Notes: generated from the letters alone by a model not told the origin. Numbered from the stretch's first letter, positions 1-64,000 are shown. The stretch is DNA of 64,000 nt from an uncultured Bacteroidales bacterium (GCA_963732435.1 CAVSZL010000006.1:402579-466578), one strand, 5' to 3'. Made by a program: numbers and translations.

Positions 1-12
1 ACTTCTGTAACA

Positions 13-414
13 ATGAGACTTGTGAAAAGCGAAGATCTCAATCATCACGGAACCCTGTTTGCAGGAAGAACTGCTGAATGGTTTGTTGAATCAGGCTTTA
101 TTGCCGCAACCTCTCTTTTAAACCCTCAGAATGTTGTCTGTCTTAATATTCATGGCATGCTCTTCACAAAACCTGCAAAATCAGGCGATGTTCTGAAATT
201 CTCATCAAAAATTGTCTATACCGGAAAAACAAGTCTTACAGTCTACGTTCAGGTTAATAAAAAGGAAACTGACAAACCACTTGTGGATGGATTTGTAACT
301 TTTATCCACGTCGATGAACAAACCAGACCCGCACCACATTTAATTGTGATAGAGCCTCATACTGAGGAAGACAGAATGCTTTATAATACTGCAGAAAATC
401 TGCGGGAAAGATGA
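13..414 (+). CDS. Acyl-CoA thioesterase (hotdog fold, YciA-like); the frame is open back to nt 1, so the true start may lie upstream of the window
   Basis: ORF track. 'EDLNHHGTLFAGR' matches the hotdog-fold acyl-CoA thioester hydrolase core. No in-frame stop between nt 1 and 13. Confidence 0.6.
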   Translation: MRLVKSEDLNHHGTLFAGRTAEWFVESGFIAATSLLNPQNVVCLNIHGMLFTKPAKSGDVLKFSSKIVYTGKTSLTVYVQVNKKETDKPLVDGFVTFIHVDEQTRPAPHLIVIEPHTEEDRMLYNTAENLRER

Positions 415-437
415 CTTAACAAATTTAACTGTAAAAC

Positions 438-1199
438 ATGTTCAGAAATGCAATTGTCCTGGAACCCGCATTCTCGCTGAAAGACGGATTAACCTCATCC
501 AACCTTGGAAAACCTGATTATTATCTTGCTTCTGAACAGCACTCGATATATACAAAAACACTCATAAACATAGGGTTGAAAGTAAAAGTGCTTCCGAAAA
601 ATGAGCTTTTCCCCGATTCTGCATTCATTGAGGATATCGCCCTGTGTACACGATCATGTGCTGTAATTACCCGACCAGGTGCAACTACCAGAAGAGGGGA
701 AACCACAGGTATCAGAGAAGTACTACGGGAGTATTACACAATAATTGAGGAGATTATTTATCCCGGCACCCTTGAAGCCGGAGATGTGATGATGGCGGGA
801 GACAAGTTTTTCATAGGTATTTCAGCCCGTACAAATGAATCCGGGGCAGAACAATTAACAGGAATTCTTGCGAAATATGGAATGAAAGCTATAAAAGTAC
901 CACTTAAAAAACTACTCCATCTTAAATCGGGAATCTCCTACCTCGAGAACAATACAATTCTTGTTTGCAGGGAACTCAAAAACATGAGTGAATTTGCAGA
1001 ATACAACAAAATTGTTGTTGATGATGATGAATTATATGCAGCCAATTCATTATGGATAAACGGGAAAGTACTAATACCTAATGGATTTCCTAAAACCAGG
1101 CGAAAGATAGAATTGGCAGGTTATGAAACTATTCTTATAGATGTCTCGGAGTTTCGCAAAATAGACGGAGGTTTAAGTTGCCTGTCGCTACGTTTCTGA
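438..1199 (+). CDS. Dimethylarginine dimethylaminohydrolase / amidinotransferase-superfamily enzyme
   Basis: 253 aa. The C-terminal 'IDGGLSCLSLRF' resembles the catalytic-Cys motif of the DDAH/arginine deiminase fold. Confidence 0.55.
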   Translation: MFRNAIVLEPAFSLKDGLTSSNLGKPDYYLASEQHSIYTKTLINIGLKVKVLPKNELFPDSAFIEDIALCTRSCAVITRPGATTRRGETTGIREVLREYYTIIEEIIYPGTLEAGDVMMAGDKFFIGISARTNESGAEQLTGILAKYGMKAIKVPLKKLLHLKSGISYLENNTILVCRELKNMSEFAEYNKIVVDDDELYAANSLWINGKVLIPNGFPKTRRKIELAGYETILIDVSEFRKIDGGLSCLSLRF

Positions 1200-1243
1200 A
1201 AAACCTTCAAAACTTTATTTGCATTTGAATCAGATGCAAAAGA

Positions 1244-1864
1244 TTATCGGGATTTCTTACCGTTTTTGCGTGCCTTCCAAACAAGATAAACAATAAACAG
1301 CGCACCTAATCCGAGGAGAATATGACCTATATATGGGAAGATCTGTTCTCTCATCTCATACAAATAATAACCTATAATTGCCAGGATAACATTCCAGATA
1401 CCTGCTCCTACAAAAGTATAGAGGATGAAATCGCGAAGATTCATTCTTGCTAATCCTGCAGGTATAGATATAAGGTGCCTGACTCCGGGAACAAGCCGCC
1501 CTATAAAAGTTGATGTCTTCCCGTTCCTGATAAAGTACTCCTCAGCATGAACTACTTTATCTTTTGATAACAGAAACATCCTTCCGATTTTTGAGTCTGC
1601 AAATTTATATACTATAGGTCGTCCGAGATAATAGGCAAGTGCATAGTTGATCAGTGAACCACATAAAGCTCCGACTGTTCCAAAAAATATTACAAGAAAA
1701 ACATTAAGTTCACCCTGCCCTGCCTTGTATGCCGCAAATGGGACAACAATTTCTGATGGTAATGGTAAAAAAGTACTTTCAATAGCCATTAGCAGGGCAA
1801 CTGTAAAATAATTAAGATTGGCCATATACCAATCGAAAAGTGACTGAAAAAACTCCATAATCAA
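1244..1864 (-). CDS. DedA-family inner membrane protein
   Basis: Multi-pass membrane protein of 206 aa with the DedA signature 'GRLVPGVRHLISIPAG'. Confidence 0.75.
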   Translation of the reverse strand: MIMEFFQSLFDWYMANLNYFTVALLMAIESTFLPLPSEIVVPFAAYKAGQGELNVFLVIFFGTVGALCGSLINYALAYYLGRPIVYKFADSKIGRMFLLSKDKVVHAEEYFIRNGKTSTFIGRLVPGVRHLISIPAGLARMNLRDFILYTFVGAGIWNVILAIIGYYLYEMREQIFPYIGHILLGLGALFIVYLVWKARKNGKKSR

Positions 1865-2061
1865 TAGTTAAAATAAGGGGGTAAAGATAACCAGAATTTT
1901 CAATTCCAAATTATCCTCTCCTTTTTCCTCCCTGATTATATTGTTAATCAATAGAATGGCCAAACTAATATTTTCATTAAAAATTTATTATATGAGTATC
2001 GGTAATCAATAATAAACATGTTATATCGTCAGGCATCTTTTACACTTAACCCTTCCCCCAA

Positions 2062-2092
2062 CCCCTTCCCTTTTAAACAGTAAGGGAAGGGG
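2062..2092. repeat. Perfect 11-bp-stem GC-rich hairpin (CCCCTTCCCTT / AAGGGAAGGGG)
   Basis: Read directly from the sequence. It lies in a divergent intergenic region, so it cannot terminate either flanking gene. Confidence 0.8.
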
Positions 2093-2120
2093 CGAAACAT
2101 TACGGAAATAGCGGATTTGT

Positions 2121-2256
2121 GGGGGTGTTGTAAAAGTCCTCTGTGGAACTTTGTGCTCCCGATAGCTATCGGGACTCTGTGTCCTCTGTGTAAGTTCTTA
2201 ACTTATTGTTACACAGAGAACGATAAGGTCGAAACTTTGACTTTTTAGACACCCCC
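2121..2256. repeat. 136-bp palindromic, MITE-like or structured-RNA element with 18-nt imperfect terminal inverted repeats and two internal perfect hairpins
   Basis: GGGGGTGTTGTAAAAGTC (2121-2138) matches the reverse complement of 2239-2256 at 15 of 18 positions. Internal 18-nt palindrome TCCCGATAGCTATCGGGA (2157-2174). Hairpin CTCTGTGTAA...TTACACAGAG (2184-2218). CTCTGTG occurs three times. Confidence 0.7.
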
Positions 2257-2381
2257 TCAGGGTGGGATTTAGAATACAAATAAAAGAGTATTATTAACTT
2301 TATTATTCATTCCAGATAGTTATAATTTATTAAATTGCAGATATAAAGTCTTAGAGTTGAATTAATAATAATTCTTACGGA

Positions 2382-4154
2382 ATGGATATTAAAAGAACTT
2401 TTGACCTGCTTGATAAGTATGCCGGAAATCCGGTCAAGGACGATGCTTTATGCTTTAAACATAAAGGAACCTGGATAAAATACAGCTCAAAGGAGTATAT
2501 CGAAAATGCTTTTAATGCTGCTTATGGTCTCTACGAACTTGGACTGAGAAAAGGGGATATGATTATTACGGTATCTACCAATCGCCCTGAATGGAATTTT
2601 GTTGATATGGGCATGTCAATGATCGGAATCGTTCATGTACCGGTTTTTACTTCCCTGAACACAAATGAATATGAGTATATCATTCATAACTCAGGCGCAA
2701 AACTGATCTTCATTTCGGATTCTAAAATATATAATTGTATTTCTCCTGCTATTAAAATTACCAATTCGCTTAATATTGTTTACACTTTTGACGAGGTTTC
2801 CGGAGTCCAAAACTGGATGGAAATAATTGATAAAGGAAGGACTTGTTCTGAAAAAACCAGGAAGGATGTTGAGAAATTGAAATCGACGATAGACCCTGAA
2901 ACTTTTGCATCATTAATTTACACTTCAGGAACAACCGGTTTACCTAAAGGTGTGATGCTGTCTCATAAGAACCTGGTAAGTAATTTTATTTCAGCTGCCT
3001 CGGTTTTCAACTTAAAGCCAACTGACAAGTATCTTAGTATACTGCCTTTGTGCCATGTTGGTGGCCGGATGGGGAATTACCAGACTCAATACAGCGGAGC
3101 AAGTATTTACTATGCAGAGAGTATGAGTACAATTGCTTCAAATATGCAGGAGATAAAACCTGATGGTTTTGATGCAGTACCACGTGTCCTTGAAAAATTC
3201 TATGATGTCATTATATCTAAAGGTAAGAAACTTACCGGGGTAAAAAAGATATTATTCTTCTGGGCAGTAAATCTGGGATTGAGATTCAAACCATTCGGTG
3301 AGAATGGATTTATTAATGAGAAAAAACTTAAGATTGCCGATAAACTTATCTTCAGTAAATGGAGAACAGCACTGGGCGGGAATGTCAGAATAGTCGGATG
3401 CGGTGGAGCCAGTCTGCAGCCCCGGCTTGAAAAGGTCTTCTGGGCTGCAGGTATTAAAATAATAAACATGTACGGACTAACCGAGACTTCACCAATAATT
3501 ACTATAAACAGGACGTATAAAGGCGGAGTAAAACTTGGATCAGTGGGATTACCAATTGAAGGCGTTGAGGTTAAAATTGCTGAAGATGGAGAGATCCTTT
3601 GCAAAGGGCCAAATGTTATGACAGGATACTTTAAAGATCCTGATCTGACCAGATCAGTATTTAACGAAGAAGGATTTTTCATGACTGGCGATATCGGGTC
3701 GATCGATGAAAACAGGTTTCTTATGGTTACAGACAGGAAAAAAGAGATATTCAAGCTTTCGAATGGCAAATTCATTGCACCTCAGCTCATTGAAAATGTA
3801 TTTAAAGAATCAGCCGGAATTGATCAGATTATGGTAGTAGGTGAACATGAAAAATTCGTCAGTGCACTTATTTCGCCTAACTTAAAATACTTTGATGAGT
3901 TGAGATCGGCCAACAAAATATCTTTTTCTGATTCTGAAGAACTAACAGGACTTCCGGAAATTAAGTCTTATTTCAGCTCAGAGGTAAATAAAATAAACAA
4001 AAAGCTTAATCCCTCCGAAAGGATCAGCCGGTTTCAGCTGGTACCTGATGAGTGGAGTCCTGCCACAGGAGAGTTATCCCCAACCCTGAAACTAAGACGC
4101 CAGTTCATAGCTGATAAATACAGGAAACTTCTCGACCAGATCTATTTGAAATAA
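2382..4154 (+). CDS. fadD: Long-chain-fatty-acid--CoA ligase (AMP-forming acyl-CoA synthetase)
   Basis: AMP-binding motifs 'YTSGTTGLPKGVMLSH' and 'TGDIG...DRKKEIFKLSNGKFIAPQ'; 590 aa. Confidence 0.85.
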   Translation: MDIKRTFDLLDKYAGNPVKDDALCFKHKGTWIKYSSKEYIENAFNAAYGLYELGLRKGDMIITVSTNRPEWNFVDMGMSMIGIVHVPVFTSLNTNEYEYIIHNSGAKLIFISDSKIYNCISPAIKITNSLNIVYTFDEVSGVQNWMEIIDKGRTCSEKTRKDVEKLKSTIDPETFASLIYTSGTTGLPKGVMLSHKNLVSNFISAASVFNLKPTDKYLSILPLCHVGGRMGNYQTQYSGASIYYAESMSTIASNMQEIKPDGFDAVPRVLEKFYDVIISKGKKLTGVKKILFFWAVNLGLRFKPFGENGFINEKKLKIADKLIFSKWRTALGGNVRIVGCGGASLQPRLEKVFWAAGIKIINMYGLTETSPIITINRTYKGGVKLGSVGLPIEGVEVKIAEDGEILCKGPNVMTGYFKDPDLTRSVFNEEGFFMTGDIGSIDENRFLMVTDRKKEIFKLSNGKFIAPQLIENVFKESAGIDQIMVVGEHEKFVSALISPNLKYFDELRSANKISFSDSEELTGLPEIKSYFSSEVNKINKKLNPSERISRFQLVPDEWSPATGELSPTLKLRRQFIADKYRKLLDQIYLK

Positions 4155-4186
4155 TCCTGTTAGAGTCTCAATTTTAAACTTCAGCC

Positions 4187-5356
4187 ATGAAAATTATCAG
4201 GGTTAATGACAGAAAAACACAGAAAAAATTTCTTGATACTGCAAGAATTGTTTACAAAGATGATGATGTATGGGTATGTCCTTTTGATAATGAAATCAAC
4301 GCAATATTCGACCCTTCAAAAAATCCATACTATAAACATGGTGAAGCTGAACGATGGATACTGGAAGATGGTAAAAATAACCTGATCGGAAGAATAGCTG
4401 CTTTAATTGACAGAAACCTTTCACATTCATACGAACAGCCTACTGGAGGCATCGGATTCTTTGAGTGTATTAATGATAAAGCTGCTGCATATCTTCTCTT
4501 TGATACTGCCAGAGAGTGGCTGACATCAAGAGGGATGGAGGCTATGGACGGGCCAATTAATTTCGGAGAGACAGATAAATACTGGGGCTTGCTGGTTGGT
4601 GGTTTTACACATCCGTCATTTGAGGTTCCATATAATCCGCCTTATTATAAGGACCTCTTCGAATCGTACGGGTTTAAGACTTACTATAAAATGGAAGGAT
4701 TTCATCTTGATATAACAAAACCGCTCTCAGAGAGATTCCGGAAAATAGCAGAGTGGGTTGCCAGGAAGCCAGGATATGAATTCCGGCATTTCAGTTGGGA
4801 AGATCAGGAAAAGTTCACCACCGATTTTGCTGCAGTGTTTAACGAGGCATGGGTCTCTTTTAAGGTCCATTTTGAACCGCTGAAAGCTGAATATATAAAC
4901 ACTGTACTTAAAAAAGCTAAAGCAATAATTGATGAAGAGTTTATATGGATAGCTTATTTTGAAGGGAAACCGATTGCAATTTACCTTATGTTTCCTGATC
5001 TCAATCAAATACTTAAAAAGTTGAATGGTAAGCTGAACATATTCAGTATGATTAAGTTCCTATATCTGAAAAAACAGAATACCATGACCAGAGCCAAAGG
5101 GTTATTAATGGGTGTTATTCCAAAATATCAGGGAATGGGAATAGAATCAGCTTTTATTTTAAACATACAGGAAGTATTAAAAAAGAAACCTCACTATCAG
5201 GAGATTGAATTCTCCTGGGTGGCTGACTTTAATCCAAGAATGAGAAAAATATTTATATCGGTCGGTAGTGTACCCGTAAAAAACTATATAACTTACAGGT
5301 ATCTTTTTGACAGGACAAAGAAGTTTAAAAGATACCCAATTCCGGAAATTAAATAA
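4187..5356 (+). CDS. Conserved Bacteroidota GNAT-like (acyl-CoA N-acyltransferase fold) protein of unknown function; paralog of 50068..51291
   Basis: 389 aa. Shares long blocks with the second copy (RHGEAxRWIL, QPTGGxGFFE, RGMEAxDGPINFGE, FPDLNQIL, ITYRYL). The fold assignment is from recollection of how this family is annotated, not from a search. Confidence 0.5.
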   Translation: MKIIRVNDRKTQKKFLDTARIVYKDDDVWVCPFDNEINAIFDPSKNPYYKHGEAERWILEDGKNNLIGRIAALIDRNLSHSYEQPTGGIGFFECINDKAAAYLLFDTAREWLTSRGMEAMDGPINFGETDKYWGLLVGGFTHPSFEVPYNPPYYKDLFESYGFKTYYKMEGFHLDITKPLSERFRKIAEWVARKPGYEFRHFSWEDQEKFTTDFAAVFNEAWVSFKVHFEPLKAEYINTVLKKAKAIIDEEFIWIAYFEGKPIAIYLMFPDLNQILKKLNGKLNIFSMIKFLYLKKQNTMTRAKGLLMGVIPKYQGMGIESAFILNIQEVLKKKPHYQEIEFSWVADFNPRMRKIFISVGSVPVKNYITYRYLFDRTKKFKRYPIPEIK

Positions 5357-5370
5357 TTCTAACTTAAAGA

Positions 5371-6813
5371 ATGAAATATGACATTATTATAATAGGTGCC
5401 GGACTTGGAGGACTTACTGCGGGTGCCAAACTGGCTAAAGAGGGTAAAAAAGTATTACTCATCGAACAGCACAGTAAACCCGGAGGATGCGCAACAACTT
5501 TTAAACGTGGCCGCTTCACACTTGAAGTCGGATTGCACGAGATGGACGGACCTTCTCCGCGTGACATGAAGACAAGGATATTCAACGAACTTGATGTCAC
5601 AGGAAAAATAGAATTTATCAAAGTCCCCGAATTTTACCGGTTTTACAATGACCGTTACGATTTTATAATCTCTCACGATCCGGTTGAAACTAAAAGAAAA
5701 CTCAAAGATGTTTTCCCGGCAGAGACAGAAGGTATAGATGCTTTCTTCAACCAGATTCTCTATCCGAAAAGAAAACCTGCTGAAAATGAAATAATCAGGG
5801 ATTACAGTGTTGGCGAATTTTTAGATAGCATTATTAACAATGAAGACCTAAAACTTATCCTTCTCGGGAACCTTGGGTATTTTCATGATGATCCCTATAC
5901 CCTCTCATTGGGTTACTATTCTGTTGCACAGGGAAGTTACTTTAACAGCGGTGCCAGCTTTATCAAAGGTGGTTCACAAAAACTGTCTGATCATCTGGCT
6001 GATTTTATAACTCAACACGGAGGAAAAGTCTTACTTAACCATCTTGTTACCTCATTACTTTCAGATAAAAACAAACTTACCGGAGTTGAATTTAAAAACC
6101 TGAAAGATCAGTCAGAAAAACCGGAAACTGCTTTTGCAGATGAGATAGTCGCTAATAATGCCATGCTGAATATAGTTAAATTATTACCGGCAGAAATGGG
6201 AGAAAAGCTGAATAAGGAAATCGGAAACCAGAAACCGGGAGCCTCTCTGCTTACCATTTACTTTGGATTCAGGAGCTTACTAAATAAAACAGGTTATAAC
6301 AACTATTCTACATTTGTATTTGACAGCTCTGTAAAAACGCAGAAAGATATCCTTAAAAACAATAGGGGAGATTTTCTGAACAGGAGTTTCACCTTTATTG
6401 ACTATGGTCAGATCGATTCAGGATTGGCTCCCGAAGGCAAAAGTGTTGGTGCACTTTGTTGTATAGATTATCCGGATGACTGGAAAGATCTCAATAAAGT
6501 TCAATACAAAGCTAAAAAGGAAGAGGTAGCTCAAGTTTTTATGAAGAGACTGGAAAAGTTGATTCCGGGAATATCAGAGCAGATAGAATATTATGAAGTC
6601 GGAACTTCACTTACAATTAACAGGTATACCCTTAATCCGGAAGGTGCTGTTTACGGGTTTGCCCAGATACCCGGGAAAAAGGTCATAAATACTTCAGATA
6701 TTATAGAGAATCTCCATTTTGCTTCTGCCTGGGGAAAAACAGGCGGAGGATTTTCCGGGGCTATATATAGTGGATTCCTCTGCGCTTATAATATCCTCCG
6801 AAAAAAAAGATAA
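5371..6813 (+). CDS. FAD/NAD(P)-dependent oxidoreductase of the phytoene desaturase (CrtI) family
   Basis: N-terminal Rossmann motif 'DIIIIGAGLGGLTAGAKLAKEGKKVLLIEQHSKPGG'; 480 aa, typical of COG1233-type enzymes. Confidence 0.7.
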   Translation: MKYDIIIIGAGLGGLTAGAKLAKEGKKVLLIEQHSKPGGCATTFKRGRFTLEVGLHEMDGPSPRDMKTRIFNELDVTGKIEFIKVPEFYRFYNDRYDFIISHDPVETKRKLKDVFPAETEGIDAFFNQILYPKRKPAENEIIRDYSVGEFLDSIINNEDLKLILLGNLGYFHDDPYTLSLGYYSVAQGSYFNSGASFIKGGSQKLSDHLADFITQHGGKVLLNHLVTSLLSDKNKLTGVEFKNLKDQSEKPETAFADEIVANNAMLNIVKLLPAEMGEKLNKEIGNQKPGASLLTIYFGFRSLLNKTGYNNYSTFVFDSSVKTQKDILKNNRGDFLNRSFTFIDYGQIDSGLAPEGKSVGALCCIDYPDDWKDLNKVQYKAKKEEVAQVFMKRLEKLIPGISEQIEYYEVGTSLTINRYTLNPEGAVYGFAQIPGKKVINTSDIIENLHFASAWGKTGGGFSGAIYSGFLCAYNILRKKR

Positions 6814-6855
6814 TAAAATAATCTGTTTCTTTTTTATATTGTGACGGGTGATCTG

Positions 6856-8817
6856 CTATGAGTTGGTGGGTATAATTCTTTTTTGAATAGTTTGTTTAAT
6901 GATTATTGGGACCTTTTCTACCAGAGTATTTGAAATATCGAGTTGCAAAGCATTCACATCCGGAATACTTATAAACCTGGTCAGTCGCTGAAGTGCCAGA
7001 ATAAAATTCTCGGTATTGGTAAGTTCGAAATCGCGCAGCATTATTCTCTCAATAAGAATAAATCTGAAGTCCCCCGGAAAACCATGTTTCCTTAGAGAAT
7101 CATAACTACTCTCCAACTTTAATTCACCTGCTTTTGCCATATCGTCCAATACTTCCCTGAAGTAGCGATTAATTTTCGTATCAACCTTAAATCCCAGGTG
7201 AAAGTCAACACGGATAAGTACACCCGGAATTATCTGATTGATCTCATACTCAAAGCGATTGGGTTCATCAACCCGGTTGATATGAAGGAACCAGTATGTT
7301 TCAGCTCGTTTTGGTTGTTTGGTGAATATTGAATGGATTACTTTTGATTCAACCTGATCCTGACGGTTTGCTTTGATTAAATAAACCAGGTTAGTTGCAT
7401 ATTTAGAAACAGTCTTATCGTTCCTTAAGTCTTTAAATAATTCAATATAATCGTTAAGGTTGGAAAATGTAATATGTCTGTTTTTTATTTTTCTTCCGAA
7501 ATACCATCCGAACATAATGAGAAAATAAAGAGATGCAAGCATAATTGTAAACCAACCACCATGTTTGAATTTATCAAGGTTGGCTAACAGGAAACTAGCT
7601 TCAATGCAGAGAAAAACAAATAAAAACAAAATGATCAACCGGTAGTCCGTTCCAGCTTTATTAAGGTAGTATGACAATAATATTGTTGTCATTATCATTG
7701 TCATGGTTATAGCCAGGCCATAGGCAGCCTCCATTCCTGAGGATTCCTTAAAAAACAGCACCACCAGGCTGCACATTATCCATAAAGACCAGTTTACAAA
7801 AGGGAGATATACCTGTCCTTTTACAAAAGTGGGATAAAGTATTTTTACTTTTGGCCACAGATTGAGAGAAACAGCTTCACTCACAAGAGTAAATGATCCT
7901 GTAATAAGGGCCTGGCTGGCAATAATAGAGGCAGCTGTTGAAATTGCAATTCCTGCCAGAAGGAACCATCCCGGCATTAATGAAAAGAAAGGATTTACTT
8001 CTGCACCTGGTGTATAATTCATCATAAGCCAGGCACCCTGTCCAAAATAGTTGAGAAGGAGTGTAGTTTTAACAAAGATCCATGAGATCCGGATATTAGA
8101 TCTGCCGCAATGTCCAAGGTCAGAATAAAGAGCCTCGGCTCCGGTTGTACAAAGAAAGACAGCGCCCAGTAAGAGAAATCCTCCGGGGTATTCTGTAAGA
8201 AAACGAACTGCCAGCACTGGATTAAGAGCTCTTAGAATTTCGGGATGTTGAATTATCTGTAAAAAACCAAGCATCCCTATCATCATGAACCAGATAACCA
8301 TTATTGGGCCAAATGCCGCTCCAACAATTTTTGTTCCGAATTGCTGAATGAAAAAAAGAGCAGCAAAAATAAGCAGTACTATAGGTATAACAGGAATATC
8401 AGGATTGATAAGCCTTAATCCCTCAATTGAAGATGTAACAGTAATGGCAGGGGTTATTACCCCATCTGCAAGAAGGGTCGCTCCACCAATCATGGTCAGA
8501 ATGGCTACCCATATAGACTTCCTTCTGATGAGGGCGAAAAGGGCAAAAATGCCTCCTTCACCTTTATTATCAGCACGTAGTGTAATAAGAATATATTTTA
8601 TTGTTGTCTGAAGGGTCAGGGTCCAGAAGACACAAGAGAGTGATCCGTAGATCAAAAGTTCACCGAAACTCCCGGTGCTGCTGTTTACAATTGCCTTTAC
8701 AGTATAAAGCGGACTGGTACCGATGTCACCAAAAACAATTCCAAGTGTTACCAGAAGACCTGTAAAAGTGACTTTTTTTATTTCCAGATGATTATCAGTT
8801 CCCTTCATTTCAACCAT
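6856..8817 (-). CDS. kup: KUP/HAK/KT-family potassium transporter (copy 1)
   Basis: 653 aa, about 12 TM. Motifs 'GDIGTSPLY', 'ADNKGEGGIFALFALI', 'GAEALYSDLGHCG'. Confidence 0.9.
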   Translation of the reverse strand: MVEMKGTDNHLEIKKVTFTGLLVTLGIVFGDIGTSPLYTVKAIVNSSTGSFGELLIYGSLSCVFWTLTLQTTIKYILITLRADNKGEGGIFALFALIRRKSIWVAILTMIGGATLLADGVITPAITVTSSIEGLRLINPDIPVIPIVLLIFAALFFIQQFGTKIVGAAFGPIMVIWFMMIGMLGFLQIIQHPEILRALNPVLAVRFLTEYPGGFLLLGAVFLCTTGAEALYSDLGHCGRSNIRISWIFVKTTLLLNYFGQGAWLMMNYTPGAEVNPFFSLMPGWFLLAGIAISTAASIIASQALITGSFTLVSEAVSLNLWPKVKILYPTFVKGQVYLPFVNWSLWIMCSLVVLFFKESSGMEAAYGLAITMTMIMTTILLSYYLNKAGTDYRLIILFLFVFLCIEASFLLANLDKFKHGGWFTIMLASLYFLIMFGWYFGRKIKNRHITFSNLNDYIELFKDLRNDKTVSKYATNLVYLIKANRQDQVESKVIHSIFTKQPKRAETYWFLHINRVDEPNRFEYEINQIIPGVLIRVDFHLGFKVDTKINRYFREVLDDMAKAGELKLESSYDSLRKHGFPGDFRFILIERIMLRDFELTNTENFILALQRLTRFISIPDVNALQLDISNTLVEKVPIIIKQTIQKRIIPTNS

Positions 8818-8880
8818 ATAAGACGCATAATTATCACTTTCCGGGAGTTAAATCCTGAGTGACCAATCATTCGGAAAAAA

Positions 8881-10827
8881 TTATTGCATTCGTTTTATTC
8901 TCACCCCCTCCGGCTGACTAATAATAATAGGAACCTGTTCTTCAACAGTATTACAACTGTCTAACTGTAAAGCCTTAATATCAGATATGCAGAAAAGCCT
9001 TGAAATACTATGAAGTGAAAGAGTTAGATTTTCGATACTTGAAAGCTTATAATCCTGAGGCATCACCCTGTCAATAAGCACATATTTAAAATCAGCCGGC
9101 ATAGAATGTTTTCTTAAGGAGGGATAATTACTATCAATTGAAATTTGCTCCGTTTCAATAAGATCAGCTAAAATCTCCCTGAAGTAAAGGTTGATTTTGG
9201 GTTCCACTTTAAATCCCAGGTGAAAATCGACCCTTATTAATACTCTTGGAATTATTTCTGTTACCTGGTATTCAAATCTGTATGGTTCATCCACGCCGTT
9301 AACATGCAGTAGCCAGTAAGTATCTGCCCTCTTGGGTTGTTTCTGAAATATAGAAAATATCACTTTTGACTCTACCTGATCCTGCCTGTTGGCTTTAATT
9401 ATATAAACAAGATTAGTAGCTGTTTTAGGAACAGATTCATCCTGTGAGAGATCTTTAAACATTTCAGAATACTTCCTAAGATCAGTAAAGGTTACATATC
9501 TGTTCTTCAATTTTCTGCCAAAAAACCATCCATACATTATAATTATAAACAGAGAAGCCAAAAGAAGTGTAACCCATCCACCGTCATTAAATTTATGGAG
9601 GTTAGCTACCAGGAAACTTCCTTCAATCACCAGAAATGTAATAAAAATCAACAATACGATTCTGTGGTTTACACGCTTCTGAAATAAATAATATGTCAGT
9701 AGGAATGTGGTCATCAACTCTGTAATTGTAATAGCCAATCCATATGCAGCAGTCATATTTTCAGAAGCTTTGAAAAAGATAACTACAAGGCTGGTTGCTA
9801 TCCAGAGATACCAGTTAACGAAAGGCAGATAAACCTGGCCACGAACCAAACTTGGATTAAGGACTCTCACTTTAGGCCAGAAATTGAGTGAAACTGCCTC
9901 TTTTATTATTGTAAATGATCCGCTTATGATAGCCTGACTGGCTATGACAGACGCGGCTAATGCTATAAGAATACCCGGTAAAAGGAACCATTTAGGCATA
10001 ATTGAATAAAAAGGATTAATGCCTGCTTCTGTTGTTCTGTTAGCCATCAGCCAGGCTCCCTGTCCAAAATAATTTATGAGAAGTGTTATCTTAACAAAGA
10101 TCCATGAAACCTGAATATTTCTTCGTCCGCAATGACCCAGATCAGCATAAAGAGCCTCAGCTCCGGTTGTGCAGAGAAATACTGCTCCCAGGAGAATGAA
10201 TGCACCGGGGTACTCACTTAAAAAACTTATTGCATAACCTGGACTGATAGCTTTTAATATTTCCGGGGAATAAATTAACTGTGATAACCCTAATAATCCC
10301 AGCATTGAAAACCAGATTACCATAATCGGACCGAAATAGCTGCCAATCGAGTGGGACCCGAATTGCTGAATAAAAAAGAGCACTGCAAGAATAAACAAAA
10401 CTATCGGTATCACAGGTATTGAAGAATTGATTAATCTTAAACCCTCAATTGAAGAAGTCACTGTGATGGCCGGAGTTATTACTCCATCGGCCAGCAAAGC
10501 TGCTGCCCCCACCATTGTCAACAAGGCTACCCAAGATGATTTCTTTCTGATTAATGCAAAAAGTGCCAGAATTCCTCCCTCGCCCTTATTATCAGCGCGA
10601 AGAGCTATAATGATATACTTTGTTGTTGTTTGCAGAGTAAGCGTCCAGAAAATACAGGATAATGATCCGAATATCAGTAGTTCATTGAATTCAGTTCCTC
10701 CCCTTAAAATAGCCTTCATAACATAAAGGGGACTTGTTCCCAGGTCACCGAAAACAATACCAAGAGTAACCAATACTCCGGCAAAAGAGAGCTTCTTAAT
10801 ATCCATTTGCCTGTCCGTTCCGTTCAT
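8881..10827 (-). CDS. kup: KUP/HAK/KT-family potassium transporter (copy 2, tandem paralog)
   Basis: 648 aa, colinear with copy 1. Motifs 'GDLGTSPLY', 'ADNKGEGGILALFALI', 'GAEALYADLGHCG'. Confidence 0.9.
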   Translation of the reverse strand: MNGTDRQMDIKKLSFAGVLVTLGIVFGDLGTSPLYVMKAILRGGTEFNELLIFGSLSCIFWTLTLQTTTKYIIIALRADNKGEGGILALFALIRKKSSWVALLTMVGAAALLADGVITPAITVTSSIEGLRLINSSIPVIPIVLFILAVLFFIQQFGSHSIGSYFGPIMVIWFSMLGLLGLSQLIYSPEILKAISPGYAISFLSEYPGAFILLGAVFLCTTGAEALYADLGHCGRRNIQVSWIFVKITLLINYFGQGAWLMANRTTEAGINPFYSIMPKWFLLPGILIALAASVIASQAIISGSFTIIKEAVSLNFWPKVRVLNPSLVRGQVYLPFVNWYLWIATSLVVIFFKASENMTAAYGLAITITELMTTFLLTYYLFQKRVNHRIVLLIFITFLVIEGSFLVANLHKFNDGGWVTLLLASLFIIIMYGWFFGRKLKNRYVTFTDLRKYSEMFKDLSQDESVPKTATNLVYIIKANRQDQVESKVIFSIFQKQPKRADTYWLLHVNGVDEPYRFEYQVTEIIPRVLIRVDFHLGFKVEPKINLYFREILADLIETEQISIDSNYPSLRKHSMPADFKYVLIDRVMPQDYKLSSIENLTLSLHSISRLFCISDIKALQLDSCNTVEEQVPIIISQPEGVRIKRMQ

Positions 10828-11026
10828 AATCCACCAGTTAAATCCTCTTCCAAATAAAATTGAACAAAAACGGCCAAAGTTAATAATTATTAATTTCCAA
10901 TGAGTTGGTTCCTTAATATTTTTAATGGTTATACTATAATATCATATGAGAACATTAAGAAATTCCAATTTTTATGAATATAATTGCAGTGCATTTGAGC
11001 AGATCCCTGAATAACAGAGAAAACAG

Positions 11027-11737
11027 ATGAATGATTCAATAACACTCCTCTCAATAACCGCAATCTCAATCGGATTTTTTCATACTCTCCTTGGGCCTGA
11101 TCATTATCTTCCATTTATTGTCCTCAGCCAGGCAAGAAAATGGTCGATCAGAAAAACTATGATTATAACTTTCCTTTGCGGACTTGGACATGTTTTGAGT
11201 TCGGTTATTCTGGGGCTTATTGGTATTCTGGTAGGGGTATCTGTCACCAAACTTGTTTCAGTGGAATCATTTCGCGGAAACATTGCTGCCTGGTTGTTTA
11301 TCGCTTTCGGCCTTGTTTATATGATTATCAGTTTAAGAAACCTGTTAAAGAAAAAGAAACACAGTCACTCTCACTATCACTTTGGTGGCGTAAAGCATCA
11401 TCACCATCACAATCATCAAGAAGAACATACTCATATTCACGAGGAAGATATGAAAAATACAACACCATGGGTCTTATTTCTTATATTCTTCTTCGGACCT
11501 TGTGAACCACTTATTCCGATATTGATGTATCCTGCTGCAGAGAATAATATTTCAGGATCAATTCTTGTATCAATACTTTTTTCGGTGGTTACAATTGGAA
11601 CCATGATGTCTATTGTATTGGTTTTTAAACTTGGATTAAGTAAGATAAACCTTAAACCTGTTGAAAGATACAGCCATCTTATTGCAGGTGCAATGATCTT
11701 CTTTTCAGGTCTGGCAATTCAATTCCTGGGGCTTTAA
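11027..11737 (+). CDS. Transition-metal (Ni/Co-type) transporter, NicO/RcnA-like, with a His-rich cytoplasmic loop
   Basis: Six predicted TM. 'GFFHTLLGPDH' resembles the RcnA 'GxxHAxxPGH' motif. His-rich loop 'HSHSHYHFGGVKHHHHHNHQEEHTHIHEE'. Confidence 0.5.
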   Translation: MNDSITLLSITAISIGFFHTLLGPDHYLPFIVLSQARKWSIRKTMIITFLCGLGHVLSSVILGLIGILVGVSVTKLVSVESFRGNIAAWLFIAFGLVYMIISLRNLLKKKKHSHSHYHFGGVKHHHHHNHQEEHTHIHEEDMKNTTPWVLFLIFFFGPCEPLIPILMYPAAENNISGSILVSILFSVVTIGTMMSIVLVFKLGLSKINLKPVERYSHLIAGAMIFFSGLAIQFLGL

Positions 11738-11766
11738 AAGCTTTTCCGGAAATCGCTTTAATCTAT

Positions 11767-11774
11767 TAGCTTTG
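11767..11774 (+). promoter_or_regulatory. Candidate Bacteroidota sigma-A -7 box TAGCTTTG (consensus TAnnTTTG), 20 nt before the DUF4290-murA start
   Basis: Exact TAnnTTTG match in the intergenic region, correctly oriented. Confidence 0.45.
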
Positions 11775-11794
11775 CATAAAATAATAATCAGATA

Positions 11795-12439
11795 ATGAAT
11801 TACGATTATAATACTCAGCGGAAAAAGATGGCTTTGCCTGAATACGGAAGGAATGTCCAGAAGATGGTCGATCATATTAAGACCATTGAAGACAGAGATG
11901 AAAGAAACCGCGCTGCAAAAACAATTATCCAGATTATGGGTAATCTGAATACACATCTGCGTGATGTTGGAGACTTTAAGCATAAATTATGGGACCACCT
12001 GGCGCTCATAGCAAGTTTTGAACTCGATATCGATTCACCATACCCCGTTCCTGAACCATCAAAATTCATCGAGAAACCAAAACAGGTGCCTTACAGACAG
12101 GGAGAAATCAGATATCTCCATTACGGACGTATAATTGAACTTATGATAAGTGCCGCAGCCGAAATGGAGGATGGAGATGAAAAAGAATATCTTACTACTC
12201 TTATTGTCAATCAGATGAAAAAATCCTATATCACCTGGAACAGAGGACAGGTAGCTGATGAGGTGATAATAAAAGATATGAAAATTCTGTCTGGTGGTAA
12301 ATTGAAGATGACAGATGGAGTTAAAATACTTGAAGTAAGAGATCTGATACCCCAGGTTAAGAGAAAACCTGCAGGAAAACCTCATGGGAAACAGCAGAAT
12401 AAACAATTCAGTAAGAAAAAAGGTTTTAGCAGACATTGA
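11795..12439 (+). CDS. DUF4290-domain protein (conserved upstream partner of murA in Bacteroidota)
   Basis: 214 aa with a basic C-terminal tail. Its stop overlaps the murA ATG (TGATG). Synteny recalled from Bacteroidota genomes. Confidence 0.65.
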   Translation: MNYDYNTQRKKMALPEYGRNVQKMVDHIKTIEDRDERNRAAKTIIQIMGNLNTHLRDVGDFKHKLWDHLALIASFELDIDSPYPVPEPSKFIEKPKQVPYRQGEIRYLHYGRIIELMISAAAEMEDGDEKEYLTTLIVNQMKKSYITWNRGQVADEVIIKDMKILSGGKLKMTDGVKILEVRDLIPQVKRKPAGKPHGKQQNKQFSKKKGFSRH

Positions 12440-13746
12440 TGAGTACTTTTATTGTAAATGGCGGAAAATCACTTAGTGGAGAAATTACTCCGCAGGGAGC
12501 AAAAAATGAAGCCTTGCAGGTTATATGTGCAATACTCCTCACCCCGGAAAAGGTTACAATAAAAAATATTCCTGATATCAGTGACGTAAACAAACTAATC
12601 GAATTGATTGGATGTATGGGCGTTACAATAACGAGGGAATCTGATTCGGCAACAACCTTCGAAGCATCAAATGTAAATCTCGATTACCTGCAAACTCATG
12701 AATTCAGGGTTCAGAGTGCAAGCCTGAGAGGCTCTATTATGATTGTTGGCCCCCTTCTTGCCAGGTTTGGAAAGGCATTCATCCCAAAACCAGGTGGAGA
12801 TAAAATTGGCCGGCGGAGAGTTGACACCCATTTCATTGGTTTTCAAAAACTTGGCGCAATATTTGAATTTGACACTTCCGATCCTTTCTTTAAGGTTGAA
12901 GCCTCATCATTAACCGGAACCTATATGCATCTCGATGAAGCTTCGGTAACCGGTACCGCCAATATAATTATGGCTGCCGTGCTGGCAAAAGGACGAACAA
13001 CAATTTACAATGCTGCCTGCGAACCTTATATTCAGCAACTGTGCCGGATGCTGGTATCAATGGGGGCAAAAATCGAGGGTATCGGGTCTAACCTGCTTTT
13101 CATTGACGGAGTTGATTATCTGAATGGTTGTGTACACACTATTCTGCCTGATATGATCGAAATAGGTTCATTCATTGGTATGGCAGCAATGACCGAGTCT
13201 GAAATAACAATTAAAAACACATCCTACGATAATCTCGGTATTATACCAGATTCATTCCGTAGACTTGGAATTAGCCTGGAACGAAAAGGTGATGATATCT
13301 TTATCCCGCATCAGAAACATTATGAAATAGAAACATTTATCGATGGTTCCATAATGACAATAGCTGATGCAATATGGCCCGGTCTTACCCCTGACCTTCT
13401 CAGTGTTTTGCTGGTAACTGCAACCCAGGCTAAGGGAGCTGTTCTTATTCATCAGAAAATGTTTGAAAGCCGCCTGTTCTTCGTGGATAAACTCATTGAC
13501 ATGGGAGCCCAGATAATTCTATGTGATCCTCATAGAGCAACAGTGATCGGAATGGATAAAATGATAAAACTCAAAGGCACTGTAATGTCTTCACCTGATA
13601 TAAGAGCTGGAGTCGCACTACTTATAGCTGCATTATCGGCAGATGGTAAGAGTACAATTCACAATATTGAACAGATCGACAGAGGCTATCAGAACATAGA
13701 TACCAGGCTTAATGCCTTGGGGGCTGATATTACAAGAATACCTTAA
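12439..13746 (+). CDS. murA: UDP-N-acetylglucosamine 1-carboxyvinyltransferase; the active-site Cys is replaced by Asp
   Basis: 'GAKNEALQ' and 'PGGDKIGRRRVDTH' align to E. coli 'PGGCTIGARPVDLH'. I take the ATG at 12439 rather than the TTG at 12436. Confidence 0.9.
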   Translation: MSTFIVNGGKSLSGEITPQGAKNEALQVICAILLTPEKVTIKNIPDISDVNKLIELIGCMGVTITRESDSATTFEASNVNLDYLQTHEFRVQSASLRGSIMIVGPLLARFGKAFIPKPGGDKIGRRRVDTHFIGFQKLGAIFEFDTSDPFFKVEASSLTGTYMHLDEASVTGTANIIMAAVLAKGRTTIYNAACEPYIQQLCRMLVSMGAKIEGIGSNLLFIDGVDYLNGCVHTILPDMIEIGSFIGMAAMTESEITIKNTSYDNLGIIPDSFRRLGISLERKGDDIFIPHQKHYEIETFIDGSIMTIADAIWPGLTPDLLSVLLVTATQAKGAVLIHQKMFESRLFFVDKLIDMGAQIILCDPHRATVIGMDKMIKLKGTVMSSPDIRAGVALLIAALSADGKSTIHNIEQIDRGYQNIDTRLNALGADITRIP

Positions 13747-13749
13747 GAA

Positions 13750-13856
13750 GCTGTAGAGGCTGTAAAAGCTATAGAGGCTGTAGAGGCTGTAAAGACATAA
13801 TGCATCAAAAGTCTTTAAAGCCCTTAAAGTTTTTATAGCTTTTACAGCCTTCTGCC
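13750..13856. repeat. Imperfect long inverted repeat built from 9-nt tandem units (GCTGTAGAG / GCTGTAAAA ...), immediately after the murA stop
   Basis: Five 9-mers at 13750-13794, a loop at 13797-13810, and a complementary arm at 13811-13856 with the same 9-nt periodicity. Confidence 0.75.
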
Positions 13857-13877
13857 AAAATGTCAAACAACAATGGT

Positions 13878-13893
13878 TGGCAGGTATTTTGAT
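13878..13893 (+). promoter_or_regulatory. Degenerate -24/-12-like element TGGCAG-GTATT-TTGA, 35 nt upstream of grpE
   Basis: GG and TTG are at sigma-54 spacing, but the -12 GC reads GA. Same architecture as the element upstream of hsp20. Confidence 0.3.
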
Positions 13894-13926
13894 AAACAAA
13901 AGTACTGAACTGAAAATGAGCTATTG

Positions 13927-14547
13927 ATGATGAAGAAAAAAACAAATGTAAAAGAGGAAGCAGCAGAAAGATCTAATGATAAACCTACTGATAACAAAGA
14001 ATATATCGAAAATCAGGATATTACTAATTCCGTTGATTCTTCTGTAACGTCATCAGAAAATGATTTTAGTCAGGTCAGCGATACTGACAAACTTGTAACT
14101 GAAGTAAGAATAGCCGAAGAAAAACTGGCAGAAATGCAGGATAAATATATTCGCCTTTCAGCCGAATTCGACAATTACAGAAGAAGAACACTTCGTGAGA
14201 AAATGGAATTATCCAAATACGCTGAAGAGAACCTGCTTCTTAAAATCATACCACTAATGGATGATTTTGACAGAGCCTTATCGCATATGGATACAGCAAC
14301 AGACTGTATTGCAATGAAAAGCGGGATTGACCTTATATATGGTAAGTTTCAGGAATTTCTTAAACAAAACGGGATAAAGGAAATAGAATCCCTTAATACA
14401 GTTTTCAATGTTGATCTCCACGAAGCCGTTGCAAAGATCGGTGTTGCGGATGAGGACAAAAAGGGAAAAGTTGTTGATGTTCTGCAAAAAGGATATTATC
14501 TGCAGGATAAAGTACTGAGATTCTCAAAAGTTGCTGTAGGTGAGTAA
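13927..14547 (+). CDS. grpE: Nucleotide exchange factor GrpE
   Basis: Coiled-coil 'DKYIRLSAEFDNYRRR' and the GrpE C-terminal domain; followed by dnaJ. ATG at 13927 preferred to TTG at 13924. Confidence 0.9.
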   Translation: MMKKKTNVKEEAAERSNDKPTDNKEYIENQDITNSVDSSVTSSENDFSQVSDTDKLVTEVRIAEEKLAEMQDKYIRLSAEFDNYRRRTLREKMELSKYAEENLLLKIIPLMDDFDRALSHMDTATDCIAMKSGIDLIYGKFQEFLKQNGIKEIESLNTVFNVDLHEAVAKIGVADEDKKGKVVDVLQKGYYLQDKVLRFSKVAVGE

Positions 14548-14595
14548 AAGGCTATAATATTAATCCTTGATAGTGGCATACTAAAAAAGACCGGA

Positions 14596-15741
14596 ATGGG
14601 AAAAAGAGATTATTATGAAGTGCTTGGAGTGTCGAAAGAGGCCACCAAAGATGAGATTAAAAAAGCTTACAGGAAGCAGGCATTGAAGTATCACCCGGAT
14701 AAAAACCCCGGGGATAAAAAATCTGAAGAAAATTTCAAGGAGGCTGCAGAAGCTTATGAAGTTTTGAGTAACGATGAGAAAAAAGCCCGGTACGACAGGT
14801 TTGGCCATGCCGGAATGGGAGGAGCTGGAAATGGATTTCAGGGCCAGGGAATGACAATGGACGATATTTTTTCATCGTTCGGTGATATTTTCGGCGATGC
14901 ATTTGGAGGATTCGGTGCATTCGGAGGAGGCAGACGCGGAAGAAGAGTAAATAAAGGAAGCAATCTCAGAGTAAAAGTTAAACTGACACTCCAGGAAATA
15001 GCTGCTGGTACCGAGAAAAAAATTAAAGTCAATAAATACTGTACCTGCGACTCATGCGGAGGAACAGGAGCTGCAAATTCATCAGGCATATCGGACTGTA
15101 CAACATGCCATGGCTCCGGACATGTAACTAGGCTCACAAATACCATGCTGGGACAGATGCAAACAACATCTGCATGCCCTTCCTGTGGCGGTGATGGTAA
15201 GACAATTACAAAAAAATGTGCTGTATGTTACGGTGAAGGTATTATACAAAAGGAAGAAATCATTAAAATCAATATTCCGGCAGGTGTTGGAAAAGGCATG
15301 CAGATGACTGTTGGCGGTAAAGGTAATGCTCCAAGAAGAGGTGGGGTAAACGGCGATCTGCTTGTAGTAATTGATGAAGAAGAACACCCGGACCTTTTAA
15401 GGGAAGGTAACGATCTTATTTATAACCTCTTTATCAGTATCCCTGATGCAATCCTGGGAACCCAGGTTGAAGTGCCTACAGTGGACAATAATGTAAAAAT
15501 AAAGATCGAACCGGGTTGCCAGCCGGGTAAGATACTCCGACTCAGAGGAAAAGGACTTCCTGAAGTTAATGGCTATGGCAGGGGAGATCTGTTGGTGAAT
15601 GTAAATGTCTGGATACCAAAAGAATTGAACAGAGAGGAACTTAAGCAAATCGAAAAACTTAAAGATTCAGCTTCCTTTGTACCGAATCCTGATAAAAACG
15701 ATAAGGGATTTTTTGAAAGAATGAGATCATATTTCGAATAA
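14596..15741 (+). CDS. dnaJ: Molecular chaperone DnaJ
   Basis: J-domain 'YHPDKNPGD', a G/F-rich linker and four CxxCxGxG zinc-finger repeats. Confidence 0.95.
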
Positions 15742-15904
15742 AAATCCGGAATCTCACATTAAGCATATCTCTGCTATTATCTTAACTCCATTTGGAAATC
15801 TCCGCATAATAAAATAACTAATAAAGAGTTGCAGTGAGAAGTAAAGAGTTTCATTGAGTTTTTTTATATTTACATCTCAATGTGAAATAATTAAATTCCT
15901 TCTC

Positions 15905-16822
15905 ATGGCTCTTTTTGAAGCGAAGAACATTACCAAACAATATGGGACCCAACTAGCCCTTGATAATGTAAGCATTTCAGTACCAGAACAATGCATTTAC
16001 GGCTTGCTTGGACCGAACGGTGCAGGTAAAACCACACTAATAAGGATAATCAACCAGATCACAGGTCCTGATTCAGGCGAGCTGTATCTAGATGGAAAAA
16101 AACTTATCCCTTCAGATGTCCAGAAAATAGGATACCTGCCTGAGGAGAGAGGATTATATAAAAAGATGAAAGTGGGAGAACAGGCCCTTTACTTTGCCCA
16201 ATTGAAAGGACTTTCCAAAGAGGAGGCAATGCGCCGGCTTAAATACTGGTTCAAAAAACTTGAAATTACCGAATGGTGGGGTAAGAAAATCGAAGAATTA
16301 TCGAAAGGAATGGCACAGAAGGTTCAGTTTGTAACAACAGTACTTCATGAACCAAGGCTTCTTATTTTTGATGAGCCATTCTCCGGATTTGATCCGGTAA
16401 ATACAAATATCATTAAAAAGGAGATCCTCTTTCTCCGTGAAAAAGGTGCAACAATTATCTTTTCAACGCATAACATGGAATCCGTTGAGGAACTTTGTGA
16501 TAATATTACTCTGATAGATAAATCAAAGACCCTGCTGGAGGGAAGTGTAAATGAAATAAGGAGTAAATGGGCTGCAAATGAATACGATCTGGTGTTTTCA
16601 GGAAACGTGGTAATCGAAAGTAACGGTCAATACAATATTCTAAAGAAGCAGACAGATAATAACAAAAGTATGTTCAGGTTGAAAACATCTGATGATATCA
16701 ATACTAATGATATACTTAAAAATGTTATGAAATCAGGGAATGTAATCTCTTTTAATCCGGCCCTCCCTTCGATGAATGAGATCTTTTTAAGAGTTATCGA
16801 AACCCGTAATCAAACAACCTAA
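15905..16822 (+). CDS. ABC transporter ATP-binding protein (ABC-2 / NatA-like)
   Basis: Walker A 'GPNGAGKTT', signature 'LSKGMAQK', Walker B 'LLIFDEP'. ATG at 15905 preferred to the upstream TTG of the ORF track. Confidence 0.85.
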   Translation: MALFEAKNITKQYGTQLALDNVSISVPEQCIYGLLGPNGAGKTTLIRIINQITGPDSGELYLDGKKLIPSDVQKIGYLPEERGLYKKMKVGEQALYFAQLKGLSKEEAMRRLKYWFKKLEITEWWGKKIEELSKGMAQKVQFVTTVLHEPRLLIFDEPFSGFDPVNTNIIKKEILFLREKGATIIFSTHNMESVEELCDNITLIDKSKTLLEGSVNEIRSKWAANEYDLVFSGNVVIESNGQYNILKKQTDNNKSMFRLKTSDDINTNDILKNVMKSGNVISFNPALPSMNEIFLRVIETRNQTT

Positions 16823-16844
16823 TTAATCTTGCAACTACGACAAT

Positions 16845-18206
16845 ATGAATAAGATATCTGTGATAATCAAGAGAGAATACGTTACCAGGGTAAGAAAGAA
16901 ATCATTTATTATTATGACTATCCTTGCCCCTGTTATAATGGCTGCCATACTTGTTTTACCTACAGTTTTGATGATGAATCAGGATGGTGATTATAAAAAG
17001 ATTGCTGTAATTGAAGACAAATCAGATTTGTTCAAGGGTGTTCTCAAAAACACCAAGGATGCTGAATTCGTATACCTTGAAAATGTGGGACTGGAAGAGA
17101 TGAAATCCTCATTTGTTAAGGCGGGTTATTATGGCATTCTGTTTATCTCACCCGAACTTGTAAATACACCCAATGCAATTCAGCTTATCTCAAAGCAACA
17201 GCCACCAATCGGACTTCTTCAACATATCGAGAACTCTATGGAAAAAGAGATTGAAAAGCAAAAACTAATGGCTTACAAGATTGATAACCTCGATGAAATA
17301 ATGAAAAATGTCGAAACCAAAGTCTCAATTCAGACAATTAAGATCGATGATTCAGGTATGGTGAAAGAGACCAGTACAGGGATAGCTATGGCTCTGGCTT
17401 ATATCCTTGGATTTCTGATGTATATGCTGGTATTCATTTTTGGATCGCAGGTGATGAGGGGAGTTATTGAGGAAAAAACCAGCAGAGTTGTTGAAGTGAT
17501 AATCTCTTCAGTAAAACCTATACAATTAATGCTGGGTAAAATCATTGGAATTGCACTGGTTGGGCTTACCCAATTCATGATATGGATTATCCTTACAATT
17601 GCTATTGCAACAGTAATTAAAGGTACAATTTTAAAAGAGAAAGATATAACCGAGATGAGTCAGTCAATTCCCCAAAATCTCATGTCAACAGATCAGCAGC
17701 AGTTAACGGCAATTACTGAAACTTCAGCGGCCTCTCCGCAACTTGCCGAGTTTTCCAAAATGTTTGATAATGCTATGAATCAGCCATGGGGTCTGATTAT
17801 AATCTGTTTTATCTTCTACTTTATTACAGGTTACCTTCTTTATGCATCAGTTTTCGCGGCTATAGGATCAGCAGTCGATAATGAAACCGAAACTCAACAA
17901 TTTATGCTCCCGGTGGCAATGCCCATAATACTCGCTCTTATGGTTGCAATGGGAACAATGCAAAATCCTGAAAGCTCACTCTCATTCTGGTGTTCGATGA
18001 TACCTCTGACCTCCCCGATAGTTATGATGGCACGGATACCTTTTGGGGTACCTTACTGGCAGATAGCCATTTCGATGGTACTAATGCTTGTTACATTTAT
18101 GGGATTTGTATGGATGGCTGCAAAAGTTTACAGAACAGGAATACTTATGTATGGGAAAAAAACCTCATGGAAAGAGATGTGGAAGTGGTTGAGATATAGT
18201 GGGTAA
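16845..18206 (+). CDS. ABC-2-type transporter permease (NatB-like)
   Basis: N-terminal TM, a large extracytoplasmic loop, then five C-terminal TM segments. Immediately follows the ATPase gene. Confidence 0.75.
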   Translation: MNKISVIIKREYVTRVRKKSFIIMTILAPVIMAAILVLPTVLMMNQDGDYKKIAVIEDKSDLFKGVLKNTKDAEFVYLENVGLEEMKSSFVKAGYYGILFISPELVNTPNAIQLISKQQPPIGLLQHIENSMEKEIEKQKLMAYKIDNLDEIMKNVETKVSIQTIKIDDSGMVKETSTGIAMALAYILGFLMYMLVFIFGSQVMRGVIEEKTSRVVEVIISSVKPIQLMLGKIIGIALVGLTQFMIWIILTIAIATVIKGTILKEKDITEMSQSIPQNLMSTDQQQLTAITETSAASPQLAEFSKMFDNAMNQPWGLIIICFIFYFITGYLLYASVFAAIGSAVDNETETQQFMLPVAMPIILALMVAMGTMQNPESSLSFWCSMIPLTSPIVMMARIPFGVPYWQIAISMVLMLVTFMGFVWMAAKVYRTGILMYGKKTSWKEMWKWLRYSG

Positions 18207-18238
18207 AAGATAAAAGATAAAAGATAAAAGACAAAAAT
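18204..18238 (+). repeat. A-rich heptamer tandem repeat (TAAAAGA x4 plus a degenerate unit), ending 8 nt before the activator gene ATG
   Basis: Read directly from the sequence. It starts at the permease stop codon. Confidence 0.85.
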
Positions 18239-18245
18239 AATTAAT

Positions 18246-19421
18246 ATGTCAAGGATACTGGTTATTGATGATGAACGTTCCATAAGGAATACGCTGAAGG
18301 AGGTTCTGGAATACGAAAAGCATGAAGTGGATCTTGCAGAAGATGGACCTGCCGGGCTTGAGATGTTTTCAGCAAACAGCTACGATATTATCCTTTGCGA
18401 TATTAAGATGGCCAAGATGGATGGAATTGAGGTTCTCGCTAAAATCATTGAAATAAGTACAGATATTCCTGTAGTCATGATTTCGGGACATGGCAATATT
18501 GATACAGCAGTTGAAGCGATAAAAAAAGGAGCATATGATTTCCTTGAAAAACCTCTTGACCTCAACAGACTTCTCATTACTATACGAAATGCAATGGATA
18601 AGTCTTCTCTTATCTCTCAGACCCAGGTCCTGAAAACCAAGGTCAGCAAAATGTATGAGATTGTTGGTGAATCGGAGGCAATTATGCGGGTAAAAAACAT
18701 GATCGACAGGGTTGCCACTACAGAGGCCAGAGTGCTTATAACCGGATCTAATGGCACAGGGAAAGAGCTTGTTGCACACCAGATCCATGAAAAAAGCAAC
18801 CGGTCCAGGGGTCCGTTCGTAGAGGTAAACTGTGCTGCAATCCCTTCTGAACTTATTGAAAGTGAACTTTTCGGGCATGAAAAAGGTTCATTCACATCAG
18901 CCATAAAGCAGAGAATAGGCAAGTTCGAACAGGCAAACGGAGGTACACTTTTTCTGGATGAGATTGGTGATATGAGTCTCTCCGCACAGGCTAAAGTGCT
19001 GAGGGCGCTGCAGGAAAACAAAATAACCAGGGTTGGTTCAGATAAGGATATTAATGTTAATGTAAGGGTGATTACAGCAACAAATAAGAATATTAAAAAA
19101 GAGATTGACAATAATGGATTCCGGGAAGACCTGTACCACAGACTCAGTGTTATTTTGATCCATGTCCCTACCCTTAACGAAAGAGAAGAAGACATCCCTC
19201 TGCTTGCTGAACACTTCAATTCCTTAATATGCAATGAGTACGGGATGAGTAAAAAAGTTATTAAAAAAGATGCCATTAAAGAACTTCAGAGAATAGAGTG
19301 GACAGGTAACATCAGGGAGTTCAGAAATGTACTTGAAAGACTCATTATTCTCTGCCCGAATGAAATTACCGGAAAGGATGTTATAGCATATGCCAAACCC
19401 GTTTCAGGCACAAATGTATAG
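18246..19421 (+). CDS. Sigma-54-dependent response regulator (REC + AAA+ domains) lacking a C-terminal HTH DNA-binding domain
   Basis: REC domain (DD, 'ILCDIKM', 'KKGAYDFLEKP'). Walker A 'GSNGTGKE', Walker B 'LFLDEIGD', 'GHEKGSFTSA' in place of GAFTGA. The protein ends about 30 aa after the AAA+ lid (391 aa). Confidence 0.85.
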   Translation: MSRILVIDDERSIRNTLKEVLEYEKHEVDLAEDGPAGLEMFSANSYDIILCDIKMAKMDGIEVLAKIIEISTDIPVVMISGHGNIDTAVEAIKKGAYDFLEKPLDLNRLLITIRNAMDKSSLISQTQVLKTKVSKMYEIVGESEAIMRVKNMIDRVATTEARVLITGSNGTGKELVAHQIHEKSNRSRGPFVEVNCAAIPSELIESELFGHEKGSFTSAIKQRIGKFEQANGGTLFLDEIGDMSLSAQAKVLRALQENKITRVGSDKDINVNVRVITATNKNIKKEIDNNGFREDLYHRLSVILIHVPTLNEREEDIPLLAEHFNSLICNEYGMSKKVIKKDAIKELQRIEWTGNIREFRNVLERLIILCPNEITGKDVIAYAKPVSGTNV

Positions 19422-19460
19422 ACCTCTTTAACCTGTATTATTTACATAATTGCCTTATCA

Positions 19461-20897
19461 ATGTACCGTACTGAAAAGGATACTATCGGGCAGAAACAGA
19501 TTCCGGCCGATGCTTTATATGGAATACACGCTTTAAGGGCGAAAGAGAATTTTCCCGGCAATACTCAATTCCCTGTTGAATGGTATATGTCTGTCGGTAT
19601 CACTAAACTGGCCTGTTACAGGACATATCGCAAATTCCGGGAGGCTGCAATTGCTAAAATCGGAAAAGAACTTCCATTCAGATTCATTGATGATCAGATA
19701 CTTAATGCTCTGATATATGCGGCTGGTGAGGTGGCTGAGGGAAGACATTTTGAGAACTTCATTGTTCCTGCCGTCCAGGGTGGCGCCGGTACCAGCATTA
19801 ATATGAATGTTAATGAGATTATTACAAACACCGCTCTTATAAAAAACCTGCTTAAATGCGGAGAGTATGATTATATTGACCCTACTGAAGATGCAAATAT
19901 CTTTCAGTCAACAAATGATGTAATTCCATCTGCCCTGACAGTTGCAGTAATGAAATTACTTCAATCTCTTGAAGAACAAATAAATACACTTCGGCAGACT
20001 GTTGAAAAACTTGAATCCGGAACCAGGGAAATGCTTCGTCCGGGTTATACCCAGATGCAGGAAGCAGTGCCGACATCGTTCGGAATATTATTCAGTACGT
20101 ATAACGATGCACTTTCCCGTGACTGGTGGAGAGTATCTAAATGCTCGGAGAGGATCAAGCAGATAAACCTCGGAGGAGGAGCCATTGGCACAGGATTATC
20201 TCTTCCCCGTTACTTCATAAAGGAGGTTGTTCCTGAACTGAGAAATATAACCGGATTACCCCTCGCCCATAGTGAGAATTTAGCAGATGCCACATCAAAT
20301 TTGGATAAGTGGGTTGAGATACATGCTACTCTGAAAGCGCATGCTGTCAACCTCGAAAAGATCTCTTCAGATTTGCGCCTTCTCTCTTCGGATCTGACAG
20401 GTGAAAAGAGTATTACCATCCCTGCGGTTCAGGTTGGAAGCTCAATAATGCCGGGGAAAATAAACCCTGTGATACCGGAATTTGTTATTTCTTCAGCACA
20501 TAAAATATATGCCAACGATGTGCTTATCAGTTCTCTCAGTGGACAGGGAACCCTTGAGCTTAATGCATATCTGCCGGTAATAGGCTGTGCAGTTATTGAG
20601 AGCATCAACTTACTGATCTCATGTAACAATTCCTTACTCCATAACGTTTTTGACGGTCTGGTAATAAATAAAGCATCCGGTTATAATGCTCTTATCAACA
20701 GCCCTTCTGTAACAACGGCACTAAGTCCATATATTGGTTATCATAAAGCTGCTGAGCTGGCCATATTAATGAAAGAAAAAAAGATAAACATCTTTGAAGC
20801 GAATAAGATCCTTAAGATTCTGGATGAAACAAAACTTAATACTGTTTTACAGCCGGGAAACCTCCTGAAACAAGGCTTTTCACTTGATGACCTATAG
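19461..20897 (+). CDS. aspA: Aspartate ammonia-lyase family enzyme (fumarase/aspartase class II fold)
   Basis: Signature 'GSSIMPGKINPVIPE', plus 'QSTNDVIPSA' and 'TSINMNVNE'. Confidence 0.8.
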   Translation: MYRTEKDTIGQKQIPADALYGIHALRAKENFPGNTQFPVEWYMSVGITKLACYRTYRKFREAAIAKIGKELPFRFIDDQILNALIYAAGEVAEGRHFENFIVPAVQGGAGTSINMNVNEIITNTALIKNLLKCGEYDYIDPTEDANIFQSTNDVIPSALTVAVMKLLQSLEEQINTLRQTVEKLESGTREMLRPGYTQMQEAVPTSFGILFSTYNDALSRDWWRVSKCSERIKQINLGGGAIGTGLSLPRYFIKEVVPELRNITGLPLAHSENLADATSNLDKWVEIHATLKAHAVNLEKISSDLRLLSSDLTGEKSITIPAVQVGSSIMPGKINPVIPEFVISSAHKIYANDVLISSLSGQGTLELNAYLPVIGCAVIESINLLISCNNSLLHNVFDGLVINKASGYNALINSPSVTTALSPYIGYHKAAELAILMKEKKINIFEANKILKILDETKLNTVLQPGNLLKQGFSLDDL

Positions 20898-20970
20898 CTT
20901 TCATTTCTTTCTGCTTTTTATAACTTAATTGTTTTTACTGTACCTTAATTTCGCAAAACATTATCTGAAA

Positions 20971-22197
20971 ATGTCCAAAGGAAGAGAGTCTAAACCACAT
21001 ATAGGAATTTATGGTCGACGTAATAACGGGAAGAGCAGCCTGATCAACTGCCTGGCAGGTCAGGATATTGCGATAGTTTCTGATCATGCCGGAACCACAA
21101 CAGATCCGGTTAAGAAATCATTCGAGATAACTGGTTTCGGACCGGTTATCCTTATAGATACAGCAGGTATTGATGACACAGGTGATCTGGGAAAAAAAAG
21201 AATTGAGAGAACATTAAGGACTCTGGAAATTATTGATCTTGCTCTAATTATTGTCACCGGTAACTCATGGGGAGAGTATGAAGACAATCTGATAAGACAG
21301 TTCAAAACACAAGACCTTCCCTACATAATAATACATAGTAAGTCTGACCTTGAATTGCCAACCGCAGAATTCAGCAGGAAGGTGTCAGAGATTACCGGTT
21401 CTACCCTTTTTGAGTTCTCCTCGGCTGACAAACGAAATTATGAAGATCTCATTAATCTGATCCGCAATACAATTCCTGAACACTCATATAAAACAACAAC
21501 CCTTCTGGGAGATCTTATCAATTATGGAGATATTGTAATTCTTATAACTCCGATAGATGTGGAAGCCCCTGCTGGAAGACTTATTCTTCCACAGGTTCAG
21601 GCGATCAGGGATATCCTTGACAATGATGCAGTTGCTATTGTATTAAAAGAGAGGGAGGTTGACAGTTTCCTGAAAAAGACAAAAATAAAGCCGGCACTTG
21701 CTATAACAGATTCCCAGGTTTTTGTAAAAGCTGATGCGTCAATACCTCACGATATTCCACTAACCAGCTTCAGCATAATGCTTGCCAGGTTTAAAGGTGA
21801 TTTTGACAGCTATATTAAAGGGACACCAAAAATATCTGAATTAAAAGACGGCGACAGAGTACTTCTTCTTGAATCTTGTACACACCATGTTGCCTGCGAT
21901 GATATCGGGCGAACCAAGATACCAAGGTGGCTGACCGGTTTCACAGGAAAAAAAATTGAATATGATGTTGTGGCTGGTCTCGATGTTCTGCCGAGGGCAA
22001 TTACAGACTATTCACTTGTTATTCAGTGTGGCGGATGCATGATAACCAGAAGACAACTTCATAACAGGCTTCAGCCTGCAATTAAAGCAGGCATACCTGT
22101 AACAAACTATGGCATGGCAATAGCATATGTTCAGGGAATATATAACAGAGCCGTGGCCCCATTTATTAAAGGTGAAAATAATAATATTTACCTTTAA
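20971..22197 (+). CDS. hydF: [FeFe]-hydrogenase H-cluster maturation GTPase HydF
   Basis: GTPase motifs 'GRRNNGKSS', 'DTAG', 'SKSD'. C-terminal cluster-binding cysteines 'CTHH ... QCGGC'. ATG at 20971 preferred to the upstream TTG. Confidence 0.75.
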   Translation: MSKGRESKPHIGIYGRRNNGKSSLINCLAGQDIAIVSDHAGTTTDPVKKSFEITGFGPVILIDTAGIDDTGDLGKKRIERTLRTLEIIDLALIIVTGNSWGEYEDNLIRQFKTQDLPYIIIHSKSDLELPTAEFSRKVSEITGSTLFEFSSADKRNYEDLINLIRNTIPEHSYKTTTLLGDLINYGDIVILITPIDVEAPAGRLILPQVQAIRDILDNDAVAIVLKEREVDSFLKKTKIKPALAITDSQVFVKADASIPHDIPLTSFSIMLARFKGDFDSYIKGTPKISELKDGDRVLLLESCTHHVACDDIGRTKIPRWLTGFTGKKIEYDVVAGLDVLPRAITDYSLVIQCGGCMITRRQLHNRLQPAIKAGIPVTNYGMAIAYVQGIYNRAVAPFIKGENNNIYL

Positions 22198-22270
22198 AGT
22201 TTAAATAATCGGTGGTGCATAAAAAAGTCAGGATCCATTAACCCTGATACCATGGAATGAATAACTTTTT

Positions 22271-25270
22271 CTAAAACCTGAAATATATAAATGGCTGTAT
22301 ATCTGTTGTCCTCATCTGGTAAAGCAGAACAGCCACTACCATTAAAACAATCATCTGACCCACCAGTGGTATTCTGATAAAATATCCCCTGTAGACTTCT
22401 TTGGTTACCTCGGGAAGAAGATGGATCATATACCCTGCAATTATCAATAAGAATACATTTCCATATACTGGCAATACTGTACTGTATGATCCGGGCGAAA
22501 AATTTTCTATAATCTGGGTAATCATGATTCTGACACTATCCACATCCGGTGCCCTGAAAAAAATCCAGCAGAAGGTCACAAAATGGAATGTAATAAAAAC
22601 TCCTAAGATCCGGCTTATGCGATTTGAAAAAAGTTTTACGCCAATAACTGATCGCCAGGTACGACTAATAACCAGGGCTATACCATGAAACGCACCCCAA
22701 ATTATAAACCTGAGAGAAGCTCCATGCCAAAGACCACCCAGCAACATGGTGATTATAAGATTGATATAGGCTCTGATCTTCCCTTTTCTGTTTCCGCCTA
22801 ATGGTATATACAGATAATCCTTTAACCAGCGTGAAAGGGAAATATGCCATCGCTTCCAGAAATCTTCAATGCTGGATGCCTTATAGGGTGAATTAAAGTT
22901 AACCGGTAAGCGGAATCCAAGTATCAATGCTATCCCGATAGCAATATCAGTGTAACCTGAAAAATCACAATAGATCTGAAGACCATATCCATAAACCGCC
23001 ATCAGGTTTTCAAAACCTGAATAGAAGGCAGGAGTATCGAAGACCCTGTCAATAAAATTAACAGCAATAAAATCAGATATTATGATTTTTTTAATCAACC
23101 CTTTGGATATTAAAAATAATGCATGACTAAACTCTCTCTTCCCAAGGTGAAATTCGCTATATAGCTGGGGAATGAATTCAGAAGCTCTTACGATTGGGCC
23201 GGCAACCAGTTGGGGAAAAAAGGAAACATAAAATCCGAAATCCAGGATATTCCTTACCGGCTCCATTTTCCTCCTGTAAACATCTATTGTATAGCTTAAA
23301 GACTGAAATGTAAAAAATGATATTCCGACAGGGAGGATAATAGTACTTATTCCAAACGAAGTCCCGAGAACAGAATTTGAAAATTGTGCAAAATAATCGT
23401 ACACAATAAAATCTGTTCCCAGCAGATTATTTAAAGATTCCACAATGAAAGCCGAATATTTAAAATAAGCAAGTATTCCCAGGTTTGAGAATAGACTAAA
23501 AACAATCATAATTCTTCTGAAAAACCTGGACTTTGAATTATAGATCAGTAAACCGCATGTATAATCAATTACCGAGACTAAAATCAGAAGAAATAAGAAA
23601 AGGCCCCCGGATTTATAATAAAAAAAGAGGCTGAAAATGAAGAGATAAACATTTCGCAGATATAGCTTCCTGTATACTAGGCTATATCCTGCAAGAACGA
23701 TCAGGAAGAATATCCAGAAAGCAGGTACTGAAAAGATCAATGGCTTTAATGGATCATAGCTGAATATTAATGAGATAAGTATCCTGAGGAAGCTCTCATT
23801 TTCCGGAGTTTCAACAGGACTGATTGAATTATCCTGCTGTTTAAGGATAACACTATCCTGTCTGTAACTGACCATTGTCAAACAAACAGAGTCTGATTCT
23901 TCATAATTAAACAAAGCATCTGTAAGTATCCTTGAAAGAGTATCAGCCCCCTGATTGGTAAAATGGACATAATCTTTCTGTGCTAAAGGAGGTAACTTTC
24001 CCGCCCATTTTATGATCGACGACTCTCCTCCCATTGCATTATACGAATCCCAGAATATTGCACCAGCCTCATCCGATGCACTCTTCTGTGCCTCAATTAT
24101 TGAGGAGATATTGCTGTACGAGACTATACTGTCACCATTAGTATAAGCCATATCCGTAACACCAACCAGCAGAACAGGTGTAGATGGGGAGATCTCCTTC
24201 AACAATGAAAGTTGCCGTACCAGTCCTTTTCTGTAGTAAGAATAATCGGACCGGACATTCCTGACAATGTTTAGACCGTAATGCAGCACGAACAAGTCAG
24301 GAGAGAGTCTCCTGTAAGATTCAGCAAGATTCTCCCTGTCAACCATTGTAAACTCAAGACCTGCACTTCCTCGTTGCGGGATATTGTCAACTATAACACC
24401 TTTGCTGCTTTCAATACTGATCCCAAAAATATCCGGACTAACTCTTCCTTCAAACTCAATCAGAATCTGTTTTGCCCCCATTAACTTACAGGAAATCTCA
24501 TTTATTCCCTCGCCCCTCCTCAGAGTATCTGCAAATAACTTTTTTTCATCACCTCTGACTTCTACTTTAACAACACCCTCCCTGTTTTCATAAAAAATTC
24601 TCAGCAAATCATATTCTGATGAAGTGCTGTCAGCAAATTTAGAGGGCCTGATATTTACAGAAGCCTTAACAGGTGCAGGGGAGTTTTCTCCTTCTGGCAA
24701 ATATCTGCACAAGGTCATAAACGGACCAAAATCCCTGTGTGATATTTCGCCGCCAGTGTATGAAAGATAATTATATCTTTTCCAGTTTGAGGAAGACCTT
24801 ATCCATATCGACTTTGTATACATCACAGGCATAAGCGGGAGGAAAAGTCCTGGTCCGGTTCCTCCCCCCTGTTTTCTGAGAGTCGAACGTAAAAATGAAG
24901 TTACACGATCGCCTTCTATCTGAGAATCACCATAATACAGAATCCGGATTTGTTTATCCGAGTGTTGCATGGAATCAACCAGAACCCTCAGTGCATTATC
25001 AGTAACACTATCAGTAATAGTGTCTTTAACGACAGGGACAGAATCTGGTCTGATAAAAATCTTTTCAGGTAATGCAGCAATTGAATCAGCCGGATGAAAA
25101 TCATTTATCTCTTTAATATCATCGTTTAAGGGAAATAGCGCATTTATCAGACTTGAAGGGAAAAAGTCATTAATACTGGGAAAAAGTTGAGGAGCCGGAA
25201 AAATATAATGAAGACCTGTTAAACAGACCAGTAAGATCAGTAGCAGCCAAAACGACCTTAGGGGACGCAT
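22271..25270 (-). CDS. Fusion protein: N-terminal anchored SGNH/GDSL-like domain plus a C-terminal MBOAT membrane O-acyltransferase (AlgI/PatA/DltB-like)
   Basis: SGNH blocks 'LYYGDSQIEGD' and 'DYVHFT'. MBOAT motifs 'FWKRWHISLSRWLKDYLYIPLGGNRKG' and 'GGLWHGAS'. 999 aa with many TM segments in the C-terminal half. Confidence 0.75.
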   Translation of the reverse strand: MRPLRSFWLLLILLVCLTGLHYIFPAPQLFPSINDFFPSSLINALFPLNDDIKEINDFHPADSIAALPEKIFIRPDSVPVVKDTITDSVTDNALRVLVDSMQHSDKQIRILYYGDSQIEGDRVTSFLRSTLRKQGGGTGPGLFLPLMPVMYTKSIWIRSSSNWKRYNYLSYTGGEISHRDFGPFMTLCRYLPEGENSPAPVKASVNIRPSKFADSTSSEYDLLRIFYENREGVVKVEVRGDEKKLFADTLRRGEGINEISCKLMGAKQILIEFEGRVSPDIFGISIESSKGVIVDNIPQRGSAGLEFTMVDRENLAESYRRLSPDLFVLHYGLNIVRNVRSDYSYYRKGLVRQLSLLKEISPSTPVLLVGVTDMAYTNGDSIVSYSNISSIIEAQKSASDEAGAIFWDSYNAMGGESSIIKWAGKLPPLAQKDYVHFTNQGADTLSRILTDALFNYEESDSVCLTMVSYRQDSVILKQQDNSISPVETPENESFLRILISLIFSYDPLKPLIFSVPAFWIFFLIVLAGYSLVYRKLYLRNVYLFIFSLFFYYKSGGLFLFLLILVSVIDYTCGLLIYNSKSRFFRRIMIVFSLFSNLGILAYFKYSAFIVESLNNLLGTDFIVYDYFAQFSNSVLGTSFGISTIILPVGISFFTFQSLSYTIDVYRRKMEPVRNILDFGFYVSFFPQLVAGPIVRASEFIPQLYSEFHLGKREFSHALFLISKGLIKKIIISDFIAVNFIDRVFDTPAFYSGFENLMAVYGYGLQIYCDFSGYTDIAIGIALILGFRLPVNFNSPYKASSIEDFWKRWHISLSRWLKDYLYIPLGGNRKGKIRAYINLIITMLLGGLWHGASLRFIIWGAFHGIALVISRTWRSVIGVKLFSNRISRILGVFITFHFVTFCWIFFRAPDVDSVRIMITQIIENFSPGSYSTVLPVYGNVFLLIIAGYMIHLLPEVTKEVYRGYFIRIPLVGQMIVLMVVAVLLYQMRTTDIQPFIYFRF

Positions 25271-25284
25271 ATATTATGAAAGAA

Positions 25285-26829
25285 TCAAATCTTTTTCTTG
25301 ATCTTCAGCTTCTGCCCAACCTGGATCCTCGATGCATCAGAAATATTATTAAGATTAAGGACCTGACTCGCAGAAACGTCATCATACATTTTTACAATAT
25401 TCCAAATATTATCACCATTACGGACTGTATAAATAATATATTCTCCATCCGATTCATCCGTGACATTATAAGCTACCGGCTGAGTATTAACGGGAACAGT
25501 TTTTCCCACCATGGCCTGTTTCTCTGCAAATGTCATCGAATTTATCTTTGAAAAGTATTCGGATCTTGAAGGATCAATATATACTGCCAGTTTCTGACCT
25601 ACGCGTATAGTATTCCTGTAAATATTATTCCAGTTTCGGAGGTCGCTTAATCCGACATTGTACCATGAAGAGATGAATCCCAGATTATCTCCGTCCTGAA
25701 CAACATAAATTAATTTTGTCTTACCTTTAATGTCTGCAGGAATATAGGAAGAACGCGAAGGATCGGCAATCTGTGTTGTTTTGTTAAGGTACAGATCTGC
25801 CTTGTGACTCCTTATTGTATCATTTAAATCGATAAAATCACCCAAATGGTTCATTGGAAGAGTAAGAACCTGAGGTTTTGCTGAACCGGGAACCAGACCG
25901 GTCCGATACTGAGGATTTAATGCATGAAGTTCACCAAGAGGGATGCCCATTACTTCCGAGATCTGTTTCAGGTGAATATCCTTATTAAACATTATCGTAT
26001 CTGTTGAAACAGGTATATTAATCGGAAGCGGATAAAGGTCATGTTCTTCACTGTATGTTACAGCATATGCAGCAGCAATATACATCGGGATATAACCTCT
26101 TGTTTCCCGTGGAAGCCTGTAATAGATCTCCCAGTAATCCTTCTTATTACCCGATCGTCTTATAGCTTTGTTGACATTCCCCGGTCCGCAATTGTAAGCA
26201 GCAATAACAAGCACCCAGTCATTATAAATGCTATAAAGATCTTTCATGTAACGAGCGGCTGCATGAGTTGCCTTTAACGGGTCCCTGCGTTCATCCACCA
26301 CAGAATTTATTGTTAGTCCGTACATTCTTCCGGTACTGTACATGAACTGCCATAAACCGGTGGCACCCATCCTGGAAACCACATCGGGATTAAGGGCTGA
26401 TTCGATAACTGCCATGTATTTAAGCTCATCAGGGAGTCCATAAGAATCAAATACATTTTCGATCATCGGGAAGTAGTAATCTTTAAGTCCCAGAACAGCT
26501 TCGAATTTTTCTCTCTGCCTGATTGTATAAACATGAATATGATTTCTGATAATAGAATTGTATGGCAGGCTTATAATCGAATTAATGCGGCTTAACCTGC
26601 TCCTGTATATTGAATCAGGATACTGAAACCTCACACTATCAGATGAAGGGCTGGCGGGAGTATTCTGTAAAGCCATTTTCACATACCATGTATTGACGAG
26701 GCTGTCAAGATCTCGGGAAATTAGTTCTGAACTGTTATCTGACCGGATTATTATGGTATCGGATACCGAAAGAGCATTTAAGTTCAGAGTAATCAGAAGC
26801 AGTGTTATAAAAAAGGCAGAAAATCTCAT
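25285..26829 (-). CDS. MltD-like lytic transglycosylase with C-terminal LysM repeats
   Basis: SLT domain 'AVIESALNPDVVSRMGATGLWQFM'. Two LysM modules ('YVVQDGDNLGFISSWYNV...', 'YTVRNGDNIWNIVKMY...'). N-terminal signal peptide. Confidence 0.85.
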   Translation of the reverse strand: MRFSAFFITLLLITLNLNALSVSDTIIIRSDNSSELISRDLDSLVNTWYVKMALQNTPASPSSDSVRFQYPDSIYRSRLSRINSIISLPYNSIIRNHIHVYTIRQREKFEAVLGLKDYYFPMIENVFDSYGLPDELKYMAVIESALNPDVVSRMGATGLWQFMYSTGRMYGLTINSVVDERRDPLKATHAAARYMKDLYSIYNDWVLVIAAYNCGPGNVNKAIRRSGNKKDYWEIYYRLPRETRGYIPMYIAAAYAVTYSEEHDLYPLPINIPVSTDTIMFNKDIHLKQISEVMGIPLGELHALNPQYRTGLVPGSAKPQVLTLPMNHLGDFIDLNDTIRSHKADLYLNKTTQIADPSRSSYIPADIKGKTKLIYVVQDGDNLGFISSWYNVGLSDLRNWNNIYRNTIRVGQKLAVYIDPSRSEYFSKINSMTFAEKQAMVGKTVPVNTQPVAYNVTDESDGEYIIYTVRNGDNIWNIVKMYDDVSASQVLNLNNISDASRIQVGQKLKIKKKI

Positions 26830-26845
26830 AATTTTAGTAAAAGTA

Positions 26846-27487
26846 TTAAAAATTAATTGTCAGACTCATATTCACACCTGCTCCTATATATCCACCGGGC
26901 AGTGGCACCGGCCCGGGAAACAGGGCAATATCGAGGTTATCACTAATGTCAAAATTATAAAGGCTGGCATCGACATTTGCATCAAGAATTGTTATCAAAT
27001 ACCAAGCAGCGATGCCAATATACGAAAGATCGCGATATTTTCTGTAATAATCTATTTGTCTTAACATTGCATCCTCGAGGTTAGAGGCAGTTGCAGGGTT
27101 ATAAGTAGATGGATACCATACAGGATCGTAAGTTGACTGATCTATATTATCAGGTATTACATCAAGATAACTGGTTGTCTCTTTTATGTCATCAGTAAAG
27201 TCCTGGTAAGCTTTCATATACTTATTGTAATTCGATGAATTAAATCCAACAAAGTAAATAAGAGTTCCAAAACCCGCATATACAAATGGAACTTTCACAT
27301 ATTTTCTGTTATAGACCTGGCCCAGTCCCGGAAAAGCAACAGCAAGCATGGTAGCTGTCATTGGCACAGCCTGAAAAGCAGGTTTTTCCTGTTTAGGAAC
27401 AGCAATTGAATCCTGTGCAAAACCATTTTGCGGAATGCAAAAAAGTTGCAATACAATGGATATCAGTATTTTAATAAATATCTTCAA
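26846..27487 (-). CDS. DUF5683-domain protein (Bacteroidota, parB-linked)
   Basis: Signal peptide ending 'GFA|QDS' and the motif 'FPGLGQVYNRKY'. Synteny with parAB recalled from Bacteroidota genomes. Confidence 0.6.
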   Translation of the reverse strand: MKIFIKILISIVLQLFCIPQNGFAQDSIAVPKQEKPAFQAVPMTATMLAVAFPGLGQVYNRKYVKVPFVYAGFGTLIYFVGFNSSNYNKYMKAYQDFTDDIKETTSYLDVIPDNIDQSTYDPVWYPSTYNPATASNLEDAMLRQIDYYRKYRDLSYIGIAAWYLITILDANVDASLYNFDISDNLDIALFPGPVPLPGGYIGAGVNMSLTINF

Positions 27488-27547
27488 AATAAAAATGCCG
27501 GCATTTACTGCCAGAATACAGATAACGGCGGGTAAAGATAATTATTT

Positions 27548-28429
27548 TCAGGAGTTCAGTCGGTCAAATACTCCTAAAATGCGCTCCATCTCTTCCTGTG
27601 TCTCAAAAGGGATTACAATTTTCCCCTTGCCGTTTTCATTTATTCTGAAGTTAATCTTTGTTGAAAATATTTTATTCAAATGGTCTGATAGCTGATTAAA
27701 GTCGCTGGAGAGTCTTTTCTTCTTTTCAATTTTTCCGGGATCCTTGACCTTTTCAGATTGAAGTTGCCGTACAAGCTCTTCAGCCTGCCGTACAGAAAGT
27801 TCGCCATCAATTATTTTATAAAATATATTGATTTGTCGCTTGGGATCCTCAATATTTACTAATGTCCGGGCATGACCCATCATCAGATGCTTATTCTTTA
27901 TACCAAGCTGGATTTCAGCAGGCAGTTTAAGCAATCTCAGGTAATTTGCTACTGTTGATCGTTGTTTTCCAACTCTTTCGCTCAATTGTTCCTGTGTAAG
28001 TTTACACTCTTCAATCAGACGTTGAAAACTAATTGCAACCTCAACAGCATCAAGGTCTTCACGTTGAATATTTTCAACAAGTGCAAGCTCCAGCATCGCC
28101 TGATCGTCGGCGGTTCTGATATATGCAGGAACATGAGTTAATCCGGCACGGCGGGCTGCTCTTAGTCGTCTCTCCCCGGCAATTAACTGATATCTGCCAC
28201 TTCCTACTTCGCGTACAGTAAGAGGCTGTACAATTCCAAGTTTCCTGATTGAAGCAGCAAGTTCTTCAAGAGACTGCTCATCAAAGGTTGTCCTCGGCTG
28301 ATAAGGATTGGCCTCTATAGAATCTATTGCTATATCCTGATTTGCCTCAACCTTTTTTTCAAGAACCTCTTTTTCCACTCCATCGATAAGTGCCCCCAAA
28401 CCTCTTCCCAAAGCATTCTTTTTTATCAT
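27548..28429 (-). CDS. parB: Chromosome partitioning protein ParB/Spo0J
   Basis: 'ALGRGLGALI', the arginine patch 'GERRLRAARRAG' and an HTH segment. Confidence 0.9.
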   Translation of the reverse strand: MIKKNALGRGLGALIDGVEKEVLEKKVEANQDIAIDSIEANPYQPRTTFDEQSLEELAASIRKLGIVQPLTVREVGSGRYQLIAGERRLRAARRAGLTHVPAYIRTADDQAMLELALVENIQREDLDAVEVAISFQRLIEECKLTQEQLSERVGKQRSTVANYLRLLKLPAEIQLGIKNKHLMMGHARTLVNIEDPKRQINIFYKIIDGELSVRQAEELVRQLQSEKVKDPGKIEKKKRLSSDFNQLSDHLNKIFSTKINFRINENGKGKIVIPFETQEEMERILGVFDRLNS

Positions 28430-28465
28430 ATTCGATCCTGTTTACCGGTGTAAGAATAGTTTTTA

Positions 28466-29242
28466 TCAGTTTACCCGTACTTCTGTCTTCTCGATCAACT
28501 CTTTCGCCAGATCCAGATAATTAATTGTCCCTCTCGAATCTGCATCATAAAGTATTGCCGGCTGACCAAAACTCGGTGCTTCAGATAGTTTCACATTCCT
28601 CTGAATAACAGTTTTAAAAACCATTTGCTGAAAATGCTTGTTAACCTCATCAGATACCTGGTTCGAGAGTCTTAAACGACTATCAAACATAGTCAGAAGA
28701 AATCCCTCGATCTCAAGCTCCGGGTTAAGATTGTTCTGAATGATCTTTATTGTGTTCAGCAGTTTGCCAAGACCTTCCAGTGCAAAATACTCACACTGTA
28801 CTGGAATAATAACTGAATCAGCCGCCGTAAGTGCATTTACTGTCAGCAAACCAAGCGAAGGAGAACAATCTATAAGAATATAATCATAGTTGTTCACAAT
28901 TTTCTGCAGAACTACTTTAAGTATCTTCTCTCTCTCAGGTCGCTCAAGCATCTCAATTTCAGCACCTACCAGGTCAATATTAGAGGGCATTACCGACAGA
29001 TTTTCAATTTCACAATTAATCAATGCCTCTGCAGGTTCTTTACCATCAATCAGGCAATCATAAATTGTGCTTCTTATCTGCCTGGTATCAATACCTATTC
29101 CTGATGTAGCATTTGCCTGTGGATCCCCATCAACTATCAGCACCTTCTTCTCAAGAGCAGCCAGACTTGCTGCCAGATTAATTGCTGTTGTTGTTTTCCC
29201 AACGCCGCCTTTCTGATTCGCAATTGCTATTATCCTTCCCAT
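28466..29242 (-). CDS. parA: Chromosome partitioning ATPase ParA/Soj
   Basis: Deviant Walker A '[14 protein letters not shown]'; 258 aa; upstream of parB. Confidence 0.9.
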
Positions 29243-29602
29243 TATTTCCTAAGTTATTGAGTTATATTTTGAGTTTCAAATTTACTACTTATGAGCCACT
29301 GCTGCCGGAAGTAAAACATGTAATTGTAAACATTTTTTTTGTGGTTTTCAACACTTTATTAACATTGATTTTTATTTATTATTCATAATAGCTGCTGATC
29401 TTATTATAACTAAACAGCGCGTTCCAATCTATTATAAAACAATCGTCTTTCCGGACTAACAAAATGATAATCAACACTAAAGTATTTGTGTTATCATATT
29501 TCAATCACTATTCTTATGCAAATAATCAGAAGTGAAACAAATCTGCATATTAAATATTTGTTTATTATTTACATCTTTGTCTGCCACCTAACGATTTGTA
29601 AA

Positions 29603-30562
29603 ATGTATCCAAATTCTGTAAGTAATGAATGGCTGGTTATTGTAAATCCTAATGCCGGTAATGGAAAAGGGAAAAAGGACTGGGAGACCATAGCTGCTAT
29701 TTTAAAAAAAGAGAACATAACATTCAGGGTGAACTTCACAGAAAGGAAAGGGCACGCAATTGCCTATACAGTTGAGGGAATTAAGGCAGGTCACAGAAGA
29801 ATAATAACAGTAGGTGGCGACGGAACCCTTAATGAAGTTGTAAACGGGGCTTTTTTAAACAAAACCTGCCCGACAACTGATATCTCTCTCGGACTGATTC
29901 CTGTCGGAACAGGTAATGACTGGGGAAGAATGTTCGGAATTCCACTCGACTATAACAGGGCAATTGAAATAATAAGGGAGAACAGGCAGATGTTACATGA
30001 TGTGGGATTGATAAGCTTTTATAACGGAACAGAAAAAAAAGAAAGGTATTTCATTAATATAGCAGGATTAGGCTTTGAGTCGGCAGTTGTTATGAGAACT
30101 AACAAACAGAAGGATCTGGGGCGCGGTGGAAAACTGATCTATTTTTATAACCTTCTGATAAGTTTGCTTTCATATAAAAACACCAGGGCTGAAATAGAAA
30201 TTGACGGGCAAAAAACATATGCGGATATTTTCTCATTAAATGTCGGAAACGGCATTTATTGCGGCGGAGGTATGAGACAAACTCCTGATGCCCTGCCAGA
30301 TGATGGCTTGCTTGATATGACAGTTATAAACGGGATGGGAAAACTAGAGATAATCCGGAACCTTAAAATTCTTTACGACGGAACCATCTTAAAACATCCA
30401 AAAATAAACGGGTATAAATGTAAAAGAATTAAAGTCAGCTCCGATAGTGATATATACAGTGAGGCTGACGGAGAATCACTTGGTCATACTCCGGTGGAAT
30501 TCAGCATAATTCCTGCCGGTATTAATATAATCTTTGGAACCAGGATCAATCAACAGGCCTGA
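29603..30562 (+). CDS. Diacylglycerol-kinase-family lipid kinase (YegS/BmrU-like)
   Basis: 'GGDGTLNEVVNG' and 'IPVGTGNDW'. ATG at 29603 preferred to the TTG-extended ORF at 29486. Confidence 0.8.
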   Translation: MYPNSVSNEWLVIVNPNAGNGKGKKDWETIAAILKKENITFRVNFTERKGHAIAYTVEGIKAGHRRIITVGGDGTLNEVVNGAFLNKTCPTTDISLGLIPVGTGNDWGRMFGIPLDYNRAIEIIRENRQMLHDVGLISFYNGTEKKERYFINIAGLGFESAVVMRTNKQKDLGRGGKLIYFYNLLISLLSYKNTRAEIEIDGQKTYADIFSLNVGNGIYCGGGMRQTPDALPDDGLLDMTVINGMGKLEIIRNLKILYDGTILKHPKINGYKCKRIKVSSDSDIYSEADGESLGHTPVEFSIIPAGINIIFGTRINQQA

Positions 30563-31667
30563 TCTCAAACAGCTTAGGCCATCTTTTTCCTGTTATAAAG
30601 ATTCTTTTTCCTGCTTTATCGTAGGCAATCCCATTCAGGACATCAGTGTCATATTGTTTATCTGCTTCAGGCAGGATCCCTTTCAAATTAATGTACGACA
30701 GCACCTTCCCGCTAACAGGATCTATCCTTGCAATTAGGTCGCTCATCCAGATATTTGCCCAGATCTCACCATCAATATATTCAAGCTCATTCAGCGAATC
30801 AATCTTCTGTTCATTATCATAAACCTCTATTTGTGAAGTAACTGTAAACATCTCAGGTTCATAAAAATAAAGAGTATTCGTGCCATCGCTCATTACAATT
30901 TTATCATTCATGGTAGTAAGACCCCAACCCTCTGTGGAATAATAGGTTTTATTCAATACCTTAAAAGTTTGTTTTTCATAAATGAAACCAACCTTATTTC
31001 TCCATGTAACCTGATAAATACGGTCGCGATAGAGCGCAATTCCTTCTCCGAACAATGAAGCATCGAGATTTATCTGCCTTCTTATGTTTCCTGTTTCCAG
31101 TTCAACCTCTCTCAGACTCGACCCTGTCTCCTGTCCTGTTCCTTCATATAACACTCCATTGTCATATACCAACCCCTGCGTGAAAGCATCCCTGCTATGA
31201 GGGTAAGTTTTAACCACTTTATACCCTAATTTTTTTGGAACAATATCTGAATAGATGATCATAAAACGTGTAACAGTAGTGTGGGCTTTTCCTGCTTTAT
31301 AGGCAGTTGCTTTAAGCGATTTTCTTCCTGTTGTAACAGTATAAGAAGATGGAACTGAAAACTCCCATGGCTCTGATTTAATAGTAGTTACATGATGGCC
31401 ATTGAAATTAATAAGAACCGAATCAGGAAGATTATTTCTGCCGGCAACAGCAAGCACCACTTTTACCTGATCCCTGAGTTTGAAAGCAGTGTTCTCCTCG
31501 GGAGAGATCATCTTTATCAGTTTAACTGCAAGTTCACCGGAGGATCCTGGAGATACACTAACCGTAGATTCACCATTCTTTTCCGGCTTGCCTGAACACG
31601 ATATGGTCCAGACAATCAGAATAATCACAAAAAGTGAAACAAAATATCTGGTAAAATTAACTTTCAT
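30546..31667 (-). CDS. Glutaminyl-peptide cyclotransferase (beta-propeller, plant/bacterial type) lipoprotein with an N-terminal Ig-like domain
   Basis: 'FTQGLVYDNGVLYEGTGQ' and repeated propeller blades. Lipobox-like 'TISCSG'. Confidence 0.7.
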   Translation of the reverse strand: MKVNFTRYFVSLFVIILIVWTISCSGKPEKNGESTVSVSPGSSGELAVKLIKMISPEENTAFKLRDQVKVVLAVAGRNNLPDSVLINFNGHHVTTIKSEPWEFSVPSSYTVTTGRKSLKATAYKAGKAHTTVTRFMIIYSDIVPKKLGYKVVKTYPHSRDAFTQGLVYDNGVLYEGTGQETGSSLREVELETGNIRRQINLDASLFGEGIALYRDRIYQVTWRNKVGFIYEKQTFKVLNKTYYSTEGWGLTTMNDKIVMSDGTNTLYFYEPEMFTVTSQIEVYDNEQKIDSLNELEYIDGEIWANIWMSDLIARIDPVSGKVLSYINLKGILPEADKQYDTDVLNGIAYDKAGKRIFITGKRWPKLFEIRPVD

Positions 31668-32109
31668 CTTCTCCGGACTTCTTATTAAATATTCGTTTTA
31701 TCAAACTCCTTTTTGCCGATGATATTTTCTTTTCAGCTTCCATCTGCTGAAGTTCGTATGGATTAAGAATCTGCCATATACCGCTCCAACCTGGAAATCC
31801 TCCGATATTTCTGTCATCAATGAAGATATCTGCATCTATTTTACGGCTTATGGTTTCATCAAATATCTCTTCGGGATAACTTCTATTAACGGCATAAAAC
31901 TCGATCCCGTTCTTCCTGCAAAATTCCACTGCCTCATCAAGTTCCTTACCTGCACGGAATGTCCAAAGTATTAATCTTGCACCTTTTTTTTCGAGCTCCT
32001 TCAATGTGCGGAATGCAAAAAGGTTCTCCTTACCGATTTCAGGATACATGTGTTCAACAATAGTCCCATCAAAATCGACAGCAATCTTTACATTTCTAAG
32101 ATCAATCAT
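31657..32109 (-). CDS. Small HAD-superfamily-like hydrolase
   Basis: The N-terminal 'IAVDFDGTI' matches HAD motif I (DxDGT). 150 aa. Overlaps the cyclase gene by 11 nt. Confidence 0.5.
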   Translation of the reverse strand: MIDLRNVKIAVDFDGTIVEHMYPEIGKENLFAFRTLKELEKKGARLILWTFRAGKELDEAVEFCRKNGIEFYAVNRSYPEEIFDETISRKIDADIFIDDRNIGGFPGWSGIWQILNPYELQQMEAEKKISSAKRSLIKRIFNKKSGEDES

Positions 32110-32128
32110 CTTTTATCAATAATTGATG

Positions 32129-32136
32129 CAAATCTA
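32129..32136 (-). promoter_or_regulatory. Candidate -7 box TAGATTTG, 19 nt before the HAD-like gene ATG
   Basis: Exact TAnnTTTG match on the minus strand in the intergenic region. Confidence 0.4.
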
Positions 32137-32270
32137 ATAATTATGATGAAGATTTGCTAAAAGCCCTGATAAGATCAAAATCATTTATAAATGGAAACAT
32201 ATATACTTTCACAAATAGCAAATTTTATCTTAAATTTACTTCCCTTCTGAATATACCATATTTTAGTATT

Positions 32271-32996
32271 ATGACTAAACATATCCCGAATTTTATTACT
32301 TCCCTGAACCTCGTTTCAGGATTTATTTCAATAATATTTATCGCCAGCGGAGATATAGTGACCGGATGCTGGCTTATCCTTGCTGCAATGATCTTTGATT
32401 TTATGGATGGCTTTTCAGCCAGATTACTGAAAGCTTATTCCACTGTTGGTAAGGAACTTGACAGCCTTGCTGATGTTGTTAGCTTCGGTGTTGCCCCTGC
32501 ATTTATCATCTATAAGATGGTTATTGATTCTGTTCCGATGACTTCAGGTTATCCTCTTAATCCAATCACCGCTCTTTCAGTTATTATACTGATAATTACA
32601 GCCTTAATGCCCGTCTGCGCTGCTTTGCGACTTGCAATTTTTAATCTGGATGAAACCCAGACAACAACATTCAGGGGATTGCCTACTCCGGCAAATGCAC
32701 TGGCAGTAATATCGGTCATATTAGCAAATCACTTTTCCGATTCAGCAATTTTCTCCTCAATTACCGGATCGCCTGTAATCCTGATATTTTTTACCGTTAT
32801 CTTATCTCTTATGATGGTAAGCAGAATACCATTAATTTCCCTCAAGTTCTCTGACCTGAAATTTAAGGGTAATGAGAGCAGATACATTCTTATTGTATCA
32901 GTCCTGCTCTCAATTATAATACTTGGTATTGCAGGAGCTTCCCTGGTTATACCGCTATATATAGCTGTATCCCTGCTGTCACCGTATTTTGACTAA
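32271..32996 (+). CDS. pssA: CDP-diacylglycerol--serine O-phosphatidyltransferase
   Basis: CDP-alcohol phosphatidyltransferase motif 'DFMDGFSARLL...GKELDSLADVVSFG'. ATG at 32271 preferred to the upstream TTG. Confidence 0.85.
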   Translation: MTKHIPNFITSLNLVSGFISIIFIASGDIVTGCWLILAAMIFDFMDGFSARLLKAYSTVGKELDSLADVVSFGVAPAFIIYKMVIDSVPMTSGYPLNPITALSVIILIITALMPVCAALRLAIFNLDETQTTTFRGLPTPANALAVISVILANHFSDSAIFSSITGSPVILIFFTVILSLMMVSRIPLISLKFSDLKFKGNESRYILIVSVLLSIIILGIAGASLVIPLYIAVSLLSPYFD

Positions 32997-32999
32997 AAG

Positions 33000-33116
33000 T
33001 TATTTCTCCTCCGGGAAGTTTTTCTCGTATAAAGAAAGGGCAAATCTTACTGCATACCAGCTTAACACTATAAAGCCGGGCCAGATCAGGTATTGAATAA
33101 TTTCGCTTATATACAT
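33000..33116 (-). CDS. Unannotated 38-aa single-TM small ORF downstream of cydB (MYISEIIQYLIWPGFIVLSWYAVRFALSLYEKNFPEEK)
   Basis: Hand translation. One hydrophobic helix followed by a charged tail. Same strand as cydAB. An A-rich heptad leader directly precedes the ATG. It is below the size cutoff of the ORF track. Confidence 0.35.
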   Translation of the reverse strand: MYISEIIQYLIWPGFIVLSWYAVRFALSLYEKNFPEEK

Positions 33117-33138
33117 TTCTTTTTGTCTTTTGTCTTTA
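33117..33138 (-). repeat. A-rich heptad repeat (TAAAGAC AAAAGAC AAAAAGAA) abutting the small-ORF ATG
   Basis: Read directly from the minus strand. It resembles the repeat at 18204..18238. Confidence 0.7.
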
Positions 33139-33222
33139 TTAATCTTGCTTGTAATAATATCAGGCAACAGGTTGTTTTTTACTTTTTTTCAATTTAACCT
33201 TTACCTGTAAAGACTAATCCTG

Positions 33223-34353
33223 TTAGTATTTATGTTCATCCGATTTCAACTCTTCATCAGTGATTTTAGTATTATTTATTGCAGCCCATGCATACCAGAT
33301 ATACGCTAAAACCAATGGGATAATAAATGAAACATACATCATGGTTTTTAATGTAAATGGGCTGGAAGATGCATTGTAAATAGTAAGGGAACTTTGCATA
33401 TCGAATGTCGATGGATAAAAAGATGTTCCATTGAAACCGGCAATAAGAAACAATGAAAACACGGCAAGAATTGTACCTACCCCGGTAAACCAGATACCGT
33501 TGGTGCTTTTTTTAAATACTGAAGTTCCAATTCCGAACAGAACACCAATTACTCCGGCCAGAAAAATAATAAGCACAAGAGGCATCTGGATAAAATTATG
33601 GAAGTATTTAAATTTCTCAGCAGTTACAGAACCTGTGGCAGGGTCTGCAGCAAAACCTGTTGACATTAAAAGCGATATTACAAAAAAGAGGAAGAAAATC
33701 AGGAAAAGGATCGAGTTCAGAATCAATTTCTTTCCTGATAATTTAATTAGTTGCTCATCATCAATTGTATTGATAATGTACAACATACCATTGATTCTGG
33801 TAAGGAATAGCACAGCCATCCCTAAGGCCAGGTTTCTTATGTTCAGCAAAGATTCCAGTCCATACCATCGTGTTGCCCACTCGACCTGGTTCATATCGTT
33901 AAGGCTGAACTGTGAGCCTGTAAAGAATGTGGCGACTGCAACACCGATAAGGAAAGGACCTAATGATCCGTTAAGGAAGAGAAAAACATCAAAAGTGTTT
34001 TGTCCGAATATATTGTTGGGTTTGGAACGGAATTCATAAGCAACTGCCTGAATAATAAAATTGAACAGGATTGCGATCCAAACCCAGTAGGCTCCTCCGA
34101 AACTGGTTGCATAAAAAAGCGGAAATGAGGCAAAGAATGCACCACCAAATGTAACCAATGTGGTAAATGTAAACTCCCATTTACGACCCATGGCATTAAC
34201 TATCATAGATTTCTGAATATCGCTCTTAGGAAGAGAAAAGATAAGCGATTGCCCCCCCTGTACAAACATAAGGAAGACAAGCAGACTGGCCAGGACTGAA
34301 ACTATAATCCACCAATAATGCTGCAGGAACATGTAAGATATCATTGTTGTCAT
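33223..34353 (-). CDS. cydB: Cytochrome bd ubiquinol/menaquinol oxidase subunit II
   Basis: 376 aa polytopic membrane protein directly downstream of cydA. Confidence 0.85.
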   Translation of the reverse strand: MTTMISYMFLQHYWWIIVSVLASLLVFLMFVQGGQSLIFSLPKSDIQKSMIVNAMGRKWEFTFTTLVTFGGAFFASFPLFYATSFGGAYWVWIAILFNFIIQAVAYEFRSKPNNIFGQNTFDVFLFLNGSLGPFLIGVAVATFFTGSQFSLNDMNQVEWATRWYGLESLLNIRNLALGMAVLFLTRINGMLYIINTIDDEQLIKLSGKKLILNSILFLIFFLFFVISLLMSTGFAADPATGSVTAEKFKYFHNFIQMPLVLIIFLAGVIGVLFGIGTSVFKKSTNGIWFTGVGTILAVFSLFLIAGFNGTSFYPSTFDMQSSLTIYNASSSPFTLKTMMYVSFIIPLVLAYIWYAWAAINNTKITDEELKSDEHKY

Positions 34354-34365
34354 ATTATAATCCTC

Positions 34366-35922
34366 CTAATGCTTGGGTCCGGTTTTTATTTGTTTCAACA
34401 TAATTGATATTTCCGCAATGAGCAGTGCAGTGAAAAGAACCGCAAAGAGAATAAAGGTTGTCATCACTGTACCGGAAGTGATTTTTGATACACCTGATGA
34501 GACAGCCATAAGATCCTGAATTATCCAGGGTTGCCGTCCCATTTCTGCCAACACCCAGCCAAGTTCGCTCGAAATATATGTAAGTGGTATTGCCAGCAGG
34601 GCGATCCATAGAAACCATCGGTTACTTGTAATTGTTCCCCTGAAAAGGAAGTAGAGAGCAAGGGCAAAGATCAGGATAAAAGTGAAACCAAGGATCACCA
34701 TCAGATGAAAGGAATAAAACGAAATAGTCACACTTGGGATGGCATCTTCAGGTTTATCCAGGGAGGCATAACCAAAATATCTGAAATAGTTCTCCTGGAA
34801 TTCTTTGGCTTGAAAAATACTTTTTATAGAATCAATCTTCTGAGTATCATTAGCAACTTTTGCTTTCTTAAAATCAACCAGTACATCTTTTGCATACAGG
34901 CCTCTTAGAATTTTCTCATTAACAGATAATAGTCCCATCTTCTCATTTCCCGAAATAAGATCGTTGAGTCCGTGCACATACGCTTCTCTGTCGCCCGCGG
35001 TAAGAACAGACAGCAAGCCCGGGATCTCAATTTTGACAGCAAAATCTTTCACCTCTTTCTCTCCAATCTTCTTATCACTGTCCTTCAGAATACCTACTGC
35101 AATCAATCCTGCATTACTTTTACCTTCGTACAATGCTTCCATGGCTGCAAATTTTACCGGTTGCACTTTTGCAATAGTTCTGGCACTCTGATCACCTGTA
35201 TATGCTACCATTAGTGATGCCAGAAGTCCGAAAACACCGGCTACCAGTATGCTTCTTTTCGCCATAAGCTCTTCTCTCTTCCTGATCAGGAACCAGGAAC
35301 TGATTCCCACAACGAACATTGATGCAAGCAAATAACCCGAAGATACTGTATGCAGAAACTTATCAACAGCAACCTGATTAAAAAGCACGGTCCAGAAACT
35401 TACCATCTCATTCCTTGCTGTTTCCGGGTTAAAAGTCATCCCGACAGGATTCTGCATCCATGCATTTGCAACAAGGATCCAGAGTGCTGACAGGTTTGAT
35501 CCGAATGCCACAAGCCATGTAGATGCAAGATGAAATTTCTTACTTACCTTATTCCATCCAAAAAACATAACTGCAACAAAAGTAGATTCAAGGAAAAAGG
35601 CCAGGATACCCTCAATTGCCAGTGGAGCACCAAATATATCCCCTACAAACCATGAATAACTTGACCAGTTTGTTCCAAACTCAAATTCAAGAATTATGCC
35701 TGTAGCAACCCCAATGGCAAAATTAATTCCGAAAAGAGTCATCCAGAAACGTGTAATCCGTTTCCATTCTTCATTTCCTGTCCTGACATAAATTGTCTCC
35801 ATTATTGCAAGGATAAAGGATAATCCAAGCGTCAGTGGTACAAATATCCAGTGGTACATAGCTGTCAGGGCAAATTGTGCCCGTGACCAGTCCACAAGAG
35901 TAAGATCGACATTTTCAATCAT
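34366..35922 (-). CDS. cydA: Cytochrome bd oxidase subunit I
   Basis: 'AMYHWIFVPLTLG' and 'GRQPWIIQDLM'; 518 aa including a long Q-loop. Confidence 0.9.
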   Translation of the reverse strand: MIENVDLTLVDWSRAQFALTAMYHWIFVPLTLGLSFILAIMETIYVRTGNEEWKRITRFWMTLFGINFAIGVATGIILEFEFGTNWSSYSWFVGDIFGAPLAIEGILAFFLESTFVAVMFFGWNKVSKKFHLASTWLVAFGSNLSALWILVANAWMQNPVGMTFNPETARNEMVSFWTVLFNQVAVDKFLHTVSSGYLLASMFVVGISSWFLIRKREELMAKRSILVAGVFGLLASLMVAYTGDQSARTIAKVQPVKFAAMEALYEGKSNAGLIAVGILKDSDKKIGEKEVKDFAVKIEIPGLLSVLTAGDREAYVHGLNDLISGNEKMGLLSVNEKILRGLYAKDVLVDFKKAKVANDTQKIDSIKSIFQAKEFQENYFRYFGYASLDKPEDAIPSVTISFYSFHLMVILGFTFILIFALALYFLFRGTITSNRWFLWIALLAIPLTYISSELGWVLAEMGRQPWIIQDLMAVSSGVSKITSGTVMTTFILFAVLFTALLIAEISIMLKQIKTGPKH

Positions 35923-36154
35923 GATTATCAGTTGAGTTAATTAATTGATCCAAAACATATTCGCTTCTCTGTTTATCACTATCGTATTCCCGCTTAAGAA
36001 AATCAGGAAAGAAGAATAGCTTTAATATTGCAAACATAATGAACAGTTTGATAATTATTATTATCCATACCCTCCGTCCCCAGTCTGACATACTCCTGAA
36101 ACCTTCATAATAGAAGAGAAAGACTTTCTGCAAAATATTTCTGGAACTTTTCAT
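35915..36154 (-). CDS. DUF4492-domain small membrane protein (conserved cydA-upstream partner in Bacteroidota)
   Basis: 79 aa, one TM, overlaps the cydA start by 8 nt. Synteny recalled from Bacteroidota genomes. Confidence 0.6.
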   Translation of the reverse strand: MKSSRNILQKVFLFYYEGFRSMSDWGRRVWIIIIIKLFIMFAILKLFFFPDFLKREYDSDKQRSEYVLDQLINSTDNHD

Positions 36155-36209
36155 TATTTAATCAAATAAAACAAAAGACTCGTAATATTTACAAATGGAT
36201 GTGTTTTAT

Positions 36210-37391
36210 TTATTTAGCATCTCTTCCGTTATCAACCTCCTCATCTTCCTTTGAAGCATGGTGAGTTTTTCTCTCCATATTTTCAGGAGAAAGGCTGGAT
36301 GTAATTTTCTGAACAGCTTTAAAATTATAAAAAAATTCTCTTGCAAAAACCCTCAATACAGTATAGGCAGGAATTCCCAATATCATTCCTGGTATGCCTG
36401 CGGCAAATCCTGCAGCAAGAACTACAACAAAGATCTCGAGAGGATGCGCTTTAACACTATTTGAAAATATTACCGGTTGAAAAATGAGATTATCAATCAG
36501 ATGGGTAACAGCCTCCACAATAACCATGTAGGTAATAAGTGGGATTACCACTGTTGTAAAATCCTGGTTCATGTGTGAAGCGACACCCATTATTATGGCA
36601 ATAAACAATCCAAGCCATGGCCCTACATAAGGAATTACATTTAGGATCCCGAGTATCAGACCCATCACCAGAGCCTGTTGAAAATCAATACCTGCTATAT
36701 ACATACCTATTGTAATCAGAATCATAATGCAGGTGCTTTGGATAACAATTCCGATAAAATATCTTGTAAGAAGTCTTTTTATTGAGTACAAAGCTCTGGT
36801 AAAATTATCACTATATTTATCCGGGACCCACATCAGTATCGATTCAAAAAACAGGTGCTGATCCTTTAGAAAGAAAAATGTTATAAAAGTTATTGAAAAA
36901 ACAGCGACCAACAGGTTTCCCAGAGTACCAAGTACTGAACCAAGAAAGTTCTGTATCATGCTGATACTCAATATTCCGGAAACTTTTTCAGCAAAATAAT
37001 CCTGAATAGAAATCTGATTTGTTATATCCTTATTAAAAATCCGTAGCAGGTTTTCAATCCTGCGAATAGGATCTTCGATCAACTGAACGATTTTCTCACT
37101 GTTAATAGTAGATAAATAATTTATCTGGGTGGTAACAAGCGGGACGAAAATTTTGAAAAACAGAATAATTACTCCCCAGATAATAATAAGTGTGATAAGG
37201 GCACTCAAAGCATGAGGAAACAGCCATTTCCCTATACGTATTTTGCAAAACAAATCAACCAGAGGTCGCCCCATAATTGACAGAACACCTGAAATAAGAA
37301 TATACACAACAATACTCCGGAAGTACCAGGCACAGAAGAGAAGAATAAGGACACCTAAAAAGATAAGAAGATTCCTTATTGTAGAGCTCAT
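36210..37391 (-). CDS. AI-2E family transporter (PerM/UPF0118)
   Basis: 393 aa, about eight TM. 'IPYVGPWLG' is typical of the family. Confidence 0.75.
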   Translation of the reverse strand: MSSTIRNLLIFLGVLILLFCAWYFRSIVVYILISGVLSIMGRPLVDLFCKIRIGKWLFPHALSALITLIIIWGVIILFFKIFVPLVTTQINYLSTINSEKIVQLIEDPIRRIENLLRIFNKDITNQISIQDYFAEKVSGILSISMIQNFLGSVLGTLGNLLVAVFSITFITFFFLKDQHLFFESILMWVPDKYSDNFTRALYSIKRLLTRYFIGIVIQSTCIMILITIGMYIAGIDFQQALVMGLILGILNVIPYVGPWLGLFIAIIMGVASHMNQDFTTVVIPLITYMVIVEAVTHLIDNLIFQPVIFSNSVKAHPLEIFVVVLAAGFAAGIPGMILGIPAYTVLRVFAREFFYNFKAVQKITSSLSPENMERKTHHASKEDEEVDNGRDAK

Positions 37392-37412
37392 TTGGGATTC
37401 AGGTTAATAATA

Positions 37413-37420
37413 CAAACCTA
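37413..37420 (-). promoter_or_regulatory. Candidate -7 box TAGGTTTG, 21 nt before the AI-2E transporter ATG
   Basis: Exact TAnnTTTG match on the minus strand. Confidence 0.4.
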
Positions 37421-37516
37421 ATCCATTTTTTTGTAATTCCCCAATAATAAACTTTATGAAAATCAATCATGGTATGGTGAAATGGCATAAAAATAAGTGA
37501 GCAAATTAACATAAGT

Positions 37517-37562
37517 GTCATTATGGCAGTTATATTTTTATTTTTATGTCATATTGGCAGTT
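37517..37562 (+). promoter_or_regulatory. Direct repeat GTCATTATGGCAGTT / GTCATATTGGCAGTT, 31 bp apart, upstream of hsp20
   Basis: Copies at 37517-37531 and 37548-37562, read directly from the sequence. Confidence 0.5.
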
Positions 37563-37571
37563 TATGTGATT

Positions 37572-37587
37572 TGGAACATAGTTTGAA
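37572..37587 (+). promoter_or_regulatory. Degenerate -24/-12-like element TGGAAC-ATAGT-TTGA, 57 nt upstream of hsp20
   Basis: Sigma-54 spacing is preserved, but the -12 GC reads GA and -24 reads GGAA. Matches the grpE-upstream element. Confidence 0.3.
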
Positions 37588-37642
37588 ACATGGTACATGT
37601 AATATTAAAAATGTTAAACTTAAATTATAGGAGGACAAAACC

Positions 37643-38068
37643 ATGTTACCAACAATTACAAGAAGAAGTTTCAGGCCATTTTACATGCCTAACTTATTTG
37701 ATGATGATTTCTTTTCCGGATTAAACAACAGAACTTTTTCAATGCCGTCAGTAAACATACTGGAAGATGAAAAGAACTATAAGCTTGAGCTTGCTGTTCC
37801 GGGTATTGATAAGAAAGAGCTCAAAATTGACATAAACGAGGATGTTCTTACAATCTCATCGGAGGTAAAAAGCAGAAATGAAGAGAACAATGATGGGTAT
37901 AAAAGAAAAGAATTCAACTATGCTTCTTTCTGCAGAAGCTTCTACATTCCTGAAAATGTCGACAGGGATAAAATAGAGGCTAACTACAAGGATGGAATTC
38001 TTTATGTCGGCCTTCCAAAACAGGAAGAGGAGAAAAACAATATTACCAGACAGATAGAAATATCATAA
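37643..38068 (+). CDS. Hsp20/alpha-crystallin small heat-shock protein
   Basis: Alpha-crystallin domain ('ELAVPGIDKKELKIDI...', 'DGILYVGLPK'). An AGGAGG Shine-Dalgarno sequence lies 8 nt upstream. Confidence 0.9.
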   Translation: MLPTITRRSFRPFYMPNLFDDDFFSGLNNRTFSMPSVNILEDEKNYKLELAVPGIDKKELKIDINEDVLTISSEVKSRNEENNDGYKRKEFNYASFCRSFYIPENVDRDKIEANYKDGILYVGLPKQEEEKNNITRQIEIS

Positions 38069-38074
38069 TCCTTT

Positions 38075-38105
38075 AAAAAATCCCGGATACTAACCGGGAT
38101 TTTTC
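38075..38105. terminator. Bidirectional intrinsic terminator between hsp20 (+) and the flavodiiron gene (-)
   Basis: Perfect 11-bp stem AAAAATCCCGG / CCGGGATTTTT with a 7-nt loop. An A-tract and a T-tract flank it on either side. Confidence 0.7.
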
Positions 38106-39325
38106 ATTTGTTCGCAACCTTCAAGAAATTTCACTGCAAACTCACGTCCGAAATCTTTCAGGAGTTTCTCCTTGGAGCCACCCGGTGAGAATTTGAAAAT
38201 GGCCATATCTTCAAAGATCTTAAGTTTTAATAGCCGCAGGTTTTCAATAATTATCTTAGGTGCTTCACCGCTCCATCCGTATGAGCCGAATGAGCCTGCA
38301 AGTTTACCTCTGTCTCTTAATGGACTGATCAGAGCAAACAGTTTATATACTGGCAGAAATGTCGTCTGGTTGATCGTCGGAGATCCGACTATCAATGCAT
38401 CAGCCCAGATCAATTTTGATTCCAGCTCACCCATATCAATATTCTCAATATCAGAAATCTCAACATTTATGTCATCATGTTCATTGATTCCCTCAGCAAT
38501 CAATTCAGCAGCTTCTTTGGTATAGCCATAAGCCGAAACATAAGCAATCAGTATATTCCTGTGATTTCTCTCAACAGTATTCTGCATATAATCAGTTGCA
38601 TACTTTTCTGACAAACCGATAGCCTTTTTAATATTCTTTTGGTGTACCGGTCCATGTCCGGTACATATGAAATCTATCTCCAGAGGTTTGATCTTCTCTA
38701 TTGCTTTCAGCATAAACCTGCTGTAGGGTTTCAGAATAACATCAAAATAATACTTAAATGCTGATGTATATTCTTCAGTAAAATCACTGAATATTTCCGG
38801 GGTACAGTAATGTGCACCAAATGAATCGCATGTGAAGAGAACCTTATCTTCTTCGAGATAGGTATAAATTGAATCGGGCCAGTGAAGATTAGGGGCCATA
38901 ATGAACCTGAGTGTTTTGTTACCCAGATCAAGCTTATCCCCGTCTTTTACAATTAATGATTTGAAAGGCACGTTAATTATATCTTCAATATAACGTATGG
39001 CACTACCACTTCCCACAACAGTTGCATAAGGTGCCAGTTCAAGCAGAAGCCGCAGACTTCCTGAATGATCAGGTTCTGTATGGTCAAGAATAATATAATC
39101 TATTTCAGCAGGATCACTTACAGATCTCAGTTTTTTAAGATAATTATCAATGAATTTTTCTTTGGCTACTTCAATTATTGCCTTCTTCTGAGAATTAATA
39201 AAGTAAGAATTATATGTAGTACCATGCCCGGTACTCATTACAATATCAAAGGTCCTTATATCATAGTCAAGTATACCTATCCATTTAACATCACTTGTTA
39301 TCTCTACAACTTTATCATCAATCAT
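38090..39325 (-). CDS. FprA-type flavodiiron protein (metallo-beta-lactamase domain plus flavodoxin domain), O2/NO reductase
   Basis: Di-iron motif 'LDHTEPDHSG' and a C-terminal flavodoxin-like domain. ATG at 39325 preferred; the longer ORF would overlap psd. Confidence 0.8.
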   Translation of the reverse strand: MIDDKVVEITSDVKWIGILDYDIRTFDIVMSTGHGTTYNSYFINSQKKAIIEVAKEKFIDNYLKKLRSVSDPAEIDYIILDHTEPDHSGSLRLLLELAPYATVVGSGSAIRYIEDIINVPFKSLIVKDGDKLDLGNKTLRFIMAPNLHWPDSIYTYLEEDKVLFTCDSFGAHYCTPEIFSDFTEEYTSAFKYYFDVILKPYSRFMLKAIEKIKPLEIDFICTGHGPVHQKNIKKAIGLSEKYATDYMQNTVERNHRNILIAYVSAYGYTKEAAELIAEGINEHDDINVEISDIENIDMGELESKLIWADALIVGSPTINQTTFLPVYKLFALISPLRDRGKLAGSFGSYGWSGEAPKIIIENLRLLKLKIFEDMAIFKFSPGGSKEKLLKDFGREFAVKFLEGCEQMKNPG

Positions 39326-39344
39326 ATTCAAAATAATAACAAAT

Positions 39345-40001
39345 TTATATTCTTGCAATAATGCTTTTATTTGCCCTCACCTGCTGAAGTATCGGAACTT
39401 CAATTTCAGTACCCAGCGGGAGAAAAATATCCACACGCGATCCGAACTTAATAAATCCGAGCTCCCCACCCTGAGTTACATCCTGGTTTTCCTTCGAGTA
39501 GGTTACAATCCTGCGGGCAACAGCGCCGGCTATCTGCCGTATCAGAATTTCAGGTCCTTTTGTGGTTTCTATTACAATAGTACTCCTCTCATTCAGCTCA
39601 GAGGATTTAGGATGCCAAGCTACCATATTATGCCCCGGATGATAACTGACATATTTAACCTTGCCTGACACAGGGTATCTGTTGCTGTGGATGTTGAATG
39701 GAGACATAAAAATTGAAACCTGAAGGCGATTATCTTTAAAATATTCGTTTTCAACTGTTTCTTCAATAACAACAACTTTGCCGTCGGCAGGTGCATATAT
39801 TAATCCCGGATCAGGATCCATGGCCCTTTCAGGAAATCTGAAAAAAAACAGTAAGAAAATATAAAGGAAGGTAGAACATATTATAAATGCCCATCTTAAA
39901 ATCTCTTTGTCTATCCAGATAATATTCACTGCAACATTAAGTAACAGTAAGATCAAAAAACCAAAACCTAAAATTTTATATCCCTCTTTATGAATACTCA
40001 T
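39345..40001 (-). CDS. psd: Phosphatidylserine decarboxylase proenzyme
   Basis: N-terminal TM segments and a self-cleavage region 'FIKFGSRVDIFLP' (G-S site). Confidence 0.85.
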   Translation of the reverse strand: MSIHKEGYKILGFGFLILLLLNVAVNIIWIDKEILRWAFIICSTFLYIFLLFFFRFPERAMDPDPGLIYAPADGKVVVIEETVENEYFKDNRLQVSIFMSPFNIHSNRYPVSGKVKYVSYHPGHNMVAWHPKSSELNERSTIVIETTKGPEILIRQIAGAVARRIVTYSKENQDVTQGGELGFIKFGSRVDIFLPLGTEIEVPILQQVRANKSIIARI

Positions 40002-40040
40002 TTCTTAAAAATTTGCACAAAACTAATCAAGTCCGGTCAA

Positions 40041-40883
40041 TCATCCAAAAAGTAAAATAAAAAGATAAACCAGGGGGAAAGAAATTATTGTACTATCAAA
40101 CCTGTCGAGAAATCCACCATGACCTGGCATGATTGAACCAGAATCTTTTACGCCAGTACTTCTTTTGAGCATTGACTCTAAAAGATCTCCAAATGTACCT
40201 GCTATAGAAATAATTACAGAAACAGCTAACCATCCGGATCTGTCAACAACACCGAGCAAACCTGATAAAAACCAGCTCACAACAAGTGCCAGAAAAAGTC
40301 CTCCGAAGAAACCTTCCCAAGTTTTTTTGGGTGAAATACGTTCAAAGAGCTTGTGCCGGCCAAATGAGACACCAGCCAGATATGCACCGGAATCGTTTGC
40401 CCATACAAGAAAAAAGAAACCAATTACAATCCCGGGTGAAAAAGTGAGGCTTTCATAAGGGATCAGTGTTTCGATACCTGATCTACCGAAAGCAGAAAAA
40501 GGAAACATTGAAAATGGAAGTGCAATGTAAAGCACCGGAAAAAATGTGTGTGCCAGGGAATCGAAAGGTTTATCCTGAAACCTGAACAGTTCACTTAACA
40601 TTATGACTGTAGCAATCGGGATCAGCAGAAGAAACATTTTCGCTGGTAAAATTCCGGAGGCAATTAGTGTTGACAGTGTATAAAGAGATATGCCAATAAT
40701 AATTCCGGACCACATGCGTGGATTTACACCACTTTTACGGATAATAAGATAATATTCATAATTTGATCCGATCAGAATTACCAATCCTGTTATAAGGAAG
40801 GAAACCGGATGGAGCAATAAGCCTCCCAAAAGGAATATTACAATCCATGCTGCAGTTATAGTACGTCTGAAAAAATTACTCAA
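40041..40883 (-). CDS. cdsA: Phosphatidate cytidylyltransferase
   Basis: Signature 'SMLKRSTGVKDSGSIMPGHGGFLDRFDS'. Confidence 0.9.
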   Translation of the reverse strand: MSNFFRRTITAAWIVIFLLGGLLLHPVSFLITGLVILIGSNYEYYLIIRKSGVNPRMWSGIIIGISLYTLSTLIASGILPAKMFLLLIPIATVIMLSELFRFQDKPFDSLAHTFFPVLYIALPFSMFPFSAFGRSGIETLIPYESLTFSPGIVIGFFFLVWANDSGAYLAGVSFGRHKLFERISPKKTWEGFFGGLFLALVVSWFLSGLLGVVDRSGWLAVSVIISIAGTFGDLLESMLKRSTGVKDSGSIMPGHGGFLDRFDSTIISFPLVYLFILLFG

Positions 40884-40895
40884 AACTTCAGTATA

Positions 40896-43046
40896 TTATT
40901 TTTTGTCCTTAGGTTTGGTATTCTTTGCAGTCTTTTTACCTGTTGCATTTTCAGGTGACTCTTTTTTGACCTTCAATTCTGGTTCTGAGTTCTCTGTTAA
41001 ATTATTTGCTGATCTTTTCTTCTTTTTTGTTTTACCAGGAGTATTATTTTTTTGTTCAGCAGCGGCAATACTGAGGGCTTCTTTCTCTTCCTTTAACAGA
41101 TCAGCTTTGCGTTTTCCGAAAATCCTCTCAAGGTCTTCACTGAATATTACCTCTTTTTCAAGAAGAATTTCAGCAAGCTCTGTCAACCCCTTAATATTGT
41201 TTTTAAGGACCTCTTTTGCCTTTGTATAGGACTCGACAATTATTTGATTAACCTCAGAGTCAATGAGTTCAGCTGTCTTTTCACTGTATGGCTTTGTGAA
41301 GCCAAAATCAGACTGCCCTGATGAATCGTAAAAACTTATATTACCAATCTTTTCACTCATCCCAAAGAAGGAGACCATGGCATAAGCCTGCTTGGTAATC
41401 TTCTCAAGATCACTGAGAGCCCCGGTTGAAATTTTTCCAAATATAAGTTCTTCTGAAGCCCTTCCTCCCAGAGCATATGCCATCTCATCAAGTATCTGCT
41501 CACGTGTTGTCAGTTGTCTTTCCTCAGGAAGATACCAGGCAGCACCAAGAGCTCTTCCCCGTGGTATGATTGTTACTTTCAGCAGAGGGCTTGCATGTTC
41601 AAGCATCCAGCTAACGGTAGCATGACCTGCTTCGTGATATGCAATTGTCTTCTTTTCCTCTTTTGAAATTATCTTTGTTTTTCTTTCCAATCCTCCAACA
41701 ATACGGTCGACAGCATCCAGAAAATCCTGTCTTTCCACAACAGTTTTATTTTTTCTGGCTGCAATCAGAGCGGCCTCATTACAAACATTTGCGATATCAG
41801 CACCTGAAAAACCCGGTGTTTGTTTAGCCATGAAGGCGATATCGAAGTTTTTCTCAAGTTTTATCGGTCGAAGGTGTACCTTAAATATAGCTTCACGTTC
41901 AGTAATATCAGGCAGTTCAACATGAATCTGCCTGTCAAAACGACCTGCCCTCATCAGAGCTCTGTCGAGGATATCTGCTCTGTTTGTTGCGGCCAGAATA
42001 ATTACCCCCATGTTGGTTCCGAAACCGTCCATCTCTGTCAGCAACTGGTTCAGGGTATTCTCCCTCTCATCGTTTGAACCGAAGTTTGCATTTCTTCCAC
42101 GTGCCCGACCTACTGCATCAATCTCATCAATAAAGACTATACACGGAGCCTTTTCCTTTGCCTGTTTGAAAAGATCTCTTACCCTTGAAGCGCCTACTCC
42201 AACAAACATTTCAACAAAATCTGAACCTGATATAGAGAAGAAAGGCACATTAGCTTCGCCTGCCACAGCTTTGGCGAGCATGGTCTTTCCTGTTCCGGGA
42301 GGACCTATCAGAAGAGCACCCTTTGGAATTTTACCTCCAAGCTGAGTATATTTCTTCGGATTCTTAAGAAAATCAACGATCTCCATTACTTCTGTCTTTG
42401 CCTCTTCAAGTCCGGCAACATCATTGAAGTTGAGTTTAACATTGGTATCTTTATCGAAGATCTGGGCACGTGACTTACCTACACTGAAAATACCTCCTGC
42501 TCCTCCTGCTCCTCCTCCTGACATCCGTTTCATCATAAACAACCACAAACCTATCAGCAGTACAGGAAACAACAACCATGAGAGAATATCTCCGACCCAG
42601 TTTTTCCGTGTCTGGTAATCAGGATAGATTAACTCCTTTTCAGCATAGCCTGCACTTTTCTGAGCCTCTATAAGGAAAGGTTCAAAACTGCTAATATCTC
42701 CGATATTGTAGGTGAAGTGCGGTTTTGGAACCGACATACCAAAGCCTGTACCACCGGGCTTAGGAAGCTTAGGATATCTCCCGGATTCAACAGCCTCTTT
42801 CTTAAGATAGATTTCAGCCTGTTCCTTATTTATTACTATGAGCTTTTCAATATCCCGGTTAGCAATCATCTCTTTAATCTCACTGGTAGAGGTCTTCTGT
42901 ACGCTTCCCCCGGAATATAAAACCTGAAAAAGAATTACTGAAACAGCGAGAATTGCAAAAATCCAATTGGTATTAAACTTTGGTTTACTGTTTTTATCAG
43001 ATTTCTTTTCAGGATTCTGATTATTATTATTTGTATCCCTTGTCAT
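40896..43046 (-). CDS. ftsH: ATP-dependent zinc metalloprotease FtsH
   Basis: Walker A 'GPPGTGKT', an SRH region, the zinc site 'HEAGHA', and a lysine-rich C-terminal tail. Confidence 0.95.
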
Positions 43047-43057
43047 AAATATTTAAC

Positions 43058-43432
43058 TTACTGTGTTTTATCTTCAACTTTATTTATTGTGGCATCTGCC
43101 CATAGCGACTCAAGACTGTAAAAATTTCTATATTCCTCAATAAAAACATGAACAATAACATTACCATAATCAAGAAGTACCCAGAAACAATTATCAAGTC
43201 CTTCGATATGAGATGGTTTCTCTTTTACACCCTTTATTACAGTTTCTTCTATTGAATCACATATTGCGCTAACCTGGGTTCCTGACTGAGCGTGACAAAT
43301 AACAAAATAATCTGCTATTCTGTTTTCAAGCTTTCTCAGGTCAATTTTTATAACATTATCTCCTTTCTTCTCAAAGATTCCTTTTACAACACTATCTAAA
43401 AGTTTTTCTGTACTGTCTGTTTTTTTCTTCAT
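43058..43432 (-). CDS. rsfS: Ribosome silencing factor RsfS
   Basis: 124 aa, 'DYFVICHAQSGTQ' and 'DYGNVIVHVF'. Confidence 0.85.
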   Translation of the reverse strand: MKKKTDSTEKLLDSVVKGIFEKKGDNVIKIDLRKLENRIADYFVICHAQSGTQVSAICDSIEETVIKGVKEKPSHIEGLDNCFWVLLDYGNVIVHVFIEEYRNFYSLESLWADATINKVEDKTQ

Positions 43433-43461
43433 TAATGCTTTATCAGTTTGATATTAAGTCG

Positions 43462-43469
43462 CAAAAGTA
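43462..43469 (-). promoter_or_regulatory. Candidate -7 box TACTTTTG, 29 nt before the rsfS ATG
   Basis: Exact TAnnTTTG match on the minus strand, downstream of the sigma-54 element. Confidence 0.4.
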
Positions 43470-43504
43470 CCATTTTTATCTGTAATTTTATACCGAACAC
43501 CTTT

Positions 43505-43520
43505 TGCAATTTCAATGCCA
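43505..43520 (-). promoter_or_regulatory. Sigma-54 (RpoN) -24/-12 promoter TGGCAT-TGAAA-TTGCA upstream of rsfS-ftsH
   Basis: The minus strand reads TTGGCATTGAAATTGCAA. GG and GC are at the consensus spacing (TGGCAC-N5-TTGCW). Intergenic and correctly oriented. Confidence 0.65.
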
Positions 43521-43585
43521 ATAATTACCAAAATTGAGAATCTATAATTTAAAACTATAACCATTCATCCAAAGGCCTGTAAACC

Positions 43586-44326
43586 ATGATTATAGGATCA
43601 AAACTAATTTTTCTTGAAAACCTGCCATCGACAAATGACTATGGAGCTGAACTACTTAAAAGAGAAGATCATAATGAAGGAACTATTATCAGCACCAATT
43701 ACCAGTCGAAGGGTCGTGGACAGGCTGAGAACAAATGGGAAAGTGAAGATGGTAAGAATCTGTTAATAAGTATTTTACTATCTCCTTTTATGATAGCCCC
43801 ATCCGATCAGTTCCTTATTTCAATTACTATTTCACTGGGGATAAGTGATTTTATTTTGCGATACTGCCCTTCCTGTACTATTAAATGGCCCAATGACATT
43901 TATGTAGATAATGACAAAATAGCAGGTATTCTGATTGAAAACACTATTTTGGGTGACCATATTGAAAATACAATTGCTGGTATCGGAATTAACATAAATC
44001 AGCAGAAGTTTATCAGTGATGCCCCTAATCCGGTTTCATTGAGTCAGCTCACCGGAAAGTATTACGATCTCAACGATTGTCTCAGACAACTGTGTTCCGA
44101 TCTGGATAAAAGGTATAAACAACTTATTGCAGAAGATTTTACAATACTCAGAAATGATTATAATTCAAGATTATACCGTCTTAACAAGTGGCATAACTTC
44201 AGAGATCAGGAAGAGATCTTTTCCGGCCGTATTATATCTGTAACAAACAATGGAAGATTACAGGTGGAGAAAAAGGATGGGAATATATCTGAATATGAAT
44301 TTAAGGGGATTGATTATATTATTTAA
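43586..44326 (+). CDS. birA: Biotin--[acetyl-CoA-carboxylase] ligase (group I, no N-terminal HTH)
   Basis: 'GRGQAENKWES' matches the GRGRxGRxW motif; also 'KWPNDIY'. 246 aa. Confidence 0.85.
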   Translation: MIIGSKLIFLENLPSTNDYGAELLKREDHNEGTIISTNYQSKGRGQAENKWESEDGKNLLISILLSPFMIAPSDQFLISITISLGISDFILRYCPSCTIKWPNDIYVDNDKIAGILIENTILGDHIENTIAGIGININQQKFISDAPNPVSLSQLTGKYYDLNDCLRQLCSDLDKRYKQLIAEDFTILRNDYNSRLYRLNKWHNFRDQEEIFSGRIISVTNNGRLQVEKKDGNISEYEFKGIDYII

Positions 44327-44747
44327 CAGGGTTCCAGTTTCTGAATACTTCCATTTCAGAGATCAGTGACTCAAGAAATTGGTTAATTGGTTTTGCTGCA
44401 ATCATTTTCATCATAGGATTAAGATCAGCACTAAGGAATACCTCAACTTCAGCACTGTCTGAAAGAACATTCTTAATGTTTAAAGTCAGATTGAAATCAT
44501 TTTTCTTAAGTGCATCACCCTCAAACACTACTCTCTTATTCATCTCTTTTTCTGAAATCCTTAAAGTGACAATCCCGAGCATTGACACGCTAAAACTGCA
44601 CGATTCCTTCTCTGCCTGCCAGTTATTGATTGTTCCGGCCGGAATAAATTGCTCAAAGTTCCTTATATCAGTTACAAAATTGTATATTCCTTCTGATGAG
44701 CATGATACATAACCTACCCTGCTGCTATATTGAGAATTAAATGACAT
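44319..44747 (-). CDS. Hypothetical protein, possibly SRPBCC/START-like fold
   Basis: 142 aa, soluble. The alternating beta / C-terminal helix pattern is only suggestive. Confidence 0.3.
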   Translation of the reverse strand: MSFNSQYSSRVGYVSCSSEGIYNFVTDIRNFEQFIPAGTINNWQAEKESCSFSVSMLGIVTLRISEKEMNKRVVFEGDALKKNDFNLTLNIKNVLSDSAEVEVFLSADLNPMMKMIAAKPINQFLESLISEMEVFRNWNPVK

Positions 44748-44807
44748 ATTTTATAGAATAATGTTGTTTAAGGCAAACCAAACTTTGAAAAGCAACCCGG
44801 TGGAATA

Positions 44808-45293
44808 TTAATAATTAAAGAATATTTTCTCCATATTCTTCCAGGAAGTGTATCCTTTAAGAGGTATCTGCATCGGGTCACATAACTTCAACCACTCAAT
44901 ATTGCGAGGTTCTGCACTCAGTTTTGCCATATCACCTTCAAAATCCTTTCCCCAGTATTCATAATATCCGAACTCATAATAATTTCCATCTTCCAGCTGA
45001 GTCATGAAAATTGAGAAATTCCTCATATTATACCTGGTTAACAGATCCCTTACACCAGGATTAGTATCGGAATGAGCAGCCAGATATTCCTCAATCCGTT
45101 CAGGATTGATTTTGATCACCATGCCAACTCTCCTGACATTTTTATGATCAGAAATCTCAAGGGTCATTTCAGGGGTTTTTACAACAGTTCCACTATTTTC
45201 AGCATTAGTGGTTTTCCTGTTACCGCAACCAAAAAACATCCAGGTCAGTGATATTAAAACTATTAGTCCCGCCTTATACATTAATGCTTTCAT
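44808..45293 (-). CDS. L-rhamnose mutarotase-like (DUF718/RhaM fold) lipoprotein
   Basis: Lipobox 'FFGCGN' and a core 'INPERIEEYLAAH...NFSIF...YYEFGYYEYWG' resembling RhaM-family proteins. Confidence 0.5.
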   Translation of the reverse strand: MKALMYKAGLIVLISLTWMFFGCGNRKTTNAENSGTVVKTPEMTLEISDHKNVRRVGMVIKINPERIEEYLAAHSDTNPGVRDLLTRYNMRNFSIFMTQLEDGNYYEFGYYEYWGKDFEGDMAKLSAEPRNIEWLKLCDPMQIPLKGYTSWKNMEKIFFNY

Positions 45294-45332
45294 TGTAAGA
45301 TTGTCTTAATAAATGAGAATTTTTTACAGATG

Positions 45333-45965
45333 TCAAGCATGCCAGACAGAGGGATCGACTCTCCAATTTTTTAATGTCTCCACTTCCGATTGTCCAATAA
45401 ATCCGGTATTTAAAGCAGCTTCAATAAGAACAGAATAATTACTCAGAGTATGTAATGAACAGTTCACAGCTTTAAAAGCATCATCAGCTTTTTTGAACTC
45501 ATAAGTGAATATGGCAACCATTCCCAACACGATGCAACCAGCCTCTCTTAATGCTTTTACAGCACCCAGACTGCTTCCTCCTGTCGATATAAGGTCTTCA
45601 ATTACAACAACCTTCTGGCCGGGTTTGAAAGATCCTTCAATCTGGTTACCCAGTCCGTGTTCCTTTGCTTCTGACCTTACATAGATGAACGGCTTACCAA
45701 GTTTATCTGCAACAAGAGCGCCATGGGCTATGGCCCCTGTTGCGACACCGGCGATCAGATCTGCATCAGGATAAAGATCGCTAATCATAGTTGAGAATGA
45801 GTCACGTAGATATGACCTGACCTCTGGAAAAGAAAGTGTTTTGCGATTATCACAATAAATTGGAGATTTCCATCCTGAGGCCCATGTAAATGGATTTGAT
45901 GGTTGTAATTTTATTGCTTTAATTTGTAAAAGATATTCGGCTGTTTTTTTTGCTATATTCTCCAT
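45333..45965 (-). CDS. pyrE: Orotate phosphoribosyltransferase
   Basis: PRPP-binding loop 'VVVIEDLISTGGSS'. ATG at 45965 preferred to 45986. Confidence 0.9.
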   Translation of the reverse strand: MENIAKKTAEYLLQIKAIKLQPSNPFTWASGWKSPIYCDNRKTLSFPEVRSYLRDSFSTMISDLYPDADLIAGVATGAIAHGALVADKLGKPFIYVRSEAKEHGLGNQIEGSFKPGQKVVVIEDLISTGGSSLGAVKALREAGCIVLGMVAIFTYEFKKADDAFKAVNCSLHTLSNYSVLIEAALNTGFIGQSEVETLKNWRVDPSVWHA

Positions 45966-45971
45966 AAAAAA

Positions 45972-46589
45972 ATGTATAAAGTCCACTTTGAAAACAGATT
46001 CATAGTATTAAGCTCTGAACCTGACCGGTTACAAAAGTACAGCTTATTCCATAAATTCTATGCTACTACTGAACTTTATAAATTAATCAGTGATTTTCAG
46101 GCAGATACGACCATTTCCTCTATTAATATTTATGGAACAAACATCCTCCACTTATGGAAAATATTCAGAATTTATTTCACAGAGGTAGGAGCAGCAGGAG
46201 GACTTGTAAAACACGCCTCAGGCAGATACCTCTTTATTGAAAAAAAAGGCAGACTCGATCTCCCGAAAGGACATCTTGAACCAGATGAAGAGCCCGAAAC
46301 CTGTGCATTAAGAGAGGTTTCTGAAGAGTGTGGTTTAAGTGGTCATACGATTATTAAACCTCTAAATCCCACATATCATACTTACACCTGGGAAGGGATA
46401 TCTTACCTTAAAAAAACCAGCTGGTTTCTAATGAATTATGATGGGGAGATGGTTATTAAACCTCAGAAATCCGAGGGAATCACAAAAGTTGAGTGGCTTT
46501 TTCCGGATGACCTGAATAAGATAAAGATTAATGCCTGGCTCTCTCTGATGGAAGTAATCAACTCATCGGTCCTAGGAACATTCAGTTAA
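45972..46589 (+). CDS. NUDIX hydrolase
   Basis: Nudix box 'GHLEPDEEPETCALREVSEECGL'. Confidence 0.8.
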   Translation: MYKVHFENRFIVLSSEPDRLQKYSLFHKFYATTELYKLISDFQADTTISSINIYGTNILHLWKIFRIYFTEVGAAGGLVKHASGRYLFIEKKGRLDLPKGHLEPDEEPETCALREVSEECGLSGHTIIKPLNPTYHTYTWEGISYLKKTSWFLMNYDGEMVIKPQKSEGITKVEWLFPDDLNKIKINAWLSLMEVINSSVLGTFS

Positions 46590-47068
46590 TCTGCATTCCC
46601 CTTGTATTTCTTAAGGTTTATCGCTGCCGGAACAAATCTGGAAGCATCGCCTCCGCTTCTCAGAATATCGCGCACGATAGTTGAATTTATATAAGAATGA
46701 TCAGGTGCAGTTAGCATAAAGACCGATTCTATATCCGGAGCCATTGATTTATTTACCTGCCCGATGGCTCTTTCAAACTCGAAGTCAGCAGAAGTTCTTA
46801 ATCCCCTTAAGAGATATCCTGCGCCTTTCTTTCTGCAGTAATCAACAGTCAGCCCCTCATAATGATCAACTTTTACACTGGGGATATCCTTAAACACAGT
46901 GGAGATCATCTCTTTTCTGACAGAGAGTGGATAGTAACTCTTTTTCAGGGCATTACTGCCGACGGCAATAATTATCTCATCAAAAAGGTTAATTGCTCTT
47001 CTTACGATTGATTCATGCCCGATAGTGAATGGATCAAATGATCCGGGAAATACTGCGATCTTTTTCAT
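46586..47068 (-). CDS. coaD: Phosphopantetheine adenylyltransferase
   Basis: 'FPGSFDPFTIGHESIV' (T/HxGH motif). 160 aa. Its ATG overlaps the lon stop by 4 nt. Confidence 0.9.
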   Translation of the reverse strand: MKKIAVFPGSFDPFTIGHESIVRRAINLFDEIIIAVGSNALKKSYYPLSVRKEMISTVFKDIPSVKVDHYEGLTVDYCRKKGAGYLLRGLRTSADFEFERAIGQVNKSMAPDIESVFMLTAPDHSYINSTIVRDILRSGGDASRFVPAAINLKKYKGNAD

Positions 47069-49527
47069 TCAAACGAAATTACTTTAGGATTCTTTACCTT
47101 CTGCTTAAGCAAAGATAGTTCAAGGACTTCCATTATTGATTCAACATAATGAAACTTTAATCCCTTTATATAAATCTCCTTAATACTCTCAACATCTTTT
47201 CTGTTATCAGCTGAAACTATTATCTCCTTGATACTTGCACGCTTAGCTGCAAGAATTTTCTCCTTTATACCTCCAACAGGCAATACTTTTCCCCTAAGTG
47301 TGATCTCACCTGTCATTGCCAGAAATTTCTTAACTTTTCGCTGTGTAAAGGCAGATGCAATAGAAGCAGCCATTGTTATACCTGCAGATGGACCGTCTTT
47401 TGGGATTGCTCCCTCAGGAACATGTATATGGATATTCCACTTATCAGAAAAGCTATCAGGCAGCGCAAGCATATCTGCATTTGATTTGAGGTATTCAAGA
47501 GCAATTACTGCCGATTCTTTCATCACATCTCCCAGATTTCCGGTCAGAGTCAGCTTGCCGGTTCCTTTGCTCAGACTTGTTTCCACGAACAATATTTCAC
47601 CACCTGCAGTGGTCCATGCAAGCCCTGTAACAACACCGGCCTGATCATTTCCTGAATAAATGTCACGGTTATACTTAGGAGGTCCAAGCATTTCAGTCAA
47701 AGCCGGCTGAGTGACTGTCACATCATATTTTGTCTCTGAAGCAATGTTTTTCGCCGTAACTCTAACAATCTTTGCAAGTCGTTTATCGAGTTCCCTTACA
47801 CCTGATTCTCTTGTGTATTTTTCGATTATTGTTTCGATCACTTTATTATCAACTGTAATCTGATCGGAAGTTACACCGTGATTCTCAAGTTGTTTTGGCA
47901 ACAGATGACGTTTGGCTATTTCTAGTTTTTCTTCAACTATATAGCCCGTTATTTCGATTAATTCCATTCTGTCACGCAAGGCAGGACTAATAGTCCCAAG
48001 GTTGTTGGCAGTAGCGATGAACAGCACTTTTGACAGATCATACTCCATCTCAAGGAAGTTATCAAAAAAAGTCCCGTTCTGCTCCGGATCAAGAACTTCA
48101 AGCAAGGCAGAAGAAGGATCACCCCTGAAGTCCTGTCCTACTTTATCAATTTCATCCAGTATAAAAACAGGATTCGAGGAACCGGCTCTCTTAATATTCT
48201 GTATGATTCTTCCGGGCATTGCTCCAATATATGTTTTTCTGTGTCCCCTGATTTCGGCTTCATCGTGCAATCCACCAAGTGACATTCTGACATATTTTCT
48301 ATCAAGTGCCTTTGCCACAGATCTGCCCAGCGAAGTTTTACCTACTCCGGGAGGACCATACAGGCAAAGTATGGGTGATTTCAGATCGCCTTTAAGTTTT
48401 AATACAGCAAGATGTTCAAGAATTCTCTCCTTAACTTCATCAAGTCCAAAGTGATCCCAGTCCAGAACATTTCTGGCATTTTTCAGATCGAGATTATCCT
48501 GCGAATAATAATTCCATGGCAGATCCAGCAGGGTCTGAATATAATTTACCTGCACCGAATACTCGGCAGCTGCCGGATTAAGACGATGGAGCTTATCAAG
48601 TTCTTTATTAAAAACTTTTTTTACATCCTCGCTCCATAATTTTTCTCCTCCTTTTTTCCGGTACTCCTCAATTTCTTTTTCAACGGGGTTGCCTCCAAGT
48701 TCATTCTGAATAGTCTTCATCTGCTGATGAAGTAAAAATTCCCTTTGCTGCTGATCAAGATCGCTTTTAACTTTTGACTGCAATTCATTTTTAAGTTCAA
48801 GGACCTGAATCTCCTGAACAAGGAATTCCAGAAGCATAAATCCCCTGTCCCTTAAACTGTTAACTTCGAGAAGCTTTTGCTTATCCTGAACTTTAACATC
48901 AGTATTGGAACAGATAAAATTTATAAGGTATGTATTATTCTCTATGTTTTTTATTGCAAATGAGGCTTCAGGGCTAATGTTTGGATTTATCTTTATTATC
49001 TTAAGAGAGAGATCTTTCAGAGATCCAACTATTGCATCAAAATCTTTACTTAAACCGTCTGGTTTTACTTCAGGAATAGATCGAACTTTTGCCAAAAAGT
49101 ACGGGTCATCGGAAACAAGCTCCTGTAAAACCATTCTTTTTCGACCCTGAATGATTGCAGTTGTTGAGCCATCAGGCATCTCGAGCAGCTTAACTATCTG
49201 TCCGATTGTTCCGACAGAGTGAAGGTCCTGGAATTCAGGATTCTCAATATCCGGATCTTTTTGAGCAACTGTACCAACTATTTTGCTGTTCCTGTAAGCA
49301 TCCTTTATAAGTTGAATTGACCTTGGTCGTCCAATAGAGATGGGAAGGACAACCCCGGGGAAAAGCACTGTGTTCCTGAGCGAGAGTATTGGAATAGAAT
49401 CAGGAACCTCAACCTCCTCAAGCTCACCATCATCACCATCGGCAATAATAGGAATAATATCTCCCTCTCCATCCAGAATTTCCGGAAATAATATCTCTCT
49501 CACTGGTTTACTGAATTTCTTTTCCAT
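47065..49527 (-). CDS. lon: ATP-dependent Lon protease
   Basis: LAN domain, Walker A 'GPPGVGKTS', and protease Ser in 'PKDGPSAGITMA'. 820 aa. Confidence 0.95.
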   Translation of the reverse strand: MEKKFSKPVREILFPEILDGEGDIIPIIADGDDGELEEVEVPDSIPILSLRNTVLFPGVVLPISIGRPRSIQLIKDAYRNSKIVGTVAQKDPDIENPEFQDLHSVGTIGQIVKLLEMPDGSTTAIIQGRKRMVLQELVSDDPYFLAKVRSIPEVKPDGLSKDFDAIVGSLKDLSLKIIKINPNISPEASFAIKNIENNTYLINFICSNTDVKVQDKQKLLEVNSLRDRGFMLLEFLVQEIQVLELKNELQSKVKSDLDQQQREFLLHQQMKTIQNELGGNPVEKEIEEYRKKGGEKLWSEDVKKVFNKELDKLHRLNPAAAEYSVQVNYIQTLLDLPWNYYSQDNLDLKNARNVLDWDHFGLDEVKERILEHLAVLKLKGDLKSPILCLYGPPGVGKTSLGRSVAKALDRKYVRMSLGGLHDEAEIRGHRKTYIGAMPGRIIQNIKRAGSSNPVFILDEIDKVGQDFRGDPSSALLEVLDPEQNGTFFDNFLEMEYDLSKVLFIATANNLGTISPALRDRMELIEITGYIVEEKLEIAKRHLLPKQLENHGVTSDQITVDNKVIETIIEKYTRESGVRELDKRLAKIVRVTAKNIASETKYDVTVTQPALTEMLGPPKYNRDIYSGNDQAGVVTGLAWTTAGGEILFVETSLSKGTGKLTLTGNLGDVMKESAVIALEYLKSNADMLALPDSFSDKWNIHIHVPEGAIPKDGPSAGITMAASIASAFTQRKVKKFLAMTGEITLRGKVLPVGGIKEKILAAKRASIKEIIVSADNRKDVESIKEIYIKGLKFHYVESIMEVLELSLLKQKVKNPKVISFE

Positions 49528-49576
49528 CTATTTATTATTCACACTCATTATTCTGTCTGTTCAATTGAGATTGCGT

Positions 49577-49584
49577 CAAAATTA
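49577..49584 (-). promoter_or_regulatory. Candidate -7 box TAATTTTG, 49 nt before the lon ATG
   Basis: Exact TAnnTTTG match on the minus strand, downstream of the sigma-54 element. Confidence 0.4.
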
Positions 49585-49619
49585 CATAATATTTTTACAT
49601 CAATCCAGAAAGATGAATA

Positions 49620-49635
49620 AGCAATGATTATGCCA
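49620..49635 (-). promoter_or_regulatory. Sigma-54 (RpoN) -24/-12 promoter TGGCAT-AATCA-TTGCT upstream of lon-coaD
   Basis: The minus strand reads CTCTGGCATAATCATTGCTT. Consensus spacing is preserved. It lies between the rpmE2 terminator and lon. Confidence 0.65.
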
Positions 49636-49644
49636 GAGAATTTT

Positions 49645-49677
49645 ACAAAAACAAAAAGCCCCGTGTGAAGGGGCTTT
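49645..49677 (-). terminator. Intrinsic terminator of rpmE2
   Basis: Minus strand: stem AAAGCCCC / GGGGCTTT with a 7-nt loop, followed by TTTTTGTTTTTGT. Confidence 0.8.
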
Positions 49678-49699
49678 CATATTTCATTTATTCCGGATG

Positions 49700-49963
49700 T
49701 CATTTCTTTTTCCCAACATGATCCTTATAACGGTTCATAAATTTATCAACCCTTCCTGCAGTATCAACCAGTTTCATTTTACCTGTATAAAAAGGATGAG
49801 ATGTATTGGAAATTTCAAGCTTAAGAAGAGGATACTCTTTCCCGTCTTCCCATTTAATGTTCTCCTTGGAAGGTGCTGTTGATTTACTCATAAAGGTAAT
49901 TCCATTTGACATATCCTGAAATACCACAAACCTGTAATTGCTGGGATGAATTCCGTTTTTCAT
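49700..49963 (-). CDS. rpmE2: 50S ribosomal protein L31, type B (no zinc-binding CxxC)
   Basis: '[17 protein letters not shown]...' with a C-terminal 'VDKFMNRY'. 87 aa. Confidence 0.9.
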
Positions 49964-50020
49964 TGCTTTATATTTTTTTTTCCTGTATTATCTAACTAAA
50001 ATACCCCAAATAAGGGTTTG

Positions 50021-50028
50021 CAAAATTA
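50021..50028 (-). promoter_or_regulatory. Candidate -7 box TAATTTTG for rpmE2; a second identical box lies at 50060..50067
   Basis: Two exact TAnnTTTG matches within a direct repeat TGCAAAATTA. They lie 57 and 96 nt before the ATG. Confidence 0.4.
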
Positions 50029-50067
50029 ATTAACATTATTTAAAATACAAAAGGAAATGCAAAATTA

Positions 50068-51291
50068 TTAATTATTGTAAGTCTTCTCTTTCTTAATGTG
50101 ATGTTTTTCAGCCATTTCATCCTTGAACCTTTTAAATTTATTGTTTTTATTTACCAGGTAACGATAGGTTATATGTGTTTTTGATTTCTTAGTCCCCAGG
50201 GCTTCATAAATTGCAATCATTTTGGGGTTATAATCACCAACCCATGAGAGTTCAAGTTCCTTATACCAGTGTTTCTTTTTGAAAACCTCATATAGATGGT
50301 AAAATATTGCAGATTCAACCCCGCTGTTCTGATGCGAAGGATGTACCCCTCCTACAATAGCCCTGAGCCTTGTCATCTTATGAGCAAGCTTAAAATAAGC
50401 AAACTGAATATAGTGCCACAGGTTCAACCGGCCGTTGAAATTCTCAAGAATCTGGTTGAGATCAGGAAATAATATAAAAAAAGAAATTGGTTTATCATTA
50501 TAATATGCGAACCAAATAAGCTCCTCATCAATTATTGGTTTTGCCTTATCAAAAGACTCTTTGAGAAATCCCTGATCAATTGGGGTGAAATCCTCCTTAA
50601 AGACTGACCAGGTCGAATTGTAAATTTCAACGATATCCTTAATATATTTCTCTTTGTTTGCAGTTTCGAAGTGCCGGAAAGAATATCCGGGACGTTTAGA
50701 GAGCCAAGCGGCAATTTTCATTATCCGTTCAGGAAACCTTATTATTGTCCGGTCGGGTCCGCGTAATTCTCTATGATATGAATACTGCTCAAAATAATTC
50801 CTGAAACCATATTGTTCAAAGAAGTTCCTGTAATATCTTTTATTGTATGGCAAACTATAGGTCGGCTTCATGAATCCGTCAACAAGTAATCCCCAGTTAT
50901 TATCATTCTCTCCAAAGTTTATCGGACCATCCACTGCCTCCATTCCCCGTTCTTTTAACCACCCTATGGCAGCATCAAAAAGCATTAATGAAGCTTCTAT
51001 ATCCTCAATAACTTCAAAAAAACCTAACCCTCCGGTAGGCTGGTTGTTTGCTGCAGATCTTACATGGTCGACAAAAGCGGCTATTCTTCCAATTGTGCTT
51101 CCTTTGCTATCTTTCAGAATCCAACGGATCGCTTCACCATGCCGGAATGTATGATTCTTTGTTTTATCAAAAACAGCTTCTATTGACGAATCAAGCGGAC
51201 AAATCCAGAACGGGTCATCTATATATAACCTCTTTGGAAAATCCAAGAATTCCTTTCTGTCTGTATCTGTCTTAACTTCAGTTAGTTGCAT
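50068..51291 (-). CDS. GNAT-like protein of unknown function, paralog of 4187..5356
   Basis: 407 aa, colinear with the first copy (shared blocks listed under that feature). Confidence 0.5.
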   Translation of the reverse strand: MQLTEVKTDTDRKEFLDFPKRLYIDDPFWICPLDSSIEAVFDKTKNHTFRHGEAIRWILKDSKGSTIGRIAAFVDHVRSAANNQPTGGLGFFEVIEDIEASLMLFDAAIGWLKERGMEAVDGPINFGENDNNWGLLVDGFMKPTYSLPYNKRYYRNFFEQYGFRNYFEQYSYHRELRGPDRTIIRFPERIMKIAAWLSKRPGYSFRHFETANKEKYIKDIVEIYNSTWSVFKEDFTPIDQGFLKESFDKAKPIIDEELIWFAYYNDKPISFFILFPDLNQILENFNGRLNLWHYIQFAYFKLAHKMTRLRAIVGGVHPSHQNSGVESAIFYHLYEVFKKKHWYKELELSWVGDYNPKMIAIYEALGTKKSKTHITYRYLVNKNNKFKRFKDEMAEKHHIKKEKTYNN

Positions 51292-51355
51292 GAATTTTTT
51301 ATCTTCTCTCCTTTATCCAGTTCAATTCAAAATGATTCATAATAATAACCGGTTG

Positions 51356-51363
51356 CAAATATA
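51356..51363 (-). promoter_or_regulatory. Candidate -7 box TATATTTG, 64 nt before the GNAT-like paralog ATG
   Basis: Exact TAnnTTTG match on the minus strand. Confidence 0.35.
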
Positions 51364-51464
51364 GAGATATTTTTGTGATAGGAAATATAGAGAACCATGT
51401 CATCCAACCAAGGCAATTGAACAGATAAAAGCAAAAACTTAACATGGATGTTCCAACTATATTT

Positions 51465-53141
51465 CTAATTAACAGTCATATACAAGATTTCCTTTGTGCT
51501 CCATGTGCCAAGTCCCGATGTGTTTAAAGAGATAATAATCCTGAATTTTCCGCTATCGGCTGGCACTCTGAGAATCAGTTCATGTACACCACTATTTTTA
51601 TCCAGTATCTGATATACCGGCAAGCCGGAAATAGCCTCAGAGAGAAGATTTTCATCCTTGTAAACAACTGCTGATATCCTTGTGGTAAAACTTCCTGCAT
51701 CCTTGTAATATTCGAATGGCTTATCAGTCTTTAATACAACCTGCACACTTATAATTTCATTTCTGTTTACAACTCTGTTCCTGACCAAGGCAGATATATT
51801 TATATCATTCATCACGGGAAGTGAATCCAGAATTGTTACCTGATAACCGGTATGAACCGGATTATCGATCTTAATACCATCCCCCAGATAGTTATTAACA
51901 TATGCTACTTTCCTATTCCTGATTGAATCACCGGAATGCCATAAATCAAACTGGTTCCTCCTGCTGTTTAAATTAATGCTTGGAATGTATGAGTTTGTGT
52001 AAAAGGACAATAGTCCGGCCATCTGGTAACTATTCGTAATTATTGGTAAGTTATGACTCCGGGAGAGTACATCCATCGCAAACTCTTTATGTCCCTGCAA
52101 ATCTTTCATACGACTGTTCCTGATGCCAAAAACCTGACTGACTAATTCGATCCTTACAATGAGAATTAAGATGATAACCGGAATAGCCAAATAATAGAAC
52201 CATCTTACCAATTTTGAATATGAAACACTGTATTTCATGAATAATATGAGTAAAGGAATAATTATTGGTAAGGTCCAGTTAACTTCTACTCTGCCTTTCA
52301 ATGATAACAGGAGAAAGAAAGCAGTTATCCCCCATAAATTCCAGACCAGTGCCTTGTCAAATAAATTTGATACTCTAATTCCTGCGGCTATAAAAAGCAT
52401 AAAAAAAGATGTAACCGGTCCATAGTAAAGAACCTGTCCGAGTAAATACTCAGAAGTAAAAGAGAACTCATAATGAGAGGCTGATCGTTCAAACAGATGA
52501 TAAAAAACAGTAACGAAGTTGTTTTTGAACTGCCATAAAATATGAGGCATAAATATCAATAAACCAATTAATAAAGCAAGATAGAATCTGGAGGATCTAA
52601 GTAATTTAAGGTTCGATAGCAGTGTGAAGATCAGAATAAGAACACCCTGATATTTACTATAAAGCAATGTTGCCATAATAAATCCGAGAAGAATGGAGTT
52701 CAAAAGAGTCTCCTTATAAAGAAACCTTTTATAAATGAAGAAAAAGAGAGCTGTGAAAAGAAGAAGCGGACTATCAGGGAGAGCAAGGAAACCTAAAATA
52801 TTTAAACCGAAAATTGATAAAATTGCAGTCAGAAACAGGACAGTATTGAGGGTTTCAGCCATCAGGAAGGTTAGTGCAAGTGCAGCAGAAATTGCAACTA
52901 CCGGGAAAATCCTTACCCCCAGCTCATCTCTGAAAAAAAAAGATCCGCACTTTACCATCAATGCAATCATTGGCGGGTGATCAAAGTACCCGAATTCTAA
53001 CTGTCTGGAAAACAGAAAATAATATGATTCATCGGAGTAGAGCTGGGCAAAATATGCTGAAAGGATATTTACAACGAACCAGATTAAAATGACATGCCAT
53101 AGTCTGAGTCTGATAAGAATATTATTGAAAAAGCCTCTCAT
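51465..53141 (-). CDS. GT-C fold glycosyltransferase, family 39/83-like (ArnT/PMT-like), with a C-terminal periplasmic beta-rich domain (copy A)
   Basis: First-loop motif 'YSDESYYFLFSRQLEFGYFDHPPM', about 11 TM, and a C-terminal soluble domain of roughly 180 aa. Confidence 0.7.
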   Translation of the reverse strand: MRGFFNNILIRLRLWHVILIWFVVNILSAYFAQLYSDESYYFLFSRQLEFGYFDHPPMIALMVKCGSFFFRDELGVRIFPVVAISAALALTFLMAETLNTVLFLTAILSIFGLNILGFLALPDSPLLLFTALFFFIYKRFLYKETLLNSILLGFIMATLLYSKYQGVLILIFTLLSNLKLLRSSRFYLALLIGLLIFMPHILWQFKNNFVTVFYHLFERSASHYEFSFTSEYLLGQVLYYGPVTSFFMLFIAAGIRVSNLFDKALVWNLWGITAFFLLLSLKGRVEVNWTLPIIIPLLILFMKYSVSYSKLVRWFYYLAIPVIILILIVRIELVSQVFGIRNSRMKDLQGHKEFAMDVLSRSHNLPIITNSYQMAGLLSFYTNSYIPSINLNSRRNQFDLWHSGDSIRNRKVAYVNNYLGDGIKIDNPVHTGYQVTILDSLPVMNDINISALVRNRVVNRNEIISVQVVLKTDKPFEYYKDAGSFTTRISAVVYKDENLLSEAISGLPVYQILDKNSGVHELILRVPADSGKFRIIISLNTSGLGTWSTKEILYMTVN

Positions 53142-53148
53142 TACTTAC

Positions 53149-54594
53149 TCAGCGTATCGGAGCTTTCCAATGAATATACAAACCCCTCTCGCCCAAAGCA
53201 TTGAATGAATAATCAAAACGCAAAACCTTATCATAGTATGTTACAAAATCAATACCCACCCCTGCACTGTACATAAGCTCATTAACAAGTGTGTTATTAT
53301 TAATCCTGTATAATCCCTGACGGTCATTAACATATCCTGCATCAAAATAGACATTTGCATAAATTTCAAGAGGGATCTTGTTTATCTGATATGCTTTCCG
53401 GACAGGCCAGAAATTCAGGTTAACAACCTTCTTTGTCAGCAATTCATACTTAAGAAGACTTTTAAAAAGTATTGCCTCATCTCCGTTAACAGCATAATAC
53501 TCATAACCCCTGACAAAGTTTAAATAACCAAGTCCTGTTTGTGAAAAAAAGTCCTTATAGTTATTTGCGTTAGAAGCGAAATAGAAACCTGTGGCAGTAT
53601 AAAACCTTTTGGAAAGCTTCCTGTAATCGGAGTACTGGAAACGAAAATCGGCACCCTTGAATTCTTCTGGCAACAGGCTCAATCCGGTTTTTCTGATGCT
53701 GGCCAATAAAAAATATCCGGTTTTTGGATAGGCTTTTGAGTCTCTGGTATCTCTTGTAAATTCATATTCGAGACTTAAATATTTTTGACGGGTACTGTCG
53801 AGCCCAAAGAAATTGTTATTAAGGTTCACAATTGTATCTGCAATCCTGTCATCAGTATAACCAAAAGTGGCAGAATGGGAGTTAAAGAAAGCTTTCCGGT
53901 AAACGTATTTCAAAGCAAAATCAGTACTTGTCAGCAAGGTCCGGTTAGATTTTAAATTCTGAAGCTTATTGTCCTCAATTCCCCATGGAACATAACTTTG
54001 TTCAGAAAAAGCGGTTTTTAGTGAAAGCAAATGTCGCCCTGTGGGATCTAGATGGATACCTTTATATTCAATCTCATACTTGGTAAAATTTCCCAGTCTG
54101 ATATTAAGCAGCAGGGTTTCTTTCATCCCTCTGAAATTATTTACTTTTACACCAAAACCATATTCAAGTTTATTTAAATCTTTAGTACGCCACCATTCCG
54201 CAAAGTTCAGATCTGTGTGATTCAGATAAAGCGTAGGCCAGATATACCAGCGTTCAATTAATTTAACAGTAATAATAAGAATACCAGGGCTATTATTATC
54301 AATCTCAATTTCAACAAAATTAAACAAAGAAGTTTTAGTGAGGTTATTTATACTTGTCTCCTTAAGATAATCAACCTCTGACCATTTAACATACTCATTT
54401 ACTTTAAAGGCAAGTTCCCTGAATACTATCCTGCTCTTTGTTATACGGTTGCCTTCGATATTAATCATCCCTATCCTGACACTATCTTTACTAACAGGAT
54501 CCTGACTATACACTAATACATCCTGAATAGAAAATAACAGAATCAGATAAAGGATTTTCTTGATAAAACTATATATCAGTGTATGGTTCGGCAA
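53149..54594 (-). CDS. Omp85/BamA-family outer-membrane protein with a single POTRA domain
   Basis: Signal peptide ending 'VYS|QDP', POTRA 'IGMINIEGNRITKSRIVFRELAFKVNEYV', and a beta-barrel-like alternating C-terminal part. The only possible start is TTG, directly after an in-frame stop. Confidence 0.6.
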   Translation of the reverse strand: MPNHTLIYSFIKKILYLILLFSIQDVLVYSQDPVSKDSVRIGMINIEGNRITKSRIVFRELAFKVNEYVKWSEVDYLKETSINNLTKTSLFNFVEIEIDNNSPGILIITVKLIERWYIWPTLYLNHTDLNFAEWWRTKDLNKLEYGFGVKVNNFRGMKETLLLNIRLGNFTKYEIEYKGIHLDPTGRHLLSLKTAFSEQSYVPWGIEDNKLQNLKSNRTLLTSTDFALKYVYRKAFFNSHSATFGYTDDRIADTIVNLNNNFFGLDSTRQKYLSLEYEFTRDTRDSKAYPKTGYFLLASIRKTGLSLLPEEFKGADFRFQYSDYRKLSKRFYTATGFYFASNANNYKDFFSQTGLGYLNFVRGYEYYAVNGDEAILFKSLLKYELLTKKVVNLNFWPVRKAYQINKIPLEIYANVYFDAGYVNDRQGLYRINNNTLVNELMYSAGVGIDFVTYYDKVLRFDYSFNALGERGLYIHWKAPIR

Positions 54595-54622
54595 CTAAAA
54601 AATTTTTGTGAGTATTACAGTA

Positions 54623-54630
54623 CAAAGATA
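54623..54630 (-). promoter_or_regulatory. Candidate -7 box TATCTTTG, 28 nt before the Omp85-like gene start
   Basis: Exact TAnnTTTG match. The octamer is identical to the one upstream of the flippase gene. Confidence 0.4.
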
Positions 54631-54705
54631 GTTTGATTGTCTCTGATAAAAGCTATTTAAAAACGGAAATATTTTTATTATGTTATTCTGTATTAGAATT
54701 ATAAA

Positions 54706-55101
54706 TCAAACGAAAGTAAATAAAAAATTCATTATAAAATTCCAGATAGTAACAATAGCTATGGCAAATAGCTTGGAAAGATAAAAATTTAATTTCATTC
54801 TGTCTGAAAACAGGTAGATAAGAAGATTGTTCAGAGCCAGCCCCACCAATGAGATAATAATGAATGTTATATACTCCTGTGCAATCCTGTCGTTCTGGCT
54901 CTTGAAAGTCCAGAAGTGGTTCCAGATATAATTAGATGTTGCCGCAAGAATAAAACCTGTCGAATTGGCAATGTATTTATTGATTCTGATCTTTTCCTTT
55001 AAAATCCATGTAACACCGAAATCAACAATCATTCCTGAGAATCCGACTGCACAGAACTTAATAAACTTGTAAATTATTAATTCGTTAATCATTATCAACA
55101 A
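54706..55101 (-). CDS. GtrA-family membrane protein (polyprenyl-phosphate-sugar translocation family)
   Basis: 131 aa, four TM. 'KFCAVGFSGMIVDFGV' and 'YIWNHFWTF' are typical of GtrA-like proteins. Confidence 0.75.
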   Translation of the reverse strand: MLIMINELIIYKFIKFCAVGFSGMIVDFGVTWILKEKIRINKYIANSTGFILAATSNYIWNHFWTFKSQNDRIAQEYITFIIISLVGLALNNLLIYLFSDRMKLNFYLSKLFAIAIVTIWNFIMNFLFTFV

Positions 55102-56791
55102 TTTTTAATCTTACAAACTTACTGTTAAAAGTAGGACCTAAAGATGAATTTAATGAAATGCCAAATGAATAATTACCTGACGGAAGAAGTGGCACAATAA
55201 ATTTCACAGTCCGCTGAACAGAAGCTCCCCTGTATAAAATATCTATCTTTTCAGAGAGAGTTGAATTCTGTAAAACCATTTTCTCTTTACCGACAAAAAC
55301 CGGTGTTATCTCAACAGGAAAACGGGAATGGTTAAAGTCCAGATCATAATCGCTCGGATTATTTATAACAATTGATATTCCAACCGAATCTCCGGGATTC
55401 AGAATTTCATTGGGACTATCAAAAATTATTTTAATTCTGTTTGTTGTTTGCAGGGAATCGGTAACATAACCAGTTAGCTTAAATTTACCTTCCTGAAATA
55501 CTCTTGATCCTGTTGTTTCATATCCTGCAAGGAAAACCTTTTTATTCTGGTAGTTCATTTCCTTTTCCCAGATATCATATTGTGTCTGCCTTGAGTTTAA
55601 AGAACTAATTACGAAAGTCTCTTTTCCAGTGAAATAATTATAAAGAGATGGACCCTGAAAAGAACCCAGAAATACAACCGGCAGATTATCTGATTTTAAT
55701 TCAATATATTCATATCTTTCTTCTTTTCCGTTAAATCCCAATTCAGCCACAAACGGAAGGTTTGAGATTAAAAGGATACGAATAATGAACAGGATAAACA
55801 GAGAAGGAAGGATAAACTTGCTTATAAACCGTTTAATAAACTCCAAAGAACATGCTTTCCGGAATAAAAGTATTATCATAGGTATAGAGCATGCAACGGT
55901 CCAGTGAGGTTCAACATGACCTCTAATGGATGTAAGCCAGAAGAAACCCAGAAATCCGGTAATAAGGAAATATAGTGCTTTTTCGAACATATTTTCTGAC
56001 TTGTACCGGACTATGAGAAATAAAACAGCACCAAGAGTGAAAGGATTGAAGACTGCCATTTGATTTGGAATATACTCAATGACGTACCATAACCGGAAAC
56101 CCTCGGACCTGTCAATCAGATGATATTTAAGACTTGGAAAATTATTGCTTATCTGCCAGTAAATATGAGGGCTGAGCAATAACAAAGATAATATACCGGC
56201 CAGCCAGAATTTATATCGTCCCAGGAGTTTTAAGTTTGAAAGCAGAACAAACCCTATTACAAGCACCGACTGATATTTACTATATACGAGTCCAGCCATA
56301 GAAATTGAAAGCACAATTAATGCAGGGAAGCTCTCATTTACCAGGAATTTTTTATAAGCGTATAAGAATAATGCTGTAAAAAACAGAAGCGGGGCATCCG
56401 GTGTGGTAAAAAAACCATAAGCCGTAAACATAGTCAAAGAGTTGGCGATGATAAAAAATAATAGTACATGTGAGGGTTCCGGATCTTTTACATCAATAAT
56501 CTTCCATATAATAATAAGTGAGGCCAGCTGAAGAAACAGAGTCATTAAGCGTATCCCCAGATTCCCGTCGAAGAACAGTGAGCTTAACTTAACAAGAAGT
56601 GCAACCATCGGAGGATGATCGAAATAACCCCATGCCAATATCTTGCCAAACTGATAATAATAAGCCTCATCACTTAATACTTCAGTAAAGATTGACTGCA
56701 CAAAATTTACTAAAAACCACGCAGATAAAAGAGCTATGAAAAGTTTCTTATAATCACGGAAAATCGATCCTATTGAATTAAATACAACCAA
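55085..56791 (-). CDS. GT-C fold glycosyltransferase, family 39/83-like (copy B, paralog of 51465..53141)
   Basis: 'LSDEAYYYQFGKILAWGYFDHPPM'. Shares 'YSKYQxVL...LLSNLKLL', 'PHIxWQxxNNF' and 'NSRxxQxDxW' with copy A. Confidence 0.7.
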   Translation of the reverse strand: MVVFNSIGSIFRDYKKLFIALLSAWFLVNFVQSIFTEVLSDEAYYYQFGKILAWGYFDHPPMVALLVKLSSLFFDGNLGIRLMTLFLQLASLIIIWKIIDVKDPEPSHVLLFFIIANSLTMFTAYGFFTTPDAPLLFFTALFLYAYKKFLVNESFPALIVLSISMAGLVYSKYQSVLVIGFVLLSNLKLLGRYKFWLAGILSLLLLSPHIYWQISNNFPSLKYHLIDRSEGFRLWYVIEYIPNQMAVFNPFTLGAVLFLIVRYKSENMFEKALYFLITGFLGFFWLTSIRGHVEPHWTVACSIPMIILLFRKACSLEFIKRFISKFILPSLFILFIIRILLISNLPFVAELGFNGKEERYEYIELKSDNLPVVFLGSFQGPSLYNYFTGKETFVISSLNSRQTQYDIWEKEMNYQNKKVFLAGYETTGSRVFQEGKFKLTGYVTDSLQTTNRIKIIFDSPNEILNPGDSVGISIVINNPSDYDLDFNHSRFPVEITPVFVGKEKMVLQNSTLSEKIDILYRGASVQRTVKFIVPLLPSGNYSFGISLNSSLGPTFNSKFVRLKIVDND

Positions 56792-56811
56792 AGCTGATTC
56801 AGTTTAATTAG

Positions 56812-57834
56812 TTAATAGTTATTTATATTGAAACTGACCTTTAACATCTGCTCATGATAAACCTTACTCTCCATAAAATGCAATGAATAGGTAAATCTGG
56901 TACTCACAATTTTGTTCTTAATGAAGTTCACATATAAATCGGCTCTGTTGTAAGCTCCTGCCCTGTATACAGGATCTCCCCAATAGAGATCATTTCCATG
57001 ATCATTATAAAAATCCATTTGTCCATCACCGTTATAGAAACTGTTAAAAATGCCAATGAATTTATACTCTATTGTTGTTTCTATCAGTATACCATTATGG
57101 ACAACCCACCCGGTCTGATCGGCCCTCGAACGATCGAGACCAACAGCCCAACCTGCATTTACATCAAGCCTGGTTAATGCCGTTTTACCGGAAAGATCAA
57201 TCCCTAATGATGTGAGAAGCAATCCATTATCATGGTATGGTTCATCTACTGTTGGGTCCGAGTATCCTGCAAAATGGTACATATATGCAAAGTGCTGAAA
57301 ATACAGAATCCCGGGATTGTATCTACCAGATAATCCCATGAAAAATGTTTCGCGGGTGGTTGTTGACATCCTCCCGGTCCAGTCAAGCCACAAATTAATA
57401 TAATCCTTGTCTTTGCGAAACTCCCAGAATACTCCATTTATATTTGGTCTGTAATATGATATTGAATCCTGGAAAAATAATCGCGGGTAATTATCAATTG
57501 TTGTCTTTCGGGGGAAAGCACCCATAAGGAATCTGAAAGGTTTCCTGTCGTAGCTGTAATAAGCTGTAGGGTAGAAAAAATCTATTACTTCGGAACTTCC
57601 AAACTCATAAAGCAAATCAAATCCGACATTCACACTGTGTGTCGATTCCCACGACAAACCCACCTCAGGCAAAAAATGTACTCCTGACATAGTTTGTGGA
57701 ATTTTAACAGCTGATTGTCCGAATTCGGTGTTATCAAAAAATGAGAATAATCCTACCTGCCATCTTTTTTCCTGAGAGAAGCAATCAGTTGAAACAATAA
57801 GCGCTATAAACAACAAGCATAACGATAATCTCAT
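56812..57834 (-). CDS. Secreted protein of unknown function, probable outer-membrane beta-barrel
   Basis: Signal peptide 'MRLSLCLLFIALIVSTDCFS|QEK'. Aromatic-rich alternating pattern ending in Tyr. The internal ATG at 57834 is preferred to 57858. Confidence 0.4.
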   Translation of the reverse strand: MRLSLCLLFIALIVSTDCFSQEKRWQVGLFSFFDNTEFGQSAVKIPQTMSGVHFLPEVGLSWESTHSVNVGFDLLYEFGSSEVIDFFYPTAYYSYDRKPFRFLMGAFPRKTTIDNYPRLFFQDSISYYRPNINGVFWEFRKDKDYINLWLDWTGRMSTTTRETFFMGLSGRYNPGILYFQHFAYMYHFAGYSDPTVDEPYHDNGLLLTSLGIDLSGKTALTRLDVNAGWAVGLDRSRADQTGWVVHNGILIETTIEYKFIGIFNSFYNGDGQMDFYNDHGNDLYWGDPVYRAGAYNRADLYVNFIKNKIVSTRFTYSLHFMESKVYHEQMLKVSFNINNY

Positions 57835-58114
57835 AAGGCAGAATTCACAGACTTGCAAAATTAAAATAATAATAATGATTAGAAAGTAACCTTTCTAAAA
57901 TGTTCAATATGCGGAAATCACTATTAAGATACTAATGCCAGGAAACGGGGAAATGAATACGACATACCCGGAGAAGTTCTTTGAACAAATGTAAATGCAT
58001 GGATGCAGGAAGTTGATTTTTAAAAGAGCTGAAAGGGTATCTAAAAACTGATTAAACAGGTAATTTGCAATTCTGGGACAGAAAATCACTCTGCCAGAAG
58101 TAAGAGAATGGGTT

Positions 58115-59464
58115 TTACTGAATATTAATGATCCTGTGATCTATCAGAATAAAGAGTATTGCGATTATAAGCGAGTAGATGGCATATATCCTCAATGGGA
58201 TATAATCTGAAGGTTTAATTTTCATTCTGAACCATAAGTATCCAACCAAAAACATCTTACTGACACAATAAACAATAAAAGTTGATACAGCGACGCCAAC
58301 AATCCCATAACCCCATTTTATCATCATCAGGCTTAATGGTATATTCAACCCGAGTTCAATAAGTGCCGCGAAAAGTGTAATATGGGTTTTCTTTCTTCCA
58401 ACTATAATTGTCTGTGGAAAGACAAGTCTGGGAATTATCAGCAGTGAATAAACCAGAAAAATACCAGCGCTCTTATGGAACTCCGGATTGAACATTCTTG
58501 GATATATCCATCTGCTAATAAGCATCATAACCATCGCTGCCGGAAAAAGGAAATGCATAAGTTTTTGAGATTTTTCCTTTATCTTGGCAAGGGATTCTCT
58601 CATCCTCTCACGTGTTGAAAACTCAGGTAGCATTGCATTGTTCAGTCCGTTTGCAAGCATCAGGACAAGAGGAAATTCCTTGGCCCCGTAACGAAACCAT
58701 GCAAAAATTGCAGGGTCCTTGTAAACTGATGATATAATAACACCATCAGCATATTGAGCTGATCCGCTTATGAGGGAAGTTATGATGAGAGGGGCACCCA
58801 GATAAAGATGTTCCTTCATGAACTCAACTGATATCTTCATTTCGGTATACCTTCTGAGCAATATAATAAGCCAGATCCATCTGATCCCGGTAATACCCAG
58901 TAAACCCCAGATAGACCAGATAATATCCTTTCCCATCAAAATAGGTATAATAATAAGAAGGAGCTGTGCAGTGAAGGTATAAAGCCCATACTGAAAGATC
59001 CTGTAAGACCTGTTGTTCAGCAGATAAATATATTCGATAAGGCATACCGGACTGCTTAGCAGGATATACAGTAGAAGAAGATTCAGGTATGGTACATTAC
59101 CCGTAATATTAAATACCGAAAAATTATCTTTCAGAGAATGCCCTATTATAAAAAAAAGCAGGCTGAAAAAACACAATAACAGGAAGGCATTAAATATCTC
59201 CGGCGTTTTAGCTGGGGCACTTTCTCCAACTTTATTATAAGTTTTGTTCCTGTGGTAAAGAGGAAGAAGAGACTGAACAATTCCTGTTACCCAGAAAAAG
59301 GTCATCACGCTTGCAATAAACATAAACATCTCCCACTGCCCTATTTCGGCACGTGTAAGATGGCTTTTCGTAAAAACGATGCTGACAATCAGAAAGATCA
59401 CGGGCTTCATCAACTGGAAAAGCTGTAGCCCTGAAATATTATCGATTAATTTTATTCTTTTCAA
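58115..59464 (-). CDS. MOP-superfamily (Wzx-like) oligosaccharide/polysaccharide flippase
   Basis: 449 aa, about 12-14 TM, with the general architecture of polysaccharide biosynthesis flippases. Confidence 0.6.
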   Translation of the reverse strand: MKRIKLIDNISGLQLFQLMKPVIFLIVSIVFTKSHLTRAEIGQWEMFMFIASVMTFFWVTGIVQSLLPLYHRNKTYNKVGESAPAKTPEIFNAFLLLCFFSLLFFIIGHSLKDNFSVFNITGNVPYLNLLLLYILLSSPVCLIEYIYLLNNRSYRIFQYGLYTFTAQLLLIIIPILMGKDIIWSIWGLLGITGIRWIWLIILLRRYTEMKISVEFMKEHLYLGAPLIITSLISGSAQYADGVIISSVYKDPAIFAWFRYGAKEFPLVLMLANGLNNAMLPEFSTRERMRESLAKIKEKSQKLMHFLFPAAMVMMLISRWIYPRMFNPEFHKSAGIFLVYSLLIIPRLVFPQTIIVGRKKTHITLFAALIELGLNIPLSLMMIKWGYGIVGVAVSTFIVYCVSKMFLVGYLWFRMKIKPSDYIPLRIYAIYSLIIAILFILIDHRIINIQ

Positions 59465-59551
59465 ATCTTCCTGTTAATGTTCAGATACCTTGTGATAACA
59501 ATGATTATAATGATAAATTGTGTCACAAGCAGCACTTTCTTATTAAGTGAC

Positions 59552-59559
59552 CAAAGATA
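59552..59559 (-). promoter_or_regulatory. Candidate -7 box TATCTTTG, 87 nt before the flippase ATG
   Basis: Exact TAnnTTTG match on the minus strand in the intergenic region. Confidence 0.35.
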
Positions 59560-59637
59560 GTGATTGGAAGTTGAAGAGAAAATAAAATATAAATTTTGTG
59601 AAATAGAATTTTTGAACTTATTTTGCACTCCAGAAAC

Positions 59638-59712
59638 GGTGGATGTAGTTCAGTCGGTTAGAACGTCGGATTGTGGTTCCGAAGGTCGTGGGTTCGAGCC
59701 CCATCTTCCACC
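59638..59712 (+). tRNA. tRNA-His (anticodon GTG) with genome-encoded G-1
   Basis: Hand-folded cloverleaf. G-1 is opposite discriminator C73. D stem GTTC/GAAC. Anticodon stem TCGGA/TCCGA with loop TTGTGGT. T arm GTGGG-TTCGAGC-CCCAT. One U-U mismatch at 6:67. No encoded CCA. Confidence 0.9.
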
Positions 59713-59714
59713 CG

Positions 59715-59744
59715 AAAAAGCCGGTCCGGAGGGATCGGCTTTTT
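59715..59744. terminator. Intrinsic terminator after tRNA-His; it overlaps the rhodanese gene stop and may act bidirectionally
   Basis: 9-bp stem AGCCGGTCC / GGATCGGCT (one G-U pair), GGAG loop, then TTTT. An A-tract lies on the other side. Confidence 0.75.
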
Positions 59745-60159
59745 AGTTGTGGCAGTTACAGGTTGGTCCGCATGCCATTGATTCCTGGTACTCCTCTTTG
59801 GTCAAAGCACTTTCTGTTTCATTCCCCTCAAGTTTCCAGGATTCGATACCACCAATAAGTTCCTTTACCTTAAAATTCAATTCGGAAAGTTTATATGCCC
59901 CTTTTGTTGAAGCATTACATCCTAAACCGTCGCAATAAGTAACATAGATTTTACTCCTGTCAAGATGTTTAACACGTTCTTCATTCATTAACACGTGAGG
60001 CAAACTGATTGCACCCTCTATATGCTCCTGTCTGAAGGCTCTCTCAGAACGCGCATCAACTATCTGATAAATGTTTTCATTCCTGTCAATAGAATTTTTC
60101 AGATCGCATGCATCGATCTCATATTTTAGTTTTGCTCCAAAAAAATCAATCTGATTCAT
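59743..60159 (-). CDS. Rhodanese-domain sulfurtransferase with a Cys-rich C-terminal tail
   Basis: Active-site loop 'YCDGLGCNAST' and 'LIGGIESWKLEG'. The tail reads 'MACGPTCNCHN'. Confidence 0.7.
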   Translation of the reverse strand: MNQIDFFGAKLKYEIDACDLKNSIDRNENIYQIVDARSERAFRQEHIEGAISLPHVLMNEERVKHLDRSKIYVTYCDGLGCNASTKGAYKLSELNFKVKELIGGIESWKLEGNETESALTKEEYQESMACGPTCNCHN

Positions 60160-60388
60160 TTTTGTATGGTTTTAGTTTAATCTTTTGATATCTGAAACAA
60201 CACATATGATACGAATTTGTTCTTAAATCTGTCAAAAATATTCCCTGTATATATGCAATGCCTTAAAGAATTCAGGAAAATAAAATCCTGTTTTCTGAAA
60301 AATTTAGTACAAATGCAATTGAATTGCGAACAATAATAAATACCCCATTGTTTCTCCTTAAGAAAGATCTCTATAAAACTCCTCTGTT

Positions 60389-61225
60389 ATGAAAGAAAAA
60401 AAACTTCTGGAACTGGAAAATATTCTGCGGGATATGAAAAGTGTGCTGGTTGCCTATTCGGGAGGTATGGACAGTAGCTTCCTGCTTAAAGTGGCAAAAG
60501 ATGTTCTGAACGATAATGTACTGGCTGTGACTGCTGATTCGGAAATTTACAGTTCAGTTGAAACAGAAAGTGCCAGGAAATTCGCTTCCGGAATAGGTGT
60601 AAGACATATGGTTGTAAAAACAAATGAACTAAATAATAAGGATTTCGTTAAGAATTCACCAGACAGATGTTTCCATTGCAAATTGTCTTTATATGGTGAA
60701 TTCATCAAGATAGCTGATTCTCAGAATATCAGTCAGGTTGTAGATGGAATCAATTTTGATGATAAGCAGGATTTCAGGCCGGGGATGAGTGCTGCTACCA
60801 AACTAAAAATAAGGAGTCCTTTGCTGGAAGCAGGATTAACAAAAGAAGAAATAAGTAAATATTCCAAAGAAATGAATCTGCCAACCTGGAATAAGATGCC
60901 CAATCCCTGTCTTTCCACCAGATTCCCTTATGGTACGGCATTTACTATAGAGAATTTAAGCAAAGTTGAACAGGCGGAAATACAGCTTGCAAAATATCGC
61001 TTTAAACAATTCAGGTTAAGGATCCATGATAATATAGCCCGGCTTGAAATCCTGCCCGAGGATATGGACATTGCCTTCAGAGAGGAAAACAGGCTGGAAA
61101 TTGTGAATATGTTAAAGAAGTTTGGATATAGCTATGTTACAATTGACCTTGAAGGTTACAGAACAGGCAGTATGAATGAAAAGTTCCGGGTAAGAAAACT
61201 CTCATCCGATAATGTACAGACATAA
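60389..61225 (+). CDS. larE: PP-loop ATP pyrophosphatase, LarE-like sulfur transferase (three-Cys class)
   Basis: PP-loop 'VAYSGGMDSS', and 'RCFHCK' plus 'NPCLSTRFPYG' cysteines. 278 aa. Confidence 0.65.
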   Translation: MKEKKLLELENILRDMKSVLVAYSGGMDSSFLLKVAKDVLNDNVLAVTADSEIYSSVETESARKFASGIGVRHMVVKTNELNNKDFVKNSPDRCFHCKLSLYGEFIKIADSQNISQVVDGINFDDKQDFRPGMSAATKLKIRSPLLEAGLTKEEISKYSKEMNLPTWNKMPNPCLSTRFPYGTAFTIENLSKVEQAEIQLAKYRFKQFRLRIHDNIARLEILPEDMDIAFREENRLEIVNMLKKFGYSYVTIDLEGYRTGSMNEKFRVRKLSSDNVQT

Positions 61226-61345
61226 AAGTTTATCAGTTAATTAAGGTTTCCCGGGAAGAATGGAAAACTTAAACAATTCGAAAAAATACTTTTCCCAATC
61301 CGGCATCACTATCTCATTTTAGCCATACTGTCAGAGGCTTTTAGC

Positions 61346-64000
61346 CTATGAAGTTTTAAACCTGTTATATCTTGAATAAGCGATAAAAGAGAGGGCTGTC
61401 AGGACAATTACAGCAACATAGACAAAAACGGGGACCGGCACCGGATCACCACCTGCATATGAATGCAAACCCGACAGGTAATAATTGACCCCAAAATATG
61501 TCATCAGTACCGAAGAGAATGCAAAGAGAGAGATAAGGTTAAATGTGAAAATATCTTTCATACCCGGAATCATCCTGCTATGAGTAACTATTGAGTAGAT
61601 AATAATTGTTATAAGGGACCAGGTCTCTTTTGGATCCCATCCCCAGTACCTGCCCCATGACTCATTTGCCCAGACTGCACCAAGGAAAGTGCCAATAGTA
61701 AGAAGATACAGGCCGAGAGTAATTGATTTAAAGTTAATTACTGAAAGTTCATCTATAGTTCTGGAAACTTGTTCACGGTTCTTGTCGCCCGACAATGTCA
61801 GTAATATTAAATTAATAAGTCCGAGAATTGCTCCCAACCCCAGAAATCCGTAACTTCCGGTAATCACAGAAACATGCAGAGTAAGCCAGTATGATTTCAG
61901 CACGGGCACAAGATTGGTGATTTCAGGATCCATGAAACTGAGGTGAGCTACCATCAGTGTCATTGAAGCCAGCACACCTGTTGCTGACAAAGCAAAGGCA
62001 GATTTCCTGCTGAAGATAAATCCGGCAAGGAGTGTTACCCATGAGATAAATATCATTGATTCATATCCGTTACTCATTGGGGAATGTCCGGAAATATACC
62101 ATCTCATTCCAAGTCCGAGTGTATGAAACATGAAGCCGGCAAATATAAGCCATCCGGATATTATGACAACTGGTGACTTCACTTTTTTTCCTCTGATAAC
62201 CATGATTATCAGACTAATAAGCATTATTAAACCGATTGTGGCATAAAACGGGAACAGACGTTCAAAAACTCTTAGCTTATAATATAATAACTCAATTTTA
62301 GTTCTTGATTCTGAAGGTAAATCATACTTTGAAAAAGTGGTCTGATACTCCTTAATTATCTGGCATACCTGTTTGGTTGAAGCCATATTTCCCTCATGCA
62401 GTGCCTCAGTGAGAACAGGAATTATTCCCTTAAGGTATAAAGAATCTTCCTTGCTAAAAGCTCTTTGCAAGGCTATTTCGGATGATCCCCAGTCATTTGT
62501 TCCGTCTTTCAATGGAAAAAGTTTCAGAAAATCTCCTTTGTAGATCATATATACAATATTCAGTCTCTCATCCACTTTCATTATCTCCTTATCAAGTTTG
62601 TTTCTATCACCCGGTGATTTAGCATAGGCTTCATTAACCTCACCACTCAGTTTATAAGAACCATCTCCTGACAGATCAACCAGATCGGAGAATGCGGCAT
62701 ATTTACCACTCACACCCAGTCTGGATCTTAGTTCTGTATTTGAAACCATTATGATCGGATAATCTTTCCAGTTATTAAAATCCAGGTAGATTCCCAGAAA
62801 AACCTGCATAGATGAGAAGCCTTCAAATTCATTCTCCCTTGTAACCTTTCTGAGAATATCGCTACTAAGGGTATATAGTGGTTCTGTCCTCCCCTTCTGA
62901 TCCTGAACCAGCACCTTACCAAACTCTTCAGCAACACCTTTGTCTATAATAAGTTTCTGTGCGCTTATATTTGAAAATCCTGAAAGAGAGAACAAGAGTA
63001 AAATAACAGGTATTGTTTTTCTTAATCTTGACTTCCAGTAACCGGCATTAATATTGTGAAAAACAGCTTCTTTACTTATAAGGGCAAATATTATGAAAAT
63101 AATAAGAATTGCATAACCCGAATAAGTTACAAGCATGCCTGCCATATCGTGATTAACTGAAAGGATTGTACCTTTTTCATCCATATCGTAGGAAGACTGA
63201 TAAAAGCGATATCCTTCATATTTGAGAACATTATTCATAAAGATCATAAACGGTTTTGAAATATTTTTGCCCTTATCAATAAGGATTACATCGCTTTTAT
63301 AACCTGAAGGACTATTTGATCCCGGATATCTTTCCAGTACAAAATCTTTAAGCATTAGAGAAAAAGGGAGTATAGTTTCCTTTGAGCCATAGGTGATCTC
63401 CACAGTGTTATCATTAACAACGCACGAGCCCCTGGCAACTTCCTCAGCAACATTGTCCCATAAATAAATTGTTTCAGTTCCTTTTTCTCCTTTAAGATCA
63501 AAAATAAAAGCATTCTCTCCAGTTCTTGTTTCAGCAGGATTGACGGCAACAGCTTTAACAATGCCTTTTTCCAACATCTCTTTTGGAACGATTTTTATAT
63601 CTCCGAACGTAACAATCTGCATCTTCTTTATTTCTGCAGAATCACCCGGTTCAACCAATGTAACTTCCTGTGTATTCATATTCTGCACACCAAGTGCCGA
63701 ATCAGAAGCCATATAGAAAATACCTGAATCAAATGATATTCTGACATCAGCTTTTCCTGAAGTAAGGAAGCCAATTGATATTCCATTTGAAGTTACTATA
63801 TCACCTGCATTCAGAATAATACTTTCCTGGGTCATCATGTCCCTGGTTAATAACAGGGAAATAACCGGAGCACCATTTGTATTCTCTGAAATATCTCTTT
63901 CAGCATTCTGGATAATTTTGGAAAGTACCAATTCATAATCACTGTTATCTATTGTGATTTTCTCACTGAAATCATCAGCAGAAACAGCTGTCATTGAATA
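61346..64000 (-). CDS. ccsBA: Cytochrome c biogenesis protein CcsBA (ResB-like plus CcsA fusion); N-terminus probably beyond the window edge
   Basis: WWD heme-handling motif 'WGRYWGWDPKETWSL' in the C-terminal polytopic part, and a large periplasmic N-terminal part. The frame stays open to nt 64000. Confidence 0.8.
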   Translation of the reverse strand, partial: YSMTAVSADDFSEKITIDNSDYELVLSKIIQNAERDISENTNGAPVISLLLTRDMMTQESIILNAGDIVTSNGISIGFLTSGKADVRISFDSGIFYMASDSALGVQNMNTQEVTLVEPGDSAEIKKMQIVTFGDIKIVPKEMLEKGIVKAVAVNPAETRTGENAFIFDLKGEKGTETIYLWDNVAEEVARGSCVVNDNTVEITYGSKETILPFSLMLKDFVLERYPGSNSPSGYKSDVILIDKGKNISKPFMIFMNNVLKYEGYRFYQSSYDMDEKGTILSVNHDMAGMLVTYSGYAILIIFIIFALISKEAVFHNINAGYWKSRLRKTIPVILLLFSLSGFSNISAQKLIIDKGVAEEFGKVLVQDQKGRTEPLYTLSSDILRKVTRENEFEGFSSMQVFLGIYLDFNNWKDYPIIMVSNTELRSRLGVSGKYAAFSDLVDLSGDGSYKLSGEVNEAYAKSPGDRNKLDKEIMKVDERLNIVYMIYKGDFLKLFPLKDGTNDWGSSEIALQRAFSKEDSLYLKGIIPVLTEALHEGNMASTKQVCQIIKEYQTTFSKYDLPSESRTKIELLYYKLRVFERLFPFYATIGLIMLISLIIMVIRGKKVKSPVVIISGWLIFAGFMFHTLGLGMRWYISGHSPMSNGYESMIFISWVTLLAGFIFSRKSAFALSATGVLASMTLMVAHLSFMDPEITNLVPVLKSYWLTLHVSVITGSYGFLGLGAILGLINLILLTLSGDKNREQVSRTIDELSVINFKSITLGLYLLTIGTFLGAVWANESWGRYWGWDPKETWSLITIIIYSIVTHSRMIPGMKDIFTFNLISLFAFSSVLMTYFGVNYYLSGLHSYAGGDPVPVPVFVYVAVIVLTALSFIAYSRYNRFKTS

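Follow-up and report, generated by a model that had tools for sequence, protein, structure and literature searches.

A probable sigma-54 promoter, in tandem with a sigma-A box, ahead of lon-coaD in an uncultured Bacteroidales lineage

We propose that the element TGGCATAATCATTGCT ahead of the lon-coaD operon of an uncultured Bacteroidales bacterium (49635..49620, minus strand) is a genuine sigma-54 (RpoN) promoter, P1, which would act in tandem with a sigma-A promoter, P2, as part of a proteostasis regulon. We put the probability of this reading at roughly 0.8. It draws on an exact match to the sigma-54 consensus, on the retention of the element in relatives, and on its close similarity to a promoter with a mapped start in Flavobacterium psychrophilum. 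What was observed is the sequence itself, its rarity, conservation and geometry, the identities of the genes and the domain structure of the activator; that sigma-54 uses the site, where transcription starts, which signal induces it and which protein activates it is inferred. The analysis covered a window of 64,000 nucleotides, by which we mean the whole stretch of DNA that was analysed, together with related loci.

The lon-coaD promoter element and its conservation

The sequence was compared to the sigma-54 consensus TGGCAC-N5-TTGCW, and it matches the form TGGCAYN5TTGCW exactly, with the GG at 49634-49633 and the GC at 49622-49621 separated by exactly 10 nt (GG-N10-GC). The element is intergenic and directed towards lon, the first gene behind P1 and P2 (47065..49527, minus strand; endopeptidase La, TIGR00763, E = 3.8e-272), the ATG of which (A at 49527) lies 93 nt past the last base of the motif. 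The following gene, coaD (46586..47068, minus strand; TIGR01510, E = 1.1e-49), overlaps the lon stop by 4 nt, and co-transcription of the two genes is therefore probable. On the other side, the -24 element is abutted by the intrinsic terminator of rpmE2 (49644..49678, minus strand), which consists of a hairpin (49678..49654) followed by a T-run, with about 8 nt between its end and the motif. The rpmE2 gene itself (type B L31, assigned with NCBIfam) occupies 49700..49963. A terminator-like hairpin also adjoins the lon motif in most of the relatives. The initial annotation had described a canonical sigma-54 promoter at this position, situated directly after the rpmE2 terminator, about 94 nt before the lon ATG and followed by a sigma-A -7 box; our measurements bear out the motif, its position (93 nt before the ATG) and the box, and the element proved to be conserved.

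To assess the conservation, a scan with the Lon protein was performed, with one genome retained per species. It returned 80 loci, 78 of them with enough upstream DNA, from uncultured Bacteroidales and Bacteroidota MAGs originating from fens, lakes, sediments and digesters, with Lon proteins 85-91% identical to the one in the window. The element was found to be exact in 67 of the 78 species and to differ by one base in 8 more, and no recognisable site was present in the remaining 3 (L031, L047 and L054). At the positions of TGGCA and TTGC the information is close to 2 bits, and it drops to about 0 in the 40 nt of upstream flank. The inner spacer, AAT[C/G]A, is conserved beyond the need of the sigma-54 contacts alone. 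Among the relatives, the element lies 72 to 337 nt ahead of the ATG, and the length of the 5'UTR varies with it. Much of this variation is explained by A-rich short tandem repeats (AAAGAYA / GTAAAAA) close before the start codon, which were observed in the lon 5'UTRs of L001-L012 and L040, and also at 18207..18245 of the window.

An upstream enhancer (UAS) is typically placed about 80-150 bp upstream of a sigma-54 promoter. The conservation profile of the relatives shows no conserved element in the 40 nt preceding the lon motif, and beyond these 40 nt come the rpmE2 terminator and then the rpmE2 coding sequence. The absence of an enhancer, if borne out, would fit an enhancer-independent activator. 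Downstream of the motif, the idea that the lon leader might form a structured RNA or riboswitch was considered and rejected: an Rfam scan of the window returned a tRNA only, with no structured RNA in the leader, and the predicted leader of 95 nt folds like its shuffled versions (z = -0.17).

A mapped counterpart in Flavobacterium psychrophilum

The closest known system is that of F. psychrophilum, in which 5' ends were mapped by Guérin et al. (2021, ISME Commun; PMC9723704). Sigma-54-type starts were reported there at lon, groESL, dnaK, grpE-dnaJ, htpG, clpB and skp, constituting a protein quality-control regulon (motif SM4); according to the supplement, ftsH and secA are co-expressed with this cluster, without a detected start. 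The F. psychrophilum lon promoter (ATGGCACAATCCTTGAC / ATGGCACAATCCTTGACTTA) has its TSS 12 nt past the -12 base and produces a 116-nt leader, and TTGA or CTGA is found at the -12 position of skp (TTGGCACGATAGTTGA), clpB (TTGGAATAACAATTGA) and groES (TTGGCATAATTTCTGA) (PMC9723704). When the F. psychrophilum lon element, TGGCACAATCCTTGA, is set against the one described here, TGGCAYAATCATTGC, the two are nearly the same, AATC spacer included. By analogy with the mapped start, the sigma-54 TSS of lon is predicted near 49609, 12 nt past the C of the -12.

The two cases have in common the phylum, the gene lon, and its companions grpE-dnaJ and ftsH (co-expressed there). They differ in several respects. 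F. psychrophilum belongs to the class Flavobacteriia, whereas the organism described here belongs to an uncultured Bacteroidales lineage. The -12 is TTGA at the F. psychrophilum lon promoter but TTGC at both lon and rsfS here. No start was found for ftsH in F. psychrophilum, whereas the rsfS-ftsH element here is canonical and fully conserved, and where the F. psychrophilum table lists a single lon start, the lon element described here has a conserved sigma-A box 36 nt further on. Finally, an activator was not assigned to the F. psychrophilum regulon (PMC9723704), whereas a candidate is encoded in our window.

The comparison also has a bearing on the eight variant lon elements, which comprise TTGA (three species), TTGT (two), CGGCAC (two) and TTGCC (one). 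TTGA or TTGT, present in place of TTGC in 5 species, would weaken a classical -12 element, though TTGA is normal in Flavobacterium. The notion that these variants are dead sites was rejected, since mapped sigma-54 promoters of F. psychrophilum carry TTGA or CTGA at the -12; by the same analogy, lon orthologues with TTGA or TTGT probably retain a functional element.

Sigma-54-like elements ahead of grpE and hsp20

Two further candidate elements were found in the window. The first, TGGCAGGTATTTTGAT (13878..13893, plus strand), is of the Flavobacterium type, with TTGA at the -12, and is located 31 nt ahead of grpE-dnaJ; it is conserved (TGGCAGGTAWTTTGAT) in three relatives, L162, L163 and L165. 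No TAnnTTTG was found downstream of it, either in the window or in these relatives. The second, TGGCAGTTTATGTGAT (37555..37570, plus strand), is a candidate sigma-54-like element 73 nt ahead of hsp20. The -12 variant of Bacteroidota (TTGA/TGA) would fit the element at grpE and possibly that at hsp20.

A conserved inverted repeat, CCTGCCAA-N16-TTGGCAGG, is present in the relatives, with the grpE element as its right arm; in the window the repeat C(C)TGCCAA-N16/18-TTGGCAG(G) spans 13849..13893 (plus strand), and its right arm, as in L162, L163 and L165, is the -24 block. The left arm, together with a TTGTCAA upstream of grpE, is conserved in all four species. This inverted repeat may serve as an operator, or as an enhancer that overlaps the promoter. 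The murA-grpE interval (13747..13850, plus strand) additionally contains tandem 9-mers (GAGGCTGTA-like) after the murA stop, and a long inverted repeat, GGCTGTAAAAGCTATA ... TATAGCTTTTACAGCC. The region upstream of hsp20 (37480..37570, plus strand) contains three copies of TGGCA. The second and third belong to a direct repeat, TGTCATWWTGGCAGTT, at a spacing of about 31 nt, and a TGA at the -12 position accompanies the third alone (37555..37570).

A sigma-A box at a narrowly constrained distance

The lon element is followed by the sequence TAATTTTG (49584..49577, minus strand), a Bacteroidota sigma-A -7 box of the form TAnnTTTG, located 36 nt past the C of the -12 and assigned to promoter P2. 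The sigma-A consensus of Bacteroidota comprises -33 TTTG and -7 TAnnTTTG (PMC7366714), and the -33 box has been reported to be dispensable. In place of a clear -33 TTTG, lon has only a weakly conserved TTTC (49608..49611, minus strand), which the anchored conservation profile places 23 nt upstream of the box and at the predicted sigma-54 start. With the G of the box placed at -3, following the F. psychrophilum tables, the sigma-A TSS of lon is predicted near 49574, about 35 nt past the predicted sigma-54 start at 49609. The footprints of the two holoenzymes would overlap at lon.

Either TAATTTTG or TAAATTTG is present as the box in 67 of 75 lon relatives, 14-279 nt ahead of the ATG. In 66 of the 75 loci the lon box lies 36-38 nt past the C of the -12 (36 nt in 41 loci, 37 in 15 and 38 in 10), and at rsfS the corresponding distance is mostly 39 nt (55 of 75 loci; mostly 38-40, with a range of 35-42). 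The spacer between the sigma-54 element and the sigma-A box is constrained in length, though its first ~20 nt vary in sequence. In the window, the spacing is 36 nt at both lon and rsfS. That this identity marks one composite element was rejected in view of the ranges found in the relatives; the exact 36-nt identity is partly a coincidence of this genome, and the narrow conserved range is real. The ...ATGTAATTTTG box is retained in the three species without a lon sigma-54 element, as expected of an independent basal promoter. L045 and L080 carry insertions of about 58 nt and about 12 nt, respectively, between the lon sigma-54 element and the sigma-A box, and L045 has in addition TTGT at the -12. 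These two loci represent natural tests of whether the promoter spacing matters.

Tandem promoters of this kind have a precedent in E. coli, where the sigma-70 and sigma-54 promoters glnAp1 and glnAp2 provide basal and inducible expression of one operon. At glnA the sigma-70 promoter is the upstream one, at a distance of about 115 bp, and the activator represses it. By contrast, at lon the sigma-54 promoter is upstream, the predicted starts are about 35 nt apart, and the distance is constrained.

The geometry raises the question of whether sigma-54 holoenzyme might bind the lon site mainly as a poised, non-productive complex, which would occlude or modulate the overlapping sigma-A promoter in a negative or buffering role and would not itself make lon mRNA. 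With the P2 start ~35 nt past the P1 start, a sigma-A polymerase (~-55 to +20) would cover the -12 of P1, and a spacer of constrained length is in keeping with two complexes that interact; moreover, non-productive sigma-54 binding is reported to be widespread in E. coli (PMC4591121). Yet the homologous element of F. psychrophilum gives rise to a mapped transcript with its 116-nt leader, and at grpE the element stands alone. We consider mainly non-productive binding to be improbable, and note that it is compatible with a sigma-54 promoter at lon, of which it would be a refinement more than a true rival.

A sister element ahead of rsfS-ftsH

The second exact consensus match in the window, TGGCATTGAAATTGCA (43505..43520, minus strand), lies ahead of the rsfS-ftsH operon (40896..43432, minus strand; rsfS, 43058..43432, TIGR00090; ftsH, 40896..43046, TIGR01241), and is likewise followed, 36 nt past the C of its -12, by a TAnnTTTG box, TACTTTTG (43462..43469, minus strand). 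A divergent gene is located 65 nt upstream of this element. A metagenome scan with RsfS returned 80 contigs with RsfS proteins 71-91% identical, 74 of them with enough upstream DNA. The element was kept in all 74 usable relatives, in 68 exactly and in 6 with one base changed; its consensus there is TGGCAYTGAAATTGCA, it lies about 90 nt ahead of the ATG, and its upstream flank is randomised. The lon and rsfS promoters are 6 kb apart in the window. In 15 of the lon loci (L005, L009, L013, L018, L022, L024, L027, L039-L041, L046, L068 and L076-L078) the rsfS sigma-54 element lies about 3 kb past the point where lon ends, on its strand, near position 8437 (in L013, 5515), which indicates that the two sigma-54 operons are linked across the family.

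A comparison of the two elements helps to decide what kind of protein they may serve. They have in common only the TGGCAY and TTGCW blocks, at the sigma-54 spacing, and their spacers are different (AATCA at lon, TGAAA at rsfS). Shared contact blocks with different spacers are the pattern that a common sigma factor would predict, and not the one predicted by a common sequence-specific transcription factor. This weighs against an alternative in which TAATTTTG would be the sole promoter and TGGCA-N6-TTGC, at about -61 to -47 relative to this sigma-A promoter, would be bound by a conventional transcription factor acting as an activator or a repressor. Such a site would account for the narrow spacing to the -7 box at lon and rsfS despite the variable intervening sequence, for a -12 C that is replaceable in some species, and for the conserved, partly palindromic inner spacer of the lon element (CAAT-S-ATTG); indeed, conservation of the lon spacer combined with a length-constrained distance to the sigma-A box would also fit a factor site at about -50 to -60 of a sigma-A promoter. 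But the rsfS site has no palindrome, and what it shares with lon is confined to the sigma-54 contact blocks at exact sigma-54 spacing; the grpE element has no TAnnTTTG downstream of it at all; the mapped F. psychrophilum lon TSS lies 12 nt past the -12 and not 50 nt; and an exact mimic of the sigma-54 consensus in a genome with a gene for a sigma-54 activator would be a remarkable coincidence. A conventional factor site is accordingly improbable in our estimation. The narrower proposal of a CAAT-S-ATTG palindromic operator in the lon element was rejected, save as a minor rival, with the palindrome absent from the rsfS site and imperfect in F. psychrophilum.

Rarity of the motif

The pattern TGGCAYN5TTGCW has 2 exact matches in the 64 kb (both strands), compared to 0.16 expected, and at least 2 exact matches were reached in 0 of 100 shuffles. 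Both copies fall in the 4.5 kb of intergenic DNA of the window, both are oriented to the next gene (lon-coaD and rsfS-ftsH), and both precede operons for AAA+ proteases. With one mismatch allowed, 8 matches were found compared to 4.6 expected, which is not significant, and all the extra ones are intragenic. A relaxed Bacteroidota pattern, [TC]GG[CT]A-N6-[TCG]TG[ACT], has only 4 intergenic matches in the window, 31-93 nt ahead of grpE, hsp20, rsfS and lon. All four are correctly oriented, and these are the four proteostasis operons of the window; groESL, dnaK, clpB and htpG are absent from it. Among its other genes, the window contains two adjacent paralogues of Kup-type K+ transporters (653 and 648 aa; 6856..10827, minus strand).

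The 831 kb of related loci contain 150 exact consensus matches, and every one of them, the 15 rsfS elements past lon included, is a lon or rsfS site. A lon match that is due to chance, or is a decaying functionless relic, could be argued from its loss in L031, L047 and L054 and its one-base variants in eight species, but a site kept in 75 of 78 species amid randomised flanks, with two copies at promoter position where 0.16 were expected and no other exact match in the related DNA, leaves this reading effectively refuted by the conservation data.

A sigma-54 activator without a DNA-binding domain

If the sites are sigma-54 promoters, they would depend on an activator, and a candidate is present in the window: a response-regulator-type sigma-54 activator of 391 aa without a DNA-binding domain (18246..19421, plus strand; Pfam, NCBIfam). 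It comprises a REC domain (residues 4-113), a sigma-54 AAA+ domain (139-305; PF00158, E = 4.6e-71) and a lid (312-375). The protein ends 16 aa past the lid and aspA starts 40 nt after the stop, which leaves no room for an HTH. The receiver residues DD8-9, D52, S80 and K102 are intact. The sigma-54 contact loop reads GSFTSA and contains the F/T residues; as for departures from the usual loop, A2->S has been found in active LevR, and G5->S is a putative allowed replacement (Francke 2011; PMC3162934). The best 120 homologues are 88-96% identical; 116 of them have a length of 391 aa, 119 carry GSFTSA, and HTH_8 was detected in none of the 120. Distant representatives (~47-65% identity, 386-425 aa) are also without HTH_8, and relatives of 459-460 aa possess it.

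The gene order grpE-dnaJ-ABC ATPase-ABC-2 permease-activator-aspA is kept in all contigs examined. In the window (15854..19421, plus strand), the activator gene follows the pair of ABC ATPase and ABC-2 permease genes at a distance of 39 nt. There is no histidine kinase gene adjoining the activator at this locus, and the ABC transporter might be part of the signalling input of the activator. We found no sigma-54 site in the dnaJ-ABC spacer that would point to autoregulation of the ABC and activator genes. In one relative (L165:4931..5200), a long array of GGAGTGA-type heptamers separates the ABC permease gene from that of the activator. As for sigma-54 itself, a search of six-frame translations of the window and 167 related loci with an RpoN-box regex returned no rpoN ORF; rpoN is presumably present in the genome, given the conserved activator and the phylum.

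Activators of type Ic, without a DNA-binding domain, are known from Helicobacter pylori (FlgR) and Chlamydia (CtcC) (Francke 2011, PMC3162934), and enhancer-independent activation has been documented for FlgR (Brahmachary 2004, as cited in PMC3162934). Like these proteins, the activator described here combines REC and AAA+ domains with the lack of an HTH. Unlike them, it has a GSFTSA loop, is encoded in a block with grpE-dnaJ and has putative targets there and at the other proteostasis operons, whereas FlgR and CtcC serve flagellar or developmental genes. An enhancer-independent activator would fit promoters that lack a conserved upstream element, with a terminator in this position at lon and a divergent gene at rsfS. 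That this particular protein acts on the promoters described here is a tentative suggestion, with odds somewhat short of even, which is based on their co-occurrence and on the conserved block with grpE-dnaJ.

A model for lon-coaD expression

In the model that we favour, P2 (TAATTTTG) would supply the basal level of Lon. Sigma-54 RNA polymerase on the -24/-12 element would form a closed complex that fires only upon ATP hydrolysis by an AAA+ activator, and this ATP-dependent firing of P1 would provide additional, signal-dependent lon expression. The rsfS-ftsH operon would be driven by the same arrangement, and a TTGA-type sigma-54 element would serve grpE-dnaJ, possibly also hsp20. Together, these promoters would represent the Bacteroidales version of the F. 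psychrophilum sigma-54 protein-quality-control regulon. The likeliest activator would be the response regulator at 18246..19421, which, once phosphorylated at D52, would act from solution with no enhancer.

A more ambitious version of this model can be formulated. At lon and rsfS-ftsH, the sigma-54 promoter would then make up, with the sigma-A promoter, one cassette of fixed geometry, in which a poised closed complex and the housekeeping polymerase would compete for overlapping DNA, and a single phosphorylation-controlled REC-AAA+ protein without a DNA-binding domain would fire all the proteostasis promoters in an enhancer-free manner. We regard this version as doubtful. If it were true, the activator would be the functional counterpart of sigma-32/HrcA for a phylum without an identified heat-shock master regulator.

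Relation to published work

The initial annotation had noticed that two AAA+ protease operons in the window share the same architecture of a sigma-54 promoter plus a sigma-A box, that degenerate sites exist at grpE and hsp20, and that the window encodes an activator without a DNA-binding domain. These observations hold. It had also seen in them a hint of an undescribed regulatory system, and this part is not supported, since sigma-54 control of chaperones and proteases has already been reported in the F. psychrophilum regulon (PMC9723704) and in a PSSM survey (PLoS One 2025; PMC12316311). What we describe is thus a further instance, and a well-supported one, of a known kind of regulation. The survey predicts sigma-54 promoters at GroEL/ES, DnaK/J, GrpE, IbpA and HtpG, and at the proteases COG0542, COG0466 (Lon) and COG1066, with an enrichment in Flavobacteriia and Bacteroidia (and predicted for Planctomycetia) (PMC12316311). 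It is purely computational and at the COG level, does not mention FtsH (COG0465) or RsfS, and has tandem sigma-A promoters and activators without a DNA-binding domain outside its scope. For Bacteroides thetaiotaomicron, the survey cites Sabree 2009 for sigma-54-dependent grpE and groES (PMC12316311); the TSS map of Ryan 2020 for the same organism makes no mention of sigma-54.

Regulation of a lon gene by an NtrC-like protein has been described in another setting. In Myxococcus xanthus, lonD is activated by the HsfB/HsfA phosphorelay (Ueki and Inouye 2002, as cited in PMC9109919). The likeness lies in a heat-shock lon paralogue under the direct control of an NtrC-like response regulator. The difference is that M. 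xanthus belongs to another phylum and employs a dedicated regulator, not a phylum-wide chaperone regulon. HsfA is reportedly a DNA-binding enhancer-binding protein.

Three elements of the present findings look new: rsfS-ftsH as a member of the regulon, the sigma-54-then-sigma-A tandem with its length-constrained spacing (36-40 nt), and the highly conserved REC-AAA+ activator without a DNA-binding domain in the conserved grpE-dnaJ block. Membership of rsfS-ftsH would account for the co-expression of ftsH with the F. psychrophilum sigma-54 cluster despite its undetected start, and the activator beside grpE-dnaJ is a concrete candidate for a master regulator. The description of how chaperones and proteases are controlled in Bacteroidota is only beginning, and to our knowledge this phylum lacks sigma-32. 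The family to which the lon loci belong is abundant in fens, lake sediments and digesters, and in it the flavobacterial sigma-54 lon promoter has been kept almost base for base, in Bacteroidales that are uncultured and distant from Flavobacterium. This conservation of the lon promoter across Flavobacterium and Bacteroidales makes a stronger case for sigma-54 control of proteostasis as an ancestral trait of the phylum.

Follow-up and report, generated by a model that had tools for sequence, protein, structure and literature searches.

A conserved Bacteroidales gene cluster that may couple periplasmic glycosylation to lipid A remodelling in the outer membrane

Background

A cluster of six genes in an uncultured Bacteroidales bacterium raises the question of what two GT-C glycosyltransferases and a GtrA-family membrane protein, encoded alongside two outer-membrane barrels, might glycosylate, and from what donor, when the cluster itself encodes no family 2 glycosyltransferase (GT2) to make a polyprenyl-phosphate sugar. 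A preliminary description of the window (the whole 64-kb stretch of DNA that was analysed) had proposed that pairing periplasmic GT-C transferases with an Omp85 protein and a second barrel is an undescribed module, and literature searches found no account of a GT-C/GtrA system paired with Omp85. The gene families, their neighbourhoods in relatives and their predicted structures indicate that most of the cluster represents a system of a familiar type, and that its tight, conserved pairing with Omp85 is the part that is undescribed.

Results and Discussion

Gene order and its conservation

The six open reading frames are co-directional (Table 1), and the order, orientation, overlap of the GtrA gene with the GT-C B gene and short gap before the GT-C A gene given in the preliminary description all agree with the coordinates and family matches found here. 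The overlap is 17 nt if GtrA begins at its TTG start and 8 nt from the called ATG; the Omp85 stop and the GT-C A start are separated by 7 nt. The likely start of the barrel gene is the ATG at 57834 chosen by gene callers, which gives a protein of 340 aa. A terminator scan along the cluster gave nothing convincing before the end of rpmE, and in promoter scans sigma-70 matches occurred at the level of shuffled sequence and the Bacteroidetes -33/-7 pattern at the level of chance.

Table 1. Genes of the cluster and the adjacent GNAT-like gene, with positions in the window.
Feature	Coordinates	Strand	Evidence and remarks
Wzx-like MOP-family flippase	58115..59464	-	Polysacc_synt_3, E 8e-9; 449 aa from TTG, 431 aa as called
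Secreted beta-barrel, PF28590 'Lipid_A_deac'	56812..57858	-	348 aa; signal peptide; precomputed PF28590
GT-C glycosyltransferase B, 568 aa	55085..56791	-	PMT_2, E 7e-15
GtrA-family small membrane protein	54706..55101	-	GtrA_DPMS_TM, E 2.4e-28
BamA-like Omp85, 481 aa, one POTRA	53149..54594	-	partial TIGR03303 match, E 1.9e-13
GT-C glycosyltransferase A, 558 aa	51465..53141	-	PMT_2, E 3.3e-10
407-aa protein, weak GNAT-fold match	50068..51291	-	Acetyltransf_1, E 1.7e-4

The gene order is not due to chance: a relative at 80% identity (L087) has exactly the order of the window, sub-blocks of the cluster recur in about 25 other loci, and synteny among relatives is upheld. Within the clade of GT-C-linked Omp85 proteins described below, a GT-C gene lies in the same block as Omp85 in 16 of 17 loci, GtrA is directly upstream of Omp85 in 12 of the 13 loci that have sequence there, and GT-C A is directly downstream in 13. 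The GtrA-Omp85-GT-C trio stays together whichever of three different contexts surrounds it, and the junction between Omp85 and GT-C A is either a gap of 7 nt or an overlap (4 nt) in the window, L003, L087, L093 and L098. Exceptions are L089 and L091, which keep GT-C A without Omp85, and L007, which has Omp85 with no downstream GT-C.

The flippase (Polysacc_synt_3, 35.6 bits against a cutoff of 23) is a neighbour of the cluster in a single context, ResB...L31/Lon (that of the window, L003, L004 and L087); the other two contexts lack it. The GNAT-like gene comes after GT-C A in L003, L004, L090 and L093, and L087 has fragments of it in that place; the gene has a paralog at 4187-5356 of the window, and its product has no informative match in the PDB (by single sequence or by profile) or in NCBIfam. 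Because the flippase and the GNAT-like gene travel with one of the three contexts, their membership in the system is doubtful; the GNAT-like gene is possibly an accessory of that one context.

The paired GT-C glycosyltransferases

GT-C A and GT-C B are 33% identical over 542 residues (E 2e-79), an alignment that includes the C-terminal domain, and both match PMT_2 above the gathering cutoff. The acidic first-loop motif (SDES/SDEA...GYFDHPPM) and the C-terminal motifs NSRxxQxDxW and ISLNxSxG to which the preliminary description had drawn attention are present in the translations of both proteins. In GT-C A, residues D37, E38, G51-P57 and K163 are among the invariant positions, and the DE motif and GYFDHPP are kept in 33 homologs. 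The AF2 model of GT-C A (pLDDT 90, pTM 0.88) is predicted to be helical to about residue 335, followed from about residue 345 by a C-terminal domain, beta-rich at about 365-558, that consists of a periplasmic alpha/beta part and a beta-sandwich for which Foldseek returns Ig/macroglobulin-like sandwiches.

Foldseek finds weak, generic GT-C matches to GT-C A (STT3, ALG12, Pmt4, PglB and EmbB, TM 0.29-0.50), the match to Pmt4 being weak in its own right (TM 0.40-0.45, 12% identity). Neither protein has a sequence match to solved ArnT or PMT structures; ArnT is likewise missing from NCBIfam matches, from PDB matches by single sequence or profile up to E 10, and from the top 50 Foldseek matches to the GT-C A model. 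Orthology with ArnT is thereby ruled out, and the comparison with ArnT, PMT and PglB structures, which the preliminary description had put forward as a check, ends with proteins that are not ordinary ArnT orthologs. Its label 'GT39-like', in contrast, overstates the link to protein O-mannosyltransferases, an identity that was rejected since only PMT_2 matches and the PMT, MIR and PMT_4TMC domains were not found.

GT-C B, which is 57% identical to the product of L001:7913-9598, is always flanked by the barrel gene and GtrA, in L001, L002, L005, L006 and L087 as well as in the window. In L102, L105, L113, L122 and L126, GtrA also immediately precedes more distant homologs of the GT-C enzymes. 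Most of the distant GT-C homologs occur in a PnuC/AAA_28/MtgA context, which is uninformative and without the barrel.

GtrA and the source of the activated sugar

GtrA, identified by a match of 99 bits (cutoff 26), is the presumed flippase for a polyprenyl-phosphate sugar. GT-C and GtrA provide two components of a three-component system of the Arn/Gtr/GtcA type; the third, a GT2, was not found in the 64 kb. Pfam scans detected none among 54 of the larger open reading frames of the window, the six cluster genes included, and a GT2 hidden elsewhere in the window is ruled out by tblastn with the GT2 of relatives and by phmmer searches of the six-frame translation, for which the queries were 17 GT2 sequences and a profile of the family, all without a match. 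The preliminary description was right that the cluster has no GT2, and wrong in so far as this was taken for a feature of the system: in seven related loci (L001, L002, L005, L006, L084, L085 and L096) a gene for a GT2 of 242 aa divergently adjoins the barrel gene, and its best NCBIfam matches (AglJ, PpgS, Dol-P-hexose transferase and ArnC) are polyprenyl-phosphate sugar synthases. The canonical three-component logic is therefore complete in these sister loci, and in the lineage of the window the GT2 gene has presumably come to lie apart from the other components. A 447-aa amidohydrolase of the relatives, considered as a sugar deacetylase analogous to NaxD or LgmC, is a dihydroorotase (NF006688, 709 bits, above cutoff).

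The PF28590 barrel

The secreted barrel-like protein of the preliminary description does have a signal peptide and is modelled by AlphaFold (AF2) with 16 strands (pLDDT 78.6), but it is not anonymous: PF28590.1 ('Lipid_A_deac') is precomputed on it (P0121) and on 120 of 120 homologs among the matches listed. The source names in the family are all 'hypothetical protein'. Among relatives 26-49% identical, residues E37, D151, W152, E162, H187, R237 and Y295 are invariant; the conserved His, Glu and Asp speak for an enzyme and against a porin, and would be compatible with a hydrolase, putatively a lipid A deacylase. The closest solved folds are porins of 16-18 strands (TM about 0.5 by Foldseek), with the alginate exporter AlgE beside them; a PagL- or LpxR-like barrel is ruled out by these matches and by a profile search without a relevant match. 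PF28590 genes adjoin PMT_2 genes, in varied orientations, in distant lineages as well (L117, L119, L129, L141, L143, L149, L161 and L168), and one PF28590 gene of Paludibacteraceae stands alone.

In Porphyromonas gingivalis, PGN_1123 (LpxZ) has been shown by experiment to be a lipid A deacylase (PMC11784228); its W83 counterpart, PG1333, is listed among exported proteins unique to the order Bacteroidales (PMC1887533) and is named 'lipid A deacylase' in RefSeq (PMC10434189). LpxZ is likened to the barrel of the window by the Pfam family name and by annotations, not by sequence, and unlike that barrel it has no reported linkage to GT-C, GtrA or Omp85.

The Omp85 protein and its origin

That the cluster encodes an Omp85 protein with a single POTRA domain, as the preliminary description had it, is upheld by several matches besides TIGR03303. 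One weak POTRA match (E 0.028) was found, the family profile aligns to POTRA5 and the barrel of BamA in PDB 4k3c (E 9.5e-6), and homologs carry precomputed PF07244 and PF01103. In the loop-6 motif VRGYEY, R362 and E365 are invariant and G363 and Y364 occur in at least 90% of sequences. By these features of its sequence the protein is BamA-like, with one POTRA domain and a predicted 16-strand barrel. The BamA-like Omp85 subfamily has 1-3 POTRA domains (PMC4104836). The likeness to BamA consists of the loop-6 VRGY motif, a POTRA domain equivalent to POTRA5 and the 16-strand Omp85 barrel predicted here; the differences are the single POTRA domain in place of five and the position of the gene between GtrA and GT-C, with near-zero spacing to the latter. 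The protein is not BamA proper, being only 481 aa long with its one POTRA domain; true BamA (median 873 aa) is a separate gene of the ancestral locus.

That locus is the order CBS-Omp85-NADK-DUF6089-UppS-BamA-Skp-Skp, the housekeeping context of the family in most Bacteroidota: among 83 loci anchored on Omp85, 68 have CBS as its immediate upstream neighbour, and the remaining genes of the housekeeping locus occur in 36-58 of them. The GT-C-linked copies group in a single clade with a long stem (n=17), and the link to GtrA and GT-C is confined to this monophyletic clade of Bacteroidales. The Omp85 of the cluster belongs to a housekeeping family found throughout the phylum, as a member that was either relocated or duplicated. 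In two other loci (L008 and L057), Omp85 comes after genes for an LpxL-type lipid A acyltransferase and a GT2, and a PF28590-like barrel is encoded close by.

Comparison with known systems

In the Arn pathway, ArnC, ArnE-ArnF and ArnT attach aminoarabinose to lipid A, and analogues are FlmF2/FlmK of Francisella, LgmA/LgmB of Bordetella and RgtE/RgtA-D of Rhizobium. The cluster resembles these systems in its proposed logic, by which a polyprenyl-phosphate sugar is supplied by a GT2 and flipped by a small membrane protein before a GT-C of the PMT_2 superfamily transfers the sugar to lipid A or core on the periplasmic side. It also resembles them in the acidic first-loop motif common to the Arn and cluster GT-Cs. 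It differs in that the flippase is of the GtrA type rather than ArnE/F, the GT-Cs are not close to ArnT, there are two of them, paralogous and with a beta-sandwich C-terminal domain, the PF28590 barrel and Omp85 are putative outer-membrane partners, and the GT2 is unlinked in the genome of the window.

The cluster also has points in common with Gtr serotype conversion (GtrA/GtrB/Gtr-type) and with teichoic-acid glycosylation by CsbB/GtcA/YfhO in Gram-positive bacteria (PMC5836110; PMC12698845): a GtrA-family flippase acts together with a GT2 for polyprenyl-phosphate hexose and with a GT-C, and an envelope polymer already in place is decorated. Unlike these systems, the cluster has GT-Cs of a different family and has outer-membrane partners, and it is chromosomal rather than phage-borne. 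The GT2 of the relatives, at 242 aa, is short and DPM1-like, not of the GtrB type. GtrB-type enzymes have C-terminal transmembrane helices, and differ from the short DPM1-like GT2 in these helices and in length.

Proposed function and alternatives

The reading of the cluster to which we give about an even chance is polyprenyl-phosphate-sugar glycosylation acting on lipopolysaccharide or lipid A, coupled to a lipid A-remodelling barrel of the outer membrane. A cytoplasmic DPM1/ArnC-like GT2, presumably encoded outside the window here, would load a sugar onto polyprenyl phosphate, GtrA would flip the lipid-linked sugar across the inner membrane to its periplasmic side, and the paralogous PMT_2 enzymes, with the Asp-Glu motif of the first periplasmic loop as the putative catalytic site, would transfer the sugar to an envelope acceptor probably held by their C-terminal beta-sandwich domains. 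GT-C A and GT-C B probably differ in sugar or attachment site. The PF28590 'Lipid_A_deac' assignment of the barrel points away from protein and towards lipopolysaccharide or lipid A; the acceptor is most likely lipopolysaccharide, in its lipid A, core or O-chain; and since this barrel is the widest-travelling partner of the GT-C family, the cluster reads as an island for remodelling of lipopolysaccharide or lipid A, in which sugar addition at the inner membrane may be joined to acyl-chain editing in the outer membrane. Omp85 would be a phylum-wide outer-membrane biogenesis gene captured into this unit by one Bacteroidales clade, its least speculative role being dedicated assembly of, or co-regulation with, an outer-membrane part such as the PF28590 barrel. 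A more elaborate role, in which the POTRA domain docks on the periplasmic beta-sandwich of a GT-C to form a trans-envelope machine that glycosylates nascent outer-membrane proteins or couples lipopolysaccharide glycosylation to outer-membrane remodelling, is considered improbable.

Protein O-glycosylation, in which the PMT_2 enzymes would move hexose from polyprenyl phosphate to Ser/Thr of periplasmic or outer-membrane proteins while Omp85 handles glycosylated barrels such as PF28590, is judged unlikely, though not negligibly so. PMT_2 is related to protein O-mannosyltransferases, the best structural matches include Pmt4, STT3 and PglB, and the clients of Omp85 proteins are proteins, not lipids; but the accessory domains of protein O-mannosyltransferases are absent, the likeness to Pmt4 is no better than to other GT-C classes, and the recurrent partner belongs to a family named for lipid A deacylation. 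The general O-glycosylation system of Bacteroidota is still without its transferase and its core-glycan flippase (PMC12871550), and a GtrA protein of Cytophaga hutchinsonii is cited in PMC11858162 as tied to protein glycosylation and to localisation of type IX secretion (T9SS) cargo; against this, the Omp85 link is found in one clade and the O-glycosylation system across the phylum. Export of a surface glycan or of a glycolipid other than lipopolysaccharide is improbable. For this the Wzx-like flippase would supply an Und-PP-linked unit to be lengthened or modified in the periplasm by the GT-Cs and acylated by the GNAT-like protein, and the barrel would serve as a porin-like exporter, as its nearest folds (porins and AlgE) allow; EmbB, whose carbohydrate-binding modules the C-terminal beta-sandwiches recall, is among the structural matches. 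Flippase and GNAT-like genes do lie on either side of the unit in L003, L004 and L087 as in the window, but this single context counts as one evolutionary event, the window has no initiating phosphoglycosyltransferase, polymerase, chain-length regulator or other glycosyltransferase, and the invariant His, Glu and Asp of the barrel are typical of an enzyme.

There is also a small chance that GT-C, GtrA and the barrel are an ordinary unit for lipopolysaccharide decoration beside which Omp85, the flippase and the GNAT-like gene are unrelated housekeeping neighbours that drift has fixed in one clade. Omp85 is a housekeeping gene elsewhere, every GT-C-linked copy traces to one event, and each of the two genes occurs without the other (L089 and L091; L007). 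Such a juxtaposition sits poorly with the survival of the trio in three contexts, with the close or overlapping junction of Omp85 and GT-C A in five loci, with the presence of GT-C in the same block throughout almost the whole clade, and with L008 and L057, where Omp85 has independently come to lie beside genes of lipid A or glycolipid metabolism.

Conclusions

Modification of lipopolysaccharide and lipid A governs antimicrobial-peptide resistance and host sensing in Bacteroidota, and literature searches found no periplasmic lipid A or lipopolysaccharide glycosyltransferase of this phylum. The apparent lack of a GT2 is a resolved puzzle, not a novelty. Three links emerge that can be tested: that a widespread, uncharacterised family of PMT_2 GT-C enzymes with a beta-sandwich acceptor domain is connected with a family whose Pfam name refers to lipid A deacylation; that the PF28590 barrels, as their model suggests, are 16-strand enzymes unlike PagL or LpxR; and that in one clade a BamA-like Omp85 paralog has become an integral part of the unit. 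A functional Omp85 link would add to the roles known for Omp85 proteins; and if the docking of POTRA on GT-C were true, this would be the first Omp85 protein dedicated to glycosylation and could bear on the undiscovered O-glycosylation transferase of Bacteroidota.

Gene content and boundaries of the cluster

All six open reading frames of the cluster lie on the minus strand where the preliminary description placed them, and the gene spacing that it gave is correct: the GT-C B and GtrA genes overlap, and 7 nt separate the Omp85 gene from that of GT-C A. The barrel gene, a 348-aa open reading frame, is begun by gene callers at an ATG that yields a 340-aa product (P0121). The tRNA gene at the upstream edge is a possible rearrangement point.

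Features of the window and of related loci (L handles; coordinates internal to each locus)
Feature	Coordinates (strand)	Observation
Wzx-like flippase, 449 aa		Pfam Polysacc_synt_3
GT-C B, 568 aa		Pfam PMT_2
GtrA, 131 aa		Pfam GtrA
Omp85, 481 aa		C-terminal 400 positions of BamA model TIGR03303 matched; one weak POTRA match
GT-C A, 558 aa		Pfam PMT_2
tRNA-His (GTG)	59639-59713 (+)	Opposite strand, 175 nt upstream of flippase start
Intrinsic terminator	49678-49654	Past rpmE; sole convincing one on the cluster strand
GNAT-like gene	50068-51291 (-)	~400 aa; weak GNAT match; 68% identical to L003 homolog
Paralog of GNAT-like gene	4187-5356 (+)	~400 aa; no GNAT match; 47% identical to L003 homolog
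AMP-binding (acyl-adenylate) enzyme	2382-4154	Flanks 4187-5356
Amine-oxidase-like flavoprotein	5371-6813	Flanks 4187-5356
Kup-type potassium transporters	6856-8817 (-), 8881-10827 (-)	Tandem, both full-length
SGNH/GDSL-like domain fused to MBOAT O-acyltransferase	22271-25270 (-)	999 aa
SLT lytic transglycosylase	25285-26829 (-)	LysM repeats; adjoins fusion gene
rRNA operon	L001:11951-17224	Complete (16S, two tRNAs, 23S, 5S)
Broken genes	L087:11834-21536	Many, including GNAT-like, Lon, FtsH
Distant GT-C context	L086:6733-10381	Example from L099-L167
Omp85 housekeeping array	L009:3-7704	Example from L009-L083
Omp85 beside lipid A gene	L008:6972-14830, L057:6151-12533	PF28590-like barrel just downstream of Omp85, opposite strand

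Neither the GNAT-like protein nor its paralog has a match in NCBIfam or the PDB, and the neighbours of the paralog hint at an acyl-amine or lipid pathway. Elsewhere in the window, the SGNH-MBOAT fusion and the adjoining transglycosylase are a candidate unit for peptidoglycan or polysaccharide O-acetylation.

GT-C enzymes and the missing GT2

GT-C A and GT-C B are paralogs, as had been proposed, aligning over their full length (33% identity over 542 residues, E 2e-79), and the motifs quoted earlier for the pair are found in their translations. In 33 homologs no variation occurs at D37-E38, just past the first transmembrane helix, or at GYFDHPP. The model of GT-C A (pLDDT 90, pTM 0.88) has a helical membrane domain up to about residue 335 and a C-terminal periplasmic domain in which a short alpha/beta part precedes a beta-sandwich extending to residue 558. 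The GT-C matches returned by Foldseek, to STT3, ALG12, Pmt4, PglB and EmbB, were all weak (TM 0.29-0.50), and the C-terminus matched Ig/macroglobulin-like sandwiches; ArnT was not among the top 50 matches, and no solved structure was matched in sequence searches with single GT-C sequences or a 33-sequence profile. Both proteins thus belong to PMT_2 without being ArnT orthologs, in agreement with the earlier view, or true GT39 protein O-mannosyltransferases, and "GT39-like" is too strong a label.

Sequence searches and Pfam scans found no GT2 gene anywhere in the window, but its absence, previously taken as a feature of the system, does not extend to relatives: a 242-aa GT2 gene is divergent from the barrel gene in related loci L001, L002, L005, L006, L084, L085 and L096. 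The best NCBIfam matches of this GT2 (AglJ, PpgS, Dol-P-hexose transferase and ArnC, all below equivalog cutoffs) are all polyprenyl-phosphate sugar synthases. The family as a whole thus keeps the canonical GT2/GtrA/GT-C logic. The 447-aa amidohydrolase beside the GT2 was identified by NCBIfam as dihydroorotase and set aside as a housekeeping gene. In the window and its 80%-identical relative L087, the barrel-GT-C B segment sits behind the Wzx-like flippase instead.

The PF28590 barrel

The Pfam family PF28590 ("Lipid_A_deac"), with 728 representatives at 50% identity, is the precomputed assignment of P0121 and all 120 of its listed homologs. The AlphaFold model has 16 strands (pLDDT 78.6), and its closest solved folds are 16-18-strand porins (TM ~0.5), by which a PagL- or LpxR-like barrel was ruled out. 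Among relatives 26-49% identical, E37, D151, W152, E162, H187, R237 and Y295 are invariant, a pattern that would be expected of an enzyme. To our knowledge, LpxZ (PGN_1123) of P. gingivalis, which has reportedly been expressed in B. thetaiotaomicron, is the sole lipid A deacylase of Bacteroidales that belongs to neither the PagL nor the LpxR family; from the Pfam name we infer that PF28590 is the LpxZ family. The deacylase activity of PGN_1123 on lipid A has been demonstrated by experiment (PMC11784228); its W83 counterpart, PG1333, is in a list of Bacteroidales-specific exported proteins (PMC1887533) and bears the current RefSeq name lipid A deacylase (PMC10434189).

Omp85 and the age of the gene links

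The Omp85 family profile aligns to POTRA5 and the barrel of BamA in PDB 4k3c, and the VRGY motif of loop 6 is conserved across the family. With each species represented by a single genome, a scan found a relative in at least 591 genomes; synteny was compared at 83 loci, where the usual context is PdxJ, divergent upstream, followed on the other strand by CBS-Omp85-NAD kinase-DUF6089-UppS-BamA-Skp-Skp, DUF6089 being a barrel. CBS is directly upstream of Omp85 in 68 of the 83, and the remaining genes of the array occur in 31-58. No assigned function was found for this conserved single-POTRA BamA paralog of most Bacteroidota. Lipid A genes are the classic neighbours of BamA genes. At L008 and L057, Omp85 follows genes for an inositol monophosphatase, an LpxL-type lipid A acyltransferase and a 340-aa GT2; this independent adjacency to a lipid A gene favours an outer-membrane or LPS theme for Omp85. 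The gene set is also reminiscent of phosphatidylinositol-mannoside logic or of late acylation of lipid A.

Linkage to GtrA and GT-C is confined to Omp85 copies at least 53% identical to that of the window, and neighbour-joining groups these 17 copies in a single clade with a long stem. A GT-C gene is within the block in 16 of these loci; GtrA is immediately 5' of Omp85 in 12 of the 13 loci having sequence there, GT-C A is immediately 3' in 13, and L089 and L091 retain GT-C A with Omp85 absent. Three flanking contexts occur: pyrC and GT2, divergently barrel-[GT-C B]-GtrA-Omp85-[GT-C A] (type I); ResB...flippase-[barrel-GT-C B]-[GtrA]-Omp85-GT-C A-GNAT-like-rpmE-Lon (type II, the window); and AhpC-RecA-[GtrA]-[Omp85]-GT-C A-ThrA (type III). 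The rRNA operon of L001 directly follows Omp85, at the position of GT-C A in the window, and the 16S gene in it might serve for a taxonomic placement of the clade. The broken genes of L087 look like long-read assembly frameshift errors, not real pseudogenes.

A metagenome scan anchored on GT-C gave 80 loci, 69 of them distant (30-41% identity). The distant GT-C genes, mostly located between PnuC/AAA_28 (a PnuC-type NMN transporter and a kinase-like protein) and an opposite-strand monofunctional peptidoglycan transglycosylase, appear to form an orthologous group of their own that is widely conserved. Of the 69 distant loci, 45 have upstream sequence that can be judged; 36 loci carry the conserved gene there. 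GtrA is directly upstream in five distant loci and a PF28590-like barrel adjacent in seven, and Omp85 is in none. Thus the links of GT-C with the barrel and with GtrA are old and recurrent, and that with Omp85 is young and clade-specific. From the barrel side, a PMT_2 gene lies next to the distant PF28590 representative L168 in divergent orientation, and L169, from Paludibacteraceae, stands alone.

Possible functions of the cluster

The best-supported reading is polyprenyl-phosphate-sugar glycosylation acting on LPS (lipid A, core or O-chain), in which GT-C A and GT-C B probably differ in sugar or site, and Omp85 could serve in barrel assembly, be a physical partner of GT-C, or merely be co-regulated. 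Protein O-glycosylation is a rival reading to which two reports lend weight: the transferase and core flippase of Bacteroidota O-glycosylation are still unknown (PMC12871550), and an effect of a C. hutchinsonii GtrA on T9SS cargo is cited in PMC11858162. Alternatively, the cluster might make or export another glycan by means of the flippase and the GNAT-like protein; both genes are found in type II only, which amounts to one evolutionary event and is therefore weak evidence for their membership.

Direct testing is limited because the carriers are uncultured Bacteroidales from metagenomes of soil and wetland; cultured Bacteroidota should allow tests of the wider GT-C/PF28590 pair. Literature searches turned up no report in which a GT-C/GtrA unit is combined with an Omp85 protein or a PF28590 barrel, which bears out the suggestion that the pairing is undescribed. 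The core mechanism that acts on LPS in the preferred reading is already known in kind, and the novelty is in its outer-membrane partners. In the same reading, the barrel would be the lipid A deacylase-family enzyme of the outer membrane to which glycosylation is coupled.
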